Shown here: piece by piece, positions 1 through 64,000 of the stretch
How the letters are laid out: every line of letters starts with the position of its first letter
How positions within the stretch are numbered: the first letter of the stretch is position 1
IMG/VR virus record: IMGVR_UViG_3300035696_000002
Source of the DNA: a virus
Lineage: Duplodnaviria > Heunggongvirae > Uroviricota > Caudoviricetes
DNA: 64,000 nt
Strand: one strand, 5' to 3'
Program-made: the position numbers and the translations under genes
Notes under the pieces: generated by a model
What the model saw: the letters and a program-made list of their open reading frames with translations, nothing else
Told to the model about the DNA's origin: nothing
The model's database searches: none

Positions 1-862
1 GCCAGAGTGCAACGTTCGCTTCCGGCAACTCAAGGCCGAAGCCGCCAAGAAAGTTTTCACGCCTCGGGAACTCTATGATCTGAAACCAGCCGACGTGTCG
101 TACTACCTCGACTATTTGCTCAACCCACACCTGCCGGAAGTCTACGACGCCATGGATTTCAATTACAAAGAGGCGGAGCAGATGCAACGGATTGAGATTC
201 GTGTTCTCGCGGATCAAATCGTCAGCGGCGACCGTGTCTGGACGCTGGCAACGATCTGGTTCGACGGTGATCCGGTCATGGTGGTCAACAGCGGCGAGGA
301 TCGACACGATCACAGGCGGTGGATTACCAACAAATTTCTTTTCGAGGAAATGGTGAAATGGCTCCGGTCATTCCTGCCCACCGTCATCGAAGAGGATTTC
401 GTGGATGAAGACACCATCATCCCGGCCATGACGGAATTCAACAATTCAACCCTGCATCGGTTTTACGATGCGGAGAAACAGGAAGCTGTCAATGCCTGAG
501 TCGGACTACACTTGGAACCAGCTAGAATGGGAAATCCAGAACAAGGAAGCTGAACTCCGGGGCATGAAGGCCGCTTTGGAAAACCTGCGGCGTCGATGCC
601 AGCACAAGTGGGGCAAAACAGAGTACACCCCGGACTATCAGCCGGGTTACCGGATTGAGGGCGATCCGCCCGGCACCATGGGGGTTGACTGGCGGGGGCC
701 TATGTGGGTAGACTCAAAGACGACCCCGAAATGGACTCGTAAGTGCTCAGAATGTGGGCTGAAACAGGTGACCGAACGGACTTCGGACAAGGTTGAAAAA
801 ATTCCTGTTTTCTAGTCAGGTTTTTGTGGTACACTTCTTGAAACGTCGCAGGAGACGAAATT

Positions 863-1546
863 ATGTCACTTTTGGATGCAATTAAGCACGCAGCATTTGA
901 AGACGAGGCACCAGCACCGAAGCCTGTAGCGAAGCCCACGTCGGCCTTTCACGCTGCCACACAGACCTATTCTCCGGGAGCCGCAGCACCCGCCCCGGCA
1001 TTCAGCCCGACACCCAACTCTTCCATTCCGAATTACGGTGCCCCGGCTCCGGTCGTTGTCGATGAGGCTGTCTATCAGCACATTTTCGAAAAGACAGACT
1101 TCGAGAACACGAGCGTGATGAAGACCATCCACAAGTACCTTGATGCGATGGCGAATCTGCCGCTCGATCAGAACACCAAGTTCAAGACGGCGGTCACTCA
1201 GGCTCAGTCGATTGACCACATTACGCCCGACCAGATTCTCGGGGCGTTCGACACGCTCAAGGCAACGCTCCAGAGCGAAGCCACTGAATTCTCCAGTCAC
1301 TCCGACACATTCACTCAACAGGAAATCACTGCCCGGCAGACGAAGCTGCAAAGCATCGCAGACACCATTGCCCGGAAGCAGAAAGAGATCGCCGACCTGC
1401 AAGCGACGCACACGCAGGTTTCGGCGGAATTGGCAAACGCGACGGCGACCGCTGCCAACGCACAGACCCAGTTCCAGCTTGCAACACAGCGTCGCAGCAA
1501 CGAGATCGACCAGCAGAAGGCACAGTTCGCAAGCCTCCTGCGGTAA
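863..1546 (+). CDS. Coiled-coil protein with Pro/Ala-rich N-terminus, first gene of ABC/OmpA module
   Basis: 227 aa ORF, AGGAG RBS, upstream TGTGGTACACT extended -10, heptad-rich C-terminal half. Confidence 0.7.
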   Translation: MSLLDAIKHAAFEDEAPAPKPVAKPTSAFHAATQTYSPGAAAPAPAFSPTPNSSIPNYGAPAPVVVDEAVYQHIFEKTDFENTSVMKTIHKYLDAMANLPLDQNTKFKTAVTQAQSIDHITPDQILGAFDTLKATLQSEATEFSSHSDTFTQQEITARQTKLQSIADTIARKQKEIADLQATHTQVSAELANATATAANAQTQFQLATQRRSNEIDQQKAQFASLLR

Positions 1547-1582
1547 CGAAAAAGACCCGACAGGGAAAAGGAAAAAATCATC

Positions 1583-2677
1583 ATGGGTGCATTGACCACG
1601 ACTCCTAGCTTTTCGAACTACACGCCGAAGTCCTTCTGGAAGAAACCAGAAAGCGGCCCCGGCTATCTGCTCCTCGCTGGTCTGATCGGCGGCGGGCTCT
1701 ACGGCCTGTTTCTAGCCCTCCCCTTCCTCCTCACGATTGTGTGGGGGACGGTTAACCTTGTCATCGGTGTTGCCGTTCTCGCTCTGATCGGCTACGTCGT
1801 GATGAACAAGACGATCCAGACCCTTGCACGAAACATTTTCCAGTCGGTCTGCCGGGGCATCGCGACGCTGTACACCACGATTGACCCCATCGGCATCTTG
1901 AAGAACCAGTTGGACGACGCCAAGACGGAGAAGGCCCAGTTGGACGCTACCGTCAATCGTTTCGCCGGAAGCGACGAAAATCTGCGTGAGGCCATCGACA
2001 AAAATAACAAGCAAATCCAGCAGGACATGGCGAACGCGGCCAGTGCGGCCCGGAAGGCAGCTTCACTCGTTGGCAACGACCCGAACACCAATCTCAAGCG
2101 TGAGCAGATTTTGGCGGAGAAGGGCAACTACGAGGAAGAGGCCGGGCTGTTGATGCAGAACAACAAACAGTTGCAGGCCCTCGAAGAAACGACGGCAAAC
2201 ATGCTCGATACGTTCCGTCACTGGAGCATCGTCGCCGACGCCAAGATCGTCCGCATGGGAATGCGGGTGGACTTGCTGAGCAAGCAGCGTAAGGTCGTGC
2301 TCGAAGCCAAGAAGGCCCTGAGCATCGGTCAGCGTCTCTTGCAGGGCGACACCGAACAGCAGAAGATGGTCGATGCAGCTATCGACTACCTCGCCGAGGA
2401 TGCAGCACGCACCGTTGGCGAAATCAAGGAATTCAACCGCACGTCCGACCGGATGCTCACGAAGATCGACATCGAGAACGGTGCCAATGCTGAACTGGCT
2501 CGGGCTCAGTTTGCCGATTTCAGCCAGAAGTTGCTGGCGTCCAGCAATGCACCTTCGGCAGCAGACGAGTTGTCAGGCGTGATCGGCGGGCCTATCCCGG
2601 TCGCCGAGGCAGTCCCCGTGGGTCGCAGCACGTCGGCCAGCGGCGGCAGCAGCTTCAACTATTTCGACAAGCAGTAG
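1583..2677 (+). CDS. Membrane-anchored long coiled-coil protein (possibly PspA/IM30-like)
   Basis: Two N-terminal hydrophobic helices then about 250 aa of helical coiled coil; family assignment is inference. Confidence 0.6.
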   Translation: MGALTTTPSFSNYTPKSFWKKPESGPGYLLLAGLIGGGLYGLFLALPFLLTIVWGTVNLVIGVAVLALIGYVVMNKTIQTLARNIFQSVCRGIATLYTTIDPIGILKNQLDDAKTEKAQLDATVNRFAGSDENLREAIDKNNKQIQQDMANAASAARKAASLVGNDPNTNLKREQILAEKGNYEEEAGLLMQNNKQLQALEETTANMLDTFRHWSIVADAKIVRMGMRVDLLSKQRKVVLEAKKALSIGQRLLQGDTEQQKMVDAAIDYLAEDAARTVGEIKEFNRTSDRMLTKIDIENGANAELARAQFADFSQKLLASSNAPSAADELSGVIGGPIPVAEAVPVGRSTSASGGSSFNYFDKQ

Positions 2678-2743
2678 ACATTCCGGCTCGGTATGGTATA
2701 ATCCATACCGAGTCGTAAAACACTTTCAGGAGAAGAAGATATT

Positions 2744-4576
2744 ATGAAACTCAAACCGCAAGCAAAGTTGGCGTTGATCGTGGTCGGTGGACTGGCACTC
2801 GTGTTCGGCCTCCGCACCTTGGCCTCATACGGAATTATTCCGACACCGGGCTTCGCAAAGGCTCTGGTGCCGCAACGTGCAATCCTCCCCGACGTGAAGG
2901 ATGCTCAAGTTCAGAACGTCGCCCCGGTCGCCCTCCCGCAGGACGCTCCGGCCTCAGTTCAGTCCACGTTGATCCGTGGCGTGATCTGGGAATGGAATGC
3001 TCAGTTGGGTCTGCTCTTCGCCAATGGCGGGCCGCAGACGACTGCTGGCTCCCTGATGGCAAAGCGTAACGTCAATCTGCTCCTCTATCGTCAGGACATC
3101 ACCGACAAGATGATCGAAGACCTGAACGCCTGTGCCGCCGAGATCAAGGGCGGAGCTACACAGTGCGACACGGGTGCGAACTTCGCCATCATCATGGGTG
3201 ACGGTTCCGGGCAATTCGCCGCAGCGATCAATCCCTCGCTCTCCAAGCTTGGGCCGCAGTACAAAGTGATCGTGATCGGTGCCGCTGGCTACAGCCGTGG
3301 TGAGGATGCCTTCTTGGCTCCGCCAGAGGTTAAGGCCAACCCGAAGGCTGCAAAGGGCCTGCTGGTTGAAGGCGTGCTCCGCGATGGCGACTGGAATATC
3401 GCCATGAAGTGGGCTGCTGACAACGGCATCCCGAACAACCCGGACGAGAAGACCTACGATCCAGACGCGATCAATTGGGTCAACGCTCCCGACTACAACA
3501 CGGCTGCCGCCGATTACGTTGCTGAAAAGCCTGTCACTTTGAAGGTTGTTCACAACGGTCGTCCGACTGGCGAAACCAAGACCATGAAGGTCAATGCCAT
3601 CGTGACGTGGACGCCGGGCGACGTGACTGCCGTCAAGCAAAAGGGCGGACTGGTCAAGGTCGTGTCCTCGAAGCAATACAAGTCGCAGATGCCTGCTGTC
3701 ATCATCGGGCCGAAGAAATTCTTCACGGACAACCGCGAGGAAATCAGCAACATGCTTGCTGCCATGATGGAAGGCGGCGATCAGGTGAAGGCGTTTGAGA
3801 AGTCGCTCCGCAAGGCCGCTCAGATTTCATCCGCCGTCTACAAAGACGAGGGTGAAGAGGGTGCGACCAACGGCGACTTCTGGTACAACATGTACAAGAG
3901 CGTCCCGTACAAGGATCAGACCACTGGCGAGACCGTGATTCTCGGCGGCTCGGCTGTGAACAACCTTGACGACAACCTTATCCTGTTCGGCATGAAGCCG
4001 GGCCTGAACGATAACTTCTCCTCGACCTACCGGGTCTTTGCGGGAATCGTCGCTCAGCAATATCCGCAGATCGTGAAGGAAACCCCGATCCCCGACGTGA
4101 AGGAAGTTGAAGACAAGACCTTCGTGAAGGCGGCTCAGGACATCCTCGAAGCGGCCAACGACACTGGCTCTGAGGCGGAAACCACGTCCTACTCGGCACA
4201 GGCTTCTGCCGACGTGATCGGACACCGGGCCTATCAGATTCAGTTCGCGACCGGGTCGGCGGCATTGACGGATGAAGGCAAGGCTACCGTCCAGCAGTTG
4301 AAGGATAGCATCGCCATCACCAGTGCCTTCGTCAAGATCGACGGCTACACGGATAACACGGGCAGCGATTCCGTGAACATCCCCCTGTCTCGGGCTCGTG
4401 CGGCCTCCGTGGCGGCTTATCTCCACGAACTGGCACCGAAGAACTTCCCGACCGCAGGGCCGAACAAGCGGTTCAGCACGGATGGACACGGTTCCTTGAA
4501 CCCTGTCGTGCCGAACACGACCGCTGAGAACAAGGCTCAGAACCGCCGCGTGGAAATCACGCTGACGGGCAACTAA
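2744..4576 (+). CDS. ABC substrate-binding protein (NMT1/SsuA-like) fused to C-terminal OmpA-like peptidoglycan-binding domain
   Basis: N-terminal TM anchor; C-terminal IQFATGSAAL...IDGYTDNTG...LSRARAASV...NRRVEI OmpA-C motifs. Confidence 0.85.
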   Translation: MKLKPQAKLALIVVGGLALVFGLRTLASYGIIPTPGFAKALVPQRAILPDVKDAQVQNVAPVALPQDAPASVQSTLIRGVIWEWNAQLGLLFANGGPQTTAGSLMAKRNVNLLLYRQDITDKMIEDLNACAAEIKGGATQCDTGANFAIIMGDGSGQFAAAINPSLSKLGPQYKVIVIGAAGYSRGEDAFLAPPEVKANPKAAKGLLVEGVLRDGDWNIAMKWAADNGIPNNPDEKTYDPDAINWVNAPDYNTAAADYVAEKPVTLKVVHNGRPTGETKTMKVNAIVTWTPGDVTAVKQKGGLVKVVSSKQYKSQMPAVIIGPKKFFTDNREEISNMLAAMMEGGDQVKAFEKSLRKAAQISSAVYKDEGEEGATNGDFWYNMYKSVPYKDQTTGETVILGGSAVNNLDDNLILFGMKPGLNDNFSSTYRVFAGIVAQQYPQIVKETPIPDVKEVEDKTFVKAAQDILEAANDTGSEAETTSYSAQASADVIGHRAYQIQFATGSAALTDEGKATVQQLKDSIAITSAFVKIDGYTDNTGSDSVNIPLSRARAASVAAYLHELAPKNFPTAGPNKRFSTDGHGSLNPVVPNTTAENKAQNRRVEITLTGN

Positions 4577-4597
4577 GCCGGGAGTGCTTTATAAGAT

Positions 4598-4629
4598 GGG
4601 GCGGGCTTCGGCTCGCCCCTTTCATTTTT
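4598..4629 (+). terminator. Intrinsic terminator
   Basis: GGGGCGGGC-TTCG-GCTCGCCCC followed by T-rich tract. Confidence 0.8.
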
Positions 4630-4784
4630 CGTTTGACATCAAGGCTCAGTAGTTAGTATGATGGAGAGGTTATGAACAACAGACAACCAGAAGGGCCGGG
4701 CGTTTTATTGACACTCCTGATCGTTGCCTGCATCATCGGCTGGATACTTTGGGGGCTGAATGCACTGGGGTGGTTGCCAACGCT

Positions 4785-5570
4785 ATGAACGATTTTCTCG
4801 CAGCATTCACACCGAACAAGGTGATCTCGAAGACCACGCTTAAGACGCTGGTCGGCGTCCAAGTCGCGATCTTTTTCGCACTGTGGTTCTTCTCGCCATT
4901 TGTTTTTCTGCCGACCATGACCGAGACGTGGAACGCTTTCGTCGAACAATGGGGGCAGGGCCTCGGCGGCGAACTGCTGACCAGCTTGTACGCCAACGTT
5001 GAGGCTATCGGCGTGGCCAGCTTGATTTCTCTTCTGCTTGCTTACGGCACCACCATGGCGGGATTTCGCCCTGTAGTCACGGTGCTCAGTAAGCTGCGTT
5101 TCCTGTCGATGGTTGGCCTCAGCTTTTTCTTCACCACCGCCACGCACAGTTCACACCAACTCAAAATCTGCATGCTCGTATTCTCTATCTCGGTGTTCTA
5201 CGTTACCGGGATGGCAGACGTAATCGAGAGCATCCCACAGGAACAGTACGACCTTGCCCGTACCCTGCGTAAGGGGCCGTGGGAGACCGTGTGGGAGGTT
5301 GTCGTGCTCGGGCAGATAGACAAGGCGTTCGATGTGCTCCGGCAAAATGCGGCCATCGGCTGGATGATGCTAACCATGATCGAGGGCATGACCCGCACTG
5401 ATGGCGGCATTGGTGCAATGCTCCTCAACGCCAACAAACACTTCTACCTGCCTGCCGTGCTGGCAATTCAGATCACCATTCTGTTGCTCGGCTTGGGACA
5501 GGACTACATGATCGGCGTGACGAAAAACTTACTCTGCCCATACGCGGCATTAACGGCGGTGAAGAAATGA
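4785..5570 (+). CDS. ABC transporter permease (NitT/TauT/SsuC type)
   Basis: Multiple TM helices, EAA-like loop (EQYDLARTLRKG), GIGAML motif; ATG 4785 preferred over 4749. Confidence 0.85.
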   Translation: MNDFLAAFTPNKVISKTTLKTLVGVQVAIFFALWFFSPFVFLPTMTETWNAFVEQWGQGLGGELLTSLYANVEAIGVASLISLLLAYGTTMAGFRPVVTVLSKLRFLSMVGLSFFFTTATHSSHQLKICMLVFSISVFYVTGMADVIESIPQEQYDLARTLRKGPWETVWEVVVLGQIDKAFDVLRQNAAIGWMMLTMIEGMTRTDGGIGAMLLNANKHFYLPAVLAIQITILLLGLGQDYMIGVTKNLLCPYAALTAVKK

Positions 5571-6403
5571 CGGAATTGTTGAAGTGGTTTCTGAACTGGA
5601 TCAGCCAAGGCGACAACATCTGGATTGCCATTCTGATCGGTGGGGCAATTACCACCATCATCTACACCGGGAGCGAGGCTCTGGTGAAGATCATCCGGGA
5701 ACTGAAAAGAAAGTAGCATGTTCAACGTCGGCGACAAAGTAACGCGGATGATGGGAGGTTCGATTCCCATGGAGTTGACCGTAACGGCGGTCACCGAAGA
5801 CCGCATCATCTGCGGGCCGTGGGAGTTTGACAAACGCACCGGGGCTGAGATCGACGAAGATTTTGGATGGGGGCCGGGGTTCTCCGGTAGCTACATCCAA
5901 GTGCCCGGCGTCACATATATCTCATTGGAGAAATAGTATGCTGCCTGCAATCAAAGAAGTGATCGAGAAGCACGTCATGGCATACGGCCCCAATCGGAAG
6001 GGCTGCGTCATGTACATGACTGACGGCGTCCGCAAGGCTGCCGACGAACTCGGGATCAGCTATGAAGCCGCCAAGGAATTGGTGCGTTGCTGGATCAGCG
6101 AGGAGTTCTGATGCCCCGACTGCGGGTCAAGGTCGTGATCGAACGCATGTACGCCATGCAGGAGTGGAACAACGACTTGATCGGGTCGGTGGTCAACTTC
6201 GACACGGGGGAACGTTTGCCGGACTTCATGTCCTTCAAGCTGGTAGCCGTGGTCGGAGGTCAGGCTGTCGGCGTCTCGGGGCCGCTGCCTTATCTGACTG
6301 AGATGCGGGGTGAGGTCACCTATCACGACCCCTCGGATTCCGGTAAGATGATTACGCAATATGTGGAAGTCACAGAAATGACAGTTCGGACGGTGAAACC
6401 CTA

Positions 6404-7282
6404 ATGCCAGCACTCTACCCATATAGCTACGGTCAAACGTTGCTCAAGGTCGAAAACGTCAGTCTATCCGCCTCGGCGGACGGTACCCGCTTGCTTGAAA
6501 AGGAAGAGCCGGGCAGCCGTCCCATCCTAAAGAACGTCAACGCTGAGGTCAAGAAGATCATCCGGCCTGACCACATTCAGGGGCAGGTCGTCGGCTTTAT
6601 CGGCCCCTCCGGTATTGGCAAAACGCAACTGTTCCGCATTATCGCCGGGCTCAACAAGCCGACAACGGGGATTGTGACCACGAACGGCAACACCCGCCCG
6701 GTACAGGCCGGGGAAGTGGGCGTCGTGGCCCAGAACTACCCCCTGTTCGCTCACCGCTCCGTGCTCGGAAACCTGATGCAGGCGGCAGCCAAGAAAGAGA
6801 AGGACGCCAAGGTCGCCAAAGACAAGATCATGACGTTTCTGAGCGAATTCGAACTGGCAGACAAGATTCATCTGTACCCGGCTCAGCTATCGGGCGGACA
6901 ACGCCAGCGTATCGCTATCATCCAACAAATTCTGTGCTCTGAGCACTATCTGCTCATGGACGAACCGTTCTCCGGCCTCGACATCATCGTGGAAGGCAAG
7001 GCGACCGAACTCATCATGAAGGTTGCCAACATGGATGACCTGAATACGGTGATTGTCGTGACGCACGACATCTCCGCCGCCGCTTCCATCGCCGACCATA
7101 TCTGGGCTTTGGGCCGGGAGCACGACGAACAGGGCAACCCGATTCCGGGGGCCTCTATCGTCAAGACCTACGACCTGATTGAGCGTGGCTTGTGCTGGGA
7201 TCAAGTCAGCGAACACGCCATGACAAGGCCGCAGATGGTTGAATTCATCCGGGAAGTCAAAGACGACTTCTATCATTTCTGA
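6404..7282 (+). CDS. ABC transporter ATP-binding protein
   Basis: Walker A GPSGIGKT, LSGGQRQR signature, LLMDEPFSGLD, VTHD. Confidence 0.95.
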   Translation: MPALYPYSYGQTLLKVENVSLSASADGTRLLEKEEPGSRPILKNVNAEVKKIIRPDHIQGQVVGFIGPSGIGKTQLFRIIAGLNKPTTGIVTTNGNTRPVQAGEVGVVAQNYPLFAHRSVLGNLMQAAAKKEKDAKVAKDKIMTFLSEFELADKIHLYPAQLSGGQRQRIAIIQQILCSEHYLLMDEPFSGLDIIVEGKATELIMKVANMDDLNTVIVVTHDISAAASIADHIWALGREHDEQGNPIPGASIVKTYDLIERGLCWDQVSEHAMTRPQMVEFIREVKDDFYHF

Positions 7283-8679
7283 GGGGAATATGGCAAAGAA
7301 GAGGTTGAACAAAAACGCGAAAGCGTGGATCGCCGCTCTACGTAGCGGGAAGTTTCGCCAAGCTACGCAACATCTGGGCTATCGCGGGGCGTATTGCTGC
7401 CTCGGCGTGGCCTGTGAACTCGCTGCCAAGGCCGGGGTCATCCCGGCACGTGTCATCGAGAACAAAGTCTATGCCTACGGTACGGACGAAGAGGGCCGGG
7501 AAACCGGGACGCTGCCCCAATCTGTTCAGGACTGGTTGGGCCTGAACGATGCGAGTGGGAGCTATCAGGACAAGGACGGCAAAAACCTCGACCTGACCGT
7601 GTTGAACGATGAAGGCGTGAAATTCAAGGAAATCGCCGACGTAATCGAGAGCCGTCCTCAAGGTTTGTTTGCATAAATTCTGGCGACTGTGCTAGGATTG
7701 ATGTATGACACAACGGCTCAAAGGTTTTGTGGTTACGCTTGAAAAAGACTTGCGTGAGGATGACGCCGAAGTCATCCTCAACGCTCTCCGCATGATCCGT
7801 CATGTCGAGTCCGTCGAGCCCGTCGAATCCAACTTTGACGATCAAATGAATCGCTCCCGAATTCGTTCCGAATTTAGGGACAAACTCTGGGCGGTACTAT
7901 ATCCTGAATACGCGAAAGAGAAACAATAACCATGGCCAACAAAAAGAAAAACAAAAAGGACGGGCTCCAGCCGAAGTTTGAGTCCAAGGTGCTGCTCCTG
8001 CACTGTAAGTGCGATTCATGCACAAACTGGGAACTCGCGTACCATCTCGGGGCTTACTACCTCGTGTGTGCGACCTGCGAGGAACAGGTGTTCTTGAACC
8101 TGACTAACCTCGACCCACATCCTCAATTTCACTGGGAGCCGAAAAAGTAGTTATGACTTACACGCAGCTTGAATCTTCCGTGAAAGGCGGGTTCGTGTGC
8201 TTCGCCGTGTTGGCGATCATCAACGGATTTACGTCCACACACTGGTACGGTAGGCTTGGCGAATTCCTTGGGTACATGATCGGCTGGATGATGTTCAGCC
8301 TGATCTACGATTATTTCCGGGGTCTGTGGAAGAGCCGCGATGGGAACTGACGCATACGAAGGCGTTCCTCGTTTGGAACGGGTTGCCGACATCGTCACGG
8401 GTCTCCAGAAGACATACCCGGACGCCAAGAAGCTGGCCATCGACATTCGCTTTGAGTGGGTGACGACGGATGTCTACACGGATGGAGCGGAACTTTGCCC
8501 CGTTGTCAAGATCAACATCGAGAGGTAACGATGTACGAGCGATTCCTAAACTGGTGCGGCGACCACCCCTTCCTCACGCTGGGGCTATTCGCACTGGTTT
8601 TTGTGATCGTTTTCGGGCTGGCAGTTCAAACGGGCATCATCACGGAACATACCAAGCTGATGCCTTACTAGGGGTTGTT

Positions 8680-8943
8680 ATGGCTTTCGTAATTGCTGAA
8701 CCATGTATCGGGGTGAAAGACACGGCGTGCGTTGATGCGTGCCCGGTCGATTGTATCCACCCCAAGAAGGGCACCCCGGAATTCGAGAAAGAGCCGATGC
8801 TCTACATCGACCCGGTTGAGTGCATCGACTGCGGGGCCTGCGTTCCGGTCTGCCCGACCGCCGCAATCTTCCCGGTGGAAGACCTCCCGGCTCAGTGGGC
8901 TCGTTTCACTCAGATCAACGCCGACTACTTCGGGAGAAAGTAA
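8680..8943 (+). CDS. Ferredoxin (dicluster, FdxA-like)
   Basis: CIGVKDTACVDACPVDCIH and CIDCGACVPVCP motifs; true start is ATG 8680 inside the longer track ORF. Confidence 0.92.
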   Translation: MAFVIAEPCIGVKDTACVDACPVDCIHPKKGTPEFEKEPMLYIDPVECIDCGACVPVCPTAAIFPVEDLPAQWARFTQINADYFGRK

Positions 8944-10404
8944 TGCCGCTGACCACCAAGCAACTTGAACTCTTCGCCAAGATCGAACTAACTCTCCGTC
9001 ATGTTCGCAACCTGTACGAACTTGGCCCGCACGACGTTCGTGCCGAAGCTGTCGATGCCAATCAGGCTCTCGAAGAGGCTCTGGGCAAGGACTACGCTAA
9101 AATCTTCAAGACCAAGACGTGGAAGAAGGCAATGGCATGATGTTTCTGTGTTGGCTCAAGGCCATAGGTTTAATCCTCGCCGTTCTCGCTACTGTGGCCG
9201 GGATATTCGTGGCTTTTTGTGCCGCCATGTTCTGTATCGTTGGAGCGTGTATAGCGATTGGGGATTTCTTTGAGCGTCACCCGGTCACTCGCCTCATACC
9301 CACACTCGGGAAGGCTCTCCTGATCCTGCTCGTAGCTTTGTCCCTCGTGGGAGGAGTCTGGGGGGCAAAACAGCAAGTTTGTAAGCGGGGTTTTGTGCGG
9401 TCGTACAAAGATTTCATAGCGGACATGTTCAAGTGATGCCGTATCTCCCCGCTACCGAAGAAGAAATTTGGCAATTTCGCGAAGTGATGCGGAAGGATCG
9501 TGAGAGACGTGAAAAAGCTAAAAACGAAACTGCACTTCAATCGGGTGAACATGCAGAGGGGCAACCCGAACGTGTGGACGGCCCACAATAGTCACGGCTG
9601 CTTTCAGGCTGAGAAGCTTGTCATCATGCACGAAGGCAAGGTCGTAGCCGAGACGGTATTCAAGCCGGAGGCCAAACAGCCTCGGGCGTATTTCGAGACG
9701 CACGGTCAAGTCCGGTACGAGGGCAAGACCGCAATCGTGGAGGTTTGATTATGCCGACAGCTACTCCTAAAGGCACCGAAGTAGTCGTGAAGTACGGCGG
9801 CGAATTCATGGATTTGGGCGATCAGGCCGACAATTTCGGCAGGCGAACCAAGGCCGTGGAGGCGATCCTCGGTATCATCAGCATCAACACCATCGGATTG
9901 GATTTCTTCTCCCGCCCGATAGGCGACATCACGGTCAAAGACCTGTACGAGAAACTGTTCAACTTGCAGGACGGCGTTCAGCGTGCCCGGATGCAGATAC
10001 AAGACCGCAACCTTGAGCGTGTGGCCAAGGAAACGGGCCTGTACGACCGCCTCGTCGGTCTGCAAGAATGTGTTGAGCGGGCGAAGGCTCAGGTGCGGAA
10101 GGAACTCCACCACTAAATGGAACTCAGGCAGATCATCGGTATCGCCGGGATGGTGCTTATGCTGGGCGGGACTTTCTACAGCATGTGGAAGTTCGACCAG
10201 AAGCCCAACGGCAGAATTCCAGTCCGGGTTACCAAGACCGAGGGGCGATTGCTCTACGGCCTAATCGGCGTGATCTTAACTTTCAGCTTTTTGGCGGCAA
10301 CAAACTTGATCGCCGATTCGCTACAGCACGACAAGAAACAACAAATCGCGTGTCCAGAATATCCCCCGGTTGACGGGGCTGGACGCCCGGAGGTTTGCAA
10401 GTAA

Positions 10405-11316
10405 ATGTACCACAAAACAGACGCAGAGAAGTCTCCCCGCACCCTCGCAGCAAGTAACCCGGCCAAAGCCCGGCACCCGAAACCGTTCCGCGTTTCCTAC
10501 TACAACCCGGCAGAAGTGGACGACAGGGGCTTTGCCCTGCTAACCGTGGTTGAAGTGCAGGCCAAGACCGCCAAGGAAGCGAAGGCGATGGTGATCGGCC
10601 CCGACAAGCATTTTGTCAGTGCCTACAAGGCCGTCTCAATGAAACCGATTAGCGAAAAGAAGCGGCACATTTACACCCTGTCGCCGAACTACGTTCCACC
10701 GAAGGGCGTGTTCCGCAGGGGAGCCACACAGGCTTGGTTCCGCAAGTATCCGATCTGCCGTCGTCCCGGCTGCGGCAAGCAGAACCCGAAGTGGCACCAG
10801 TATTGCTCCGACACCTGTTCCCGTATGCTCAGAAATGGTCGGCAACTTCAGACCAAGGCACGCCGGATGCGGGTCGGCAAGAAAAACGGGATCATCCTCT
10901 GCAAGTGTTGTGCGGCCCGGCCCGTGGGCTCATTCAGCGATACCCGCTGCAACAAGTGCTTCCTCGACACACGCACGTATGCCTTGCCTCGCAAGAATGC
11001 GGAGCGGTTGCTGCCTCGGCTACAAGGACAAATCCCGGCTGTGATGGAGATTATGCTGAACGCCGCCCAGCACAAATGCACTCGTGCAGGCGACACCAAG
11101 GGAGCCCGGTTCCCGAAGTGCGGCTGCCGTCTACACGCCTTCCAGTGGCTTGTCATCAATGCTGAGCGTCTGGTCAACCTGCGTCGGCCCAAACAGAGCT
11201 ACGTCATGTCCAACCAGCCGCTACCGCCATGGTTCCAGCCTAAGCGGAAGCGTCGCGACTTCCGGTTGCAAAACTACCTGTCGTCGATTCAGCCCAGTGG
11301 CAGCTTGGCATCATGA
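10405..11316 (+). CDS. Basic Cys-rich (Zn-finger-like) hypothetical protein
   Basis: 303 aa, several CxxC/CxxxC clusters. Confidence 0.55.
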   Translation: MYHKTDAEKSPRTLAASNPAKARHPKPFRVSYYNPAEVDDRGFALLTVVEVQAKTAKEAKAMVIGPDKHFVSAYKAVSMKPISEKKRHIYTLSPNYVPPKGVFRRGATQAWFRKYPICRRPGCGKQNPKWHQYCSDTCSRMLRNGRQLQTKARRMRVGKKNGIILCKCCAARPVGSFSDTRCNKCFLDTRTYALPRKNAERLLPRLQGQIPAVMEIMLNAAQHKCTRAGDTKGARFPKCGCRLHAFQWLVINAERLVNLRRPKQSYVMSNQPLPPWFQPKRKRRDFRLQNYLSSIQPSGSLAS

Positions 11317-12942
11317 GCACATTCATCCATCACGTGCTGGCAGTAATTGGCTTCGCGTTCTTGTTCAATACGTGGGCGTGCATACTCCTGCGGATTTTCG
11401 TGTTGGACAGGGCAAAGTCATGGCACTGGTGGTGTCTGTCGTGCCAGCTTCAATACCGGATTTTCGGGAGGAAGTTTTGAAACTGAGCACAGACATCACC
11501 GATGCCGACGCATACGAATATCCGATCCATGGACGCCCGGCACCCAAAGACGCGGGATTGCCTGAGCGGGTTACAGCCGCCATGGATATTCTCAAGGCGG
11601 TAGTCAGCAAGGATCGCTACACGCTCATCGCCATGCTCAACCGCTTCGACATGGGCAAGGTCATTGAGGATCGCCATCGGTACGGCCCGCCCCGGCCTCA
11701 GCGAGTACCCTTTGAACCAAGCTGGCACGCCGACATGGACGTTGACGAGCTTACAGCCTTCGCCAACGACCTCGCACTGGACGTGCTCACCGGGGAGAAA
11801 GCCCCAGCCGGGCCGTCTGACGCAGAACTCAATACTGTGCTTGACGACATTTTACGGCAGGTCGTTTGCAATTGCGGGAACTACAGGCACCACGGCGTCT
11901 CATGGATGCCGGAGGGCTCTGGCGAAGGCCTGACGCAAGCACGGGCCATTCTACGCAGGCTTATGGAGGGCCGAAGATGAAAACCGCAACGTGCGAACAC
12001 CGCTTCAATGAGCACTCGATTTACGGGAGAACCAAAAAGGGGGAGTTCCGCGTCTGCGGTCGCCCCGCAATCACCACCGACCCAACGGCACTCTGTAAGG
12101 GGTGCATAGCCATTCTTGCAAAGAACGACTTTGACGCCACGCCCGACAAGGAAACGGGAATCCAGCGTTGGTGGTTGGAAGAGCGGATTTATGGACAATT
12201 CCCCGCCTTGAAAAACCCCGGCAAGTTCCTCATCGGGCGTACCAAGATGAATGGAGCAATCTCCGGGTGGTTGATCGGGGACACGATTGAGTATCAGGCT
12301 GACGTTTTCGTGCCCAAGATCGGTGAAGTAGCCGAGACCGAAATGGGTAGTCTCACTCTATGGCATCCCCGCCTCCAAGCGATCAAACTCATTTCTCGGG
12401 AAATGGCCAACCACTGGATTGACGTGGTGTATAGCAGCAAGCAGATGAAGGCGATCAAAGAACACGTCGAATACAGTGTGAGGGCAAACAAAGACGTAAA
12501 GATCATGGACATGCTTAAAACAATCGAAAGATCAGGTATCCTCACCAAAGAGGATGGCACGAGTCCGACACCAGACGAAATCTGGAATGGGTTGCCAAAA
12601 ACGTTCATGTTCGAACTTGGCGAACTGCACATGCAGGCTGTGGAGGCCCTGAGATGAAAAAGTTTTCGAAGCAACTACTGGGGACTGAGGGATTCGAACT
12701 CAACCACCACATCAAGGGCGGCGACGTAGTAATCCTGCCGCTCCACACGAAAGTTTGCAAACGCAAGCCGTGCACTTGCGGGGCCATTGATGCGATGCCC
12801 AAAGACGCTATCAACGGCAACGTCATCTGGCCGGAGTGGAGGCCTAAGTGAACTGCCCGCTGTGCAAAAACTTGATGGTGAAGATGGTCTCCTACCTGTT
12901 GCCCTCGATCTGGAAATGCAAGAAGTGCGGGTACATTGAGAA

Positions 12943-13158
12943 ATGCTGAAGACCTTCCACATTTTCTACCGGGACAGGCAAGGCGTCCTCATGCGAATCC
13001 TGAATGAAGTCTCCCGGCGTGGGATAGCCTTCAAGGAAGTAATCGCCATTCACGATCTGCTGACGCTCACCCTCGACATAAACAAAAAGCAGGAAGAGCA
13101 GCTTTGCCGGGCGTGGCGTGCTACGATTGATGTGGACGAAGTGAGGGCAATGGCATGA
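12943..13158 (+). CDS. Stand-alone ACT-domain protein (IlvM/IlvN-like)
   Basis: DRQGVLMRILNEVSRRGI pattern typical of ACT domains, 71 aa. Confidence 0.6.
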   Translation: MLKTFHIFYRDRQGVLMRILNEVSRRGIAFKEVIAIHDLLTLTLDINKKQEEQLCRAWRATIDVDEVRAMA

Positions 13159-14933
13159 GTAACCCAATGGAAAGCTTAATCCGGGCCTACATCGCGTGTG
13201 GTGGAGACCCAAACGACCTGCTACAAAGCCTTCAAGAGGCACCGCCTCCGCTGGCTGAGGATGAAGCCCGCTTTTTCAAGCAGTACGAAGACGAAATGGG
13301 TCAATAATGCCACTACCAGCGGGACGCGAATCCGAGTACATCGAAGACCGGGATCGGGAGATGAACGAACGGCACATGAAGACCTGCACCTATGTCGGGT
13401 GCTCCGTATGCCGATTGATCCGGGGAGAATGCGACTACTTCGATCCGCACTTTGAGAAGCGGGAGAATGGCGGTTTCCTGTGAAGGACAAAGCACTGCTT
13501 GCCAGACGAACTGTGCTCAAGATCGCGGAGTTCCCGGAAGAGTTTACTCGTCTGCTCCTCGAAAACATCGGCACGGACGCCACGGAAGACTTCATGGATC
13601 AGATGTACCGTATCTGGAGCGACGAGGGCTGCCACAAATGACCAAGTACGATGAGCCCGCGATGGCTCTGTGTGAAACGGTCACGATACGGGGAGGGCAG
13701 GTCTTGCACCTTGCCGAGAAAGGGAAGTCCGTCACCACCTGTGGCTCACCTGTCTCCCGTCGCACTTGGTTCGCACGCTATGCCCCGGCGACCGGGTGCA
13801 GTGCTTGTTTGGTCGCTGCGTGGGAACTATTGCCTGAATTCAGAAATCGGTTCAACACAAAATGATACGGAACGAACCACCACAATTCATGGCGAAGATG
13901 GAGACCGTTTTTCAGGCTGCTAAAAAGCAGGCGAAAAAACGGAAATGGGTCGATCCAGTCTACATGTACTACGACCGTCCGAAAGATTACGCCGACATTC
14001 GACGCATCAATCGGCTGCTCGCCCCCCACAACATGGTGTTCAAGACGTTTTCAGGCCGGGGGCAGTGGCGTAGACTGGGCCTGCTGGTTGCCATTGATCC
14101 GACCAAACTTCCGGCCCGAGATTGGTGTGGAATCGCCGACGAGATCATTTGTGAAAACAACGGTGGTGCCCAATAATGCTTTTCTTCCTGTGGATGGTAG
14201 TTTGGATCGGTGGGACGTGTGGTTGGGGTGAGCACAACGGAGCCTTGGCCGCAATCGCCTACTTCATCCTTTTCCCATTCGGGAGCCTGTGCATAAACTA
14301 TGCCTTTCGGAGATGGTCATGAACCCGTTTGAGAAAGTAGTTTTGAACCCATTCGAGAAGTGGGTGTCGGTGAACTTCACTGGGGTGGAGATGCCCGATC
14401 CGCCCGAGGACTGGGATCGCCAGAACGAGTTTTTCTACCTGATCGACGGCAAGCAGTATCGGATTCCGTTCGCCCGCGTGCCGGAAGAATTCAAAGCCAT
14501 CACCCTATTGGCCCGGATGGTGTCATGAATCCGTGGAACCCGCTCGCCACTACGCCCGACAGTAAACCACTCCGCTCTGGTGACTGTTGCATGGAAGCCT
14601 GTATTCACCTAATCACAGATGATCGCGGTGAGGTTCATTCTTATCCCGGCGTCAAAGGTTGGTGCGACTGTTGGTGCCATGAACGTTACTATGCCCAGAT
14701 GCGAAAGCGAGCCCACTTTGCTTGAACCACACCTGCAACATTCTGATCGACCTTTCTGAGGAGTGCGGCAAGCCTGCCGTCATGTGGATTGATGAGGAGG
14801 GGTGTTGCCCGGCCCACGTCCAGAAAACCTACTACTGTGCGAAGCACTGGGATGAATACTGCGACGGGAAGTACGGGTGTGTCTGGAGCATCCGCAACGG
14901 CGGGTTCCCGTGCTACTCCACAAAAACCGTCTA

Positions 14934-14963
14934 TTGACAATTTCTCGACTTTCCGGGTATTAT
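14934..14963 (+). promoter_or_regulatory. Sigma70-type promoter of tRNA-Ser operon
   Basis: TTGACA (14934-39), 18 nt spacer, TATTAT (14958-63). Confidence 0.8.
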
Positions 14964-14973
14964 TACAGAGAAC

Positions 14974-15054
14974 ATGAACCGCATATCCTCATTATCGTCG
15001 TCTAGTAGCTCCTTCGGGGGCTTTGGTGAGCGTGTGCGTTGGCGTGGTTGGTAA
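14974..15054 (+). CDS. Ser-rich attenuator leader peptide MNRISSLSSSSSSFGGFGERVRWRGW
   Basis: 8 Ser in 9 codons using all six Ser codons; lies between promoter and terminator upstream of four tRNA-Ser genes. Confidence 0.85.
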   Translation: MNRISSLSSSSSSFGGFGERVRWRGW

Positions 15055-15078
15055 GACACCCAAAGACATCGCAGTCCG

Positions 15079-15105
15079 AAGCCGCCTGAAAAGGGCGGCT
15101 TTTTT
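15079..15105 (+). terminator. Attenuator terminator upstream of tRNA-Ser cluster
   Basis: AAGCCGCC-TGAAAAG-GGCGGCTT plus T run. Confidence 0.88.
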
Positions 15106-15117
15106 ATTGGTTTTCAT

Positions 15118-15207
15118 GGAGAGTTGGGCGAGTGGCTTATGCCGTCTGGTTGCTAACCAGATGCCCCTTAACCGGGGCCGGGGGTTCGAATCCCTCACTC
15201 TCCGCCA
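15118..15207 (+). tRNA. tRNA-Ser(GCT)
   Basis: Cloverleaf, loop TTGCTAA, long variable arm, GTTCGAAT, GCCA end. Confidence 0.95.
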
Positions 15208-15211
15208 TCTT

Positions 15212-15303
15212 GGTGAGTTGGGAGAGTGGTTTATTCCAGCAGCTTGGAAAGCTGCCGCACTCCGCAAGGGGTGCCGGGGGTTCGAATCCCTCACTCACCG
15301 CCA
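15212..15303 (+). tRNA. tRNA-Ser(GGA)
   Basis: Loop TTGGAAA, long variable arm, GCCA end. Confidence 0.95.
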
Positions 15304-15470
15304 GTTCGATTGTTCTGTATGGTGAATTTGCCCCTACAGGGCAAAGGTTGGATACAAAAAGCAAGGGGCCGGGTACATGAAACCCCGGCCTCGCGTGCTA
15401 CGGCAGCGGGACATTTATGAGGTCTGTCTATGCCGCGTGATCCTGACCTGAATAGTAATACCGGATTTTT

Positions 15471-15563
15471 GGAGGGTTTGGTACATTGGCAAGTCCGGCT
15501 GCCTTGAAAGCAGTTATACGCCTAACCCGCGTATTGGGGGTTCGACTCCCTCACCCTCCGCCA
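15471..15563 (+). tRNA. tRNA-Ser(TGA)
   Basis: Loop CTTGAAA, long variable arm, GCCA end. Confidence 0.93.
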
Positions 15564-15673
15564 TTTTGAGTCACCCGATTTTGGGTGACAAACGCAAAGT
15601 CAGCCTATTTTGGGTGACAAGCTTAAAACGTTGACATTGCCAGAATCAAGCTTAAAAGCTTGACAACGAATTT

Positions 15674-15769
15674 GGAGAGGTTGGTACATGTGGCAAGTCC
15701 GCTCGCCTCGAAAGCGAGTCACGGGGTTAACCACCCCGTGTGCAGGTTCGACTCCTGTCCTCTCCGCCA
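15674..15769 (+). tRNA. tRNA-Ser(CGA)
   Basis: CTCGC-CTCGAAA-GCGAG, long variable arm, GCCA end. Confidence 0.93.
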
Positions 15770-16314
15770 TTTTTGCAGTATTATTGTTGTATGACCGAAA
15801 AAGAGTTGTTCGAGAAAGTTCAGGCCTACAACGATAAGCTGAAAGAGTACGGGTCGCGTAAACAGCTTCATACGTCGTTGGGCACCACTTTCCCAGAAGA
15901 GAAGCAGTTCCGCGAAGAGATCGACAAGCTCCTGAAAGAGATCGCCATGGAGTTTGTGCGGCAACGCGAGATCGCGAGGGCTGAAGGTGCCTGAACGAAT
16001 TTGCGAAGTGAACATGTATCGCGGGACTGGCGAATTTCTCGGCCAAGATTGGACGGACGGCATGCACGGGCCGATGTCAAATGTCCGGTCAGAGAAGAAC
16101 AAAATCGGATGCTTCAATCCGGCCCGCTGGCTGAATCCGTTCTACGATCCCGAGGGCACCAGATTTAGATCGGTGTGGGACGACGATTCTGATGTTTCAC
16201 TCCCCATCACTGGGGGTTATAATTACGCCCAGTGGCTCTGCACGGAGCACTATGACGAGGTTATCGTCATGGCAAAGGAAGACGAAGAGATCGACCGCGT
16301 GCGTAGGGGAATTG

Positions 16315-16569
16315 ATGAGGATTAAGGTCGTTTACCGAAAGAACCTAAAGATGTCGCCCGGCAAGCTGGCGGCTCAGACTGGACACGCTGTACTGGGGCT
16401 CAATGGGGCCTACGCTTCGATGTCGATTGTGGTGCTCGAAGCGAGTGACAAGAAGTTTCAGGAAACGAAGGCGGCTCACCCCGAGGCCTGTGTGGTTCGG
16501 GACGCTGGCCGAACAGAAGTTGCACCCGGTACCGAAACGGTGCTGGCTTACTTTGAGGATGGTCAATGA
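16315..16569 (+). CDS. pth2: Peptidyl-tRNA hydrolase, Pth2 family (compact)
   Basis: LKMSPGKLAAQTGHA and VRDAGRTEVAPGTET motifs. Confidence 0.9.
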   Translation: MRIKVVYRKNLKMSPGKLAAQTGHAVLGLNGAYASMSIVVLEASDKKFQETKAAHPEACVVRDAGRTEVAPGTETVLAYFEDGQ

Positions 16570-16651
16570 AGTTATACGACCGATTATATCCGCATCGCAT
16601 GTGGATCATGCTTGGGTTTTTGATATGCATGTGGATCGCAACTGAATACAT

Positions 16652-16728
16652 GCTCCGGTGATGCAATAGGCAGACATCCTCCACTTAAAACGGAGGTTTT
16701 GAGAGTTCGATTCTCTCCCGGAGTACCA
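16652..16728 (+). tRNA. tRNA-Leu(TAA), short variable loop
   Basis: Acceptor GCTCCGG/CCGGAGT-ACCA, loop CTTAAAA, GTTCGATT T-loop. Confidence 0.8.
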
Positions 16729-16731
16729 AAT

Positions 16732-16826
16732 GGGGGAGAGCACGGGTGTGCGGGCGGGATTTATAACCCTGTAATTGCTCCTGATTAGAGTGCACGGTGT
16801 GAGTTCGAGTCTCCACTCCCCTACCA
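16732..16826 (+). tRNA. Atypical tRNA, anticodon TAT (Ile-like), long variable arm
   Basis: Acceptor GGGGGAG/CTCCCCT-ACCA, loop TTTATAA, tiny D arm, bulged T stem. Confidence 0.65.
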
Positions 16827-17116
16827 TTTCAACCCTACCTGTGGTATCATCTCAACATGAGTGCTCAAATGCGGCTTACGATCTTCCTCGTAGTGTGGAC
16901 GCTACTTGTCGTCGCATTGGCCCATGGGCAAACTCAGAAAAATCCTACGTTCGCTAACCCGGCCCCTCCTCGCAAACCGCACCAATCAGTGAAACTTCCG
17001 ATCCTTGGCCGGGCTGCCAGCACTTTCATGTCGAGGCACCCGCATCTCGTAGGCCTCCTCGGCAACATCAACATCGAGTACGACAAACCACACAGATTCA
17101 ATACGGAGAAAAAGAA

Positions 17117-17800
17117 ATGAAGCACGGTATCTGGCTTGCCATTCTCGCAGTCGTGTTCTCCTGCACAGCCTTTTCGCAGGAAGTCATCATGAACCAACCA
17201 TCGGCTGATGTCGTAGACAAGGGGCACCTGTTCGTCCGGTCGGACTCGTTCTATACCCAGAAGCCCGCCTACTTTTTCGAGAACGTCAACTTCGCCTACG
17301 GCCTCGGGCACAACTTGGAAGTCAGCCTCAATAGCAGCGATCTCGCTCACGGCTCTGACATCTGGCAGATCGTACCCGGCATCAAGTGGGCACCGATCAA
17401 AACCAAGAATTTTGAAATCTACGTCGGCGATCAGTACTGGAAGCCCGTGTCGAACTTCACCTACTACCACAACGGCAACGTGAGCTACGAGGCCGCAGCC
17501 CTCAAGGCGGGCAACTGGCGATTCACGGGCGGCGTATTCCAGTCCTACAACGCCTACGCACCGGGCAACCGGGCTGGGGCCATCGGCGGCGTCGAGTGGA
17601 TGGCGAAGATGTTCAAGAACGGCTGGATGATCGCACCCGGCGTTGACTACGGCAGCGGTGCGGGCACTAACGGCTATACCAGCCCCGGCGTCATGTTCCA
17701 GAAGAAAAACTTCTTCATCTGTCCCGGCTACATGATCGCGAACCCGCACAACCCGAACGGTGCTCACCAGAGCTTCGTCATGATCGGGGACACGTTCTAA
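17117..17800 (+). CDS. Secreted/outer-membrane beta-barrel-like protein
   Basis: Signal peptide, alternating aromatic/Gly beta strands, C-terminal Phe. Confidence 0.6.
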   Translation: MKHGIWLAILAVVFSCTAFSQEVIMNQPSADVVDKGHLFVRSDSFYTQKPAYFFENVNFAYGLGHNLEVSLNSSDLAHGSDIWQIVPGIKWAPIKTKNFEIYVGDQYWKPVSNFTYYHNGNVSYEAAALKAGNWRFTGGVFQSYNAYAPGNRAGAIGGVEWMAKMFKNGWMIAPGVDYGSGAGTNGYTSPGVMFQKKNFFICPGYMIANPHNPNGAHQSFVMIGDTF

Positions 17801-20800
17801 TGCCCACGATGAAACTCAGCTTCGTCCCAACTGAGTTGTCTGCGACCGCCAAGTCGTTTCTCGAACAGCGGTTCATGCAGGAAGATTACAAGAGCTACTG
17901 GTGCAGCCTTGAAAGTGTTCTGGAAGACATCGCTCAGGAAGACACAATCTTCACCGGGGTGAAACTCGCCGGGCAGCTTAACTGGGAGAAGGTCAGTCTC
18001 AAAGACCTGCCTGCCGGATGGTGGAAACTCATGAAGTTCAGCCCCAAGGTCGAAAAGGCGATGAAGGCTCACTGGAAGAAGTACCCCACGGGCCATGTCG
18101 TATGGGAGTGGTAGACACAACGGACATGAACCACTGCCATTACTGTGGGGCAGCGTCCGGGATCGACAATCCGCCCGGTTTGATCTGGTGGAGATGCGAG
18201 TGCCATGGTAAGATGTATGGCACACACATTGCCTGCCATAAGAAACACGCCGGGCATCACGAGGGATGTACATGCGAGTCAAAATCGACGTAAAGAAGTC
18301 GCACATCAAGAAAGGCTACGACAATGTTGACAGTCAGACGGACTGTCCGATTGCCTTAGCAATGACAGCCGCATTCAAACGGCTCAAATTGGCACGCATC
18401 AGTGTGCTGTGTGCCTATGACATAGCCTACATCGACACCTTTCAGGGGCAAAAGATCAAGCTGCCACTCAAGGTGCAGCAGTTTCAACGCCGGATTTTCG
18501 CGGATAAAGAAGTCAAACCCTTCTCGTTCACGGTGGTGGTCTAATGGCGGCTTTCGACAACTACGCACCGCCCGGAGTCTACACCACGGAAGTCGAGCAG
18601 CCCAGCAAAACGGTCTGCACGTTCTGTGCTGGTCGCCCTGTCACTATCGCCTACAACGGCGAGAACGGCATCGTGACGGCCTGTGTCAAACATCAACCCA
18701 TCGTGGAAGAGCAGATCGAGAAAGACGCTCTCACCCGGCAGAAGGAACACGGGGGCAGTTTCTAAGTGACAACCAATTTCTGTGCCGACTGTAAAGCCAA
18801 ACATCCGGGCCGCGAATGCGACTTCAAGGACGGCGTGTGTGTTCAGGTTCCCTATTACAATTGGCGAGAGGATTTGACCCGTCATGCCAACGATTGCAGT
18901 TGCTATGGCTGGTGTGACTGCCATATCCCGGAACACGAACCGGGTGCCCCCTGCGAATTCTGTGAGCGTGGATGGCATACCCACAATCACGAGAAGGGCT
19001 GCCTCTGCGACTACGGCACCTTCTTGGGGCTTGAAGAGACCTATCGTCACTGGATGATGCGGTACGCAACAGCAACGTCAGTGATGTCCTTCGTGGTTTA
19101 CAAAGACCCGAACTTCCAAGAACTGGTCAAGATGGGGGAGGCAATCGTTCCCCTGCTACTCAAAGACATTTACGAAGACAAGGGCTGGGTCGGCGGCGGA
19201 CGCGAGCGGGTATACTGCTCGTGGGCCGCATTCACGCTACTCCGCCAGCTTGTCAAACCTGAAAAGCAACCTGTACTCCCCGACTCTCATCGTGGTCGCC
19301 ACGGCAAGATTCGCGACATGTGGGTGAAATGGGGACAGGAGAATGGATATTTACCGTGCACAACAAGAACCGAAATCGAAAGCCCAAGCGGGGAAACCAA
19401 AACAGTCGAGGTCGTAATCGCCTCAACCGTTTTGGGGCTGCTCATGCTCCTCAGCCTAATCGCAATGCTCCTAAGGAGCCACTAATCGTTCTACTGGACG
19501 GGTTACGAGAGAACCCGAACGCGAGCGAGCTTGAGAAAATCGTCGATTTTATTGAGCAAGAACGCGAAGTTAAGGTAGAATATACTAACGTGGGCAAGGC
19601 AGCCCGGCGAATTCTCAATCGCACGCCGACCGAGACCGAGGCGATGCTGCTTGACTTGCTATGATCGACGAGGAAATCAGGATCGGAGCCCCGCCCTGCG
19701 GTTATTTTGAGGACGAGGCCGTCAGGTGCGGGCGTCCAGCAAGCTACCTGTACCAGTCGGAAGCTACCACCGATTTCCTGTGCGGTCGCTGCAAGACGAC
19801 CATGGAAGAGTTGATGCCTTCGCTGTTTGAATCCGGCTGGGCACAGATCACACTTTTATGAAACCATTCCCGAAGCACAAGACGCCGTTAAGCTGGGAAG
19901 AGCGGAACCAGACCCTCGTCAACTTGGTGTCGCGGTACATCTGCACCGAGAACGGGCGTCCCATCGCTTGCAAGCACTCCGACTGCCGGGAAGTCCGTGC
20001 CCTGCTTGAGCGTCGGCCCCCGCGTAATGCCCCGATCCTCCTGCCCCGGCGACCGCTGCGGGGACTCAGCAACGCCTCGGTGCGGAACATCGTTGAACGG
20101 TTCATTGAAACCGGGGAGTCAGGACGCCACTCATCCAACGCAGGGACGATCCAGTATGTGATCGACTATTGCGAGGAGAACAACATCCCATACCGGGTGT
20201 ATTACTCGCCTCTCGGCGGCGGATACGCTCTACAACGGCTCAATAACGCCATGGAGCCAGCCAAACTGGTGAACGGGGAGTGGGTGTGACGCGATTGCTT
20301 GAATTGGAGAACGGGCAGTACGCTTGCGGCGACCATCAGAACGTTGTTAAGCCGATGATCGCATCAGTATTCTTCCCGGACGGCTGTGAGGAGTGCACCC
20401 GCAAGGCATTCGCAGAGGCCCTTGAATCGACTTTGGAAGAGCAACGGAAGAGAAGGCAGCAAGTATGAGAACTACCGTCCTGCTTACGATTTTACAGTTG
20501 ATCCTGATCGTCGCGTTGATGGCACGCCTCGTGCAGGTAGTATCCATGACCCGTGAAGTCAACCAGACCATCGAAAAGGTGAAGTAAATGGCAAAGAAAG
20601 AAAATACCGATAAGAATTTTGCGGCAGCGAAGGCCAAGAAGGCCCGCAACCACGAGGCGAACTCGCACGTCGCCTATAAGCTGGCCCAAAAGAAGTGGCG
20701 GCTGGGCTGCCTCGCAGTGCGGAAGGCCGAGGGCCGTCTCACTGAGAAGAACCTCGCGGAATTGGCCCGGCTGGAGGGGTAAAGTGTCAACCGATCTTGA

Positions 20801-21307
20801 GCATGTAAGAATCGGCGATTTCCGGCTCCGGGGCTACCTTGGGCACGGTCTTGCCATCGCTGGGAGCCTTCTCTACCGGGGAATCAAAAGCGGGCGTGTG
20901 TGGCGTATCGGCATGTACTGGGTGTTTTTCTCGATGTTCTCCATCGGCAGCGTCCGTCTCTACCGGGAGTATCGCAAGCACGAACTAAAGTCTCCGGTCG
21001 AGAAGGCGACTTACGTTGTGGAAGAGTCGCGGGCTGACGGCGAAATGATTATTCGCAACGGCACAACCCACATAAAGCTTGCCTGCCAGCGGCATTCGTG
21101 GCTCCAGCCAGACAATAAATGGGATTCCAACAGTTACGGCTGTTTCATTCTCGATCCCGGCCAACAGGAGCAATTCGACAAGTGGGATGATCGCACCTTT
21201 GTTCGCCGCACGACGGGACACGAAGACGTTTACGCTAAGCCGGAGGACACCCGCAAGACGAACATGGAAGTGCCCGTCGAAGACATGTACGAAGTGCGTG
21301 ACTTCTA

Positions 21308-21604
21308 ATGACTGAGTCGTTGGTTGTTCACGTCCGTGAGGCCCCTTTTGACGTATACATCGGGCGGGCCTTCATGGAATTCCCGGAGTCGATCTGGCAC
21401 AACCCATTCAAGGTCAGGCCGGGGCATGGGCGGGACGCCGTAGTCTACGAGTACGACATGTGGTTGGATCAGCCGGAACAGGCATGGCTTAAAGCACGCA
21501 TCCCGGAGTTGAAGGGGAAGGTTCTGGGGTGCTGGTGCAACAAAAAGAAATCGCCAAAGCGATGCCACGGCCACGTTCTCGCAAGACGGGCAAATTATGA
21601 GTGA
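21308..21604 (+). CDS. DUF4326-like phage protein
   Basis: DVYIGR...WHNPF...ELKGKVLGCWC...CHGHVL motifs. Confidence 0.8.
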   Translation: MTESLVVHVREAPFDVYIGRAFMEFPESIWHNPFKVRPGHGRDAVVYEYDMWLDQPEQAWLKARIPELKGKVLGCWCNKKKSPKRCHGHVLARRANYE

Positions 21605-23222
21605 GCACTACTACGGAAACGTGCCCGCAGGCTGGGAGCCCGAAGTTTGCTGTGTGGTGAAAGACACCAGAATCCCCGGCTTGCCGCCGTATGGTGCCCT
21701 ACATACATGCTTTGAGCCGCCAAACCATACGGGGCCGCACGTGTGTGGGCATCATCACAGCAGCACCCACTTCAACGTCCGGTGCAACTACGAATGGGAG
21801 AGTACAGGCAATGAAGATCAAAGTCGTTAAGACGGTGCAACTGCCGAAGGACGTGGCAAAGAAACTCCACGCCTTGTATGAGACACAACGGAAGGTGAAG
21901 AGTGACCTGAGCATGATGCTCTACACCCTGAAGGAAGAACACCGTGGCAAGCAGCCGCCGCCCGGCTCTTCAGCTTTCGAGGAGTGGAATCGAACCGAAA
22001 TGTCTGTTTCTGAGGATCATGATGCCCTAGTCTTTTATAGGGAAGAAAAATGATTCTCAGGTTCCAAGCAGACTTACCCCAATTCGTGAAGTGGCTCGAA
22101 GAGCAGAAGCCCGCCTTCGTTGTCACCCGCTGGGAAAACGGTGAGATGGAGTACGACGGAGCCGCTGATATTGATGCGGCCATGGAGATCGCCTGCCAGT
22201 ACTCCTCCAAGGGCGGACAAGTCGAAGTCTTGAAAGGCGGGAGTAAAATCCCGTTGGTGAACTAATGCTTACACTGACGTTTGGTTGTGCAACACACCCG
22301 GCATACAAAGCACGCCGGGATTCCATGTGCGATGACTGCCACGAAATGTACTTAATCCGCCAGCAGGTCGCGTCGCTTCCCCCGCTGAAGGACACGGTCA
22401 CTATCGTGGAGTCGCCAGAGCGGCAGAAGAAGGTCTCTGCCCGCGACTACTACAACACTGCGGGCGTGATCGTGAAATCCCGGCTGCTGCGGTACATTGA
22501 ATGAACTACGACCGCGAAGTCGAATGCAAGCGGTGCCATCACAAATGCTCTGAGCGTGCTGCGATCACGATGGAAACTCAGGATGGCGACTCATGGGAAT
22601 GCCCACTTTGTCATTATCCGTACCTTGACTACACTGGCAAGATGGTGGACGAGCGTATGGGCTGGGTCAACAAACTGGAGACGGTGTGAAGGTTCCTTGC
22701 TCTAATCCGACATGCGGCACCCGACGAAGACATCATGAAGACCCGTACACGGAACGTGGCACGGTCATGATGGAACTTCCCGACGACTGGAAGGGTAAGT
22801 ACGCTTACTGCTCGCTGACCTGTGCCGCCGAGGCCGGATATTCTCTCCTCCGCATGACTGATCCCTGCCCGAAGTGCCTAGTCGCATACGAAAACCAGAT
22901 TCAACACAGCAAGGACTGGAAGTGCGATAGCCCGGAAGTGACTGAAGAACAAGTGGCTGCGGTGAACGAGGCCATGGCTCAACGTGCTCGTGCATTTATT
23001 CAGAAATACGGAACACTTTTAGCAGAGGGAAAAGACCCTGATGCCGAGAGCCGTCAAGCTGTGTGAATGGCCCGTTCTGAAGGATGGTGAGCCGTGTGGG
23101 CAGCCCGCCCACTGGGAGCTTACCTGTGGCCTCCATCTCTGCTCCGAACATTACGACATGATCCACGGTGTTGGCGACCGCATGAACCGTGGCGAATTCG
23201 ACGACAACTGGGATGACATCGG

Positions 23223-23429
23223 ATGATCGTTCGAATCGAAGACCCAAACGTTTTTGTCGGTCTGTCTTCAGACGATGCCCGCACCCAGATCGTGGGCCGG
23301 GGCTACACGCCGCGTGTGGTCTGGGCCGACAACAATACTCTGGTCGCGGACTACAAGCCAGATTACGATCCGCTCAGAGTCAACCTGCACATCGAAAAGA
23401 ACCGCGTCATTAAGGCCACAATCGGTTAA
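23223..23429 (+). CDS. Serine protease inhibitor-like (potato inhibitor I / I78)
   Basis: FVGLSSDDA...RVV...DYDPLRVNLHIEKNRVIKATIG pattern. Confidence 0.6.
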   Translation: MIVRIEDPNVFVGLSSDDARTQIVGRGYTPRVVWADNNTLVADYKPDYDPLRVNLHIEKNRVIKATIG

Positions 23430-26400
23430 TTTTCAACACTTTACAACCCTCTAGCCAAAGTCACCTTCAGACCCGTATACTGTTGGTATGGACTCGAACG
23501 TCGATATCTACGTTCTGACTGAACTTACACTGGGCCGCAACAATGAGGTGTCCCAGAAAGTTGCGAACGTCACGACCGACATCACCGAAGCCGAAGCATG
23601 GGCCGCACAGGGCGTGCGGTACGGAGTCGAAGGCCCGTTCACTCTGCCGAAGCAACTCCTGCTCCTCGGTGCCGAGACCACACAAGTTCTCACCGAAATT
23701 CGTTCCTTCAAAAATGCAATCGTCCAATTCATCGGGGAGCCCCAATGAACCAGATCGCCCCCAACTGGCGTAATCGCCAACTCGAAGAACTCTACATCCC
23801 ACTGCTGGCACACTGCCTGACGGGCAAGCTGGAGTTCCATGATTGTCTCGTCGAACTCGCACGCATCCGGCGTCCATGGGCACCGCAACTCGGCGTGCCC
23901 TCTGTTTTTCCTGACGACCATTCGACATTGCCGCCACGGGAGCACGACATCTGGTGGAAGTACGTGGACACGATTTTCATTCCCCGGCACCAAGCAATCA
24001 AAGACCTGATTACGGAGAAGGATTTCCTGATCGACGGCCCGATGCCGGAAAGCTGGAAGGAATTTCTCAGCTACCAAAAAGCGTTTGCCGAAATCCACGC
24101 TCAATGGCGTTGGGAAGGCACGCCGTATCGCTCCATCGGTCGGAACTGGCCGCGAGAATTCGACCGGGATGTCGCTTCGAAATTCATTCACCTGAGCATG
24201 GGGTTATAATGAGATCACTCGCAACCAAACTCGTGCTGAACAAGTTCGCACAGGACATGGGCTGGAAGATCGACTTGGACGCCCCCTCTCACCAGAAAGC
24301 AGTGAGGGATGCAATCCGCTACGCGGCGAGTCTCAGGGAGCCGTCGATCAAAATGTTGTCGCAGGACGAACTCAAGAAGCTGGCGGAGGGGCACGTCAAT
24401 GAGGCGTCGCGAATTATCCTCGGCCCGGCTGCCTACGAGTACACGATCAACTCGCTGGTCAGCTTTGGCATCATCGTGTCGCAGCTTGTAACGAACGGCA
24501 AGCCACTGCCGAAATCAAAGCCGAAGGTTGAACGATTCTACCTCGACTGGCAATGCCCCAAAGGGCCGGAGCTAGACTACATTCTTGGCAAGAAAAAATC
24601 CAAGCGGAGAGCGAAGTGACCAAGAACGACGTACAACTCGGCTTCCACTACATCGTGAAGGTCTCCGGCAAGTTGACCCGCGTCCGGCTGGATAGCGAGT
24701 CGCCTTACGGCGGCTGGAACGGCACCAATCTGGTGACGGGTCGCCCGGTTCGCATCCGCACTGCCGCGAAGCTTCGCCGTCCCATCGCGAATCATACCTG
24801 CACCGGAAGCGAGACCTGCGTGACGTGCGGCCAAGACATGGGGGTACTACGCCAATGACTATCGGAGAACGACGAGAAGAGTTGACCGCGATGCCACTCC
24901 GCAAACTCCGCAAGCTGTTTCGCCGGGTGAAGGCGGAGTATGGCGGGAATACTGATTGGGCGGATGGACGGAAACGGGCCGACATGGTTCAAGCCGTCAT
25001 CAACTACGAGATCGGCATCGGCGGCAGGATGGACTCATGAATAAATACGCCAAACCCGTTGTTCATATCGTGCGGTGGACGGTTTGTTTGTCCCTGATCT
25101 GGAAAACCCTGAACATGGTATTCGCCAATGTCACTTTCCAGACCGCCGAACAGACACAGATGTACATGGTCAAAACGCTCTGCGTGGGTGGAGGCGTTCT
25201 GGTCTGGATGCTCTTCACGCTGTACCTTTTTCCTGATCGCTCATGCAGCGAGGATGGGCTGTCACGCTGGCTTGACGCCAAGATCGGACGCGAGTGGAGA
25301 CGAACGTCATGAAAACATTCCGACTCAAAGTCAACCTTAACGATGAAGTGCTCGTCAGGCTGACGCCCCATGGGCGTGAAGTCGAGGAGCGTTGGCTTGC
25401 CGACCTGTTCAGGAGCGGCGGCACGGCGGACGAATTGACCGCCCGGCGACGCGAGATCATGATGAAGAGTTGCATCAAGGAACCGGATGAAGCGGGTTTC
25501 ACGCGATGGAATCTCCACGAACTCATGTTGATGTTCGGTGAGCAGATGGTCACCGGAAGCTTCGACACCTGTTTCGAGGGGAACAACATCTACTTTGAAG
25601 AGAAGCTATGAAACTTGACTCGCATCCACAATGGCTTTATGAGATCAGCTACGGCCTAGCTGACTACCGCCAGCTTCGCATCCTGTTGGAGAACGAGCGG
25701 TACGCCATCGTGCAAAGCCCCGGTGGGCCGTGGTGGGATAACAGCGGGAAACACTACGGTGCAACCACCTACTACAAGGTGGACAAACAGGCGTTGGCCA
25801 CGTATCGTAAGAGTGTCGGGCTGCTGGACTCACAGGAGATTCAACACGGCGGTCGTGCCAAGCTGGCACAGTGGAAGAAATTGATCGAATCAACGGAGGA
25901 GCAAGGTGGAGAAATCACTCGGCCCGAAGCCGACTAAGAACCAGATGGAAGTCCTCAAGAAGCTGGCGGACGGCTACGAGGCCCACTACAGCACGGGCAT
26001 CCGGTTCAACGACTCCGCATGGCTGGTGAAGCCCGGCAACCTGAACGACCGCGAACGATTGCAGAAAAGCGTTCTGTTCAAGTTCAAGAGTTGGGGCTGG
26101 CTGGAGCCGATTGCACCGGGAGACTTCCGGGGCTGCGATTACAGGATCACCGACACGGGACGCAAGCGTGTCGAGATGGGGGAGATACGCAAGTGAGCGA
26201 GTTCTGCCATCATTGGGGCTGGATCGTGTTTGTACTAACCTATCTTGCCATCGGCCTCTATTGGGGCGTTATCGGGGCGGCAGCGGCGGGATGGGATGGA
26301 GAATGGCGATGAAAAAGGTCAGACAGGGTACGTTGAAGAAAGTGCTTTGGAAAGCACGATGCAAAGATTGCGGCTCGACCTTCGAGGAAGAAGTCGGCAA

Positions 26401-28316
26401 GCTGCACGTCCAAAGTGATCGTGATGGCCAACTGGCGGAAGGCAAGTGCCCTGACTGTCACACGACCATGTGGTTTTATCCCCGGTCAGACAGAACTGCA
26501 AGGCTGATCTCGGGGGGTCACTGATGGGCCGCAACGCCTGTCCGAAGTACAAATGTGCGTGCACCCGGTGCCCATGGAAGGGCAAACGCACCAGACGGAT
26601 CATGAGCAACGCCTGTCCCCGGTGCGGCAAGTGGGGAGCGGTCAAACAAATTCCGAGGGAGGAAATCAATGGCACGCAGAACAGGGAAAGCTGAGGTCTT
26701 GGTGAGCGATAACGGAACCGTGCAGGAAGTAAGCGTTCCTGTGAATCCTCACGTCCACGAATTCGAGATGGAGTTAACCCCGTTCTCGCACCACCGCCTG
26801 TACGCCGAGGAAAAGTACAACCTCCAGAACATGGTGCTCAAGATGGTCAATTATCCGGCCAAGATCGACACCACGTTGGACAAGACCTTCGACATCTACG
26901 CAGATCGTGCGTACACGGAATGGAACGCCGCCGCCCGGCTCATCAAGAGCACCGCGACCGGAGACGCATGGTTCAATGGCGTCTCGGACGAGGATTTCCT
27001 GCTTTTCGCTGGCAAGCTGTTCGCCATTCTCAACACGCACAAGCTGTGCACTGGCGACGAGATCGTGCAGAATGCGTATCGGTATTCCAACCAGTACCGC
27101 AGCCGCGTCGCGGAACTGATGGGCTCAAAGGCCTTGGCCGCGAATGCTGTGGATGCAGACGGCTACGAAAACCTCGACCTGAGCATCAAGACCCGCGAGT
27201 GGGCAGAGAAGCAGGCTGCCGAGGAAATCGAGCCGATGAAGATCACGGGTGCTCTGATGGTTCGCATGACGAACTCTGCCAGCGGCTACCCCTGCCCGGT
27301 TCTGATGGCGGTTGTTCAGAAATCCCGCTTCGCCCGGTACAGCGGCGACAATGCCCCGTTCATCCGCTACAAGCGGGGCCGGGAAGATTTCATGGACATC
27401 TACGGAAACCACCTGCATTGGGAGCACGACGGGCGATGGTAATCAACGCAGAACATTTCGTGGCAACAGTGGCGGCGAATGTCAGCAACAAAAAGTTGTC
27501 TGACAAGGCGTTCCGCTCTTTCGTCCGGCGATCCATTGGGGCCGTGGCCAAGAAGAACGGATCGGTGCACTTCCCCGGCGACCTGTCCGGCAATGGCATC
27601 TGCGAAGGCTGCGGGTTGAAGATCACAGCGAAGGAGTGTCCACGATGAAGAACGAACCATTTCCAAAACTCGACGCAGACATCGACAACTTTTTCAGCGG
27701 AGAAATCCGCTCGTTCACGTGGAACAGCGAGGGCGAAGTTTGGGCGATCACATACAACCACGGCTTCGAGCCGGGCAAGCTGATTAAGGTCGCGACGGCC
27801 AAGAGTTGGGAGGAGGCCTACACCCTCTCGGAACTGCTCAACAGATTCCGCAAGGTTCGCGAGGCTGTAGACAGTGCTCTGGTGAACGACAAACTGGAGC
27901 CCAAGACGTTTGAAATCCTCCGGCTGGTCACCATGCTGGACAAAGACATCGACACGACCGACATCCCGGAAGTCACGGACTTTAGCAAGGCCGAAGTCGG
28001 CAAATTCTATCGAGGGAAACATGCGACTGAGTAAGGCACAACGCAAGGTTCTCACAGCTATCCGGGACGGAGCACCGTTCTGCGAGTATCTGACTCCCGA
28101 CAGGGATCGCCTGTTCTTTCGCACATTGGGCGACCGGGTTCATGCAAAGCTGAACTACGTGTTGACCGATGGAACGACGAAGCGGATCGGGTACAAGACG
28201 TTTTGGTTCCTGTTCAAACACAATCTCATCACGCCGTCAAAGTACAAAGGATCACTTTCGCCTCAGGACGGCATCACACAGTTCCACATTACTCAGAGAG
28301 GGTACGAACTGCTGCA

Positions 28317-28916
28317 ATGAAGCAATACCCACATATCGAAGGTGCGGCCAAGGCCCCTCTCGGGAGGCCCTGCATCGCCTTCTACAAGTACGACGGCTCC
28401 AACCTGCGGTGGGAGTGGTCTCCCAAACAGGGCTGGCACAAGTTCGGCACCCGGCACGAACTGTTCGATGCCTCGCACCCGCTATTCTCTCAGGCGATTC
28501 CCCTTTTCATGGATCGGATGGCCGACGAGATTGTCGCCCGGTGCAAGCACGTGGAACGCGGCGTCCAGCGGATCAACGTCTACACCGAGTTCTTCGGCCC
28601 CTCCAGCTTCGCCGGAGTCCACGAACAGAATGAGCCCAAAGAACTTAAATTGTTTGACGTAAACCTCTTCAAACGTGGTATCATGAGTCCACGGCAGTTC
28701 GTCAAGACGTTTGGCGATCTATCGTATGCGGCTCAGGTGGTCTACGAGGGCAACCTGAATAAACAGTTCATCGACGATGTCCGCAACGGTCAGTATCCGG
28801 TGAACGAGGGAGTAGTCGCCAAGGGCGATGACTTCATGGTCAAGATCAAGACGTATGATTATCTGCGGCGACTGAACGAAAAGTTCGGTGCCGAATATCG
28901 CAATTACTGGGAGTAA
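28317..28916 (+). CDS. ATP-dependent RNA ligase-like nucleotidyltransferase
   Basis: Motif I KYDGSN, III EFFG, IIIa FDV, IV EGVV, V KIK. Confidence 0.75.
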   Translation: MKQYPHIEGAAKAPLGRPCIAFYKYDGSNLRWEWSPKQGWHKFGTRHELFDASHPLFSQAIPLFMDRMADEIVARCKHVERGVQRINVYTEFFGPSSFAGVHEQNEPKELKLFDVNLFKRGIMSPRQFVKTFGDLSYAAQVVYEGNLNKQFIDDVRNGQYPVNEGVVAKGDDFMVKIKTYDYLRRLNEKFGAEYRNYWE

Positions 28917-30907
28917 CGTGGAAGTGACAAGCGTTTTTGGCCGTGATTACAGGAGAAAATCAATGAACGGAAGAAAGCTGTTTTTCTTGGTGGTCTGTGC
29001 AGTGATCGTCGTGTGGATCGTCGAAGAAGTCGTGTCGGACTACGACTACGATAACCAGATCGGCTCTTTCTGGGCACTGGGCATCAAGGCGTCCACGCTC
29101 CAGCAGAAAACAACCTACCTTGACCAGTACGTCAATGCCCTTCAAGGGGCGAAACTGGAAGGCACCAACAACGCCTCGTTTCTCAAGACGCCGGACAACA
29201 GCTTCGACCAGAACATGATCGCCCTGAAATCGCTGCAAGGCCGCATGCACCAGATTCAGGGGATGGACGAGCAGTCGTTCGCCTACCAGACCGCCATGCA
29301 GCAGATCACCGGGCAGGAACAGGGTCAGGCCGGGCAACTGACAGAGACGTTTCGCGGCTGCTGGTTCTTGCGGTATTACTGGCTGCTGTGGGGATGGCAC
29401 GACATCGTCGCGTGGATTTTGATGATCGTTTTTCTCATCATTTCCGGCGTCATGGCTTTCAACGACTAACATGACAAGGAAACAATATCTCGGCTTCGCG
29501 ATGATCGCGGCGTTCGTCATTGGCCTCGTGTTGTTTGCATCCATCGCAACCCACGTCGGCCTGCTCAAGACGTTCGGCGTGTTCGTCGTGATTGCCGCGA
29601 TGGCCGCACTGATTACGTTTGGCATTAAATTCGCCGTGGAGGGGAAGTAATGAAAACAACCATGCTGTTTATCGCTGTGTTGGTGCTGAGCCTGTCCGCC
29701 TTCGGCCAAGTCGCATCGAGTGGTCAACAGGCGGCGTACTCGAACACCGTGCAGATGGCGGAACATCCGATGCACGCAGATCATCACGACCTGCGGCCCG
29801 AAGTCAGCCTGTTGGGCGGCACGAGCATCACCGAGGGGCACGGAGAACGCCCGCTATGGGAGTTCCCGGATAACACGCCCGTGAAACCGCTGGGCGACAT
29901 CGCCCGGCAGTACCGTGAGGAGCACAAGACCGCCGAAAAGGCGATCATCGTCTGGGCACCGTAATGGCGATCAGAAGCCAGCCTCTTTGGTGGGCAGGAT
30001 TGGTCTGCACCGTGGCTGCGATTGTCAGTGCGGGTGCAGACATGATCTGGCACCTTGGCTTTACTGCCGATCCCCATAAGTGGCCGCTGTTTTTCGCGGT
30101 TGGAGCCGTGATCTTTTACGACGGAGCATACGAGTAATGGCTGAACAGGAAAAGGGCTATTCCGTTAACACCTTCGAGGATATCGAAGCGATCAAACGGG
30201 AGAAAAACGGCTGGGGCTTCACGCGGGACGATCTCGAACGCTACAACGTTCACATGGTCACCGACGTTCGGTTCACGTGGGATGAGAGCACACCCCCGGA
30301 ACTGCGAAAGGCCTTTGCCGAGGGCTCTTGCGTCCTGCATTACATCGCGGAGAAGCAGATCATGGGGCAGCTTGAATACAGCGGCTTGAAACCGACATCG
30401 ACCCGCGACCTGCTCTACGGCGACGAGGAAAGTGGGAAGACCGTTTTGCTGCGGGACACCGGGTGGAGGCCGAACGATAAGTGAACCTGCACCCATGGAT
30501 CAGTCGGCTGATCGGCGGGTACCCGATGCTCTGCGAGGAATGGGCCTTCAACAAGGCCGATGGCACCCCGGTTTGCTTCTACGTGGATGCCTCAGGGCGA
30601 CGATATTTTGCTACTGGCTCTTGGGACAGAAACCGTGTACTATGGGAGAGTCCAGAAGCCGTGATTGAACGGCAACGCAAGACAGAGGAACAGGCCCGGA
30701 TGTTCCGGGAATACAAATTCTACGGCCTATGAACACACGCACAAAACAAGAACAGATCACCGGATACATTCCAGTGGTGCAGCAAATGACCCTGAATTTT
30801 GTAGCGGCATCATTCGCCGTTAAGCACCATGAACGAGCCATCGTACAATCCATCGAAGTCGCAACGGAGGGCTTCATGCCCGTTACCGTTCGCTATCTCC
30901 TCCCCGT

Positions 30908-31846
30908 GTGGGAAGAAGTGAGGGCATAATGGCAGCCAAAGCAAAGCTTGCAGGCAACACCCTGATTTACGGGCACCGCAAACAGGACGATCTCAAATGG
31001 GATATCTCGACGCCCGAACTTCGGGCGAAAGCCTTCCTCGAATTGTTCGAAGAACTCAAGACCTCGTGGCGAGTGTTTGAGTGCGGCTATTGGGGTGCGA
31101 ACAAGGCCGAGGAGACGCTTCAAAAGGGCCTGTACGATCTCGCTTGCAAAGGCGATGCCGAAGCCGCCGAACGCCTCCTGCGGATGCGGATCGACTACGA
31201 ATACGAGAACTGGCGGATTGTGGATGCCCCCAAAACCGAAGGTGGAGAGCCCCGCACCGTCCTCGCCCGGCGTCCGGGCAAAGTCTTCGTCAAAGACATC
31301 CGCAAGCAGGAAAGCGGTCGCTACTCGTTCGAACTCAGCAACGGGGAGCAGATCGAATTCGCCTATGTGCCGATCAACACCACCCGGCCTGATTGGGAAC
31401 ATGGCTGGATGATCCACGGCTATTTCCTCGACGCCTTGTACGAGAAGCTGGGCCGGGATCGCGATCTTCACAACACCATGGAAAAGCTTCTGTCGCACAT
31501 GAACTACATGCGACTGACGCTCTACTACACCATGAACCCCGAGCAGATGCCACTCGGCAAAGACCTTCGTATCTGGCAGCGACAGGCATTGCAGAAAGCC
31601 GACGCTTTGATCGACCAGTTCGGTGACAACCCGGTTGAAAAGATCGACGACAAGAAGAAACGTCCGACTGATTTGCGGAAGGCAACGGACGCTCTCAGCG
31701 AACTCGTACTGAACTACCGGGGCCTACTTGATTTGACCAAGCGGGCACTTGAAGGCAAGTACGACAAGGAAACCATCCTCAAGCACGACCTGCCGACGTA
31801 CCAGCAGGCGTTGGAAAAAATCAAGAAAGGAATGCTTGCCGAATGA
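30908..31846 (+). CDS. Hypothetical protein
   Basis: 312 aa ORF in the co-directional gene string; likely start ATG 30929. Confidence 0.6.
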   Translation: MGRSEGIMAAKAKLAGNTLIYGHRKQDDLKWDISTPELRAKAFLELFEELKTSWRVFECGYWGANKAEETLQKGLYDLACKGDAEAAERLLRMRIDYEYENWRIVDAPKTEGGEPRTVLARRPGKVFVKDIRKQESGRYSFELSNGEQIEFAYVPINTTRPDWEHGWMIHGYFLDALYEKLGRDRDLHNTMEKLLSHMNYMRLTLYYTMNPEQMPLGKDLRIWQRQALQKADALIDQFGDNPVEKIDDKKKRPTDLRKATDALSELVLNYRGLLDLTKRALEGKYDKETILKHDLPTYQQALEKIKKGMLAE

Positions 31847-34800
31847 ACAAACTGTTTAGTTATCTGCTGTTGGTGTGGTTCCTGCTGGCGGCTCTGGCTG
31901 AGACCGCTAAGGGCATGGGCGTTATTCTGCTGTTCGCCCTGCTGTTCTTGGTGATCGGCAGCAAGGGTGCTGCTGGCGTAATGCTGGTGATCGCAGTGCT
32001 TGCGATTCTCGCACGGGCGACGTTTCCTAAGTTGGGCTAATGGGCCGACGTAAAGACATCCCGAATGTGGTGAAGCTGCCGGACGAGCGGCACGGCCCGG
32101 TATGGATGGACGGCTCCAACAACGAGTACGAGGAAGTCCGGGATGCTTTCATCGGAGCCCTGCGGGTGTTCTTCCCCAAGATCGACTACCGCAAGCCGAC
32201 TTACGGCACGCAAGCCTATGAGCAGTACAAGGACATGGTTTGCATCCCGGACATCAAGGAATTTTACGGCACCGGGTTCATGCCCACGTACCACCAGATG
32301 ACGCCGGAGCAGCAGGAAGCGGCCAACCGTCTGTACATTGTGATCGGTCACGCTATTTGGGCGGCGTACAACCATGGTCAGGATAACGGACGCAACCTGC
32401 TCCTCGGACTGGCCAAGGGTGAAGTGAGTTTCGAAGATTACAATCAGGGAGTCCGCCTGAAACGGGAGGAAGAGTAGTATGGGTGCGATACTGGAAACCA
32501 AAGACGATCTCCTCGGGCTGGAAGAACGCCGGGAGTCGTTCATCATCGTCGATATACAACGCAAGTATCCCCACGAATTGCCACAGCGAACGAAAGCCTA
32601 CTCGTTGGGCAAAACTCTCAAGACGGGTGCCTATCCCTCGTACACCTATCAGGTGAAAAAGTTCAACGATGTTTTTCTCGACTGCGGCTCCGACGAATTC
32701 AAGGCCGAACAGATCGTCGCCGGGCTCAACAAGTTGGATGAGCCGGATCACATATCCGGTTTGTCTGAGCACATTTTCGCCAATCAAGATGGCGAGATTG
32801 AGATGAGCAAGGAATTCCTCCGCAGGCTGGTGGATTTCTTCGACGACATCAAGAACAAAAAGTACTTGAAGGAGCGATAATGCGGGCGGACACAAAAAAG
32901 CGGGTCATTGCGGCTTATAAGCATCTGCTTGACCTGACGGAATCGCTGAAATTCGCGGCACAGGGCTGCACCACCCACCATGCCCCTGAGGATTTCGCAG
33001 CGTGGATTCTCATCAGGCAGGTGGAAGACGCCATCAGAGCGGGCGACATGGTATCGAAATTGGGTGCCGTGGCTCAAATTGCGGAGAACGAGAAATGAAC
33101 ACCAACGACGTGGGCTGGAGGCTGGCAACCATGAACGAGATCAAAGACGAGGAAGGGTACGCAGGGACGACCCACACGACACCGGAGCGGTTGCTCCCGA
33201 AAGCAGCCCCGGTGCCGCCGACTGAGGGCTGGTCGTACCTTTTCAACTCCCCGAAGTGGCACTACTTCCGGGCCGGGCGTTCCCTGTGCAAACGCTGGAT
33301 GATCCTTGGCCGGGGCGAATTCGAGCAGGGAAAGGATAACAGCCCGGACAACTGCAAGGCCTGCATCAAGGCCGTGGAAAAGGAGAAGGCCCGTGCAGCC
33401 GGGAAATGAGGCAGCAACACTGGAGCAGGCTATCGCTCTATTTGCCGAGTACAACCAGCGGTGGAGCAAACAGCGATTCGCCCTGTACGAGTGCGAGACC
33501 GCAACCGGGGAGTTCCTTCGTTTCCTGAATCAGTTTCCCGGCTTGGTGACCTCTACCAAGGCTCAGCGATACGAGTTTGGCGTCGATAGGTACGAATCAC
33601 AGCGGAACCCGGCCCCCAAGATTTTCACGGGCGGAAGCAATGAAACAGGAAGCCATCGGGCAGGCTGGCATTGCATCGTTGAGACCGAAACATGCTTGAT
33701 TGATTGGACAGCCCGGCAGTATACTGAAAGGGCACCGTTCCCGTTCATCATGCCGAGGCTGGACGAAGATGAACCGTTGTTTTACCTGAAAGAGAGGTTT
33801 CCCGAATGGCATCGGTTGTTATAAGCACCGACGATCTGATGACGATCATCAAGAACTCCCGGCTCAGCCCGGAGCAAGTTCTGGAGATCACCAAACTCAA
33901 ATGCCAGCCACTCCTGACGCCGGAGACGCTTGTCAAGATCGCCCGCGACATGAAGGGCGGCTACCTCGCCAGCGGGCTGAAAGAGAAATTCGCCCGCAAT
34001 TTCAGTCACAGCGAAGTGAAGCTGACTCGCCGGGACATTGATGTCACCGCCGACGCTCTGAAATTCAACGCATTCTTCGTGCCCACCTATGTTTACAACG
34101 AGGCGTGGGCTTTGGTCGAAAAGGAAAACGATGAGTCTCTGTCCAAGTAACGCCATCGCCGAACAAGTCAACGGCGGACAGAAAGTGTTTGCCAATGTCG
34201 CCCGGCGTATCTGCCGGGACAACCCCGAGTACCCGTACAATGCGATTCTGCTACCTGAGGCTCAGTCGATTGCCGATGAAGTGGACGCCATCATCCGTCA
34301 GGAATTGATCGACGCTGGCATCCCCGCCAAAGTAACCGCAGACGGCAACGCGGGCATCATGGATATGTCCTTCGGCAAGCTTGAAAATGTGCGGCTGGCG
34401 AACGGATACTTCCCGGAAGTCCCATCGAAATTGGTGGGGTTCATTCATCGCTGGAAATTCGAACGCTCGTGGTACTACTACCGAGCCGAAGGCTCTGGTA
34501 TTCCACCCGAATTTGCCATTGAATTCGACAAAAAGTGGGGCCGTGAAGTGCGGGTTAACGGTGATTGTGCCTGCCGTGGAGCCGCGTTTTGGGGCGACGG
34601 TTTCGCCATCGACAGCTACCATATCGACACGCCGGGCGGGCTGAAAGCGTTCATCGAACTGCTGGCCACGATTCACAAACCACACCCGAGGGAAGAGTAA
34701 TGGGGCTGGTAGCGTTCAGCATCGAACTCGAAAGCACGTGCGGTCGCTGCGGCGGTCGCGGACGGCTGCCCAAGATGGTGCAAGGAATTCCGGTCGCCAA

Positions 34801-35467
34801 TCAGACCGTCCAGTGTGCCTCCTGCAAGGGCAAAGGCACCCTTGAGAACGAATGGAACCGCCTACTGTTGCCCGAACTGATGGAGACGCGACCGTGATTC
34901 CCAACCTCTCACTTACGCAGGCCCTTGAAATCTACGAAGAACTGCTCGAAGCTTATCAGGGCACGAATGGGTTCGGCGGCAACGTCGCGGAAATCTACGC
35001 ATACCGTCTTTCCCCGGAAGACCCCTCGGCTGAAGTTGCTTATCGGAAAATGAATGAGATCAAGCCGGGTGATTTACTCCATACGGCCTTGATCGAACGC
35101 GGCATGATCGCTGCTTACAACCTGAAAATCCTGATTGAGTTTTTCATCAAACGTCATGAGGACGCGAAGGTCACAATCGAAATGTACGACGACAAAAAGA
35201 AAACATGGATTTTCGCTCCGTATAAAAAAGTCCTCAAGACGCCATTCATCCATCGCTGCCATGTTAGAATAGAGCAGTGATCCTGATCTGGGCTGCAAAC
35301 GCCACATTACTAGCTTCTGTCTGGCTCCTCGGTAGGAAGTCCTTCAAACTAGGTTGGGCTGCAAACCTCCTCGGTGATCTGATGTACACCTACGCCTCGC
35401 TGTATCTGATGCAGCCGAGGCACTGGGACATCGCTTCGTTCAATATCACGATTGCCTGTTTTGCAGC

Positions 35468-36298
35468 ATGGAACCTATGGAAAACGTATACGACAAGCTA
35501 GTCAACGTCCTGCTCAAGAACAAATTCCCGTACACCGACAGCCTGATCCACGCTTTTGTGGGCGGCTCCGGCCTCCACGGGGCTCAGGTTAAGGCCGGGC
35601 ATGACGACGACTTCTTTGGCATCTTCATCGAACCGCCGAACAAGGTGATCGGTCTGCACGAATACCAGCACTATGTCTGGAGCACGAGCGGCGACCATGA
35701 GCGGAATGTCCCCGGCGACGTGGACATCTGCCTCTACTCGCTCCGCAAGTGGGCACGGCTGGCAAGCGGCGGCAACCCCACCGCCTTGGGGTACCTCTTT
35801 GTGCCGCCTGAGCGATTGCTTGATCTCGATTCTGGCGGATTCATCAAGCGGTATAGCTGGCTCACCGTCCTCCAAAACCGTGACCTGTTTATTTCCCGCA
35901 CGTGCGTGAAATCATTCGAGGGATTCGCCCGGCATCAGCTTGAGCGGATCACTGGCGAGAGGGGCCTTGGGAAACACGGGCAGCGACCGGAACTCGAAGA
36001 GAAGTTCGGGTATGACGTGAAAGCGGCAATGCACGTCATTCGCCTGCTGGGTGAAGGGATCGAAATCCTTGAACACGGGAACATCACCTACCCGCGTCCG
36101 AATAAAGGAATCCTGATCGCGATTCGTTCAGGAAAGTACGAGTTGTCGTTCATCAAGGAAATGGCTGACGTTCTGTTCGCCGACCTTGAACGGGCGGCAC
36201 GGGAATCAACATTACCTGACAACGTAGACACGGAGAAAATCTCCGATCTTCTCACCAAGGTTTACGTTGACTTCTGGGAAGACCATGGCCTTATCTGA
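35468..36298 (+). CDS. Pol-beta-superfamily nucleotidyltransferase (RlaP-like)
   Basis: GSGLHG...DDDFFG, GNPT, YDVKAAMHVIRL, IRSG motifs. Confidence 0.8.
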   Translation: MEPMENVYDKLVNVLLKNKFPYTDSLIHAFVGGSGLHGAQVKAGHDDDFFGIFIEPPNKVIGLHEYQHYVWSTSGDHERNVPGDVDICLYSLRKWARLASGGNPTALGYLFVPPERLLDLDSGGFIKRYSWLTVLQNRDLFISRTCVKSFEGFARHQLERITGERGLGKHGQRPELEEKFGYDVKAAMHVIRLLGEGIEILEHGNITYPRPNKGILIAIRSGKYELSFIKEMADVLFADLERAARESTLPDNVDTEKISDLLTKVYVDFWEDHGLI

Positions 36299-36810
36299 AA
36301 TTTCCCAGAAGGATTTCAAAATACTGGACGACTGGGATATCGTGTTAGACGGAACGTCAGACTACAAAGGACAATCCTCGATAAGCCCAGTCGTACCTAT
36401 GGCCGTGATCTATGCATGGCCAGCGGACTCCCCGGAGCCCGAAGATTTCAGACTGCACGAATACTTGCACATTGCTTTGAGTGCATTCAGGCGTATTCCC
36501 GAAGAGGGACGGTACGATGCTGAGGAGGCCCTTGTGCAAGACATTTGTCGCTTATTCCGGGAGCGAAAATGAGACCAATGTGCGGCGTTACCTTCTCCCC
36601 GGAAGGCAACATAAACTTCCAAATCTCCGACCCTGATGGCAAGGTACTTGAATTCCCGGTAGGCCGGGTCTGTGGCAAGCCAGCGGTCGATTTTATTGAG
36701 TTCGTCGGGTGCGGCAGGACATGGTTGTGTGCAGAACATTTTGACGAGTGGAAAGTCTGTGCAAAGACAGCCGAAGACGTACTGACTAAGATATCGGAGA
36801 CTTTGAAGTA

Positions 36811-37095
36811 ATGGGCAACGAACTGAGGGCATGCGAACTTTGTGACCGGGAGCGGTACGACATCACCGGGCACCATCTCATTCCCCGGACACTGCACAAC
36901 AATAAAAAAGTTCAGGCAACTTTCCCAAGAGCAGTATTGAACATCACAGTTCCACTCTGTAAGCCCTGCCACAAACAAATTCACGAACTCATAAGCGAAA
37001 AAGACCTTGGCTGGGAGTATAATACAGTTGAAAAGCTGAAGGCACACCCCGAGGTCGCCAAGTGGATCGCGTGGGTGAGAAAGAAAACATTCTGA
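36811..37095 (+). CDS. Small HNH-like protein
   Basis: CELC...HHLIP...LCKPCHKQIH. Confidence 0.75.
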   Translation: MGNELRACELCDRERYDITGHHLIPRTLHNNKKVQATFPRAVLNITVPLCKPCHKQIHELISEKDLGWEYNTVEKLKAHPEVAKWIAWVRKKTF

Positions 37096-39727
37096 TGGAC
37101 AACGAAGGATTCACTTCGATGGAGTTTGAAAAACTCAAAGCGATGCTGGAACGGTCTGGCATTCCGTTCACGGTGGAAGACACCGGAGAAAGGCTCGAAT
37201 ACTTCAAGGTGCCGGGCGGGAAAATTATTCATCTTGAAGTCGGCACCCACGACCATGACAAGCTGGTGGGCTACCTCGGCTTCATGGCCGAGTTCATGTT
37301 CGACGCGAACGGCTCGCTAGTCAAAGCGGGAATTTGGGAATGAGCGTAAAACTTTTAAGGGAGCCATTCACCGCCACAAAGTTTGATGGCACCAAATACT
37401 TTACTGTCATCGCCACAGGCAATGGCATGATTGTTCAGAATCTTCGCCGCAAGAAACCAGCTATAGAACTCGCACGACTTATGAACGAGGCCTTCAAACT
37501 CGGGTATGATTCTGGTTTCAAAAACGGACGGGCGAAACGAATCGTCGCCTTCGACTTTTAAGGAACAAAGATGAGTGAATGCACACACTTTCAGAAAATA
37601 CACCTTTGCAGTAACGGCCCCTCCAGCGGAGGCTCCTACTTCTGGTGCCCTAACTGCGGATGTCTGGGGCGTGAACGATCCATAGTGCGGCAACGACAAC
37701 TGTTCGTTGAACTGTTGTGGCGGAGTCCCGACGCAGAGTTTGTCGATCCTGATTTCCCGGAACGCTTGGCCCTGACCTAATGCGAAAAACTGGTGCCCGT
37801 AAAACACGCCGGAGCGAATTGACGAAGCAGCAACTCGTCAAATTGGCCATGAACAAAGTGCGTGGGTTGAACAAGAAGGAACTGCGGAAATTTGTGTTCG
37901 ACACGAATTGCTGCCCCCACGAGAACACGCACCCCTGCGGGATGGACACGGTCTGTAGCGACTGCGGAGATTGGGTATGATCCGCATCAACGTCGCTCTG
38001 AAGCCCTGCAAATGGTGCACGGACGAGAAGAGAATGTGGTTCAAGCACGTAGGCTACTATGCTGGTATCTACGGGGCAGAAACGATCATCCCCAAATGGC
38101 TCAAATGTCTTTGGTGCGGGAGACTTGTTGATTACACCGAAATCTGGGAGCGAGCCCATGCCAGCAACGCCTGAACAACTCGCCGCACTCGCCGCCATCA
38201 TCCGGGCAAAAGAAAATCGCGTGTGTCCGCATGGGCCGCTCATCGTCGAAGGTATGAAACTCCGGTGTGAGCCGCACTACGATGAGTCCGCCTACCACGC
38301 GGAAGACCCGGCACTCGACACCCAATATCAGCGGGAAGAGGACGAGTACGCGGCCCGCGAGGTTCTTGGGCGGCTGGTTCTCTACCTCTACCCGACAGTA
38401 CCGGAACAGTGGCAGGATCGGGACTTCGTTAAGACTTGGCAGGCGTACCTGATGTTCTTGTACAAGCCAATCGCTAAGCATTACAACGTGGACGCGGACG
38501 CTCTGTTGAGCAGCTTCAATCGCCATTACCTGCCGTCAATCATTATGCGGGAGTATGGCGAGGCAGAGGCAGTTAAATTCATGATGGGGGCAAAACAATG
38601 ACGCCGTTTTTATGGAAACTCGCCGACATCTTGGTGTACCCAGTGGTGATCGGCGGCGTGATGTGGATCATGTGGAAAGTTCGCTGGAGCAAATTCTAAA
38701 TGCCGAAGTTCGTCATCGAAGCTGGGGCCATCGAGCTTGTCCGGGGCCGTCCCATCGAGGTCGAGATCGAAACGGGCGGTGCCATTACCGCACTGACGAA
38801 GCTGGGCCTCACTGTTTGGGAGCGGGACAAGTGGGATGCGACAGTAGCAAAGATCAAGGAAACTATGGATTTTGATTTCCCTGAGCCTATCGTAACGAAC
38901 CTCACGGTGCCCGGCTACATGCTGCTCTTGGATTTCTACAACGCCGTCGCCTACCTGACCCTCCACCACGACGTACTGGGCGGCGAAGTCGGCGACAAGG
39001 TACTCGGCGAGACGGCGGTGGTTTATCCATCAAAACTTGGCCCGCTGCTTGAGGCCGTGGACAAAGAATGGTGGAAGAGGAAGCCATGATTAAACTACCC
39101 AGCGATGAATTCATTTTCAAGGTTCGGGCCATGACCGACGAAGAGTTGATCGCCGCCTACAAGGAAGCCCGCACTTGCATGGACAACCTTGAAGTGGAAC
39201 GGATGAACTGCTGGAACCGCATGATGGAGATTCACAAATTGCAGGACGACATCGGCGGCGAGATGCAGGCTTTGGCCGTCAATCTTCACTACGTCCGCAA
39301 GCTGAAGTTGGAACGATGAGAAACCTAATGAGCGAATTTGACAGGTTGAAAGCACAGAAAGAGCAGTTCGAGCAGCGGGAGGTTTGCCGGATCATCAATG
39401 TCCTCCGGCAGGCCTTCGTGAAGATCGCAAACGGGGCCGAGGCCATGAAGTTCGAGGACGCCGTCCACGCGGTCTACCCATTCGCCACAGACTGGATTCC
39501 GCCGAGTCAGGAACCGCCGACACAGGGATAACCATGGGACTACGACCAATGCCGATGATGCCGCTGCCCAACTCCCCGAAGGAGCACTGGGAAAAGTACT
39601 ACGCCGCTATGCGGCGGATGCAGTACGTCGCCGGGCTACAGATGCGAGTTCTCGCTATCGGGATCGGGCTCAGCATCGGCCTTGCAATCGCCCTGATCGC
39701 CATCGCAAAATAATTTTTCGCCAGTAG

Positions 39728-39756
39728 TTGACATTTTCCGAAATACCCAGTACTAT
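39728..39756 (+). promoter_or_regulatory. Sigma70-type promoter of second tRNA region
   Basis: TTGACA, 17 nt spacer, TACTAT. Confidence 0.85.
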
Positions 39757-39793
39757 ACAGAGAGTCAGCAAACTGCTGGCCCGAGACACTACC

Positions 39794-39892
39794 ATGACCT
39801 CAATGAAACATAATACGGTCGCACGAAAGCAGTGGCGGAATCGTCGCCACGACGGCGTTGGTCTGTCCTCGGACACGGAGTTTGGGAAGTAA
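39794..39892 (+). CDS. Attenuator leader peptide MTSMKHNTVARKQWRNRRHDGVGLSSDTEFGK
   Basis: Short ORF between promoter and terminator; K/H/N/R/Q/W codons match downstream tRNAs; alternative start 39803. Confidence 0.8.
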   Translation: MTSMKHNTVARKQWRNRRHDGVGLSSDTEFGK

Positions 39893-39924
39893 ACAAAGCA
39901 ACCAAACCCAAAACGAGAGCAAAC

Positions 39925-39958
39925 AGACCCGCCAAAAACTGGCGGGTTTTGCATTTTT
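39925..39958 (+). terminator. Attenuator terminator upstream of tRNA-Trp
   Basis: ACCCGCCA-AAAAC-TGGCGGGT followed by TTTGCATTTTT. Confidence 0.85.
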
Positions 39959-39971
39959 AGTGGGAAAATTC

Positions 39972-40045
39972 GGGGGTGTCGGTTAATGGCAAACCAGCGG
40001 TCTCCAAAACCGTGACTGGGGGTTCAAGTCCCTCCACCCCCGCCA
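39972..40045 (+). tRNA. tRNA-Trp(CCA)
   Basis: GCGGT-CTCCAAA-ACCGT, GCCA end. Confidence 0.93.
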
Positions 40046-40064
40046 AAAGATTGAGGCGGAGATT

Positions 40065-40692
40065 ATGGAATTGAAGATTGAACAGCAGACGCGAGGCACC
40101 CGCATCCTGCGGGGGGAGTCAGCTACCCGGAGGCGACTTCATCTCATCTAGTCTCGCAACAGCAGCGACGGCAGCCGGGTACGAGGAAATCGTACTCCCG
40201 TCGCTAGAGCCAGCCGCTCTCTACGCTGAAAAGGCTGGCCCTGAGATTCTGGGACAGATGTACTGCTTCCCGGACAAGAAAGGCAGGCAGTTGTGCCTGC
40301 GACCGGAAGGAACGGCGACCTGTCAGATACTCGCCGACACGGTAATGAAAATGGAGCGAGACGTGAAGCTCTGGTATCTGACGACCTGTTGGCGTTACGA
40401 ACGACCACAGGCTGGGCGGTACCGGGAGTTCACACAGTTCGGGGTGGAAATCCTGAACCCACGCGGCCCCGTCCGGGATGAGTTAGTGGCTTTGGCCGAA
40501 AGCATGGTGCGGCAGTTCACGGATCAGTATGAAGTGAACGCGGCAGTCAAGCGGGGGCTGGCCTACTACGTCGAGGATGGCTTCGAAATCAGTTGCCCGG
40601 CACTGGGGGCTCAGAAGCAAGTCTGCGGCGGCGGTTCATACAAGCAAGGCTGCGGTTTCGCAATTGGGGTAGATCGCATGATGCTTGTGTGA
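40065..40692 (+). CDS. Histidyl-tRNA synthetase catalytic-core-only protein, split by +1 frameshift near 40137-40142
   Basis: RGTR N-terminal motif in frame of ATG 40065; LRPEGT, WRYERPQAGRYREFTQFGVE, RGLAYY, GGGSY, GFAIGVDR in the +1 frame; no anticodon-binding domain. Confidence 0.85.
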
Positions 40693-40697
40693 CGTAT

Positions 40698-40774
40698 GGT
40701 GGGCGTAGCTTAATGGTTAAAGCATCTGGCTGTGAACCAGAAGGTTGCGGGTTCGATTCCCGTCGCCCACCCCA
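40698..40774 (+). tRNA. tRNA-His(GTG)
   Basis: G-1:C73, loop CTGTGAA, CCA. Confidence 0.95.
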
Positions 40775-40785
40775 AAATTTTATAT

Positions 40786-40863
40786 GGTGTCATTGGTGTA
40801 GGGGCTTATCACGGCGGACTGTGAATCCGCTATTCGTGGGTTCGAATCCCACATGACACCCCA
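40786..40863 (+). tRNA. tRNA-His(GTG), second divergent copy
   Basis: G-1:C73, GCGGA-CTGTGAA-TCCGC, CCA. Confidence 0.92.
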
Positions 40864-41022
40864 AGATTGGAAGTGCACCATGTGGTACGACGACAACGTG
40901 TGCGAAGTTTGCGGGTTGGAAAAGCCGGACGTTCGTGAACGCGAGTGCGGTTACTCGATGGAACTGACTGGCGAAGTGCACTTGGAAGTTATTTGCGATG
41001 ACTGCGAACACCAGCATTGCAT

Positions 41023-41099
41023 GGACGTGTAGCTCAGTTGGATAGAGCGTTCCCCTCCGAAGGGAAAGGTCGCAGGTTCGACTCCTGCCATGTCCACCA
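41023..41099 (+). tRNA. tRNA-Arg(CCG)
   Basis: TTCCC-CTCCGAA-GGGAA, ACCA end. Confidence 0.95.
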
Positions 41100-41347
41100 G
41101 TTTATGAGTAGAACATTTACAATTCACGATACGGAACTCGCTACGTTCGAGAAGTTCAAGGCAGAGCACGAACCAAAGTGCGTCTACCACGGCGACACGA
41201 TGGCGAATCCGGGGCACATTCGGTACTTCACGCCGACATCGGCGTACACGATTATGTTCAAGCCGACAGGCGTCGGTGACGGCGTGCATGTGAAGTGCCT
41301 TTGCGGTGAAGAGGTAGACATCACCGATTACGAATTGTGGTAGTTTT

Positions 41348-41424
41348 GCTCGTGTAGCTCAACAGGAGAGAGCGTACCCCTGCGAAGGGTAAGATTTGTG
41401 GTTCGAGTCCACTCACGAGTACCA
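41348..41424 (+). tRNA. tRNA-Arg(GCG)
   Basis: TACCC-CTGCGAA-GGGTA, ACCA end. Confidence 0.88.
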
Positions 41425-41435
41425 TTTTAGATTTT

Positions 41436-41513
41436 GCCCGGTTACCCATTGGACATGGGGCCTCGTCTTCGAAACGAGGACGCTCAAGGGTTCGAATCCC
41501 TTACCGGGTTCCA
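41436..41513 (+). tRNA. tRNA-Arg(TCG)
   Basis: CTCGT-CTTCGAA-ACGAG, TCCA end. Confidence 0.88.
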
Positions 41514-41589
41514 GATTTTGGTCTGACACACGCTGGTGTCAGCGTAAGCGAGGGTCGCCGTAATCAGTCGCCCTTCGGCCATGAAGTTT

Positions 41590-41666
41590 GTTTCCGTAGC
41601 TCAACTGGATAGAGTACGTGGCTACGAACCACGGGGTTGGGGGTTCGAATCCCTCCGGGAACACCA
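41590..41666 (+). tRNA. tRNA-Arg(ACG)
   Basis: CGTGG-CTACGAA-CCACG, ACCA end. Confidence 0.95.
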
Positions 41667-41679
41667 GATGTTGTAACAT

Positions 41680-41766
41680 TGGGATGTAGAGCGTAATTGG
41701 TAGCGTGCACGGCTGTTAACCGTGTGTCGAAAGACCTTGTAGGTTCGAGCCCTACCGTCCCAGCCA
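41680..41766 (+). tRNA. tRNA-Asn(GTT) with extra variable hairpin
   Basis: CACGG-CTGTTAA-CCGTG, GTC-GAAA-GAC variable arm, GCCA end. Confidence 0.85.
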
Positions 41767-41783
41767 AATTCATAGGAGGCGTT

Positions 41784-42038
41784 ATAGGCAAACAGAAGGA
41801 AGTGAAATTCAGCGTCAGGGTCAGCGACCATGACTACGGTTACAGAGTCGAGCAGGTGAAGCGATTTCTGGCCAAGAAGCATAGTGTTTTGGCTGTGGTG
41901 CAGTTTAAGGGGCGTGAGATCACACATCCCGAACTTGGGCAAGAGTTGTTGGCCCGGCTGCTAACCGATCTGGGGAGAAACGGAACTCCCGTCCTGAAGG
42001 GACGATCACTTCAAGTTCTGATTACGCCTAAGAGTTGA
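41784..42038 (+). CDS. infC: Translation initiation factor IF3 C-terminal domain, probable ATA start
   Basis: KEVKFSVRVSDHD...RFL...VQFKGREITHPELG; AGGAGG followed by in-frame ATA. Confidence 0.8.
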   Translation: MGKQKEVKFSVRVSDHDYGYRVEQVKRFLAKKHSVLAVVQFKGREITHPELGQELLARLLTDLGRNGTPVLKGRSLQVLITPKS

Positions 42039-42115
42039 GCGGTGCCGTAGAAGGCAACCCTGTTCAATAGGAGGGCAGAGACCAAAGCGGTACTGCTCAA
42101 AAAGTTTTGATGTAT

Positions 42116-42203
42116 TGGGAAGTAGGAAAATTGGCAACCCCAGAGGATTCTGAATCCTCCGTGCTTAAGCACACTGAAGGTTCGAATCCTTCCTTCCCAG
42201 CCA
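42116..42203 (+). tRNA. tRNA-Gln(CTG) with long variable arm
   Basis: GAGGA-TTCTGAA-TCCTC, GTGC-TTAA-GCAC arm, U1-A72, GCCA end. Confidence 0.85.
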
Positions 42204-42216
42204 AGTTTAGGAGTCG

Positions 42217-42286
42217 TGGACTGTAGCTTAGTTGGCAGAGCACCCCCGGCAAGGGGGAGACGCGGGTTCGATTCCCGCCAGCCCGA
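42217..42286 (+). pseudogene. tRNA-like element with non-canonical anticodon arm
   Basis: Good D and T arms, CCCCC-GGCAA-GGGGG hairpin, no CCA. Confidence 0.6.
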
Positions 42287-42369
42287 ATACGAACGACTCT
42301 TAGTGCTGAGAGTGGACGAGGATTTGTCCTGATCGTATCGGGACGTAGAATTGTCCGCTCTCGTTGCAT

Positions 42370-42444
42370 TCCTCGGTAGCTCAGGGGTAGAGCAGGTGGC
42401 TGTTAACCACCCTGTCGGAGGTTCGAATCCTTCCCGAGGAGCCA
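42370..42444 (+). tRNA. tRNA-Asn(GTT)
   Basis: GGTGG-CTGTTAA-CCACC, GCCA end. Confidence 0.95.
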
Positions 42445-42560
42445 AGTTAGGTTAGAAGGTCGCGGACACAGGAACCGCCTCTCGTGTACTGTACGCTTCG
42501 GCTATCGACAGAGGACGGGTGTAGCTCAGGGAGAGCATCTAACCTGAAAGTTTGAAGCTG

Positions 42561-42628
42561 GGGGGCGTAGCTCAATGGTAGAGCAGCCCACACAAGGGAA
42601 GATGCGGGTTCGAGTCCCGCCGCCCCCA
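42561..42628 (+). pseudogene. tRNA-like element with truncated anticodon arm
   Basis: GGGGGCG/CGCCCCC acceptor, canonical D and T arms, CCC-ACACAA-GGG arm, no CCA. Confidence 0.6.
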
Positions 42629-42716
42629 TAAGGCTTCATTAAAGGGCCAGAGATAGACCGGGACGCCGGGAACGTCGTGAAATCCTCATAGGCCCCACGT
42701 GATTAGAAGTAAAGCT

Positions 42717-42793
42717 GGGTGTGTGGTGTCAACGGCTAACATATCTCCCTCTTAAGGAGCAAGATGCTGGTTCAAATCCAGTCACACCCACCA
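42717..42793 (+). tRNA. tRNA-Lys(CTT)
   Basis: Loop CTCTTAA, ACCA end. Confidence 0.88.
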
Positions 42794-42814
42794 AGTTTGT
42801 GTTAGAGTGAAGTC

Positions 42815-43627
42815 ATGTTGCATCACGTAATTCAGAAGGACATGTTTCACGAGTTCGGGTTTCATACTCTGATTCGTGCGATGGAAGAAAACGAAGTCCC
42901 GTATTGCGTGGTGAAGATCATCCCGTTCAGTCATGAACTGACGTGGGAGTCAGGTGTGCCGCTGCCGGAGAGCACGGTGCCGACAATGATCTGGGGCATG
43001 ACCTGTGTTGAGGAAGTCGCCGGAGTAAGACAATGGACGCCCGGCGTGTTCAAGAACGAGAATTTCGATTTGCGTGTGATCGGCGAGAGGTACGGCGAGA
43101 ACATGCTGAATGCCGACGCGAAGTTTTGCAGGCTGGGGGATATTCCAGCGTTTGAGGGATCGGCATTCATTCGCCCGGTACACGACACAAAGTCGTTTAC
43201 CGGAGCCCTTATCAATGGCGAAGACCTGCGAACTTGGCAGGATCAGCTAATGCAGTTGAAGGGTGAGTTCACGACGTTGAGTCTGGACACCCCGGTGCTG
43301 TACGCCAGCCCGAAGAAGATTGATACTGAGTGTCGCTTCTTTGTGGTGGATGGAAAAGTTATCACTGGTAGTTCGTATCGGGTTAACGGTAGAGTATTAT
43401 ACAAGAGGGTGAACGCCGACAACCCGATGTGCATCCCCCTGAGGGAGTTTGCACAGAGAATGGTTGACCAGTGGCAACCTGTTGAAGCATTCGTGATCGA
43501 CATCGGACGAGTCGGCCAAGAATGCAAAGTGATCGAGATCAACTGCTTGAATTCGTCGGGGTTTTACGACTCGGACATGGCGGCGGTGGTCAGGGCGATC
43601 ACGAATTTACCAAGTTTGGATCGGTAG
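42815..43627 (+). CDS. ATP-grasp domain protein (DUF4343/R2K-like)
   Basis: FIRPVHDTKSFTG, ECRFFVVDGKVI, FVIDIG, IEINCLNSSGFY. Confidence 0.8.
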   Translation: MLHHVIQKDMFHEFGFHTLIRAMEENEVPYCVVKIIPFSHELTWESGVPLPESTVPTMIWGMTCVEEVAGVRQWTPGVFKNENFDLRVIGERYGENMLNADAKFCRLGDIPAFEGSAFIRPVHDTKSFTGALINGEDLRTWQDQLMQLKGEFTTLSLDTPVLYASPKKIDTECRFFVVDGKVITGSSYRVNGRVLYKRVNADNPMCIPLREFAQRMVDQWQPVEAFVIDIGRVGQECKVIEINCLNSSGFYDSDMAAVVRAITNLPSLDR

Positions 43628-43693
43628 CTCAATTGGCAGAGCAGGTGACTCTTAATCATCAGGTTGGGGGTTCGATTCCCTCCCGGTTCACCA
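43618..43693 (+). tRNA. tRNA-Lys(CTT)
   Basis: GGTGA-CTCTTAA-TCATC, ACCA end; overlaps stop of upstream CDS. Confidence 0.93.
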
Positions 43694-44486
43694 ATTTTAC
43701 GGGTCGCTTAGAAGACGGAAGCAGGCGGCGGTACCGCCGTTGCGGGTTCAATGTCCGCCCCGTGAATTCGGGTCGAAGGCTAAATGCCTGATTGTTCCCG
43801 TGGACACCCAAACGAAAGAGGCGTGACCAAGCCGGAGAGTCGGCACCAGTTTTATGCGAAAGACGTGTCCCAGTTGTCTCGGTGATGACGCAGCAGAGCG
43901 AGAAGGCCGGAATTTCGACCCTCTCTATGGCACCGTAGAGATTTACTGCACGTACTGTGGCTCGTTTGTGGACATGATCTGGCGATGGCAGACAGACGAT
44001 TCGGTCTGGCAAAAGTTTAAGGAACAAGCGAGGGGATATGTGGGGTGCTCCTGAGGACGTGCCGGGTCGTTGTAACGCCCGGCTTTTTGTTGGGGACGAT
44101 TATGGCGACAACACCGCGACGTTCATGTGCGAGTTAGACCCCGGCCACGAAGGTAAGCACCGGGAAGTCTTCCGCGATGGCACAGCGGTCATAGAGTGGG
44201 AGACCGATGAGAGGCAGACCGGGAACGATCCTGACCTGTAAGGATTTTGCGGATTTGGGCATCGAATGTTGCGAGGCCTGCCACGACGTAGAGAATCTTG
44301 ACCCGCTTTTACGGATCAGGGTCGATGGGCAGGAAGCCCTAGTTTGTTGTGAAATAATGGCATTTTTCTACCCTGACGAAGCAGATCAGGCGGATTTTTG
44401 GCAAGCTCAAATGGACGAGGCCGAGGCGTTAAACCCACCAAAGCCAGAGGACTTTGAAAACCCTGAATAGAAGGGGAATTGATTTT

Positions 44487-45035
44487 ATGGCTGACACTCT
44501 AGTACTTGACATGTCGGGAACCCCAATCGGGTTCGTTTCTTGGCAGCGGGCTGTGAAGCTCTACTGGGAAGACCGTGCCGTCATCGTGGATGATGACGCA
44601 AACCGGATTCTCCACTCGCCGTCCTTCGAAATGAACATGCCGACCGTCATCCGTGCTAAGAACTGGGTGCAGCGTCGGAAGAAGGAACGTGTCCCGTTCT
44701 CGCGTCGCAACATCGCGATCCGCGACAACAGCCGTTGCCAGTACTGCAATAAGCTGTTGCAGACGGCCCAGTACACGATGGATCACGTCATCCCTCGTTG
44801 CAAGGGCGGAACGTCTACGTGGACGAACCTCGTGCTTGCTTGCATCCGTTGCAACAAGTACAAGTCTGGTTGCACGCCGGAGGAGGCAGGTATGCATCTG
44901 TTGAAGCAGCCTATCGAGCCGAAGGCAGATGACCCGAAGTACAACTTCAAGCTTCGGATCAAGAAGATGCACCCGACGTGGAAGCCGTGGGTCGATGGCG
45001 GCTGGCTGTACTGGAACATCGAACTGGACAAGTAG
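44487..45035 (+). CDS. HNH endonuclease
   Basis: RRNIAIRD..CQYC..TMDHVIPRCKGG..WTNLVLACIRCN..K. Confidence 0.92.
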   Translation: MADTLVLDMSGTPIGFVSWQRAVKLYWEDRAVIVDDDANRILHSPSFEMNMPTVIRAKNWVQRRKKERVPFSRRNIAIRDNSRCQYCNKLLQTAQYTMDHVIPRCKGGTSTWTNLVLACIRCNKYKSGCTPEEAGMHLLKQPIEPKADDPKYNFKLRIKKMHPTWKPWVDGGWLYWNIELDK

Positions 45036-45712
45036 GAGAAGTCATGAGCCTAGTGCTAAGCGGCGATTTTTGCGGCTGTGAGAAGCATCATGGCTCATGG
45101 CACTCCAACTGCCCCGAGTGTGACACGGAAGAGGGCAAGTCCTGCTGGAAGTTTTTGCACGTGCAACTACCGTGCGGTAAGTGCGATAATTGCATTCGCA
45201 ACGGGAACAAGCCGTATGATTGGCGTAAGGAAATGCTGGGCGGGGAGTTTACCGAAAGTTTCATCGCTTGAAGGAGCCTTATGGACGTTGACAGTATTCG
45301 CAAGTTGGGCATTAGCAGCAGCCTCGGAGACAAGGAAACAGTAGCTCTCTTCGAGAAGTTGATCGCATACGGCTGGATTGACGGGGCCGGGCGGTCGTTA
45401 CCGTGGACGGCTCATCTTCGCCGCAAGGATCGTGCAGCGGCAGCGGGGCGTGAGTAATGCCGTACAACTACCCCGGCTTACTTCGCAGCGAAGACACCAA
45501 CGACCACGATTGGCGGATTGTGTGTGATGTGCTGGATGCAGCCATCGCTCACTGGAAAAAGCGGAGCGAAACCGAGAGTGATTTGTTCGGTTCGGCCTAC
45601 GGTCATCACTACGTAGGGGCTCTCACAGAAGTTCAGATCGCGTTACTCGGCGGCGAAAGCGACAACGTCGATGAGAAGGCGATTGAGGCCATGATTAAGG
45701 CCGCAAAAGTTT

Positions 45713-45800
45713 GATCCCGTAGTCTAGTTGGACAAGGCAGCGGTTTCCTAAACCGCAGAGCGAAAGCTCATCGGGGGTTCGAATCCCTCCGGGATCACCA
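45713..45800 (+). tRNA. tRNA-Arg(CCT) with extra variable hairpin
   Basis: GCGGT-TTCCTAA-ACCGC, GAGC-GAAA-GCTC arm, ACCA end. Confidence 0.9.
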
Positions 45801-46100
45801 TTTTGATTGCAGGAGCACGCGATGTTTAAGACGATGCAGTTGGTTTATCGGAACATGGTTTGGAACCGCCCGAAGATCGGGCTGTGGGGTTTGATCGTAG
45901 TCGCGTTAGTGGCCACGACAGACCTGTACTTCAGCATTTTGCGGATCGGTGGGGGCCGGGTAACTGCTGGCGTATTCGCCGCCTTCGCACTGAGCTTCTG
46001 GTTCGTCGGGTTGCCAATGGTTCTGACACTGATCGACCTGAAGATGAAGCCCCAGAGGATGGAAAAAATCTGGGCACAGATGCACAAGCAGTAAACGTTT

Positions 46101-46174
46101 TGCCCCTTCGTTCAACGGCAGGACACTTGGCTCTGAACCAAGGTATGGTGGTTCGAATCCATCAGGGGCAGCCA
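46101..46174 (+). tRNA. tRNA-Gln(CTG)
   Basis: CTTGG-CTCTGAA-CCAAG, U1-A72, GCCA end. Confidence 0.93.
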
Positions 46175-46661
46175 AGTTTTGGGCTTCAGAATCCATTTGT
46201 ATATGGAACTGAAACCGTATAAGATCGTTGCAATGCCGTTCGCACAATCTGACGCGACCGCCGAATACACGGAGTATGCGATCAGCGAAGATCAGGCCTT
46301 GCGAAATTTTGAACGACGTTACCCGGCGTACCGGGTTAAAGAAGTAAGGGAAGCGTGAGCAAGTACGACGGAACAATTTGCAACGACTGTAACACCGAGA
46401 TTTATCAGGACAAGTGCAACTGTGATTATTACCGGGCACACCCTGAGGCAACCTTACCCGAGAATGAAACATCTAGGGAGATAGGTCGCAGGATTCGAGA
46501 AGACTTTGGCGATGAGATCGCCGGAGCATTGAAATAGATTATGACCATGCTAAACTACATGCCGCTGATTGCCGCAACCGAGATCATGGTTCTCGTTGTG
46601 CCCCGCCTCGTCTTCGCGATTGCCGCGACTCCTCTCAGACGAAAACGCTAACCCAATCCTT

Positions 46662-46743
46662 GGGGGCGTAGACTCGTGGTCTTCTAAACCATAAGAGCTT
46701 AACCGGACTGAAAATGTGGGTTCGAATCCCACCGCTCCCTCCA
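46662..46743 (+). tRNA. Atypical D-arm-less tRNA-Arg(TCT)-like RNA
   Basis: Acceptor and T arm intact, GTGGT-CTTCTAA-ACCAT, only 7 nt between acceptor and anticodon stems, TCCA end. Confidence 0.6.
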
Positions 46744-46760
46744 TACCTTTGCGTACCTTT

Positions 46761-46835
46761 GCCTCCGTAGCTTAACGGTAAAGCTACCGCCTTTTAAGCG
46801 GATAGATGGGGGTTCGATTCCCTCCGGGGGTACCA
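46761..46835 (+). tRNA. tRNA-Lys(TTT)
   Basis: Loop CTTTTAA, ACCA end. Confidence 0.9.
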
Positions 46836-46837
46836 AT

Positions 46838-46917
46838 GGGGGTGTAACTCAATCGGGTCAAGAGTACCCGGCTTTTAACCGGGAAGTTGCAGGCAACCCA
46901 ATCTGCCGCCCCCACCA
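46838..46917 (+). tRNA. tRNA-Lys(TTT) with aberrant T loop
   Basis: CCCGG-CTTTTAA-CCGGG; T loop CAACCCAA instead of TTCRANY; ACCA end. Confidence 0.75.
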
Positions 46918-47133
46918 TTCCTTCCTATGCTATAATCACCACGTGAAATACAAAGACTTTTTCATCGACGAGGGCAAATACTTCATCGACGCCGAGAAGG
47001 TGACTCGCGAAGTGTTCAACGAACGCCGATTGAAAGAGTGCTGGCACCACTGGGTGCCGATAGGTGATTCCGACAAAGACGGCGAATGTCGTTACTGTGA
47101 ACTCAAAGTTGTCGGGGGCAAAAAAGTAGTCGA

Positions 47134-47655
47134 ATGATTACCTGCGTGACAGCACCGAGTCGAAGCGGCACCAGCTTGACCATGCAAATGCTACAGGCAG
47201 CGGATGTGCCGCTGTGGTGGGACGCTCTCCCTAATCGCACAGCGTGGAATCCACGCGGACACTTCGAGATCAACACGCGAAAGAACAACGACTGGACGAT
47301 CCTTCTGCCGCTCTGTGAAGGCAGGGCCATCAAGGTGATGCCGTTTGATCTGTACCGCCTGACGCCGGATCACGAATACCGTTTCATCACAATCCTCCGC
47401 AATCCAACAGCCGTCGATGCGTCGCAGCAAGCTGCGGTGGAATTTCGTGGTGCAAAGATGTCTGACGCGGATAAGACCAAGGAATGGCAGCGGTATACGC
47501 TGGACTTTATCAAGGACTACCCACACGTCATCGTCAATTTCGACGACCTGTTCAACGGCAAGGCCCAGCAGAGCATCGGCGAGTTCATGGGCTTCGACGA
47601 CCTCCAAATCGCGAAGATGAACGATTGCGTAGACCCGGAACTCAGGCATTTCTAA
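47134..47655 (+). CDS. Sulfotransferase-like P-loop protein
   Basis: N-terminal PSRSGTSLTMQML, NPRGHFE, ILRNP. Confidence 0.7.
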   Translation: MITCVTAPSRSGTSLTMQMLQAADVPLWWDALPNRTAWNPRGHFEINTRKNNDWTILLPLCEGRAIKVMPFDLYRLTPDHEYRFITILRNPTAVDASQQAAVEFRGAKMSDADKTKEWQRYTLDFIKDYPHVIVNFDDLFNGKAQQSIGEFMGFDDLQIAKMNDCVDPELRHF

Positions 47656-47738
47656 TACCAACCGGAAAAAGATAAAACAAGAAATAGTTTCTGTGGTACG
47701 TTTGTTTCGTGGACACATTCCACAGACAAAGGGTATAT

Positions 47739-48326
47739 ATGTCAAAAGCTGCTGTAAAGGAACAAGCAATTGAGGTAAAACGGTTGGATATTCGTTCTAT
47801 CCGGCTGACGCTCGAAGGCGATTCACCGCTCATTTCCCACAAGTGGGCGGAAAAGGCAAAAAAGGAAATGCTCGACAAGCAGATGAAGAAGGCCAAGACT
47901 GCTAAGGAAGCAAAAGACCCCGAGAAGGACTACAAGGATAGCCTGTATGAGTATCCGGGCGGCGGTTTTGGTTTCCCAACGATTGGCGTCAAGGCTGCTG
48001 CGGTCACCGCTGCTGCTCAATGCGACATGTTCAAAACTGACGCACGTGCAGCATTCCACATCGACGGCGATCTGGTTAAGATCGACGGCGAACCGGAGAT
48101 GCGGGAAGACATGGTGCGAGTTGGCATGGGCACTGCGGACATCCGCTATCGCGGCATGTTCCCCAAGTGGAGGACAACCTTCACGCTCAAGTACAACGCA
48201 TCCGTGTTGTCTGCTGAGCAGATCGTGAACTTGTTCAACGCTGCGGGATTCGGCGTTGGCATCGGTGAGTGGCGTCCCCAGAAGAACGGGTCGTTCGGTC
48301 GCTTTCACGTTGCAAACGAAGCGTAA
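47739..48326 (+). CDS. Stand-alone RAMP/Cas7-like RNA-binding protein
   Basis: N-terminal IRLTLEGDSPLISH strand, FPTIGVKAA helix, IRYRGMFPKW, C-terminal Gly-rich loop GFGVGIGEWRPQKNGSFGRFHV. Confidence 0.75.
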   Translation: MSKAAVKEQAIEVKRLDIRSIRLTLEGDSPLISHKWAEKAKKEMLDKQMKKAKTAKEAKDPEKDYKDSLYEYPGGGFGFPTIGVKAAAVTAAAQCDMFKTDARAAFHIDGDLVKIDGEPEMREDMVRVGMGTADIRYRGMFPKWRTTFTLKYNASVLSAEQIVNLFNAAGFGVGIGEWRPQKNGSFGRFHVANEA

Positions 48327-48368
48327 CAGAAACCGGGGCCTAACCGCCCCGGTAGTTTTTATAAGCGA

Positions 48369-48589
48369 GGTAGGGCAGGCTTGGCATGGTACGGCGGGGA
48401 GAGGCGAGGTCAGGCATGGCAGGTATGGCGTGGTAAGGTCGGGTGAGGCGAGATCGGGGCTAGGCGGGGCAGGCGTGGTGCGGTAAGGTGTGGTCGGGTC
48501 TGGTAAGGCGTGGTTGGGTAGGGCAGGCAAGGTGAGGTGAGGCGGGGAGAGGTGAGGTATGGTTAGGCCCGGCGTGGCAGGCGAGGTGT
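48369..48589 (+). repeat. GGY-NN pentamer array 1 (candidate guide-RNA array)
   Basis: About 40 GG(C/T)NN units punctuated by 4-nt GGCA at 48374, 48418, 48468, 48522, 48576. Confidence 0.9.
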
Positions 48590-48614
48590 GATAAAATCAT
48601 TTTGAGGTGGAGCT

Positions 48615-49091
48615 ATGGTTTACAAATGGAAAGCAGCAGCACAGATCAAAGGACTCGATCCGCAAGTTTGTGGCGACCGGATGGAGTACATCAAGAAAAC
48701 AGTTGGAGCCGTAACAGCAGAAACAGTTCTTGAAGATGCCCGCAACATTAACTCGCCCCTGCACGGTGGTTTCACATGGGACGACAACGAAGCAGCAGAA
48801 CAGCACCGCCTCAATGAGGCACGATATCTTCTTCGTCAGATTGTGATCTACGAGGAGCCCAAAGAACCGGAAGGCGAACCTACGATTATTCGTGCGTTCG
48901 TAAATGTTCAGGAAGAAAACCAGCCGGATGCAACCTATGTTGATATAACGACGGCGATGAGCGATCCAAAATTGCGTGAGCAGATTTTGGAGCGAGCATA
49001 CCGCGAGCTTACGGCGTGGAAAGTTCGTTACGAAGAGTTTGAAGAGTTCGCACGGGTCGTCAAAGCAATCAACTCAGTGAAGCTGAAATAG
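48615..49091 (+). CDS. Accessory protein between the two arrays
   Basis: 158 aa, GAGGTGGAG RBS, SPLHGGFTWDDNEAAEQHRLNEARYLLR motif. Confidence 0.75.
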   Translation: MVYKWKAAAQIKGLDPQVCGDRMEYIKKTVGAVTAETVLEDARNINSPLHGGFTWDDNEAAEQHRLNEARYLLRQIVIYEEPKEPEGEPTIIRAFVNVQEENQPDATYVDITTAMSDPKLREQILERAYRELTAWKVRYEEFEEFARVVKAINSVKLK

Positions 49092-49118
49092 GCGACCGCT
49101 GCGGAGTAGAGCGAAACG

Positions 49119-49395
49119 GGCGTGGTGAGGTACGGCACGGCTAGGTATGGCCCGGTTTGGCGTGGCAGGCGTGGTGTGGCGTGGCCCGTCGCGGTCTGGT
49201 GTGGTAAGGTAGGGTTAGGTATGGCAGGCGAGGTAAGGCGGGGATAGGCATGGTGCGGTGCGGCACGGCAGGTGAGGTGAGGTGAGGCGGGCTGGGCGAG
49301 GCATGTTTGGGCGGGGCGAGGCAGGCGGGGCTGGGCTGCGTATGGCATGGTCGGCAGGGTCAGGTCGGGTTTGGCATGGCAGGCACGGATCGGAT
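49119..49395 (+). repeat. GGY-NN pentamer array 2 (candidate guide-RNA array)
   Basis: About 50 GG(C/T)NN units punctuated by GGCA at 49164, 49223, 49267, 49320, 49378. Confidence 0.9.
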
Positions 49396-49420
49396 AAACC
49401 CCCTGAGTTCAGGGGGTTTC
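49396..49420 (+). terminator. Terminator-like hairpin closing array 2
   Basis: AAACCCCCTGA-GT-TCAGGGGGTTT. Confidence 0.75.
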
Positions 49421-49460
49421 CTATTGGCCAAAATACCGTCTTCCCCGGTATACTATAGAT

Positions 49461-50399
49461 ATGGAAACGCCCACCATTGACCAGTTTGTCACCGCCGACC
49501 CCCGCCGAGAAGAACGCTGGCACGCCGCGAAAAAGATGATCGCCGAAGGTCTGGCGAACAAACAAATCTGGAACACCGAATTTGAGTTGGCGAAATCCAA
49601 CCTGCACGCCATCGGCGAAGCAGCCCTCGAAGTCCCCTATGATGCCCTCCTGAACCGCCTCCGCAATGACGCCGACTGGCGGGTCGAAGTAAACAGTGAA
49701 GCCCGGTGGGCGATCAGCGGCTATTATCAGTTCAACGAACTCCCGAAGCGAATCCGGCTGTTGGAAAAGATGCAGGAACCGATCCGGTCGCAGGTTGAGC
49801 CGTACCTGCAAGTGTGCCGCGAGTTGGTCACCGTGGGCAACGATCTCAAGGCCGTGAAGCCTTTCATCGTGAAGGGCCGCAAACCGAATCCGAATGCACC
49901 GCCTGTCGAAGTCACCATGGCGAACACTGGCCAGTGTGCGATCTGCGGTCGCCGCCAGAAGATGAATAAGTACAACGCCATCGTTGACCATGGCTTCCAG
50001 ATTTCAGACGGCGTGCACTACTTCGGCTACCGGGCAGGACATTGCTTCGGTGTTGGCTACGAGCCGAGCGAACTTTCCTGCAAGGCGAATCAGGCGTACA
50101 AGAAAGTTCTGGAGAATTCCCTGTCCGAGACTGAGGAGACACTGGCCGAACTCGAAGCTTCCAATTTCGAGCAGTTGAGCGAGACCGTCCGGGTCAAGGA
50201 AAAGAATTTCAATTACCGCAACGAGAAACGCACCCACCTGAAAGGCACGCCGGATTACGAGCGTGTCCGCAAGAACAACATCGACCGGGCTCAGGAGCAG
50301 ATCAGAACGCTCAAGAGCGACATCAACTATCAGGCTGAGATCATCAAGAATTGGAAACCCTCACCGCTTCTCTACGGCTCCAAAGCTGACCAGAAATAG
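49461..50399 (+). CDS. Hypothetical protein with CxxC/H/C metal motif
   Basis: 312 aa; GQCAICGR..DHGF..HCFG; probably leaderless. Confidence 0.65.
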   Translation: METPTIDQFVTADPRREERWHAAKKMIAEGLANKQIWNTEFELAKSNLHAIGEAALEVPYDALLNRLRNDADWRVEVNSEARWAISGYYQFNELPKRIRLLEKMQEPIRSQVEPYLQVCRELVTVGNDLKAVKPFIVKGRKPNPNAPPVEVTMANTGQCAICGRRQKMNKYNAIVDHGFQISDGVHYFGYRAGHCFGVGYEPSELSCKANQAYKKVLENSLSETEETLAELEASNFEQLSETVRVKEKNFNYRNEKRTHLKGTPDYERVRKNNIDRAQEQIRTLKSDINYQAEIIKNWKPSPLLYGSKADQK

Positions 50400-50405
50400 T
50401 GTACA

Positions 50406-51113
50406 ATGTGGGGCATGGACACCCTCCACCCCCATATCGTCGGCAGAATGGCCGACGACTTTTCTATCCTGAGCAAGAATCGGTACCTTACGTCGGAGGA
50501 AACCCTCGGCCTTGCCCTCGATGAACTCTTCGCCCGGCACAACATCACGGTAGATCGCGTACCCTTGATCCACGCCGTGGTGCACCCCAATGGTCAGGTC
50601 TCAAAGAGCGAATCCATTCTCGGCATTTCGTATGGCGGCAGCGTGGCACTGCGGAGCGATCTCGGGGAGAACAACCCGTTCCACCTTTCGACAGCCATCC
50701 ATGAGTTTGCTCATGAGTTTCTTCACTGCCCGGTCGATCCCTCTGATCCTGACGGCCTGAATCGTGCCGGGAGTTTCATGTCCCTGTATCGGCCCACACG
50801 GGAACGCGAAGCTGAGAGTGTCGCCCGGTGGGTGATGCGACGAGTTGGACTTGACTGGCCGGACATTTCCGCTTACGACACATGGGACGACATCACCTAC
50901 CTGAGCGAGGCCGAGTTGCTGGTGGTGCGGATGATCGTCAACAAGTTTCATGAAGTCACTGCCCGGCGTACCGTTGTTCCCGACTATTACACGCTGGTAA
51001 AACCAGCGGCTCCCCGGTATGAAAGTTTCATCAAGCCCGGCTGGTCGAATTGTCTGTGGTGCGACTACACCTTTCCGCATACTGATTGTCGGAATGTAAA
51101 GTCATGTAAATAG
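50406..51113 (+). CDS. ImmA/IrrE-like zinc metallopeptidase
   Basis: TAIHEFAHEFLH and REREAESVA motifs. Confidence 0.7.
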   Translation: MWGMDTLHPHIVGRMADDFSILSKNRYLTSEETLGLALDELFARHNITVDRVPLIHAVVHPNGQVSKSESILGISYGGSVALRSDLGENNPFHLSTAIHEFAHEFLHCPVDPSDPDGLNRAGSFMSLYRPTREREAESVARWVMRRVGLDWPDISAYDTWDDITYLSEAELLVVRMIVNKFHEVTARRTVVPDYYTLVKPAAPRYESFIKPGWSNCLWCDYTFPHTDCRNVKSCK

Positions 51114-51176
51114 GGAAGTTGGCTACGACTTTTTTCTGGACTTCGGGTTTCTAGTATTGAGTAGTAGGAGGCACTT

Positions 51177-51710
51177 ATGCGTAAGACTCTTTTTTGGTTC
51201 TTCTCTCTTTTCCTTTTTGCAGCCATCCCGGCTGTAGCTCAGCACGGCGGTCATGCAAGCGGTGGTCATTTCGGCGGCAGCGGTAGGTCGTTCGGCAGTG
51301 CCCGTGGCGAACAGCACGAACGTGTCGCGGCCCCGGCCAAGGGTGAGCAGCGAGGCGGCTTCGTCGAGCACCATGGCGAAGGCTTCCCGGCGACGCACAA
51401 CGGCTATCACTGGGCTGGCGGCGGGGCTGCCCGCACGCACTGGGACGGCCATGCGTATGACCATGATTATTTCTACGGCCACTGGGGCCGGGAACACGCA
51501 TTCTATTGGGGTCACTGCAATTGGTGGGGGCCTCGTTTCGGCATCGGTTCGTACTTCTGGTTCGGCGGCGGCTACTGGACGATTATCGACCCGGTTCCTC
51601 CGTACTGGTATGACGACGAGGTCTATGTCGAGTGGGTTCCGGGGTACGGCTATGCCCTCGTAAACCCCCTGTATCCGCAGGTTTACTTCCACGTCGGCGT
51701 CCGGTTCTAA
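51177..51710 (+). CDS. Secreted Gly/His/Trp-rich protein
   Basis: Signal peptide, GH-rich low-complexity region, aromatic C-terminal domain. Confidence 0.65.
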   Translation: MRKTLFWFFSLFLFAAIPAVAQHGGHASGGHFGGSGRSFGSARGEQHERVAAPAKGEQRGGFVEHHGEGFPATHNGYHWAGGGAARTHWDGHAYDHDYFYGHWGREHAFYWGHCNWWGPRFGIGSYFWFGGGYWTIIDPVPPYWYDDEVYVEWVPGYGYALVNPLYPQVYFHVGVRF

Positions 51711-53730
51711 AGCTTCGCGGGGTGCTGCAAAACAGGCACTTGATTTTTCCGGCAGAACACAGTATTATTTGTCGGAGGAGTCAGGTGCCTTTGCTTACCA
51801 CGGTCAACATTTTCAACTCCGAGACCAAAACCGAGCAGCCGTTCGGTGCCCGTGAAGATCGAATTCGGGCTTTCTACCAATTTATTGTGGGTGACCGCAG
51901 GACAGCGAACTCTGCCAAACCTCGTATGCCCGGCATCAGCGGCCCTGCCGCACTGGGCCTGAGCACGATGTTCTTCCGGGTGCCCGGCAGGTTCCCGGCT
52001 GACGACATCCTCAAGTGGCTACGGGAAAACCAGAAGACCTACCTAGACGGCTACCCGAACCCGACGATTACGCTCGAAGAAATCGAAGACGCTCTCGGAC
52101 GCTTCGCGGCGGTGAACACGCAACTGTTGGCCGATGGGCAGGATTCTTCCTCGCGGCAAGCTGGCGTATGAACTGGAAGGATTACAGCACCCATCCGTGG
52201 CGTTGGCCCTACCAGTTAGTCCGGGCCGGATTTTTGGGGTTCTTGGCCCTCGGGACGGGCCTACTGTGGATGCGACACGGCTGGCACGCAGCCCCGTCGC
52301 CGGAGAAATATGTACACTTGGCTCTTGGTACTGGTACGCTGGTTTTTATCTGCTATGCGATCTGGGCCTTCATCGTCGAACGGGGTAAAAAATACGATGG
52401 ACTTTACCTTTAGGGATCACGTCAAGACGATCTACCAGAAGTACCTTCAAGGGGACATCCCCCGCGACATCGCTTACAGGCGATTCGAAAAGCTGTTGAA
52501 AGACTACGGCCTGATGGCTCTCGATCACAGGCTCCCGGACGACATCACCAACGAAAACTTCCTCGGCTTGCTGCGTTGGGCATTCAACATGAATCCGCAG
52601 CCGACCAACGTGCCCGATCCCCGGCACTTCTCCGCCCCGATGAACATGCTGAACAACGAGGAGTCCGCTGCGGTCAAGGAACTGCGGGAAGAGATCAACA
52701 CAGAGATTCGCAAGCTGCTCGACGGCAATCTTGGTAAGCCCCTGCCCAAGGCACCACCATCAAATCAGGCACCACTGAATCGAATTCGATTCCTGCCGCC
52801 AGCATACCCGGCACCGCCGATGATGAGCCACTACATTCCCCCGAAACCTCGCCGCATGCCGGAGATGCCGACGTGCCCGATCTGCCACAAGGAAACATCC
52901 ATCCTGTGCTCGACGGCTCAGTTTGAGAACCGGATCATCCAAGTCAATCCGGCCCGGTGTCAGGAATGCACGTTCGACTACGCGGTCAAAGAGTTCGAGA
53001 AGAAACCGTACATCATGGACACGAAGCACACTCCGTTGACTACGGAAGAGGAGAAGTTTTTCGCGGGGCTGGAAGACCAGATGAAGGTCTCGCCCTTCAA
53101 GGAATTGTGCGAACACTGTCATCGGCTGGTTGAGCCCGATCACCGCTGTCCACGCCGACCGGAATTTGACACGCACACATGTCCGAAGTGCGGGTTCTAT
53201 TACGACACACCAAATCACGTGCTTGGTTGCGGAGCCGATTTTGGCAACGAAAAGAAAGTATAAAGCCGTCCCCCTCGACGCAGTCGAGATCATGACCCGT
53301 CCCATTGGGGAGGATGAACGCCATTGGTTCTGGGATTACCGGGGCTACCGAATCCATATCAGCAAACAGAAGTGCATGGCCGGGTACTACCTGACCTACT
53401 TCGATATTTTCCGCAAGAAAGATGGTTACGAGTTCGTCTGCGACTTCACCGAGGGCTCCGACACGGTCACGCAAATGTTAGGTTTCATGAAAGACCGAGT
53501 TGATGATAAGATAGAGACCAAGAGGCCCGATGCCGAAGACTAAACGGTTCGTTGAAATGCAGTGCTTATCGCGGAAGTGCCGCAACAAGACGACGAAGCA
53601 TGTGCGTGAACCCGAGCACGAGACGACGCATTACCAGTCAACAGTGGGACGCGGCGGGCCGTCCGATTATCGCTTCATGCGGTGCACAGAATGTGGCCAC
53701 GGCCAAGAATGGGACTTTGCGAGGGATTAA

Positions 53731-54441
53731 ATGACTGACACACGACCGGGGCCGACCCGGCTGGAAACGATGCTCCACAACGCCGCGATTCTTGTCCGCG
53801 AGGGCAACACTGGCAAGCAGGTTGACGAATTCGTCGCCGGGTTGATCCGGCTGGCCAAAGTCAAGCCCGCATTTCTCGGCTACAAGCCACTGAACATGGG
53901 CGGGGGTGACGGGTATCCCGCAACGATCTGTGTCTCCTTCAACAATGAAGTGATCCATGGCATCCCGGACGACCGCAAGTTCCAAGAGGGTGACGTGATT
54001 AAGCTGGACTGCGGCATCGAAGAGGACGGGCAATTCGACGACGGTGCCCTGACCGTGATCGTCGGCAACGGCTCCGCCACAGCCCGCAGGCTGGTCAAGG
54101 CGACGCAAGAGGCTCTGGAGGCTGGCGTAGCTCAAGCCAAGGCCGGGAACACCACACACGACATTGGCCGGGCAATTGAGGCAGTAGCCAAGAAGTACGA
54201 TGTCTACGTCGTAGAGGGTTACGGCGGACACGGTATCGGCGAAAAACTGCACATGGAGCCGCACGTCCCCAACAAGGTGGAAGGCCCCGAGGTCAAACTG
54301 GAATCGGGAATGCGGATCGCCATCGAACCCATGTTCGGCAGCAACCATGGCCGCACGTATGTGGGGCCGGACAAGTGGGTCATCAAGCTACAGAACGGGG
54401 GCCTCGCCGCCCACTTTGAAAAGACGGTGACGATAAAATGA
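53731..54441 (+). CDS. map: Methionine aminopeptidase type I
   Basis: CVSFNNEVIHGIP, DCG, DGA, GHGIG..LH.EP, AIEPM, AHFEKTV. Confidence 0.95.
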   Translation: MTDTRPGPTRLETMLHNAAILVREGNTGKQVDEFVAGLIRLAKVKPAFLGYKPLNMGGGDGYPATICVSFNNEVIHGIPDDRKFQEGDVIKLDCGIEEDGQFDDGALTVIVGNGSATARRLVKATQEALEAGVAQAKAGNTTHDIGRAIEAVAKKYDVYVVEGYGGHGIGEKLHMEPHVPNKVEGPEVKLESGMRIAIEPMFGSNHGRTYVGPDKWVIKLQNGGLAAHFEKTVTIK

Positions 54442-55941
54442 GTACAGCGGAAAAGGCAATTGCAGTAGCAATTTTGCTAGGCTCCGAACGGCGTCCTGAC
54501 CGTGTTTCCTCAGTCGAGATCAGGCAGTTCATTGATCTGGTTGAGAAGATCGAAAAGGAAGTTCTCGCCTACAACAACGACAGACGATAATGGCTGACAT
54601 GCATTGTCCAATTTGTCAGGCTGTGCGTGACGTATCTTGGGGTGTGCAAATCAGATGCGACAAGTGCCGGAACTGGTCACACGTTGACAACTGGACGTAC
54701 ACCAAGGAAGCTTGGGCCAAACTTCAAGCGAGGAGGGGACGATGAACACAGGAACAGTTTCAGTCCACGTAATTCCATCGAGTGCAAGCCTTGACGCCAT
54801 CACGATTTTCTTTCAGGACTTCGAGCCCGGCCAAGGCCGCATGGTCGTGGAATGCTACGGCAATGCGTGGGCAGCCTACTGGGGTGCCATGGGCGGCAAG
54901 ACCGTCCGCGAATTCGTTCGCTCAGCAGACGTGTATTATCTGACCAACAAACTCTCCCGGCCAAACCAGAACAAGACCACGGACAAGTACCTCCAGCGTC
55001 TCGTTGAGGCCATTAAGGCGGATTTGAAATGAAAACAGCCCTCCTCCTGCTATTGACTCTGTCGATTCCCAAGATCACGCCTCCGGCCCCACCACGCCAA
55101 ATCGTGGACAAAACTTTGCCCGCCCATGCCAAGGGCGGACGCTGGTATATGGCCGAAGATGGGCACGCCATCTTTTGCTACGGCCCCACCATGCTGATTA
55201 CTTCCCCCACGGGCGGTTTCACAAAAGTCGCCACATTTTGCCGTGGCGATAAAACAATCGTCCCGCTTCACGAATAACTCCGGCCAAAATCCAGTATTAA
55301 CTGGATATGGCAAAGCCGAATCCTCCAAAATTATCCCGCACACCATCCGAGCATGAACTCCGGGCATACGCCCGGCGTCTGCAAGAATACGAACAGGCCC
55401 TCCTCCGCTGGGAACGATCCCTCTCTCAACGCGAAGAAGAATTCGCAGAAGACCTTGCCGAGGAAATGGGCTTTGAAGACGAGGAAGAAATCGAGTGGGT
55501 GTGGTGCAGCGATTGCGGCGGATATCATCCCGAGCGAATCATGGACGTAGAGGATGTACGGACAGCACTGGTGCAGGCGGGAAAAGCAAACACAAAAACT
55601 GATGCACCGGAATCAGAAATTTCATGGCTGAATGAGTTGTACAGCTTGCAGGACGAGCGGCCCGACAAACACACGCAGACCCCGGTGGGAAACACACGTA
55701 TCCCCCGAGGTCAGGTGTAGATGTAGGATCACCCCCTTAGTTCAAATTTTGGATTGTAAAGCTTGCTCTCCCGTAGGTGTGGCGAAAAGCGGTTGAGGTT
55801 TGTAACGCAAGGGTCATGAGCGATATGTCCTCCTCGGGATTAGGGGTATTCAGTTGTGCGGGGCACGATGCCCCGGTCTTACTATCTAAAGGGGAGCGTA
55901 GTAGCAAAATCCGGCAATACTGAAATCAGATTAGGAGCATT

Positions 55942-57435
55942 ATGAACGACGGACTCAAAAGAATCTTAGGCCTACTGGGCGACGAAAAACGCATCTACTA
56001 CTTCGTCGAAGACCACGAGGTCAAGCAGGAAGATTTCCAATATTGTCAGACGTTGTACCAGATCGTCTTCGGGCCAAAGGGCTATGTTGAGACGCTGGGG
56101 CCGACGTGGAACATGATCCACGATCCTCGCTTCATGCAGATCGAGAACAGCTTCATCAAAAATCGCCGGGCCTTCTTCGGCGGCAACGCCGATTCCGGCA
56201 AGCAGTACATCTTCGCCGACAACACATTCACATCCAGCATCACCGATCTCGAACAGTACGCGGAAATTCTCGGTGAAGGCCGCAACTACTACAACGTCAT
56301 CGTTCACCCCGAGGCAAAGTGCCCGATCCGCCGCTGGCTGGAACGCACGCAGACCGGGATCACTTCGATCATTCCGCACGCAGACCTTGCATGCTCCTGC
56401 CCGAGCAACGGCGACCCGCACGCACTCAAGGATGCACCCGCAGAAGAAGTCTGGGCACTCATCAGACAGGAATGCCCAAACCGTGCCTTTGAACAGAGCG
56501 GCATGACCAGCGATTACGGCGACATGGTCTTCGATCTGTTGACCAAGTGCGATCTCGTCGGCCTGATCGCTGACTACGCCATCACGCCGCTGATCGACAG
56601 CTACGTGTACATGGAGACCGGGGAAGATGTCGTCGATCATCGCGAATTCGTCAGCGATCCCCACGGAGCCAACCATCAGAAAGTGCTGAAAGAAGTTGAT
56701 CTGCTGGAGACCGCCCTGACTCAGCGTGCAGTCATGCGAATGACGGCAACAGAAGTTCTGGACAGCATCGGCTTCGGAAAACAGATTGAAAATCTGACCG
56801 GGGAGAACGAAATCGAACTGGACGATCTGGAACGGGATGAACTCCTGCGAATCGTCTACGAATCCAACTGGCCAGAAGATAAGGCCAAGGTCATGTCGGA
56901 ACTTATGCTGTTTATCAGCACCCGGCACGCGAAGACGCTTGAAGAGCGTCGGGCAATCCACATTCAGCAGTGCAAGGAAGATTCTCAGAAAACCATCCAA
57001 GGCCTGCTCAAGGGAACGATCCAGCCGATCAATCCCAGCACTGAAGGTGTCGTTGAAATCCCGAAGGATGAAAACGAGAAGGAAGTGCTGTTCTACGCTG
57101 ATCTGATGGCCGCTTTGCAGAAGAACCCATTCAAGGCGGAACTCTTCATGCTCTACACCGACGCCGAACTGAAGGGCAACCGGGCGGTCGTGGAGATGCT
57201 TGCCCCGATCTTCGCTGACCCGAACTATTCGCTCGACGAGATCGGCTACTACAATTTCCTGAAGGCCATTGCAGCAGGGGTATTGACTGATGGCAACCGC
57301 CGCAATATCCGTGCAGGCAAGGAAGACGCCATCGCCGGAACAGAAACCACTGGGACATACAAAAAGTCTGTGGTACACTATGAGGCGGAGTACAACGGCC
57401 CCAATGATCGACCAAGTAACGACCCAAAACGGTAG
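55942..57435 (+). CDS. Large acidic hypothetical protein
   Basis: 497 aa, AGGAG RBS; no family recognised. Confidence 0.7.
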   Translation: MNDGLKRILGLLGDEKRIYYFVEDHEVKQEDFQYCQTLYQIVFGPKGYVETLGPTWNMIHDPRFMQIENSFIKNRRAFFGGNADSGKQYIFADNTFTSSITDLEQYAEILGEGRNYYNVIVHPEAKCPIRRWLERTQTGITSIIPHADLACSCPSNGDPHALKDAPAEEVWALIRQECPNRAFEQSGMTSDYGDMVFDLLTKCDLVGLIADYAITPLIDSYVYMETGEDVVDHREFVSDPHGANHQKVLKEVDLLETALTQRAVMRMTATEVLDSIGFGKQIENLTGENEIELDDLERDELLRIVYESNWPEDKAKVMSELMLFISTRHAKTLEERRAIHIQQCKEDSQKTIQGLLKGTIQPINPSTEGVVEIPKDENEKEVLFYADLMAALQKNPFKAELFMLYTDAELKGNRAVVEMLAPIFADPNYSLDEIGYYNFLKAIAAGVLTDGNRRNIRAGKEDAIAGTETTGTYKKSVVHYEAEYNGPNDRPSNDPKR

Positions 57436-59655
57436 CGTTTACCTCATCGACCACGACAAGAAAACGTGGACGAAGACCAAGGAAACTGAGCGGTCAGGAC
57501 TGCTTCGCACGCCGGACGGAAGCTTTACATCGGTGTTCATCGAAATGGGCAGGGGCATGGAAATCCTGTGTCCCCCGTTTATAGAGGGTGCAATCGCCCG
57601 CCTGATTTACACAAGCGATGTAGTTCGCGTCGAACGACTTGAGGAGTAGGCTATGGCATTCAAAGTCTCCAAGGAACTCGCCGATCTGCTGAACAAAGTC
57701 AGCGAGGAAGTCAGCAAGTGGGAACCATGGCAACGCAGTCTTGATCCGCTGGGCACGCCCGAGGGTCAACGAGCAATGAATCAAGCCATCGACGATTTCA
57801 ACAGGTACTAATGTCGTACTACGAACTGCACATCACTGTCGCCGAACAAGAAAAGTGGGAGGAATTCGAGGCCCACTGCAAAACCAAACTTCTCTGCAAA
57901 TCCAACCTCATCGAACTCAGTCAGGGCCGCTATCCGCTCCAACTCATGCTTGCCAAGAAAGGCATCCTTAACACGGACGCCGAAGCACTGGAGTGGGGTG
58001 ACATTATGACGGCGTTCCTTGACATCGCAGGTTGGACTCCCATTCGCACCAAGGTTGAAGCACCGCTAGGCAGCGGGCCTGCCGCGTATTTCGAGGCTCA
58101 TTGGAAATTTGACTTGAGTTCTCCGCCCTCCAACCGTCTTGACATTTATTCGTGGGACAATATGAAACGGGCAATCGGCGAATTCACTGTTGCGTTCCCC
58201 GGCTTCATGCGGAGTCGAAACGTCGGACGACCGGGGGTTTACTACCTTTCCAAGCGTGCCTACCATTCCGATTTCGACGAGGCGATGGCGTCATTCGATC
58301 TCGGACACGAGCAGATCACCCGCTACCTGTCCTATGTCGTCCCCTGTGACGGCGTTCATTATGAACGGGTTCTGTTCGATTCCGATCCATCCATCGACGC
58401 AGGCTGGGCCTAGAAAACATGTATACGGCAACCATCTTTAGGGGGTACCCTATGGACGATTGCCCTTGCCTCATCCCAGACGAAAATGACAACTGCGTCG
58501 AGTGTGGTGAACACATCTCAATGCCAGAAGTTGCCTGCCCCGACCTCGGGGACATCGGCAGCATCATCAGGCTCATCGACCTCACCGCCAAGGGCATGAA
58601 CGTTATCCAGAAACAGAACGAAGACCCGGATCGTCCCGGCCTTCCTCGCCTCCGCATGGTTGGTCACGTCATGGTGCGAGTGGCCCACTCAACTGTCTTC
58701 CGCGACTTTCTCGTACCGTCCTACATGGCAGCACGCCAACTCGGCTATCGCGGAACGTATCAACGATGGAATGAACTTGTAGAGGAAGCCCGCGTCAGAT
58801 TATAATCGTCGCATGGCTTCAGATTCCAAGTTAGTGCCGAATTTCAACTCTGTGTTCATGGTGGGCACGTACATCCTCATCAACAATTTCGGCAAGTTGA
58901 ATGGCAAGAAAACCAACACCTATGGTGTTTGGGAAAAAGACATGCGACAGGATCAGTACGTCGCAGGCCCACCACTGGGCACGATCACGTGGCTTTCCCG
59001 TTGGAGAAAATACGCATTCAATCCCGCCCCCAACTGCTCCTTTGAAGAAATTTGCATGGGAGAAATTTCTGAATTCATCAAGAACGAAACCGCACATCAC
59101 TACGCCACACTTAAAACCAGAAAGGCCGCAGCATGAGCAATCATTTTAAGGGAAGGTTCGCTACGTTTCATTGGGAAGATGGCCGGGCAGTTGCCATCGC
59201 TCAAAGTGCAACTGGTTCGCCCAGCATGGCACTCGTCATCGACGACGTGAAAGATTTTGTACGGGAACTTGCCAAACACGAGAAGCGTGACCTGAACATC
59301 GTTTTGAAAATAGAATCTGTCCTTACCGAATTGATGCTCCGCTCACACGAGCCATGGTCAAGTCGCGTACAGGCCGACCGTATCTATGACATCGTCATGG
59401 GCCGCAGCGAAGAGGAAGTCAAGAAGCCGTGGGAACACTTCGCCGTTGGCGATCCGCCCTCTGGCGACTAACGAATCCAAGATTAGAGGCTGCATTACCT
59501 CATTGGAATGACCAAACGCAGCCCTCTAGTACCGGGGAGCACCGTCAAAGTCTCTCAAACACCTTGACACCGCTCCCCGGTTTCCCTTTTAAGCCCTTGA
59601 TTTCAAGCCACATCCAGACTGGACAAAATGCCCCTGAAACCCGTATACTTTAGGT

Positions 59656-60597
59656 ATGGCGAAACCAAAGGCACCGAAACCGGAAGCTGCACCGAAATCC
59701 ACCACTCCTGAACTCGATATTCCCGTCCAAAAAACCACTGTCAAGTCCAACTGGAAAGGCACCATGGTCATTTTCGACGGCGTGTCTGCGTTCCCCGTCA
59801 AGACCTACGTTGCGACCGACAACGATGCTTTCGAGCGTCACATGTATCACGGCTTCGTGCCCGTCATGAAAGACGGCAAGCCTGTGATGAAGGATGGCGT
59901 CGCCGAAATGCACCTGTGCGGCGGCAGCATGAAACAGGATTTGATGTCGTGCGAAATTTGCGGCACGAAGGCTGGCAAGACTGACCCGGCCATCGTCAAA
60001 GGTTTGAAGTTCGGCGACAAGCTGGTCGTGGTCACCGACGAAGCTGTGAACGCTCAGAAACCCATGAGCGATTCCACCATGAAGCTGACCGAGTACGTTG
60101 ACCCGAACGAAATCAACCCCAAGTACATCGAGAGCACCGAATACATCGCCCCGGATAAGGGCGGCGAAATCCCGTTCGCGGTTTTGGTTGCCGCGTTGCA
60201 ACGCACGAACAAAGTTGCCAAGGGCGTTCGCGTGAAGGGCGGCAAGGAACAGTACTTCGTGGTTCGCCCGGAAGGCCAGAACGGCCTCGTCCTGTCGTAC
60301 CTGTTCGCCGAGTACGAAGTCCGCAAGTGCGACAAGTGGACGCCGCTGGCAGTGCCAGACAAGGTTGTCGATCTCACGGCCAAGCTGATCGAAGCCAACA
60401 CCGTGAAGTTCACCCCGGCTCCGGCTGACCGCTTCCTGACCAACGTCCGCAAGTACGTGCGTTCGTTGTTCGACGGCACCACGGCGGCGACGGTCGAGGC
60501 ATACAAGGCCCCGGCTGCGACCGACAATCTGGAAGATGCACTGTTGAAGGCTCTGGCGAACGCTCAGGCTGCCAAGGCTGCGAAGGCTGGCAAGTAA
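59656..60597 (+). CDS. ku: Ku DNA end-binding protein
   Basis: SNWKGTMVI..FPVKTYVAT, IVKG, EINPKYIESTEYIAPD, L.YLFAEYEVR, NLEDALLKAL. Confidence 0.85.
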   Translation: MAKPKAPKPEAAPKSTTPELDIPVQKTTVKSNWKGTMVIFDGVSAFPVKTYVATDNDAFERHMYHGFVPVMKDGKPVMKDGVAEMHLCGGSMKQDLMSCEICGTKAGKTDPAIVKGLKFGDKLVVVTDEAVNAQKPMSDSTMKLTEYVDPNEINPKYIESTEYIAPDKGGEIPFAVLVAALQRTNKVAKGVRVKGGKEQYFVVRPEGQNGLVLSYLFAEYEVRKCDKWTPLAVPDKVVDLTAKLIEANTVKFTPAPADRFLTNVRKYVRSLFDGTTAATVEAYKAPAATDNLEDALLKALANAQAAKAAKAGK

Positions 60598-63500
60598 CTT
60601 CGATCTTCGGGCGTGGTTCGGTGAGGGCTCCACCTTAGACGTTTGAGTCTTGACCAACCACACCCGAAACTTTTTCAGACTGGAGGAGCGAATGAAACTG
60701 CTGCTGACAACTTCGTTGCTGTTGCTGACCGCGTCCGCCGCTCACGCACAAGAGCCGCGAACGGCGATTAAACCAGCCGACCCAATCTCCGCTCCCTCCC
60801 ATGACGTGACTATCATGTCCGGCGACGGTGAGAAGCCAGTGATCCAGCCGACTCCGCTGCCGAAGTTGAAGATTGATCTGGCGGAAGTGGCACGCCGGGT
60901 ACGGGCCGCGAGGGTCGCACTACCGAAAGCACGCACCGTAGTGAACGACGATCAACCAATCGAGACCGCTTTCCGGGAGATATTCTAATGAGCAACGTTT
61001 CACGAAGCACAGACTTTGACGATCTGCGAACAGCGATTCAACTTCTGATCGTGAGCACCTTCAAAGCTGATGGTGCACAGCCACGGGAATTCGGCTACGG
61101 GGTGATCGTCCCCAAGAAGTATTCCTTTGAAGTCAACCTGCAAGGTAAATCATGGAGCGTGTCCGGCGTTCGCGTAGTGGGCGACGTGCTGGCATCGCAC
61201 CGGGATCGCAAACCATTCTTCGTCGCCAAGGATTTGGCCGAGGCCGTTGAGAAGCTGAAAACCAAACTGATACCCGCCCTGAACGAACTTGAGGAAAACT
61301 GCAAGAAGCGGGATGCGTGGCAGAAAGAATCGGACGAGAAACGGAAGGCAGAAACCGCCCGTGTTCTGCGTGTGCTCACGGACGCTGGATTCCCTGCTGA
61401 GTCGCCTTACGCCGGGAGCATCCGGGTCAAGATCGACATCGGACAGATCGACTTCGACTATCAGCACAGCTATTGGCGTGCCAAGCTAGACCTGAATAGC
61501 GATCTCGCAAAAGATGCGGTCGCAATTCTTGCTTTGGCCAAGCGGCTGTCCGGGGCGGACGCGGCGAAAGACGCCCTCGCCGTTCTGGACGTGGCCGAGC
61601 ATCTGGCGGCGAAACAATGAACCGCGAACTCGATACCGCTCTCGTGAAGTTGCAGACGCACCTGTGCGAGAAAGACGACAACGCCGGGCTCAAGCTGTTT
61701 GACGCCGTGCGTCAGGCGATCAAGAGCAATGACGACGTGGAGAAAATCCTGCTCTACGCCGCCGACTGTGAGGCCGCGACCGCCGAGGGCTACGCTCTCC
61801 GCAAGAGTGCGTCCAAGTACGAACGGAAACGGCACGGGAACATCTGTCTCGCTCTGGAAGCGATGATTCGCACGGGGTATTTTTCCGGCAGCACCATCTA
61901 CAGTGGGGTGGACTACAAACAGCGGGTGCTGGACAGGCTGACCGGGGCGTTCCGGGCCTGTCGGGACAAGGCGGAGGAAATACGTGGTTGAAAAAACAGT
62001 AGTCATCTTCCGTAAAGACCCGCCTTCGCTTGGCGGCGACGTGTTCGCCCTATTCCCTTACGAAGAGGGGGCACCGGGGTTCTGCACGGTCTACCAACAT
62101 TGCGGAGGCCATGGAAGTGCCGATTACACCGGGTGCGTCGCCCGGTCGCGTCCGGCGAAGCCGGAAGAGTACGCCGCTCTCAAGCGGGAACTGGAATCAG
62201 CCCCGTACAAGTATGTGCTTGACGTGCGGAAGCGTGCCAGTCACAATAGACGGATGGGGGCACAATGAATCCCATTCGTGAACTGATCGAAGCTGACAAG
62301 CTGAAAGGTCGGCCAACGGAAATGTTGCTGATCGCATTCTTAGGCTTCGGCGTTTTGTGTTTTGGTCTCGGGGTCATCACAGAAGTGGCGATCACCCGGC
62401 CTGATCCGGGAAAGGACGTGCACGGCGTGCCCTGCACGATCAGTGAGGAGTGCCGATAATGGAATTCAATATCAAAGAAATCGTGAAGGACAACGTCGCC
62501 AAGTTCTCGTACCTGCGGGGCGAGAATGCCTACTATACGGTGACTCTGACGCACCCCAAGACTGAGGAGCAGAAGGTCTACATGTTCCCGGTGAGTCTCA
62601 AAGACCTCGGCGGGGCGTCGATCTTCGCCGAAATGAAGGCGATCACGCTGATGCGGTACATCCGCAAGGCGATTGCCGACTGCACCTTCGTGCCGACCAA
62701 GGATAAGCCCCGGCGTCGGTTCAAGATCACGTACCGGAACGGCGGCTATTACGTGAGCATCCCCAACTACGACGGTGGGGAGGTCGTTGAAGTATGAAAT
62801 TCTACATCAGACTCAACCTGTTGCTTGGGTCAGCGTGTTTCGTAATCATGCTGGCTCTGGCTTCAACGTTGAAGAAATAGGGCCTATGCCAAAAACCAAG
62901 ACACCGAAGAAGCGGATCGTCCGGCGAGAGGGCAACATCAAGATGTCCAAGATCGCCGGGAAGCGGGTCAAGAAAGCGAAGGGCGAACTCAACAGCGTCA
63001 GCATCGTCTGCCGGGTTGATCCGAAAACCCGCAAGGCCGAAGTTGAGGTTCAAGACCTCAAGACGAAAGAGACGTACATCATCGAAGCCGACGTGCCGCA
63101 GGGCCTCGACTTGTACGATTTCGCAGAAGAGTTCAAGCAGTACATGACAGAGAAATACGCCGGGAACATTACATCGTTGGTGGATTCAAGGTCGCCAACG
63201 GTGCCACAGGCGTAACAAGATCGGGAGGGGGATGAGCGACCTTCGGAGTCCACGTTCACGCCACTGGCGGCAGTAGCCGTTGCAGAGTCTACGTGACGAG
63301 AACTCCCTCCCGATGGCGATTTAGAGATCAAACCGGAGCCCCTTGCTTGGGGAGAAGCACTCCGGGGCGGTGGGAGCGTCCCTACAAAACCCTCTCACCT
63401 ATGATAGGGATGTGACAGGCGGGAACGAGACCGTCGTTCTTTTTGAGGAGACCATGGGCGAAGATGTTCTGATCGAAGTTGAACGTCGCAGACATGACAT

Positions 63501-63691
63501 CATGGAGACGGTTCGTGCACAAATGGCCGCAGGGCCGCTCTCCGAGGAAATCCTGTTCGAGGCCAACATTCGCCGGATGGAAGTCGAAGAGTACCTGTAC
63601 GAAGTTGAGGAGTGTCGCTTAGCGGAAATCCGGCTGGCGGAAATTATGCGGGAGAAACGGCTGGCAGACGAAGCCGCCGCAAAGGAAAACC

Positions 63692-64000
63692 ATGAAGAAG
63701 TTGACGACGAGGAGTGTCGATAAGCGAATTTACGTCGTGGCGAGTCAGAAGTCTCTGCTCCCCGGACGTGATCCGTTCATCCTGCCGCCCGGCATGATCG
63801 CCGCACAGGTGGGACATGCGGTGTCCAAGCTGCGGTACGCCATGCTCCGGCACGACATCAAGCGAGTGCTGGCGACCAAGGCCTCGGCGTCGGCGAAGCT
63901 GAAACAGATCGACACGATTCTCGGCCTCAATGACGGCGTCATGAAGCCGATCACAACCATCGTCCTCGGTGCACGTGACAACAAGGAAGTCGATCACGTG
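63692..64000 (+). CDS. Second Pth2-like protein (truncated by window end)
   Basis: Manual translation: KRIYVV...LPPGMIAAQVGHAVSKL...TTIVL. Confidence 0.65.
   Translation, partial: MKKLTTRSVDKRIYVVASQKSLLPGRDPFILPPGMIAAQVGHAVSKLRYAMLRHDIKRVLATKASASAKLKQIDTILGLNDGVMKPITTIVLGARDNKEVDHV

Follow-up and report, generated by a model that had tools for sequence, protein, structure and literature searches.

Putative leader-peptide attenuators matched to the codons of downstream tRNA gene blocks in a huge phage genome

RESULTS

A serine-rich leader and an intrinsic terminator precede the only tRNA-Ser genes of the phage

We analyzed a window of 64,000 nucleotides corresponding to bases 47749–111748 of a 463,033-bp IMG/VR virus record, from an uncultured phage, with a G+C content of 55%; window coordinates are accordingly genome coordinates minus 47748. 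ARAGORN detected 69 tRNA genes and one tmRNA gene in the full record. Just four of these 69 are tRNA-Ser genes, and all four are located behind an element designated here as leader A (Table 1). A first-pass annotation of this DNA had described a promoter, a 26-codon open reading frame (ORF) using all six Ser codons, a terminator and the four tRNA-Ser genes at this locus, and all of these were confirmed at the coordinates given there.

Table 1. Features of leader A, the sister leaders and the leaders of related phages (window coordinates unless otherwise indicated)
Feature	Position	Strand	Remarks
Sigma-70-type promoter, leader A	14934–14963	+	TTGACA 14934–14939, 18-nt spacer, TATTAT 14958–14963
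Leader A ORF	14974–15054	+	ATG at 14974; 26 codons, then TAA
Regulatory codon run, leader A	14986–15012	+	Codons 5–13: eight Ser codons and one TTA (14992–14994)
Region 1 (protector)	15001–15014	+	Spans the last four Ser codons; pairs with region 2 (duplex –12.4 kcal/mol)
Region 2	15015–15027	+	G-rich Gly/Phe codons; partner is region 1 or region 3
Region 3	15074–15087	+	Terminator 5΄ arm and 4 nt upstream
Intrinsic terminator, leader A	15078–15108	+	Hairpin 15078–15102, 10 pairs (6 G-C); T run to 15108
tRNA-Ser (GCU)	15118–15207	+	Rfam tRNA, 55.5 bits
tRNA-Ser (GGA)	15212–15303	+	tRNA scan and Rfam
tRNA-Ser (UGA)	15471–15563	+	tRNA scan and Rfam
tRNA-Ser (CGA)	15674–15769	+	tRNA scan and Rfam
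tRNA-Leu (UAA)	16652–16728	+	Sole TTA reader in the genome; ~900 nt beyond the Ser genes
Translation-related genes in tRNA islands	16315–16569, 40078–40692, 41697–42038, 42815–43627		
Leader A, ORF start	Genome 62722 (window 14974)	+	Block: Ser x4, then Leu (UAA)
Leader B, ORF start	Genome 87542 (window 39794)	+	Block: Trp, His, four CGN-reading Arg, Asn, Gln, Cys, Lys
Leader B attenuator	39728–39960	+	Promoter 39728–39756, 32-codon leader 39794–39892, terminator 39925–39949
Leader C, ORF start	Genome 237426	–	Block: Ile, Thr x3, Gln x3
Leader D, ORF start	Genome 304156	+	Block: Val, Gly, Ala, Asp, Cys, Glu
Leader E, ORF start	Genome 340945	+	Block: Tyr, Leu x4, Phe
Leader F, ORF start	Genome 345941	+	Block: Pro x4, Gln, Met x3, Phe x2
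Leader in relative L011	3770 of that locus		Block: His/Tyr/Ser/Cys
Leader in relative L012	2063 of that locus		Block: Ser/Cys/Tyr/His
Leader in relative L014	1887 of that locus		Block: Lys/Arg/Trp/Ser/His/Phe
Leader in relative L007	3748 of that locus		Ahead of the HisRS-like gene; leader with a His run
Leader in relative L075 (LR745206.1, GenBank genome of the huge-phage study)	L075:8845		Block: His/Phe/Trp/Lys/Arg/Ser

The promoter of leader A matches the consensus at 11 of 12 positions and was the top site in a 4-kb scan. The ATG lies only 10 nt past the –10 box, leaving a 5΄ UTR of ~3–5 nt, and no canonical Shine-Dalgarno (SD) sequence is present; the leader A mRNA would therefore be nearly leaderless. 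SD-like motifs are enriched ahead of the long ORFs of this phage (39%, compared with 17% in the background).

All six Ser synonyms are used in the regulatory codon run, which also contains a cognate codon for each of the five downstream anticodons (GCU, GGA, UGA, CGA and UAA), including TTA, a codon that accounts for only 0.2% of codons in the long ORFs of the phage. When eight Ser codons were drawn according to phage usage, all six synonyms were hit 7.5% of the time. Nine-codon windows with at least seven Ser codons occur only 13 times in the six frames of the genome, and six different Ser codons are found in such a window only in leader A. In principle, a short ORF rich in Ser codons and an unremarkable terminator might precede the tRNA-Ser genes merely by coincidence: for this single locus, the chance that such a window falls, in the correct orientation, within the ~150 nt before the Ser tRNAs is ~0.002, and very many windows were scanned. 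However, the same anatomy was observed at six loci in the genome and at many in relatives, as described below, and we regard coincidence as very unlikely.

The hairpin of the terminator has a folding energy of –16.9 kcal/mol, and tRNA-Ser (GCU) begins 10 nt past the T run. Leader A thus combines a promoter-proximal ORF carrying a cluster of cognate codons with a Rho-independent terminator before the first tRNA, which are structural criteria for an attenuator. The tRNA-Leu (UAA) gene is possibly a distal member of the Ser unit. Co-transcription has not been shown, and a promoter-like site (16196–16223) and a terminator-like site (16526–16546) lie between it and the Ser tRNAs.

The terminated transcript of ~135 nt is well structured (z = –1.9), and terminated attenuator RNAs can act in trans, as does rnTrpL of Sinorhizobium (PMC6614838). 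Both points are compatible with the possibility that the short transcript or the peptide is itself the product, as an attenuator-like small RNA or a micro-protein, that the terminator merely closes that gene, and that the tRNAs are made by unregulated read-through or processing. On the other hand, there is no promoter in the short interval between the terminator and the first tRNA, no Rfam small RNA family was matched at threshold, and what is conserved among leaders is not the peptide sequence but the correspondence to the nearby tRNAs. We consider this possibility very unlikely. An Rfam search of positions 14800–16800 also detected no leader family (His_leader, Thr_leader, Leu_leader, Trp_leader or others) at E-values up to 1, and no T-box match at the leader A locus. 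A classical attenuator of amino-acid biosynthesis was consequently rejected, given also that the downstream genes are tRNAs, and a T-box riboswitch was rejected for want of a T-box match.

Some further features of the tRNA islands were recorded. The spacers between the Ser tRNAs (15304–15470 and 15564–15673) contain several hairpins and direct repeats, and each repeat carries a TTGACA without a downstream –10 box; these could be processing sites or protein-binding sites. Inside the tRNA islands are four translation-related genes (Table 1, in the order given here), which encode a peptidyl-tRNA hydrolase of the PTH2 type, a HisRS-like fragment of 204 aa limited to the catalytic core, a protein with an IF3 C-terminal domain and an R2K ATP-grasp protein. 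At positions 42561–42628, ARAGORN assigned a two-base anticodon to a tRNA-like gene with an unusual anticodon loop.

Mutually exclusive pairings predicted in leader A

The first-pass annotation had further proposed a protector hairpin at positions 15007–15022 that overlaps the last Ser codons and an antiterminator pairing between positions 15016–15026 and 15076–15086, and had likened the whole to the trpL type of attenuation. Both pairings were recovered by folding, and the likeness to trpL held, as protector, antiterminator and terminator pairings are all present, are mutually exclusive and have the regulatory codons in the protector strand. The duplex between regions 2 and 3 (the antiterminator) reached –19.2 kcal/mol, more stable than the terminator hairpin and than the pairing of regions 1 and 2, and a value equaled by only 2.3% of shuffled ORFs.

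In the minimum free energy structure of the full-length leader, regions 1 and 2 were paired and the terminator was intact. We then masked 30 nt to represent a ribosome and folded the remainder. With the A site at codons 2–11, the probability of the terminator stem was 0.01–0.43; with the A site at codons 12–25 it was 0.95–0.96, and it was 0.78–0.82 when the A site held the final sense codon or the stop codon. A masking ribosome on the Ser codons therefore flips the predicted fold to the antiterminator. In a transcript truncated ahead of the terminator 3΄ arm, region 3 paired with the G-tract of region 2. The stop codon lies 25 nt past region 2, and a ribosome at that codon leaves region 2 uncovered; consequently, and in this respect unlike trpL, the off state would need fast local re-pairing of regions 1 and 2, rather than steric blocking. 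It should be noted that equilibrium folding with a ribosome mask is only a crude stand-in for co-transcriptional kinetics.

Six leaders head tRNA blocks that match their codons

To find further leaders, we scanned the genome for short ORFs followed by a terminator and read the region upstream of every tRNA block. Six codon-matched leaders (A–F) were found, each heading a tRNA block (Table 1), and all six ORFs end in TAA. When the six leaders and six blocks were scored by the fraction of block-decodable codons, the true pairing ranked first among the 720 permutations, and a cognate codon was present in the corresponding leader for 43 of 47 distinct anticodons. For example, leader B is rich in Lys, His, Asn, Arg, Gln and Trp codons, and contains the full set of four CGN codons as well as the two codons each for His and Lys. 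Five Leu codons occur in leader E, but not TTA, which sits instead in leader A, ahead of the only tRNA-Leu (UAA). The coverage of synonyms was only modestly significant when tested statistically (P ~ 0.07 per leader).

This sampling of codons bears on the possibility that the leaders sense amino-acid starvation, namely the charging level, and tune tRNA output to the nutrient state rather than monitoring the abundance or damage of tRNAs. Stalling depends on aminoacyl-tRNA, and starvation must therefore also trigger the switch; starvation-triggered attenuation is established for trpL and hisL and was modeled in PMC1183508. However, extra tRNA gives no relief of an amino-acid shortage, and such a sensor would not need to sample synonyms and isoacceptors (six of six for Ser, four of four for CGN, the Leu codons of leader E and a TTA placed by its own tRNA), even if the modest statistics of coverage for each leader limit the weight of this argument. 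The sampling favors the sensing of tRNA species over the sensing of amino acids, and we regard a pure starvation sensor as unlikely.

We examined the wiring of those five leaders whose terminator includes a T run (A–E). Within the ORF, the segment that paired best with the 5΄ arm of the terminator was, in leaders A, B, C and E, a tract directly after the main regulatory codons that consists mostly of Gly codons, and, in leader D, codons 30–40, mainly Ser-Ser-Glu codons near the end of the ORF. These duplexes had energies of –18 to –20 kcal/mol and were each stronger than expected from shuffled sequences (P = 0.007–0.027; Fisher's combined P = 4.6e-6). The complementarity extends to nucleotides 5΄ of the terminator stem, which vary from leader to leader and do not contribute to the terminator. 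Moreover, the best upstream partner of the region 2 tract overlapped the regulatory codons in all five leaders. Equilibrium folding with the mask yielded a clear switch only in leader A, a partial or weak one in C, D and E, and none in B unless the transcript was truncated; a co-transcriptional proxy, in which the transcript was cut before the 3΄ arm, and the duplex tests were hence used in place of full-length masked folding. Leader F contains a long hairpin without a T-run terminator and may work differently.

The same hardware might follow another logic, in which active translation of the leader, and not stalling, gives read-through, so that tRNA output is coupled to overall translation and the codon match serves some other purpose. 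Such a logic is compatible with the finding that, in leader A, region 2 stays exposed when the ribosome has reached the stop codon, a state in which regions 2 and 3 can still pair according to the truncated-transcript model. However, the overlap of region 1 with the regulatory codons in all the terminator-bearing leaders, together with the release of region 2 when those codons are masked, argues for stalling; furthermore, a device for coupling needs no tRNA-matched codons, yet the match is found genome-wide and covaries across phages. We accordingly give little credence to this alternative logic.

The promoter regions of several leaders share a spacer motif. In its extended form, with no more than one mismatch, this motif is confined in the genome to leaders A, B, D and E plus the tmRNA gene; a version with two mismatches is present at leader F and at several unrelated sites. 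A palindrome of the TTCGAA type is present in the motif (14940–14957 and 39734–39750 in the window, and around 243227 on the minus strand of the genome at the tmRNA promoter). Conceivably, the motif is an operator through which one regulator acts on all of these stable-RNA genes.

On the minus strand of the genome, at 238747–239065, three amber-reading tRNAs (anticodon CUA) are accompanied by odd tRNA-like genes, which suggests suppression or recoding of TAG. In reading the region upstream of every tRNA block, we saw no leader upstream of this suppressor-tRNA block.

Leaders track differently composed tRNA blocks in related phages

The equivalent leaders that had been suggested as a check on the proposal were sought before tRNA clusters in related phages, and were found, matched to their blocks, in distant huge phages. 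Using the HisRS-like gene inside block B as a marker, we retrieved 22 IMG/VR loci (8 kb each; G+C content 22–59%) from contigs of up to 578 kb. In relatives with 41–66% identity in this marker, the tRNA blocks are differently composed, and the leaders match their own blocks (Table 1). On the 578-kb contig (G002), matched leaders were observed before the Thr, Cys/His/Ser/Tyr, Lys/Leu/Met/Arg/Trp and nine-amino-acid blocks, and on an 82-kb contig (G001) before both large blocks, each with 12 of 12 codons matched in the best window. Two tandem terminators follow the leader ORF in two of the relatives (L011:3770–3960 and L012:2063–2290).

Because picking the best upstream ORF biases the score, the null distribution was obtained by applying, for each amino-acid set, the same best-ORF choice to 600 random regions of 900 nt. 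Against this null, the match between leader and block had P ≤ 0.03 in 12 of 16 blocks, and the match pooled over 15 blocks was strongly supported (combined P = 5.5e-13). The block of leader C (Ile/Thr/Gln) was left out of the pool, as clustering had merged it with the suppressor-tRNA block and the leader fell inside the cluster. The region 2 design was present in six of the seven relatives tested (combined P = 3e-7). Leaders in distant huge phages with G+C contents from 28 to 59% hence track differing tRNA blocks with the same wiring.

One cultured relative, Sinorhizobium phage Phosso (L074, PV764938.1 417500–462500), has 49% identity in the HisRS-like marker. Its 59 tRNAs form an array that is not sorted by amino acid, and no codon-matched leader was found at the array head, although a structured region of ~400 nt lies ahead of the first tRNA. 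The system thus accompanies sorted blocks and not the whole phage clade. Phosso is not an obvious candidate for a bench model.

Several searches for a direct ortholog of leader A were unsuccessful. An exact search of the Ser-codon run in IMG/VR gave no match, a blastn comparison of the locus with cultured and GenBank phages hit nothing but tRNA-Ser genes, and the proteins encoded on either side of the Ser block led to no useful relatives. Relatives of the PTH2 gene were rejected as a source of orthologs, as they belong to unrelated low-GC phages; one of these (L002:2780–3990) contains long tRNA-like genes that are apparently interrupted by insertions. Since no direct ortholog was found, base-pair covariation within one orthologous family is not available.

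DISCUSSION

In this study, we observed in silico the anatomy of leader A, its alternative pairings and their energetics, the match between codons and anticodons, its recurrence in the genome and the covariation of leaders with blocks across phages. We consider it likely that leader A acts as a transcription attenuator of the ribosome-mediated, leader-peptide type, with the tRNA-Ser genes of the phage itself as its output. Translation of the leader ORF, the direction of the switch from stalling to read-through, and the size of the switch are inferred, as there are no RNA or ribosome data. The natural trigger is likewise an inference: we take it to be the loss of tRNAs, for example to host anticodon nucleases, rather than amino-acid starvation.

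In the proposed mechanism, which is modeled on the predicted pairings, transcription would start at the promoter, and a ribosome would load on the almost leaderless ATG. If Ser-tRNA of any isoacceptor or Leu-tRNA (UAA) were scarce, the ribosome would stall within positions 14986–15006 and cover region 1. The G-tract of region 2 would thereby become available to the terminator 5΄ arm as this arm emerged, the two would pair, no terminator would form, and the polymerase would enter the four tRNA-Ser genes. With fast decoding, or without translation, regions 1 and 2 would re-pair locally, the terminator would form, and transcription would stop at position ~15108. Because the products are the molecules that are sensed, and would speed the decoding of the leader, the circuit would be a self-limiting homeostat for tRNA supply with negative feedback. 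As part of the same proposal, at least six such circuits would together gate most of the 69 tRNA genes, and each tRNA set is probably produced only while decoding of the matching codons is slow. The first-pass interpretation, in which the phage senses a shortage of any Ser isoacceptor and transcribes replacement tRNAs on demand, is thus supported in silico.

The leaders of enterobacterial operons (trpL, hisL, thrL, leuL and pheL) likewise consist of a promoter-proximal short ORF with regulatory codons, exclusive pairings between regions 1:2, 2:3 and 3:4, and a terminator before the first gene, and the sister leaders, which serve several amino acids, resemble the multivalent leader of ilvGMEDA. 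The evidence best supports the view that a known mechanism, leader-peptide attenuation, is here turned onto tRNA genes, unlike in the leaders of the trp, his, thr, leu and ilv operons. In contrast to the enterobacterial elements, the phage element would regulate tRNA genes and not biosynthetic enzymes, so that the sensed molecule is the product; its codons sample all synonyms and isoacceptors; its mRNA is nearly leaderless; its stop codon lies well past region 2; and it resides in a phage genome, where it is repeated for nearly every tRNA block.

Leader-type attenuation also controls the synthetase genes of the pheST operon (pheM) through the decoding of cognate codons, and comparable controls act on other aminoacyl-tRNA synthetase genes. 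The phage leaders have in common with pheST the attenuation of a component of the translation apparatus, but the latter belongs to a cellular genome and targets a synthetase protein, not tRNA, with only one amino acid involved. T-box elements similarly use antitermination to report the state of one tRNA species; however, their specifier codon and T-box sequence make direct contact with the uncharged tRNA, and no translation is needed, whereas the phage element contains an ORF.

The statement in the first-pass annotation that attenuation was not known to it for tRNA arrays stands, in that literature searches found no such description. In these searches, whose coverage excluded most subscription journals, nothing was found on demand-sensing control of phage tRNA transcription, nor on leader peptides that control tRNA genes, whether phage or cellular. 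The words attenuator, leader and terminator are absent from the huge-phage genome paper that is the source of LR745206.1 (PMC7162821). As far as the available portions of two other papers indicate, phage tRNAs replace host tRNAs that have been depleted by tRNA-cleaving host defenses (PMC11555353, PMC11464382). Within those same limits, these papers address what phage tRNAs do, which supplies a biological rationale for the phage leaders, and they make the loss of tRNAs a plausible trigger.

Taken more broadly, the results lead us to favor, with less assurance than the mechanism of leader A itself, the idea that huge phages run a genome-wide tRNA homeostat, in which block-wise leaders gauge the decoding speed of each codon family with isoacceptor resolution, and each block is transcribed only when its tRNAs are limiting, for example upon host shut-off or attack by anticodon nucleases. 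If true, this would be the first leader-peptide attenuation of tRNA genes and the first case of a virus that monitors the tRNA pool of its host. The elements are compact (~170 nt) and modular sensors of decoding speed for chosen codons, which could serve as reporters, and the leaders provide a simple sequence signature that predicts the tRNAs behind an incomplete contig.

To our knowledge, the regulation of phage tRNA genes is essentially unknown, and the reason why huge phages carry near-complete tRNA sets is debated. A demand-driven switch for each codon family would make the supply of tRNAs a regulated and sensed quantity during infection. Such a switch would explain why the tRNA genes of these phages are sorted by amino acid, and would link tRNA arrays mechanistically to the depletion of host tRNAs and to defenses that target tRNAs.

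Follow-up and report, generated by a model that had tools for sequence, protein, structure and literature searches.

A putative leader-peptide attenuation cassette upstream of a tRNA array in a huge phage genome

The window, which is the whole 64,000-nucleotide stretch of DNA analyzed here, belongs to a phage with a genome of 463 kb. A leader cassette occupies positions 39728 to 39959, where a promoter is followed by a 32-codon open reading frame (ORF) and an intrinsic terminator; tRNA-Trp begins 12 nt beyond it. The cassette is composed of the following features.

39728 to 39756, plus strand: sigma-70-type promoter from a consensus scan (-35 TTGACA, 17-nt spacer, -10 TACTAT)
39794 to 39892, plus strand: leader ORF of 32 codons with a TAA stop; the first ATG and the TAA are kept in 12 orthologues
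39806 to 39850, plus strand: sensor codons 5 to 19 of the ORF, 12 of 15 encoding Lys, His, Asn, Arg, Gln, or Trp
39832 to 39850, plus strand: hairpin P2, 7-bp stem and 5-nt loop, made of sensor codons; predicted by folding and conserved, with compensatory changes, in the orthologue alignment (columns 84 to 102)
39854 to 39933, plus strand: antiterminator, a long imperfect hairpin; minimum free energy (MFE) structure of the transcript cut before the terminator 3′ arm
39925 to 39959, plus strand: intrinsic terminator, a GC-rich hairpin of 9 to 10 bp (39925 to 39949) and a T-run; dG -16.8, kept in orthologues

The array downstream contains tRNA genes, tRNA-like genes, and a few embedded ORFs, together with an internal terminator.

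39972 to 40045, plus strand: tRNA-Trp (CCA), first gene past the terminator (ARAGORN, Rfam)
40078 to 40692, plus strand: truncated HisRS-like gene, 204 aa (Pfam tRNA-synt_His, 7.8e-21), syntenic in relatives
40699 to 43693, plus strand: tRNAs for His (two), Arg (CCG, GCG, TCG, and ACG), Asn (two), Gln-CTG, and Lys-CTT (two) (ARAGORN, Rfam)
within 41697 to 42038, plus strand: ORF with an IF3 C-domain
42217 to 42286, plus strand: aberrant tRNA-like gene, "Cys-GCA," with a deviant anticodon loop
42561 to 42628, plus strand: aberrant tRNA-like gene without an anticodon
42815 to 43627, plus strand: R2K ATP-grasp ORF
44061 to 44091, plus strand: strong intrinsic terminator inside the array (stem 44061 to 44083; 8-bp stem with 6 GC pairs, TTTTTGTT tail)
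45713 to 46911, plus strand: distal tRNAs Arg-CCT, Gln-CTG, Arg-TCT, Lys-TTT, and a deviant second Lys-TTT

The promoter reported in the initial annotation is present, and the leader has a 5′ untranslated region of ∼31 nt, within which folding places a hairpin. The leader codons quoted in that annotation were located at 39803 to 39850, but the ORF starts three codons further 5′, at 39794, and 13 further codons follow the quoted ones. The second Met, used there as the reference point, is not conserved; it is the first ATG that the 12 orthologues retain. No clear Shine-Dalgarno sequence was seen upstream of the 39794 ORF, so initiation on this leader is putative.

As had been claimed, Lys, His, Asn, Arg, Gln, and Trp account for 12 of the 15 residues that follow the second Met, a composition reached by only 3 of the 3,240 small ORFs of the 463-kb genome. 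All four CGN codons, both Lys codons, both His codons, and CAG do occur, while Asn is encoded by AAT only, and each cognate codon is present in one or two copies. Cognate triplets account for 13 of 31 triplets in the ORF frame of this leader versus 6 of 30 and 9 of 30 in the other two frames, and across 20 cassettes they make up 55% of the triplets in the ORF frame versus 23% and 21% in the others. The pooled leaders use 53 distinct synonymous codons versus the 45.9 ± 2.3 predicted from genome codon usage (P = 0.0006); the 39794 leader alone gave no significant result in this test (P = 0.17). The leader had been proposed to be a multi-input OR sensor of tRNA availability. The sensing part of that proposal is supported, but because each codon is present only once or twice, summation of delays by the leader is more likely than a logical OR, and for the same reason the leader may respond only weakly when just one tRNA is lost.

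ARAGORN and Rfam recovered the complete tRNA list of the initial annotation (Trp, two His, six Arg, two Asn, two Gln-CTG, two Lys-CTT, and two Lys-TTT). Arg-TCT lacks a D-arm and has a long variable arm, and Rfam matches this gene and the second Lys-TTT only weakly, as deviant hits. The leader was said to encode exactly the amino acid set of the array; the match in Lys, His, Asn, Arg, Gln, and Trp stands, but the word "exactly" ignores the two aberrant tRNA-like genes. The terminator at 44061 to 44083 had been missed. It probably ends the leader-controlled unit, leaving Arg-CCT, Arg-TCT, one Gln, and both Lys-TTT genes probably outside, and control of the distal tRNAs by the leader is uncertain because they are located past it. 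A unit ending at this point fits the absence of AGR codons from the leader but conflicts with the presence of an AAA codon, which is read only by the Lys-UUU tRNAs beyond the internal terminator.

The RNA of the cassette is predicted to adopt alternative structures. Hairpin P2 holds 6 of the 12 cognate codons and is a candidate RNA polymerase pause hairpin. The final 13 codons of the ORF supply the 5′ strand of the antiterminator, whose 3′ strand overlaps with the 5′ arm of the terminator and whose apical region contains the stop codon (39890 to 39892). The pairing originally proposed, between 39854 to 39866 and 39923 to 39933 with two nested helices, is identical to the MFE fold of the transcript ending before the terminator 3′ arm, and the domain at 39860 to 39929 has a dG of -22.8 and a z score of -3.8. 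The terminator noted after the leader was likewise recovered, and only 12 nt separate its T-run from tRNA-Trp, too little for a second promoter to fit between them. In folding of the full transcript at equilibrium, the terminator was always retained, whichever ribosome position was masked, so the switch has to be kinetic. The antiterminator is predicted to form in a ribosome-free truncated transcript. When a ribosome was masked at the stop codon in silico, the outer helix was still able to pair, and exclusion of the antiterminator therefore rests on steric reasoning. The gain from pairing the terminator 5′ arm upstream had a P value of 0.01 in the 39794 cassette and was significant in only three of five cassettes of this genome (Fisher combined P = 0.005).

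Six paralogous leader cassettes, including the one at 39728 to 39959, are present in the 463-kb genome. Five leader cassettes and the tmRNA gene share a spacer and -10 motif, for which the genome contains three other loose matches without a -35 hexamer or tRNA context; the promoter of the sixth cassette (L3b) is more divergent. The distance from the stop codon to the terminator stem is 25 to 35 nt in the five cassettes with a canonical terminator. Scored on whole ORFs, the pairing of the six leaders with their own arrays is the best of the 720 possible pairings at both the amino acid and the codon level. The suggestion that tRNA genes are grouped by regulatory cassette is supported by this result, in which the six leaders fit their own arrays better than in any of the 719 other pairings.

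Twelve metagenomic orthologues of the 39728 cassette, in which the neighboring gene is 80 to 84% identical, retain the promoter, the first ATG, P2 with its compensatory changes, the antiterminator outer helix, the terminator, and two sensor blocks of purely cognate residues. The outer helix was also picked by RNAalifold from the orthologue alignment. In all 12 orthologues the antiterminator has 20 to 24 bp and an apical loop that contains the TAA; its domain reaches z scores of -2.9 to -4.9 with inner helices that differ in sequence. Cognate residues make up 179 of 320 positions upstream of the antiterminator versus 11 of 141 within the antiterminator-coding part. The stem bases of P2 differ among orthologues, and the residues that they spell are still only cognate ones; outside the cognate blocks the peptide is poorly conserved, whereas the RNA structure is conserved. 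Related huge phages group their tRNAs differently, and their leaders differ accordingly. The covariation of leader codons with array content across phages, which the initial annotation had named as a check, was assessed on 16 candidates picked by structure alone, with composition not looked at. The summed z score was 41.4, versus 0.5 ± 6.8 after permutation, and none of 20,000 permutations reached it. Three such cassettes are present in one of these relatives, Tunturi_5, a cultured Tunturiibacter phage.

Collectively, these observations suggest that the cassette is probably a ribosome-mediated (leader-peptide) transcription attenuator of the trp/his type that controls phage tRNA genes. A short start-to-stop ORF lies between the promoter and the regulated genes, it is enriched in regulatory codons cognate to those genes, and an intrinsic terminator separates the two; folding in silico adds a predicted antiterminator that would compete with the terminator for the same bases and lies where a finishing ribosome would exclude it. 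Regulated read-through at this cassette is a prediction from sequence and RNA modeling. In the mechanism that we infer, which extends to leader translation, the direction of the switch, and its physiological trigger, transcription would start at the promoter (39728 to 39756) and a ribosome would translate the 32-codon leader. Decoding of 39806 to 39850 at normal speed would let the ribosome cover the last 13 codons, the 5′ strand of the antiterminator, and reach the apical TAA. The antiterminator would then be unable to form, the hairpin at 39925 to 39949 would fold, and transcription would stop 12 nt before tRNA-Trp. Slow decoding of any sensor codon, caused by scarcity of the matching charged tRNAs (as when host tRNAs are depleted or cleaved), would make the ribosome lag, and the antiterminator (39854 to 39933) could fold and sequester the 5′ arm of the terminator. 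Read-through would yield tRNA-Trp, the HisRS-like gene, and the His, Arg, Asn, Gln, and Lys tRNAs, at least as far as 44061 to 44083. Supply of precisely the tRNAs in this block would thereby come under negative feedback.

Leaders of enterobacterial amino acid operons, such as thrL (Thr and Ile), ilvL (Ile, Leu, and Val), trpL, hisL, leuL, and pheL, share much of this architecture. Like them, the phage cassette has a promoter-proximal short ORF with clustered regulatory codons for several amino acids, a terminator ahead of the regulated genes, a mutually exclusive antiterminator that overlaps the terminator 5′ arm, and a hairpin inside the ORF that could be a pause site. Unlike them, it is phage encoded and present in six copies per genome, and its putative targets are tRNA genes, along with a few ORFs related to translation, rather than biosynthetic enzymes. 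A phage leader would sense as many as six amino acids, each through one or two codons; it spreads its synonymous codons over isoacceptors and carries its stop codon in the antiterminator apex. It also lacks the 1:2 pairing that competes with the antiterminator in trp, so that an untranslated phage leader is predicted to read through, whereas an untranslated trp leader terminates. The pheM leader of pheST is an attenuator for an aminoacyl-tRNA synthetase that senses one amino acid and controls a protein gene. Both systems would place ribosome-mediated feedback on the translation apparatus, and the phage unit itself contains the HisRS-like gene, but its products are mainly tRNAs. The Escherichia coli tRNA-Phe genes pheU and pheV were considered as a precedent with a possible attenuator-like leader and rejected, as no Phe-rich ORF was found in the 100 to 200 nt upstream of them in K-12 MG1655. 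T-box riboswitches likewise sense tRNA status and choose between terminator and antiterminator upstream of translation-related genes; however, they bind uncharged tRNA directly without a ribosome or an ORF, whereas the phage signal is frame specific within an ORF. A cmscan search of 38000 to 48000 with E values up to 1 found no match to the T-box family (RF00230), to which the cassette could thus not be assigned, nor to the Rfam leader families (Trp, His, Thr, Leu, and others); apart from tRNAs, it gave just a few chance hits, far below threshold, to unrelated families. We found no published account of such a system.

Other readings of the cassette were weighed against attenuation. It is unlikely, but deserves consideration, that the leader is a general sensor of translation status, in which any slowing or absence of ribosomes turns the array on and the cognate codons add little specificity. 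Formation of the antiterminator in the ribosome-free truncated transcript, the presence of cognate codons just once or twice each, and the missing Shine-Dalgarno sequence are all consistent with such a sensor. It gives no reason, however, for leader composition to track the array in six cassettes of this genome and across phages, for the restriction of cognate codons to the sensor part, or for the even spread of synonymous codons. The leader RNA could also bind tRNAs directly through codon-anticodon pairing, as a ribosome-free, T-box-like element with several specifiers; anticodon-complementary triplets do lie in loops of predicted hairpins, and one conserved sensor block is in a hairpin loop in the orthologues. 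We regard this as very improbable, given that no T-box or other cis-regulatory family was matched in Rfam (E up to 1), that cognate triplets occupy a single frame bounded by a conserved ATG and TAA, and that a stop codon fixed in the antiterminator apex is relevant only to a ribosome.

There is equally little to recommend an independent small gene, encoding a basic peptide of 32 aa or a small RNA of ∼190 nt, with the tRNAs expressed by other means. The promoter-ORF-terminator unit is complete in itself, and RNAs derived from attenuators are able to function in trans in other bacteria (as outlined in PMC6614838), which would suit this reading. The 12-nt gap between the T-run and tRNA-Trp speaks against it, as do a promoter family essentially restricted to tRNA and tmRNA units, a peptide that is less conserved than the RNA structure outside its cognate blocks, and a leader composition that follows the array. 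Chance resemblance, in which a GC-rich hairpin contains Arg, Trp, and His codons by accident, draws on the location of half of the cognate codons inside P2, and we consider its probability negligible. The composition is rare among the small ORFs of the genome, orthologous P2 hairpins with different stem bases still spell only cognate residues, and the pattern recurs in many phages and in the five other cassettes of this genome.

The cassette bears on two largely unexplained matters, the control that phages exert over the timing and amount of their own tRNAs and the arrangement of the tRNA genes of large phages in arrays. An attenuator before each array would provide a self-correcting rule, by which a tRNA set is made only when its codons are read slowly, and would bring stable RNA genes, as a new class of targets, under a textbook mechanism. 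Such control would account for the division of tRNA genes into blocks and would link phage tRNA carriage, testably, to the depletion or cleavage of host tRNAs. We tentatively propose, as a possibility at somewhat less than even confidence, a modular, demand-driven tRNA supply in huge phages, in which each tRNA block is switched by its own leader sampling the codons of that block, leaders coevolve with reshuffled array content, and the trigger is the loss of host tRNAs. If this were true, the trigger would be host tRNA turnover or anticodon-nuclease defenses during infection, the Lys/Arg/His/Asn/Gln/Trp block would cover classic nuclease targets, and the grouping of phage tRNA genes would itself be a consequence of regulation. 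Tunturi_5 on Tunturiibacter psychrotolerans offers a cultured phage-host pair suited to bench work, and cassettes of this kind could be used as small natural sensors that report how fast chosen codons are decoded.

The window corresponds to bases 47749-111748 of the 463,033-bp IMG/VR virus record, and the tRNA region studied here, the second of this genome, occupies window positions 39972-46911. Upstream of its first gene, tRNA-Trp, lies a cassette with the following parts:

39728-39756, promoter, TTGACA-17-TACTAT (consensus scan)
39794-39892, leader ORF between promoter and terminator, ATG start, 32 codons, TAA stop
39925-39949, intrinsic terminator, T-run after the stem (consensus scan)

The leader codons quoted in the initial annotation are present at 39803-39850, but the reading frame starts 3 codons further 5′ and runs 13 codons longer. 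The proposed bias, with K, H, N, R, Q, or W (here the cognate residues) at 12 of 15 positions, holds for residues 5 to 19 (the sensor codons, 39806-39850), and the leader does use all four CGN codons, AAA and AAG, CAT and CAC, CAG, and TGG. A 15-residue stretch equally rich in these residues occurs in 3 of 3,240 small ATG ORFs in the six frames of the whole genome. The leader region matched no Rfam leader or T-box family, and no viral contig matched a degenerate DNA pattern representing the sensor peptide.

The tRNAs of the region are Trp, His (two), Arg CCG/GCG/TCG/ACG, Asn (two), Gln-CTG (two), Lys-CTT (two), Arg-CCT, and Lys-TTT, to which Rfam adds Arg-TCT and a deviant second Lys-TTT. All tRNAs listed by the initial annotation were thus recovered, but two aberrant tRNA-like genes (42217-42286 and 42561-42628) had been left unmentioned. 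One of these has no anticodon, its anticodon stem-loop being shortened while the acceptor, D, and T arms are normal; the other, called Cys-GCA, has a short anticodon loop without U33. Unusual tRNA shapes are found at 46662-46740, 46840-46911, 42116-42203, 45713-45800, and 41680-41766. The Arg-UCU tRNA combines a variable arm of ∼20 nt with the absence of a D-arm, a Lys-UUU tRNA has a deviant T-loop, and the variable arm is long in Gln-CUG, Arg-CCU, and one Asn tRNA. The array also encodes a 204-aa HisRS-like fragment (40078-40692) confined to the catalytic core, as well as an IF3 C-terminal-domain protein, an R2K-clade ATP-grasp enzyme, and an HNH endonuclease, with protein genes interleaved among the tRNAs at 41697-42038, 42815-43627, and 44454-45035. 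The ATP-grasp enzyme is RimK-like and resembles a gene of the cultured Tunturiibacter phage Tunturi_5.

When the complete leader transcript was folded at equilibrium, the terminator was never freed, even with masked ribosome positions, and only truncated, co-transcriptional folds were informative. In a transcript cut 5′ of the terminator 3′ arm, positions 39854-39866 pair with 39923-39933 as originally proposed; this antiterminator encloses the two nested helices and carries the TAA stop codon at its apex. A 7-bp hairpin (P2, 39832-39850) lies inside the sensor codons. The two-tier design recurs in the other cassettes of the home genome. A ribosome stall modelled at codons up to ∼39837 left the antiterminator intact, and its 5′ end starts to be covered once the stall falls within the final two or three codons of the sensor. 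The energy gain from upstream pairing of the terminator arm exceeded that of shuffled controls in three of five cassettes (P 0.01 for the studied cassette; Fisher combined P 0.005); a duplex test using the bare 7- to 8-nt terminator arm was too weak to be useful.

Orthologues of the cassette came from metagenome contigs located with the adjacent HisRS-like protein, which identified 22 viral and 80 metagenomic loci. A HisRS-like protein of ∼200 aa is conserved beside tRNA-His genes in over 100 contigs of huge phages (loci L004 to L126), and in contig L007 the HisRS-like gene is preceded by a leader with three His codons in a row. In 14 of the closest contigs (80 to 84% identity), tRNA-Trp stands directly 5′ of the HisRS-like gene, and where the contig extends, the His/Arg tRNA series comes next in all but L058. 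Complete orthologous leaders were found in 12 of the 14, and their promoter, first ATG, and TAA stop are conserved. Two sensor blocks made up of cognate residues only (RKHQ and QRNNRW, or near variants) are also conserved. P2 pairing is maintained through changes on both sides of the stem, and the home P2 uses other stem bases than its orthologues while still spelling cognate residues only. The outer antiterminator helix, GGUCUG/CAGACC, is the consensus choice of RNAalifold. Since MAFFT and RNAalifold aligned this helix alone within the antiterminator domain, the inner helices were judged by per-sequence folding z-scores rather than by column-wise compensatory pairs. Folded singly, every orthologue forms the same long hairpin of 20 to 24 bp (dG −20 to −27.6; z −2.9 to −4.9), the inner part alone reaching z −1.2 to −3.4. 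The apical loop contains the TAA, whose offset hardly varies despite differing inner-helix sequences. Cognate residues make up 179 of 320 positions in the part of the orthologous ORFs 5′ of the antiterminator versus 11 of 141 in the part encoding it, and such a concentration is the pattern that an attenuation mechanism would demand.

ARAGORN identified 68 tRNA genes and a tmRNA gene in the whole home genome, in six separate regions with the tRNAs sorted by amino acid. In some arrays, the sorting follows the first base of the codon: the array at genome positions 304344-308157 reads almost only GNN codons, and arrays of relatives L004, L012, and L016 read mostly CNN, ANN, or UNN codons. The other tRNA blocks are preceded by the same layout of promoter, short TAA-ended ORF, and hairpin terminator. 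In the sixth cassette (genome 345883-346044), a hairpin without a T-run replaces the canonical terminator, and a second mini-ORF upstream overlaps the leader start at an ATGA junction. In the other five cassettes, whose terminators are canonical, the stop codon lies 25 to 35 nt from the terminator stem, and four of the six leader ORFs start with ATG AAC. All six end in TAA, not TAG; besides a tmRNA of its own, the phage encodes three tRNAs whose anticodon is CUA (amber suppressor), with examples of these genes at genome positions 238747-239065 and 242851-243196. A spacer/−10 motif is common to five cassettes and the promoter of the tmRNA gene (genome 243216, minus strand). The tmRNA gene is thus driven by the promoter family of the leader cassettes but has no leader ORF. 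The three other loose matches in the 463 kb all lack a −35 hexamer and tRNA context.

When each whole, untrimmed leader was scored against each array, the true pairing ranked first among all 720 permutations, whether amino acids or decodable codons were compared. This cognate-codon signal is frame-specific: across 20 cassettes, 55% of the ORF-frame triplets are cognate codons versus 23% and 21% in the other two frames. The number of distinct codons used for cognate residues is 53 over the six leaders, compared with 45.9 ± 2.3 expected from genome codon usage (P 0.0006), an excess consistent with isoacceptor sampling; the same test on the studied leader alone was not significant.

The tRNAs of relatives are grouped otherwise, and their leaders change accordingly. 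Phages of 578 kb and 516 kb carry a Ser/Tyr/His/Cys-rich leader and an Arg/Leu/Lys/Trp-rich leader, each 5′ of exactly those tRNAs. Matching tRNAs likewise follow a Thr/Ile/His/Lys/Asn/Cys leader in the closest viral contig and an Asn/Ile/Tyr/Cys/Glu leader in an AT-rich contig, and more such matches occur among metagenome contigs. To avoid circularity, candidates were picked by structure alone (ORF of 10 to 70 codons, stop 15 to 45 nt 5′ of a terminator, tRNA no more than 1 kb away). Matched to their own arrays, the 16 candidates gave a summed z of 41.4 versus 0.5 ± 6.8 for permuted arrays, a value reached by 0 of 20,000 permutations, which bears out the covariation of leader codons with array content that the initial annotation had anticipated. 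DNA searches of the phage collection, near and distant, returned tRNA-level matches only, plus one protein-level match that led to Tunturi_5 (308 kb; host, Acidobacteriota). It has three leader cassettes, one of them carrying a hypothetical-protein annotation; the paper describing the phage says nothing about leaders.

The leader-controlled unit most likely spans ∼39763 to 44090, because a strong intrinsic terminator lies at 44061-44083 inside the array, after a small ORF. Arg-CCT, Arg-TCT, one Gln-CTG, and both Lys-TTT genes lie 3′ of this terminator. The placement of these Arg tRNAs is consistent with a leader without AGR codons, and the leader AAA codon is unexplained by a unit ending there. 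A search for a separate leader of the distal tRNAs (45713-46911) found none, and other promoter-like matches inside the array were at chance level in the consensus scan. An extended −10-like element (TGCTATAAT) occurs at 46925-46945, between the last tRNA and the next ORF.

Collectively, a ribosome-mediated attenuator is the best explanation of the sequence and folding data, favoured by the cassette anatomy, the frame-specific match of codons to tRNAs, the conservation of mutually exclusive structures, and the covariation of leaders with arrays. The missing Shine-Dalgarno sequence of the leader counts among the main weaknesses of this reading. The Escherichia coli tRNA-Phe genes pheV and pheU were dropped as a precedent because the K-12 sequences have no attenuator-like leader, and nothing relevant was found in the literature on attenuation of tRNA genes or on regulation of phage tRNA expression. 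Unlike in the trp attenuator, an untranslated leader in the studied cassette offers no structure that competes with the antiterminator, so the default state is probably read-through, and termination would need a ribosome in step with the polymerase. The quantity sensed would be decoding speed at the sensor codons. As triggers, a shortage of tRNA and a shortage of amino acid look alike in the sequence; an output of more tRNA is useful against the former only.

Follow-up and report, generated by a model that had tools for sequence, protein, structure and literature searches.

How is a gene read when its start codon and ribosome-binding site lie in one frame and its catalytic motifs lie in another, and what does a histidine codon do at the junction if the protein resembles histidyl-tRNA synthetase (HisRS)? 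The question is raised by positions 40065 to 40692 of the window, by which we mean the whole 64,000-nucleotide stretch analyzed here, from a Caudoviricetes virus record (IMGVR_UViG_3300035696_000002) of 463,033 bp with 55% G+C and 68 tRNA genes, a set that includes three CUA tRNAs (IMG/VR). The answer we favor, at a probability of roughly 0.7, is a +1 programmed frameshift of the prfB/Ty1 type in which a hungry His codon would wait in the A site, making the gene an autoregulating source of a small HisRS-like enzyme.

A split synthetase gene in a tRNA island

The gene sits on the + strand within a tRNA island (ARAGORN on the window), and its immediate neighbors within the window are tRNA genes. 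A terminator-like hairpin followed by a T run (39925..39949, + strand; consensus scan, 10-pair stem with 6 G-C pairs) is likely the end of the upstream transcription unit. On the same strand, tRNA-Trp(CCA) follows at 39972..40045 (ARAGORN), 19 nt 5' of the start codon, and between the terminator at 39925-39949 and that codon we found no his-type leader or attenuator, the tRNA-Trp standing alone there. The ribosome-binding site GAGGCGGAG (40053..40061, + strand) and the ATG start codon (40065-40067, + strand) can be read directly off the sequence. On the other side, 6 nt past the gene's stop, comes a first tRNA-His(GTG) at 40698..40774 on the + strand (40699-40774 in ARAGORN, with G-1 placed at 40698 by eye), then a second tRNA-His(GTG) at 40787..40863, also on the + strand (ARAGORN and sequence), and after these two genes come Arg, Asn, Gln, Cys, and Lys tRNAs (ARAGORN). 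Both tRNA-His genes encode G-1, C73, and CCA, as read from the sequence.

The zero-frame part of the gene comprises codons 1-25, MELKIEQQTRGTRILRGESATRRRL (40065..40139, + strand), as delimited by the reading frames and by homology to relatives. It encodes the conserved HisRS N-terminal RGTRIL..GE motif and shares homology with the N-terminal ends of E. coli HisRS and the in-frame relatives. Without a shift, this frame yields MELKIEQQTRGTRILRGESATRRRL-H-L-I-stop, a 28-aa peptide that ends at the TAG at 40149..40151 (+ strand). In the +1 frame, no stop interrupts the sequence between 40078 and the TGA at 40690-40692, and the portion that would be read after a shift, ISSSLATAATAAGYEEIVLP ... GFAIGVDRMMLV (40141..40692, + strand; reading frames and profile match), holds the HisA/HisB histidine-binding motifs along with class II motifs 2 and 3; Pfam PF13393, the HisRS family, is matched by this frame with an E value of 7.8e-21. 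The codons at the junction are CGG AGG CGA CTT CAT, all on the + strand. Within them an internal Shine-Dalgarno (SD)-like GGAGG (40129..40133; sequence and duplex energy) lies 3 nt 5' of the shift codon, separated from it by a CGA spacer codon (40134-40136). The proposed P-site codon is CTT (Leu, codon 25; 40137..40139), which could re-pair on TTC at 40138-40140, and the CAT that follows (His, codon 26; 40140..40142) is the proposed hungry A-site sensor, which would go undecoded in the shifted product; both assignments draw on the sequence and its homologs. An earlier sequence-only reading of this stretch had described the ATG at 40065 with its ribosome-binding site, the -H-LI-stop ending of the zero frame, the catalytic motifs in the +1 frame and a GGAGG cga CTT CAT junction with an internal SD 3 nt before CTT, and all of these coordinates and readings hold, the junction occupying 40129-40142.

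If CTT-C is read in one step, the 2 frames join into a 208-aa fused product. Compared with E. coli HisRS (1kmm), this product gives a phmmer E value of 7e-26, with residues 10-144 aligned as one stretch across the junction and a second stretch covering the histidine-binding motifs. The motifs that align to 1kmm are RPEGT, RYERPQAGRYREFTQFG, RGLAYY, GGGSY, and GFAIGVDR, which together represent class II motifs 1-3 and the histidine-binding motifs. The fused product also aligns gaplessly to in-frame phage and bacterial homologs, and its colinearity with E. coli HisRS agrees with the earlier suggestion that a slip would restore the spacing between the RG.. and GY motifs of that enzyme. An AlphaFold2 model of the fused product, built from an input alignment of 19 relatives, has a pLDDT of 90.5 and a pTM of 0.88, and a predicted helix spanning residues 18-36 passes through the junction at 25/26. 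The best Foldseek matches of the model are E. coli HisRS structures (1kmn), with query TM scores of 0.88-0.89. We also considered HisZ as the identity of this protein and rejected it, the phmmer E value being 3.9e-6 for 3od1 versus 7e-26 for HisRS.

Like E. coli HisRS (1KMM/1KMN), then, the predicted protein has class II motifs 1-3, the RGLxYY and GGGxY histidine-binding motifs and the same fold (TM 0.88), but it is half the size. Its end falls just past motif 3, and the 1kmm/Pfam alignment contains no counterpart of E. coli HisRS residues ~149-249, the insertion domain, or of the C-terminal anticodon-binding domain. By these alignments the gene product appears to be a HisRS-like mini-paralog consisting of the catalytic core alone, not a canonical HisS. 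The acceptor-stem identity set of tRNA-His is G-1:C73, and this set at the acceptor end could be readable by a core that has no anticodon-binding domain. We infer that the predicted mini-HisRS charges the 2 adjacent phage tRNA-His.

Conservation of the frame break and the proposed shift site

Homologs were gathered by scanning viral contigs, by tblastn of GenBank phages and by a scan of bacterial and archaeal genomes, which together gave ~160 loci, and each locus was classed by the frame of its N-terminal G-T-R motif relative to the G-Y/F of motif 1. Frame-broken homologs amount to 41 distinct sequences including the window, of which phage contigs contribute 21 and bacterial genomes 20, and in-frame homologs to 81 distinct sequences. 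The distance from GT(R) to GY is 82 nt in every frame-broken copy. It is 81 nt in the in-frame copies with a full-length N-terminal segment, and 72-75 nt in an in-frame subgroup whose N-terminal segment is 2-3 residues shorter. The 82-nt distance therefore means that exactly one base must be skipped in the frame-broken copies, and skipping one base makes their products align gaplessly.

In-frame relatives with 57-65% identity to the window's product occur in Massilia, Undibacterium, Hahella, and Pseudomonas megaplasmids. The bacterial frame-broken copies include five Chromobacterium species, Andreprevotia, Parachitinimonas, Collimonas, and Paraburkholderia, as well as Polyangiaceae, Kofleriaceae, Thalassospira, and the endosymbiont "Ca. 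Pseudomonas adelgestsugas". In one Chromobacterium copy (L151), the only recognizable neighbor is an AraC-type regulator. A cultured frame-broken example is Sinorhizobium phage Phosso (PV764938, 469 kb), with the junction CGA GGT TGT CTT CAT CGA AGC TGA. Its GenBank annotation starts at an internal +1-frame ATG and so misses the N-terminus; the gene is mis-annotated as N-terminally truncated in Phosso, and probably in all relatives. Across the frame-broken copies, the +1 part has no ATG, GTG, or TTG start of its own in 16 of 41, and ORF1 shows a dN/dS of ~0.43 with saturated synonymous sites (pS 0.70). Both halves of the frame-broken gene are, by these data, under selection.

Conservation is concentrated at the junction itself. 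In the DNA alignment of the 41 frame-broken copies, TTCA is invariant. The P-site codon is CTT in 29 of them, GTT in 11, and TTT in a single copy (L148), while in the A site CAT (34 copies) or CAC (7 copies) specifies His in 41/41. Elsewhere in the frame-broken genes, Leu is encoded by CTT in 15% of cases and Val by GTT in 25%. Because synonymous sites in ORF1 are saturated and CTT and GTT are minor codons elsewhere, the NTT-CAY junction is not inherited background. Two homologs narrow the site further: in L069 and L102, a +1-frame TAG stands directly before TTC, and the zero-frame stop lies 1-3 codons past CAY. The frame change in these copies must therefore fall within the NTT and CAY codons. 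In eight in-frame relatives that we read as DNA, among them ones nested inside the frame-broken clade, NTT-CAY is absent at the equivalent place.

The composition of the P-site codon also has a simple decoding rationale. After slipping from NUU to UUC, a tRNA carrying G34 and A35 (Leu-GAG, Val-GAC, or Phe-GAA) would have a G:C pair in place of its G:U wobble. Among the phage's own tRNAs is tRNA-Leu(GAG). Quadruplet decoding by an unusual tRNA-His was considered as a route across the junction and is excluded by the anticodon loops of both adjacent tRNA-His genes, which are the normal 7-nt CUGUGAA. Transcriptional slippage was likewise set aside, since CTTCAT contains no homopolymer and conservation does not extend to the G-run at 40111-40116.

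The SD-like element is a second recurrent feature. An SD-like core (GGAG, GGGG, or GAGG) is found in the hexamer at -9 to -4 in 36 of 41 frame-broken copies, the five without it being L042, L045, L061, L067, and L078. We also calculated duplex energies for the 12 nt upstream of the site paired with the 16S rRNA tail, which gave -9.5 kcal/mol for the window. The frame-broken phage copies have a mean of -7.9 kcal/mol and reach -6 kcal/mol or below in 15 of 21, the six that are weaker than this being L042, L045, L061, L067, L078, and L080. At the equivalent position in in-frame homologs the mean is -0.84 kcal/mol (<=-6 in 1/49), and control windows within the same genes average -2.1 kcal/mol (<=-6 in 8%). 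Downstream of the site, RNAalifold found 0 conserved pairs among the 41 sequences, and the window alone folds modestly better than shuffles (z = -1.9). With conserved downstream structure absent, the efficiency of the shift may therefore be low.

The sequence-only reading had proposed a programmed +1 shift of the RF2 kind, the P site holding CUU and the A site a His codon, and had named conservation of the SD-CTT-CAY site and of the frame break among homologs as a check. The comparison supports that proposal: every frame-broken homolog carries NTT-CAY, and an SD-like core is enriched.

The site does not occupy one place in the protein. In the large frame-broken clade the GY motif follows it after 13 nt, and in the window, L028, and L135 after 37-40 nt, with total length unchanged. 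These 2 positions are non-homologous and carry the same codon pair. Parsimony on the homolog tree gives 5-8 changes of frame state. We dropped the idea that the tree itself shows independent origins, as a tree constrained to unite the large frame-broken clade with the window, L028, and L135 is not rejected and in fact scores higher (AU p = 0.59 for uniting all frame-broken lineages). On the basis of the differing site positions, however, two acquisitions of the shift site are likely, because an eight-codon move of one site without indels is hard to picture.

Weighing other explanations of the junction

If a slippery NUU-C with an SD 3 nt upstream can act without starvation, as the prfB site does when it shifts at ~28% under normal growth (PMC5373646), then the +1 shift at NUU-CAY could run at a set ratio, with a fixed low efficiency throttling a potentially harmful synthetase and the His codon being no sensor. 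Any slow codon, or a stop, would serve a throttle of this kind, yet the A site holds His in every frame-broken copy and does so at 2 positions in the protein. The gene's product is, in addition, predicted to charge tRNA-His and is itself free of His, and the in-frame relatives show that the protein tolerates ordinary expression signals. We consider a set ratio unlikely on these grounds. Still less probable, in our judgment, is a shift one codon later, in which His would be decoded and peptidyl-tRNA-His on CAY would shift at a slow next codon to give ...L-H-SSS... with the product length unchanged. What speaks for it is that CAY is followed by UGA in 25 of 41 copies, reminiscent of the "shifty stop" of prfB, and in 9 of 41 by CGA, a slow codon in many bacteria. 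The codon after CAY nevertheless varies, being CTC in the window and CGC, AGC, CCA, GGA, or CAA elsewhere, and tRNA-His is unable to re-pair on AUN or ACN. The T-T-C remains invariant while Leu, Val, and Phe alternate, which points to a P-site slip from NUU to UUC, and under the later shift the product's sole His would fall at the sensor.

The frame break could also be an assembly or sequencing indel in the window or the mark of a decaying pseudogene, as might be suspected of a single metagenome-derived record, but we find this highly improbable. The site is not a homopolymer, and the same break recurs, with the same hexamer, in 40 other distinct sequences that come from independent assemblies and include one isolated phage; both halves are open and conserved, with the ORF1 dN/dS of 0.43 obtained at saturated dS, and the fused product is predicted to fold well. 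We give just as little credence to the idea that there are two products and no frameshift, with the 28-aa leader controlling an independent downstream initiation through attenuation or coupling near its His codon. A short ORF that has a His codon close to its end does resemble his-type leader peptides, and in the window a TTG at 40078 opens the +1 frame. The product of TTG 40078, however, would begin with 21 unrelated residues and have no RGTRIL motif, and in the 16 copies counted above the +1 frame offers no ATG, GTG, or TTG ahead of the junction or close to it. ORF1 moreover encodes a conserved HisRS N-terminal motif that is fused in frame to the rest of the protein in 81 relatives and in E. 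coli HisRS, and the junction falls midway along a predicted helix.

A proposed histidine gauge and its relation to known systems

The mechanism that we favor, a hungry-codon +1 frameshift, would run as follows. Translation would begin at ATG 40065 and continue for 25 codons, which would place peptidyl-tRNA-Leu on CUU (40137-40139) with the His codon CAU (40140-40142) in the A site, while the GGAGG 3 nt upstream would pair with the 16S rRNA tail in the manner of prfB. If His-tRNA-His arrived slowly, the P-site tRNA would slip from CUU to UUC, its G:U wobble becoming G:C, AUC (Ile) would be decoded next, and the catalytic core would be made with the sequence ...RRRL-ISSSL... across the junction. 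If His-tRNA-His were plentiful, CAU would be decoded and translation would stop three codons on at TAG; in the 25 homologs with UGA directly after the His codon, decoding of that codon would be followed immediately by termination. Synthetase output would in this way be inverse to the level of charged tRNA-His, a negative feedback of the RF2 type in which the sensed species is an aminoacyl-tRNA, and the sensor His codon would never be decoded on the productive path. From the sequence we infer that ribosomes shift at CTT-CAT, that CUU is the slipping codon, and that histidine limitation raises the frameshift efficiency.

Several features of the locus bear on the link to histidine. The window's fused 208-aa product contains zero histidines. 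The phage proteome contains 2.3% His, the probability of 0 His in 208 aa is 0.008, and His-free ORFs number 1 of 114 among those of 180-240 aa. An enzyme that is needed when His-tRNA is low should not itself need His-tRNA. His-free products account for 35 of 41 frame-broken copies versus 39 of 81 in-frame copies, and since these 39 in-frame relatives are also His-free, His avoidance is a trait of the family and not one specific to the frameshift. CAT is the rarer of the 2 His codons in the phage (1036 versus 1862). CAU and CAC are not rare codons, so a pause there would be expected under limitation alone, a limitation that we assume. Of the 21 frame-broken phage loci, 12 have a tRNA-His gene no more than 1.5 kb away, compared with 4 of the 23 in-frame loci sampled. 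A feedback sensor fits both the His-free product and the presence of a His codon at the two non-homologous positions. The earlier wording, that the synthetase is made only when His-tRNA is scarce, is probably too strong in its "only", because the E. coli prfB site already shifts at its ~28% in normal growth (PMC5373646).

On balance, we lean toward reading this locus as a natural amino-acid gauge, in which the wait at a His codon would be the measurement and a slip at low His-tRNA-His would switch on a His-free mini-HisRS. It would then be the first natural case of a functional, starvation-specific hungry-codon product and the first synthetase autoregulated via reading frame. As part of the same joint reading, and with the same leaning, the device would have been retained by dozens of jumbo phages and by several lineages of bacteria, at two non-homologous positions. 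A full-text literature search found no published account of a frameshifted HisRS or of phage Phosso.

Hungry-codon frameshifting under amino-acid starvation has reportedly been seen in laboratory constructs and as errors (Gallant, Weiss), and like the shift proposed here it is a +1 shift promoted by a limiting aminoacyl-tRNA in the A site. Concerning functional trans-frame products of such shifting, a 2016 review by Atkins et al. stated that "no examples are known" (PMC5009743); the window's locus, together with its 40 relatives, would supply them. Close parallels for a slip of this geometry at a sense codon are the yeast +1 sites of Ty1, ABP140, and EST3 (CUU_AGG_C, CUU_AGU_U), where peptidyl-tRNA-Leu slips from CUU to UUN while a slow sense codon waits in the A site (PMC5009743), just as we propose here. 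Unlike the sites described here, however, the yeast sites are eukaryotic and have no SD stimulator, and their slow codon depends on a rare tRNA, works at a fixed ratio, and is unconnected to the function of the encoded protein.

If the gauge is real, it would add a third route, besides attenuation and T-boxes, for reading aminoacyl-tRNA supply in cells and viruses. The hisL attenuator and T-box control of hisS sense tRNA-His charging via transcription termination and RNA structure. The proposed gauge is like them in sensing tRNA-His charging to control a histidine-related gene, and unlike them in having no conserved RNA structure and in placing the choice in the reading frame inside a coding sequence. 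It would also explain the presence of truncated synthetases beside their own tRNAs in jumbo phages. With a length of ~20 nt, the sensor would be portable, and its specificity might be re-programmed by a one-codon change. Phosso and Sinorhizobium meliloti form a cultured phage-host pair in which the hypothesis can be tested directly.

Autoregulatory frameshifts are known for release factor RF2 and, with polyamines as the signal, for antizyme. The likeness of the present junction to the RF2 gene prfB, already noted in the sequence-only reading, is confirmed by the E. coli K-12 DNA, which reads AGG GGG TAT CTT TGA C with the same spacing; CTT is codon 25 and TGA codon 26 in prfB, the same numbers as for CTT and CAT in the window. 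Codon 26 is also where the prfB frameshift has been placed (PMC5373646). Both genes have a short ORF1 and the functional body in the +1 frame, a P-site CUU re-pairing on UUN (here as proposed), and an SD-like element exactly 3 nt upstream. In both, reading of the A-site codon depends on the product or activity of the gene itself, giving negative feedback that is predicted in the case of the mini-HisRS. Even the variation is similar, since CUU_U is highly conserved in prfB with UUU_U as a minority (PMC5009743), and a minority UUU variant occurs here in L148. Unlike prfB, the genes described here have a sense codon (His) in the A site in place of UGA, so that the species sensed would be His-tRNA-His and not a release factor; they encode a fragment of an aminoacyl-tRNA synthetase, are mostly from phages (21 of 41), and have their zero-frame stop past the sensor codon. 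Some relatives come close to prfB with an inserted His codon, among them L065, whose junction reads AGG GGG TCT CTT CAT TGA.

Bacterial carriers of the miniature HisRS

The frame-broken copies of mini-HisRS found in bacteria (loci L144-L164, from Chromobacterium, Andreprevotia, Collimonas, Paraburkholderia and others) form a tight clade in which ORF1 reads MTMIRGTR...RFRSWLH-stop. These copies lie outside tRNA arrays, with no tRNA gene within 1.5 kb, the exception being that of Thalassospira (L158). The copy in the endosymbiont "Ca. Pseudomonas adelgestsugas" (L148) has TTT CAT at the break. In-frame mini-HisRS genes, whose products share 57-65% identity with that of the window, are present in Massilia, Undibacterium, Hahella, Pleionea and on Pseudomonas megaplasmids (L108-L134), one example carrier being the 971-kb megaplasmid CP185741.1 of Pseudomonas fluorescens. 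Since the in-frame form occurs in bacteria and on megaplasmids, the miniature enzyme is not restricted to phages.

Annotation of the Phosso gene

The mini-HisRS gene of the cultured Sinorhizobium phage Phosso spans PV764938.1 4044-4686 (L025:1407-2049), where the GenBank CDS XYS97181.1, "histidyl-tRNA synthetase", is annotated as starting at an ATG within the +1 frame. The true N-terminus of the protein, MLRGTRVISGNEARAYTNAIDTLRGCL, lies upstream of this start in the zero frame, and the gene is therefore mis-annotated as truncated.

CUA tRNAs and the TAG stop of ORF1

Outside the window, the minus strand of the phage record bears a tandem array of three tRNA genes whose anticodon is CUA (G000:C1:238747-239065); they are amber suppressors, labelled tRNA-Pyl by ARAGORN. 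Two tRNA-like genes adjoining them have unusual anticodon loops. The zero-frame stop of mini-HisRS ORF1 is TAG, and its readthrough would add 26 codons before a TGA. Despite the CUA tRNAs, TAG terminates 75 of the 392 long phage ORFs.

Other genes of the tRNA island and a second synthetase-like ORF

Elsewhere in the same phage, outside the window, an uninterrupted class II synthetase-like ORF of 239 aa (G000:C1:304511-305230; L189:1225-1944) matches PF00587 at 28.5 bits, slightly below the cut-off, and PF01409 weakly; it may represent a further miniature synthetase. Two small ORFs are wedged among the tRNA genes of the island that holds mini-HisRS. One would encode a 59-aa Cys-rich peptide (window 40853-41032) with paired, zinc-ribbon-like CxxC motifs. 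The other, given as a frame of 108 aa that begins at TTG 41017 (window 41017-41343), overlaps tRNA-Arg in that form, and its start is likely ATG 41106, giving about 79 aa. Within the same island, ARAGORN gives a two-base "anticodon" (ac) in place of a defined one for a tRNA-like gene at window 42561-42628, the anticodon loop of which may be non-standard.

What the first reader, a model, noticed from the sequence alone, without database searches (positions are those of the whole stretch)
47739..49420. Stand-alone Cas7/RAMP-like gene with two GGY-NN pentamer arrays: candidate RNA-guided system with a gapped code
Seen: a 195 aa protein with a RAMP-type first strand and C-terminal G-rich loop, then a hairpin (about 48330-48360), array 1, a 158 aa gene, array 2 and a closing hairpin. 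The arrays have a fixed 5-nt period with constant GG(C/T) and a variable dinucleotide. No cas1/2/3/5/6 genes or classical repeat-spacer array occur in the window. Established: Cas7 subunits polymerise along guide RNA with a fixed nucleotide period. Inference: each subunit binds one GGY and presents the NN, so concatenated NNs specify a non-contiguous nucleic-acid target, for example in competing phages or host defence genes. From memory this resembles recently reported viral 'VIPR'-type loci; I could not verify that here.
Basis: partly seen in the sequence, partly recalled or inferred. Interest (0 to 1): 0.96.

Follow-up and report, generated by a model that had tools for sequence, protein, structure and literature searches.

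The report
VIPR guide-RNA system in huge phage
A 463-kb peat phage carries a VIPR system, a CRISPR-related RNA-guided DNA silencer first described in 2026 preprints; it is a new example of a known kind, and one of its guides appears aimed at the integrase operon of a small mobile element in peat Acidobacteriota.

Summary
It is VIPR, described in bioRxiv 10.64898/2026.04.26.720920, .720927 and 2026.10.15.759431, and this scan has met it on other genomes.

- **Protein.** The 195-aa protein matches the solved SUSP1 Vipr by sequence (E 4.6e-5). Its model hits only Csm3/Cas7 chains, and it keeps the GGY-reading residues.
- **Arrays.** Both arrays are GGYNN pentamers (G 78/79, G 76/79, Y 76/79; NN about 1.9 bits). 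A 4-nt GGCA unit punctuates them every 5-11 units, the published 'staggered' architecture. That gives about 10 guides.
- **Relatives.** 72 of 80 homologous viral loci carry a same-strand array, none on the opposite strand. 69 of 80 carry the same accessory gene.
- **Genome.** The 463-kb genome has no Cas1, Cas2, Pfam RAMP or CRISPR array.

New here:
- The host is a complete, tRNA-rich huge phage from peat.
- The array is split around the accessory gene.
- Guide 49168-49222 matches 22/22 under the 1-nt-skip rule, in codon register. The site lies in a small ORF just upstream of a large serine integrase, in a roughly 8-kb integrative element of peat Terriglobia.
- Two guides partly match vipr's own RBS/start.

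Novelty: new member of a known kind.

The parts
47739..48326 (+). vipr: 195-aa minimal RAMP (Cas7-like) protein
   Evidence: phmmer against PDB chains finds 36pp_D 'SUSP1 Vipr protein', E 4.6e-5, residues 128-191. hhalign of the family alignment against a Felixounavirus Vipr gives 97.1% probability, E 6e-11. The AF2 model has pLDDT 83.7. The listed Foldseek PDB matches with E<=1e-3 are all CRISPR effector chains, mostly Csm3/Cas7 of types III and VII. It matches phrog_4652 at 2.8e-32. More than 7,700 homologues were found.
48332..48353 (+). GC-rich hairpin plus T run after the vipr stop (terminator-like or attenuator)
   Evidence: -17.4 kcal/mol, z -3.1. It is not conserved in relatives. L003 has no hairpin, and the L001 hairpin lacks a T run.
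48369..48589 (+). vrRNA array 1. Guides: 48378-48417 (8 units), 48422-48456 (7, then 2 more units after a 1-nt slip), 48472-48521 (10), 48526-48575 (10), plus short end pieces. GGCA junctions at 48374, 48418, 48468, 48522 and 48576.
48615..49091 (+). vap-like accessory gene, 158 aa
   Evidence: A homologue lies next to vipr in 69 of 80 viral loci, and in Mycobacterium phage Quico and Gordonia phage UmaThurman at 32-35% identity, E 1e-17 to 1e-18. It matches phrog_15946 at 1e-19. The family has 10,131 representatives at E<=1e-3. The model has pLDDT 92.6. Residues 12-111 resemble winged-helix domains only weakly, Z<=5.3. It is not related to Felixounavirus vap1.
49119..49391 (+). vrRNA array 2. 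Guides: 49119-49163 (9 units), 49168-49222 (11), 49227-49266 (8), 49290-49319 (6), 49324-49348 (5), 49353-49377 (5). GGCA junctions at 49164, 49223, 49267, 49320 and 49378.
49168..49222 (+). Guide with a candidate natural target
   Evidence: Its 1-nt-skip pattern (22 informative bases) has one exact hit in metagenome contigs, L086:11025-11056. The hit is in codon register in a small ORF upstream of a serine integrase. Homologous elements keep 21/22, including a Ca. Sulfotelmatobacter MAG.
49396..49419 (+). Closing hairpin, likely terminator of the locus
   Evidence: -17.6 kcal/mol, z -3.2.
47725..47743 (.). vipr RBS/start codon, partly matched on opposite strands by two array-2 guides
   Evidence: Units 4-9 of guide 49119-49163 match 12/12 on the minus strand. 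Units 1-5 of guide 49227-49266 match 10/10 on the plus strand. This is the only place in 463 kb where two guides have perfect runs of five or more units within 40 nt.

Best explanation
This is a VIPR (Viral Interference Programmable Repeat) system carried by a 463-kb huge phage from peat.

**How it works.** The 195-aa Vipr protein is a minimal Cas7-like RAMP. The two G-rich arrays encode about ten guide RNAs (vrRNAs) made of GGYNN pentamers. By analogy with the characterised SUSP1 system, Vipr protomers polymerise one per pentamer. They bury each GGY and present each NN. The resulting filament binds double-stranded DNA whose sequence reads NN-x-NN-x, with every third base skipped, and blocks transcription there. 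This step is inferred.

**Array form.** The arrays are of the published 'staggered' kind. There is no 3' tail. Instead a conserved 4-nt GGCA unit shifts the register by one base and marks the guide boundaries. I infer that this break in the 5-nt register ends one filament and starts the next.

**Accessory gene.** The 158-aa gene between the arrays is the clade's conserved accessory gene. It may be a winged-helix-like DNA binder, but the evidence for that is weak.

**Target.** At least one guide (49168-49222) is probably aimed at a small ORF that overlaps the start of a large serine integrase gene. That operon belongs to a roughly 8-kb integrative element found in peat Terriglobia (Acidobacteriota). 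Silencing the operon would immobilise the resident element during infection. The same logic was shown experimentally for SUSP1 and its satellite. It also implies that the phage infects Terriglobia (inferred).
For: **Shown here**
- Sequence homology to the solved SUSP1 Vipr and to a Felixounavirus Vipr.
- Csm3/Cas7 fold.
- The SUSP1 residues that read G1, G2 and Y3 are H17, R138, D177, W178 and R179 (paper). They align with H34, R138, E177, W178 and R179 here. H34 is at least 90% conserved and the others are invariant in 25 homologues.
- GGYNN statistics, and confinement of such runs to the locus within the genome.
- The GGCA junction accounts for 32 of 37 four-nt units across five loci. These include Mycobacterium phage Quico and Gordonia phage UmaThurman, whose Vipr is about 41% identical.
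- 72 of 80 IMG/VR homologue loci have a same-strand array of at least 8 units, and none has one on the opposite strand. 69 of 80 have the vap homologue.
- No window guide resembles any relative's guide by more than 75%.
- No cas genes or CRISPR array in the genome.
- The record is a virus record, CheckV 100% complete, with 22 tRNA genes in the window.

**Target**
- One exact 22/22 hit, against roughly 0.05-0.1 expected by chance (my estimate).
- NN falls on codon positions 1-2 and the skipped base on the wobble position.
- The site lies 42-73 nt upstream of the integrase start codon.
- A 64%-identical homologue keeps 21/22. Three of the four nucleotide differences fall on skipped bases and the fourth is a synonymous AGG-to-CGG change.
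- The element occurs in a Ca. Sulfotelmatobacter SPRUCE peat MAG, and the phage comes from peat metagenomes.
- A reversed-pattern control gave 1 hit at up to 2 mismatches in 401 genomes.

**Literature**
- Mechanism, 1-nt-skip rule, staggered arrays and targeting of a satellite serine recombinase.
Against: - No expression or binding data exist for this locus.
- The terminator-like hairpin between vipr and array 1 leaves unclear how array 1 is transcribed, and no promoter was found.
- Only one of ten guides has a candidate target.
- The exact-match expectation depends on a collection size I had to estimate.
- The other long guides found nothing in IMG/VR, in five candidate host MAGs, in the phage's own genome or in 85 related loci.
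- The accessory protein's fold matches are too weak to assign a function.
- The VIPR type (I-VII) could not be assigned, because the paper's tree and tables are not held.
Confidence: 0.9

Rival explanations
1. It is a VIPR system, but the integrase-operon hit of guide 49168-49222 is a chance match. The real targets are unsampled rival phages or elements, or host genes.
For: There is a single hit in a very large collection, and I estimate 0.05-0.1 chance hits. No second guide hits the same element. The element is absent from IMG/VR and present in only 1 of 401 sampled genomes of the order.
Against: - Codon-register alignment has about a 1-in-3 chance.
- The site sits immediately upstream of a mobile-element integrase.
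- The habitat matches (peat, SPRUCE).
- The site survives synonymous divergence.
- It parallels the experimentally shown SUSP1 target.
Confidence: 0.25
2. The system works mainly on the phage itself. The partial matches of two guides to vipr's own RBS/start make the locus an autoregulated or temporally regulated gene-control module, not an inter-element weapon.
For: Perfect gapped matches of 6 and 5 units lie on opposite strands at 47725-47743. This is the only such co-hit in 463 kb. A six-unit guide is functional in SUSP1 (paper).
Against: - Single 6-unit matches occur 3 times in the genome against 1.6 expected.
- About 0.2-0.3 guide pairs within 40 nt are expected somewhere in the genome (my estimate).
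- The feature is not general. Only 3 of 76 related loci, two of them near-identical, show a run of at least 5 units at their vipr start, against a 0.5% null.
- Full-length identity is only 12/18 and 11/16.
Confidence: 0.12
3. The G-rich pentamer tracts are not guide RNAs. They could be DNA-level elements such as G-quadruplex-forming or protein-binding repeats, or degenerate glycine-rich coding sequence.
For: The tracts are strongly strand-asymmetric and G-rich. ORF callers do find frames across them, and the UmaThurman array is annotated as a CDS.
Against: - They are linked on the same strand to a Vipr homologue in 72 of 80 loci and never on the opposite strand.
- GGY is conserved while NN is free, which is not a codon pattern.
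- The one-base register slips would break any reading frame.
- Published sRNA-seq and cryo-EM cover homologous systems.
Confidence: 0.02

Closest known systems
VIPR systems with 'staggered' vrRNA arrays (bioRxiv 10.64898/2026.04.26.720920, fig. S18 legend)
   Same: It has a minimal RAMP protein plus an accessory gene. Tail-less GGYNN arrays have guides that abut with a 1-nt register overlap, seen here as the 4-nt GGCA unit. It is phage-borne, with no cas genes and no CRISPR array.
   Different: The array is split in two around the accessory gene; the usual order in 80 relatives is vipr-vap-array. The host genome is a 463-kb tRNA-rich huge phage, and the paper text never mentions jumbo phages or megaphages. 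The type number could not be assigned.
Type II VIPR of Escherichia phage SUSP1 and a Pseudomonas fulva prophage (same preprints; PDB 36pp)
   Same: The Vipr proteins are homologous, and the G-loop motif GxGxWRP...FGRF and the GGY-contacting residues are conserved. The 1-nt-skip, wobble-aligned targeting logic is the same. The candidate target is a serine recombinase operon of an integrated element, as for SUSP1 vrRNA4.
   Different: Only the C-terminal 65 or so residues align significantly. There is no invariant 3' tail or pseudoknot after each guide. The accessory protein is unrelated to Felixounavirus vap1. Here the site lies in a small ORF upstream of the integrase, not in its catalytic core.
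CRISPR-Cas Cas7/Csm3 backbone subunits (types III and VII)
   Same: RRM core, thumb and glycine-rich loop fold. Foldseek gives E 3.5e-5 to 1e-3 and TM 0.33-0.56. Polymerisation along a guide RNA at a fixed period holds for VIPR according to the literature.
   Different: The period is 5 nt with three bases buried, not 6 nt with one base flipped. There is no repeat-spacer array, no Cas1, Cas2, Cas5, Cas6 or Cas10, and no Pfam RAMPs match. The target is double-stranded DNA read discontinuously.

Membership tests
VIPR system | Vipr protein: small single-RRM RAMP with thumb and G-loop, homologous to characterised Vipr | tested here: met
   PDB 36pp_D SUSP1 Vipr, E 4.6e-5. hhalign 97.1%, E 6e-11 against a Felixounavirus Vipr. 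The listed Foldseek matches with E<=1e-3 are all CRISPR effector chains, mostly Csm3/Cas7.
VIPR system | Residues that read GGY (SUSP1 H17, R138, D177, W178, R179) | tested here: met
   They align with H34, R138, E177 (D to E), W178 and R179. R138, E177, W178 and R179 are invariant and H34 is at least 90% conserved in 25 homologues. The N-terminal alignment segment is not significant on its own.
VIPR system | Adjacent same-strand arrays of GGY/NN pentamers, with GGY conserved and NN hypervariable | tested here: met
   72 of 80 relatives have a same-strand array and none an opposite-strand one. The window's guides are at most 75% like any relative's guide.
VIPR system | Minimal locus with an accessory vap gene and without cas genes or a CRISPR array | tested here: met
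   The vap homologue lies beside vipr in 69 of 80 loci and in two cultured actinophages. There is no Cas1, Cas2, RAMPs or CRISPR-like repeat in 463 kb.
VIPR system | Natural targets under the 1-nt-skip rule, with skipped bases on codon wobble positions | tested here: inconclusive
   One of ten guides has a 22/22 wobble-aligned match upstream of a serine integrase. The others have none above the shuffled null.
VIPR system | vrRNAs are transcribed, processed and co-purify with Vipr, and the complex represses transcription | not testable with these tools
   No RNA run is listed for this DNA. This needs sRNA-seq, a pull-down and a reporter assay.
Type II VIPR (SUSP1-like) | Each vrRNA ends in an invariant structured 3' tail (pseudoknot); the accessory gene is vap1 | tested here: not met
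   Guides abut at GGCA with no tail. The array has no significant structure, z -0.95. The vap is unrelated to Felixounavirus vap1, E 0.7-1.4.
CRISPR-Cas (class 1) | Repeat-spacer array, adaptation genes cas1/cas2, multi-subunit effector | tested here: not met
   None found in the whole genome. Only the Cas7-like fold is shared.

The most novel reading that the evidence does not exclude
Two array-2 guides carry perfect gapped matches to opposite strands of vipr's own ribosome-binding site and start codon (47725-47743). One match has 6 consecutive units and the other has 5. The VIPR locus may therefore repress its own effector gene through partial-match guides. CRISPR-Cas systems do something similar with tracrRNA or CreR-type RNAs. 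Alternatively these may be anti-VIPR guides aimed at rival phages that are kept just below the self-targeting threshold. No autoregulatory reading appears in the third preprint, which holds no 'autoregulat' term; I did not run that term search on the other two.
Probability: 0.3. Interest if true: 0.6.

Novelty: new member of a known kind. Interest (0 to 1): 0.35.

Why it matters
- It extends VIPR to a complete 463-kb huge phage from peat soil.
- The same staggered-array clade with the GGCA junction reaches cultured Mycobacterium and Gordonia phages. In one of them the array is misannotated as a protein-coding gene.
- The locus supplies a concrete, testable natural target. The recombinase-silencing strategy shown for an E. 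coli phage and its satellite may also operate in Acidobacteriota, a phylum with almost no phage genetics. The guide also gives an indirect host assignment for an uncultured huge phage.
- The partial self-match at the vipr start is a cheap test for autoregulation in VIPR.
- None of this changes the picture of what VIPR is.

Tried and rejected
**Target searches that found nothing**
- Exact 1-nt-skip patterns of the three longest guides in IMG/VR: 0 hits each.
- The 22-base guide in genome contigs: 0 exact hits.
- Two 20-base guides at up to 2 mismatches in the five MAGs reached through L094 and L096-L099: 0 hits.
- Full-length guides against the phage's own genome: only shuffled-null levels. The skip-3 'hits' are the arrays themselves.
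- Window guides against 85 related loci, to test whether they target relatives' VIPR loci: nothing above null.
- 294 guides from relatives against the integrase element: nothing beyond chance.
- Other window guides against 33 kb around the element in the Sulfotelmatobacter MAG: nothing.
- Relatives of the integrase in IMG/VR: none.

**Annotation searches that found nothing useful**
- Pfam for Vipr and vap: no family.
- Rfam on 47000-50000: no match.
- Promoter scan: nothing upstream of vipr or the arrays.
- Foldseek PDB for vap: nothing below E 0.3. VIA-align gave Z<=5.3, too weak to name a fold.
- The protein atlas shows only unnamed viral clusters.

**No usable answer**
- Sequencing runs: no RNA holder is listed, only peat DNA runs.
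- Vipr-Vap complex prediction returned no verdict.
- Type (I-VII) assignment was not possible, because the preprint's supplementary tables and tree are not held.
- A general test for self-matches at vipr starts across 76 loci found no general feature.
Full report
**1. What is in the sequence**

- An ORF at 47739-48326 (+, 195 aa).
- A GC-rich hairpin at 48332-48353, followed by a T run.
- A G-rich tract at 48369-48589.
- An ORF at 48615-49091 (+, 158 aa).
- A second G-rich tract at 49119-49391.
- A closing hairpin at 49396-49419.

Both hairpins are stable, at -17.4 and -17.6 kcal/mol with z about -3. The tracts themselves have no significant fold (z -0.95).

I tiled the tracts with a dynamic-programming parser. 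They resolve into GGYNN pentamers.
- In the 79 units of the called guides, position 1 is G in 78, position 2 is G in 76 and position 3 is C/T in 76.
- The two N positions carry 1.86 and 1.92 bits, and 15 of the 16 dinucleotides occur.
- Nine of the 11 runs of four or more perfect GGYNN units on either strand of the whole 463,033-bp genome lie in these two tracts. My estimate is that about two such runs are expected by chance.

Every 5-11 units there is a 4-nt unit, almost always GGCA, that shifts the register by one base. These junctions divide array 1 into four full guides plus end pieces, and array 2 into six guides.

**2. The protein**

- Pfam gives nothing. PHROGs places the protein in phrog_4652, of unknown function, at 2.8e-32.
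- A phmmer search of PDB chains finds 36pp_D, 'SUSP1 Vipr protein', at E 4.6e-5 over residues 128-191.
- A profile of 25 homologues aligns to the Vipr of a Felixounavirus with 97.1% probability, E 6e-11.
- An AlphaFold model has pLDDT 83.7 and pTM 0.77.
- Every listed Foldseek match with E<=1e-3 is a CRISPR effector chain, mostly Csm3/Cas7 of types III and VII. The best has E 3.5e-5, and TM is 0.33-0.56.

The cryo-EM preprint names the SUSP1 residues that read GGY: H17, R138, D177, W178 and R179. They align here with H34, R138, E177, W178 and R179. R138, E177, W178 and R179 are invariant and H34 is at least 90% conserved in the 25-sequence alignment. The family is very large, with more than 7,700 hits.

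**3. Relatives and linkage**

- Two metagenomic relatives at 75-85% identity show vipr, then a GGYNN array, then a homologue of the 158-aa gene, with different NN.
- The closest cultured-phage homologues are about 41% identical: Mycobacterium phages such as Quico, and Gordonia phage UmaThurman.
- Quico has the array upstream of vipr. UmaThurman has it downstream, where it is annotated as a CDS.
- Across these five loci the 4-nt junction is GGCA in 32 of 37 cases, followed by GGC in 30 of 37.
- In 80 IMG/VR loci that encode a homologue, 72 have an array of at least 8 units on the vipr strand within 2.5 kb, and none has one on the other strand.
- 69 of those 80 loci encode a homologue of the 158-aa protein. 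The usual order is vipr-vap-array. This window and its nearest relatives put an array between vipr and vap.
- No window guide is more than 75% like any of about 290 guides from relatives.

**4. The accessory gene**

- The 158-aa protein belongs to a large viral family, with 10,131 representatives at E<=1e-3. It matches phrog_15946, and the protein atlas shows only unnamed viral clusters.
- It is 32-35% identical to the gene next to vipr in Quico and UmaThurman.
- Its model is confident, with pLDDT 92.6, but has no clear structural relative. Foldseek finds nothing below E 0.3, and VIA-align gives Z<=5.3.
- Many of the rows for residues 12-111 are winged-helix domains. These are followed by a helical hairpin.
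- That is compatible with the DNA-binding Vaps the preprint predicts for some VIPR types, but it does not establish the function.
- The protein is unrelated to the vap1 of SUSP1-like Felixounaviruses.

**5. Context**

- The window lies in a single 463,033-bp virus record rated 100% complete by CheckV.
- The window holds 22 tRNA genes and phage-type genes: an HNH endonuclease, a nucleotidyltransferase and a Ku-like protein.
- The DNA is held by peat metagenome runs.
- The genome has one vipr copy. It has no Cas1, Cas2 or Pfam RAMPs match and no CRISPR-like repeat array.

**6. What is known**

Three 2026 preprints describe VIPR.
- Vipr is a minimal RAMP. vrRNAs are 9-16 GGY/NN repeats.
- One protomer binds each repeat, GGY is buried and NN pairs with double-stranded DNA while every third base is skipped.
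- Binding represses transcription. Natural targets are competing mobile elements, and the skipped bases fall on codon wobble positions.
- There are seven types. [quoted passage not shown]
- The third preprint shows that SUSP1 silences the serine recombinase of its satellite with a six-unit guide.

The GGCA junction seen here is the sequence signature of the staggered form. The locus meets every defining feature I could test (see Membership tests). It is not type II. I could not assign the type number, because the tree and tables are not held. This scan has already filed several staggered VIPR arrays on other genomes.

**7. Targets**

- I applied the published 1-nt-skip rule. No guide matches the phage's own genome at full length above a shuffled null. 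That agrees with the preprint's report of no self-targeting.
- Exact patterns of the three longest guides found nothing in IMG/VR.
- The 11-unit guide 49168-49222 gave exactly one exact hit in the metagenome collection, at L086:11025-11056. It gave none in the species-representative genomes.
- With 22 informative bases I expect about 5e-14 hits per position. That is roughly 0.05-0.1 chance hits for a collection of 0.5-1 Tb. The collection size is my estimate.
- A reversed-pattern control at up to 2 mismatches gave 1 hit in 401 genomes, in line with a uniform model.
- The hit is in codon register. The NN pairs are codon positions 1-2 and the skipped bases are wobble positions. The ORF is 79-99 aa, and its stop overlaps the start region of a large serine recombinase gene (PF00239). 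The site lies 42-73 nt upstream of the integrase ATG.
- The same ORF-plus-integrase pair at 64% protein identity keeps 21 of 22 bases. Three of the four nucleotide differences fall on skipped positions, and the fourth is a synonymous AGG-to-CGG change.
- Close integrase relatives lie in MAGs of Ca. Sulfotelmatobacter (a SPRUCE peat MAG, 21/22), Terriglobales, Acidobacteriaceae and one Verrucomicrobiia.
- In the Sulfotelmatobacter contig the element is about 8 kb, by my estimate from host gene positions. It has a replication-initiator-like gene and the integrase, and no structural genes. Host genes flank it.
- A related element carries a DUF3987 protein instead.
- No other guide hits these elements.

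I rate this target as probably real, at about 0.7-0.75. If it is real, the phage probably infects Terriglobia.

**8. A lead from another first-stage note**

Note e1-5713859 said that array segments match the vipr RBS/start. I tested this.
- Units 4-9 of guide 49119-49163 match 12/12 on the minus strand at 47726-47742.
- Units 1-5 of guide 49227-49266 match 10/10 on the plus strand at 47725-47738.
- Single six-unit matches are not rare: 3 in the genome against 1.6 expected.
- This is nevertheless the only place in 463 kb where two different guides have perfect runs of five or more units within 40 nt. I estimate 0.2-0.3 such pairs anywhere in the genome by chance. The chance that one falls at the system's own start codon is therefore about 1e-4.
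- The feature is not general. Only 3 of 76 related loci show a run of five or more units at their vipr start, and two of those are near-identical.
- Six-unit guides work in SUSP1, so autoregulation is possible but unproven.

**9. Verdict**

The locus is a new member of a published kind, not a new system. The interest lies in four details:
- a huge-phage host;
- an array split around the accessory gene;
- a concrete candidate target in an Acidobacteriota integrative element;
- a possible self-regulatory site.

Noticed in passing
window 47725-47743: Two array-2 guides (49119-49163 and 49227-49266) have perfect gapped matches of 6 and 5 units to opposite strands of vipr's own RBS/start codon. This is the only such double hit in the 463-kb genome.
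   Followed up: partly
window 47690-47726: A 7-bp inverted repeat (TCTGTGG ... CCACAGA, 23-nt spacer) lies just upstream of the vipr RBS and abuts the partial self-target. It could be an operator or a leader hairpin.
   Followed up: no
L005 3126-3421 (Gordonia phage UmaThurman, KU963251.1): The gene annotated as CDS gp40 (hypothetical protein) coincides with a staggered GGYNN vrRNA array downstream of a Vipr homologue. This looks like a misannotation.
   Followed up: partly
L004 2132-2372 (Mycobacterium phage Quico, NC_028751.1): A staggered GGYNN array with GGCA junctions fills the unannotated gap upstream of gp57 (Vipr homologue, 41.7% identical). gp58 is the vap homologue. The locus sits next to the Cro/antirepressor region.
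   Followed up: partly
L094 about 1-7650 plus adjacent L107 (Ca. Sulfotelmatobacter sp. SPRUCE MAG, JBEKRE010000055.1): An integrative element of about 8 kb carries a replication-initiator-like gene, small ORFs and a large serine integrase. It has no structural genes and is flanked by host genes, which makes it satellite-like. A related element in L091 carries a DUF3987 protein and DUF5131.
   Followed up: partly
window 15118-16728 and 39972-46835: The window holds 22 tRNA genes in two clusters, including four tRNA-Ser and four CGN tRNA-Arg. The whole record is a complete 463-kb phage genome. Other first-stage notes propose leader-peptide attenuators upstream of these clusters.
   Followed up: no
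window 49461-50399: The 312-aa gene right after the closing hairpin matches phrog_28271 (unknown function). It has weak Endonuclease VII/DUF6062-like hits around a Cys-rich segment. It is not conserved next to vipr in relatives.
   Followed up: no
window 59656-60597 and 44454-45035: A Ku-like DNA-end-binding protein (phrog_4873, 6e-18) and an HNH endonuclease (phrog_16726, 1e-31) are encoded in the huge phage.
   Followed up: no
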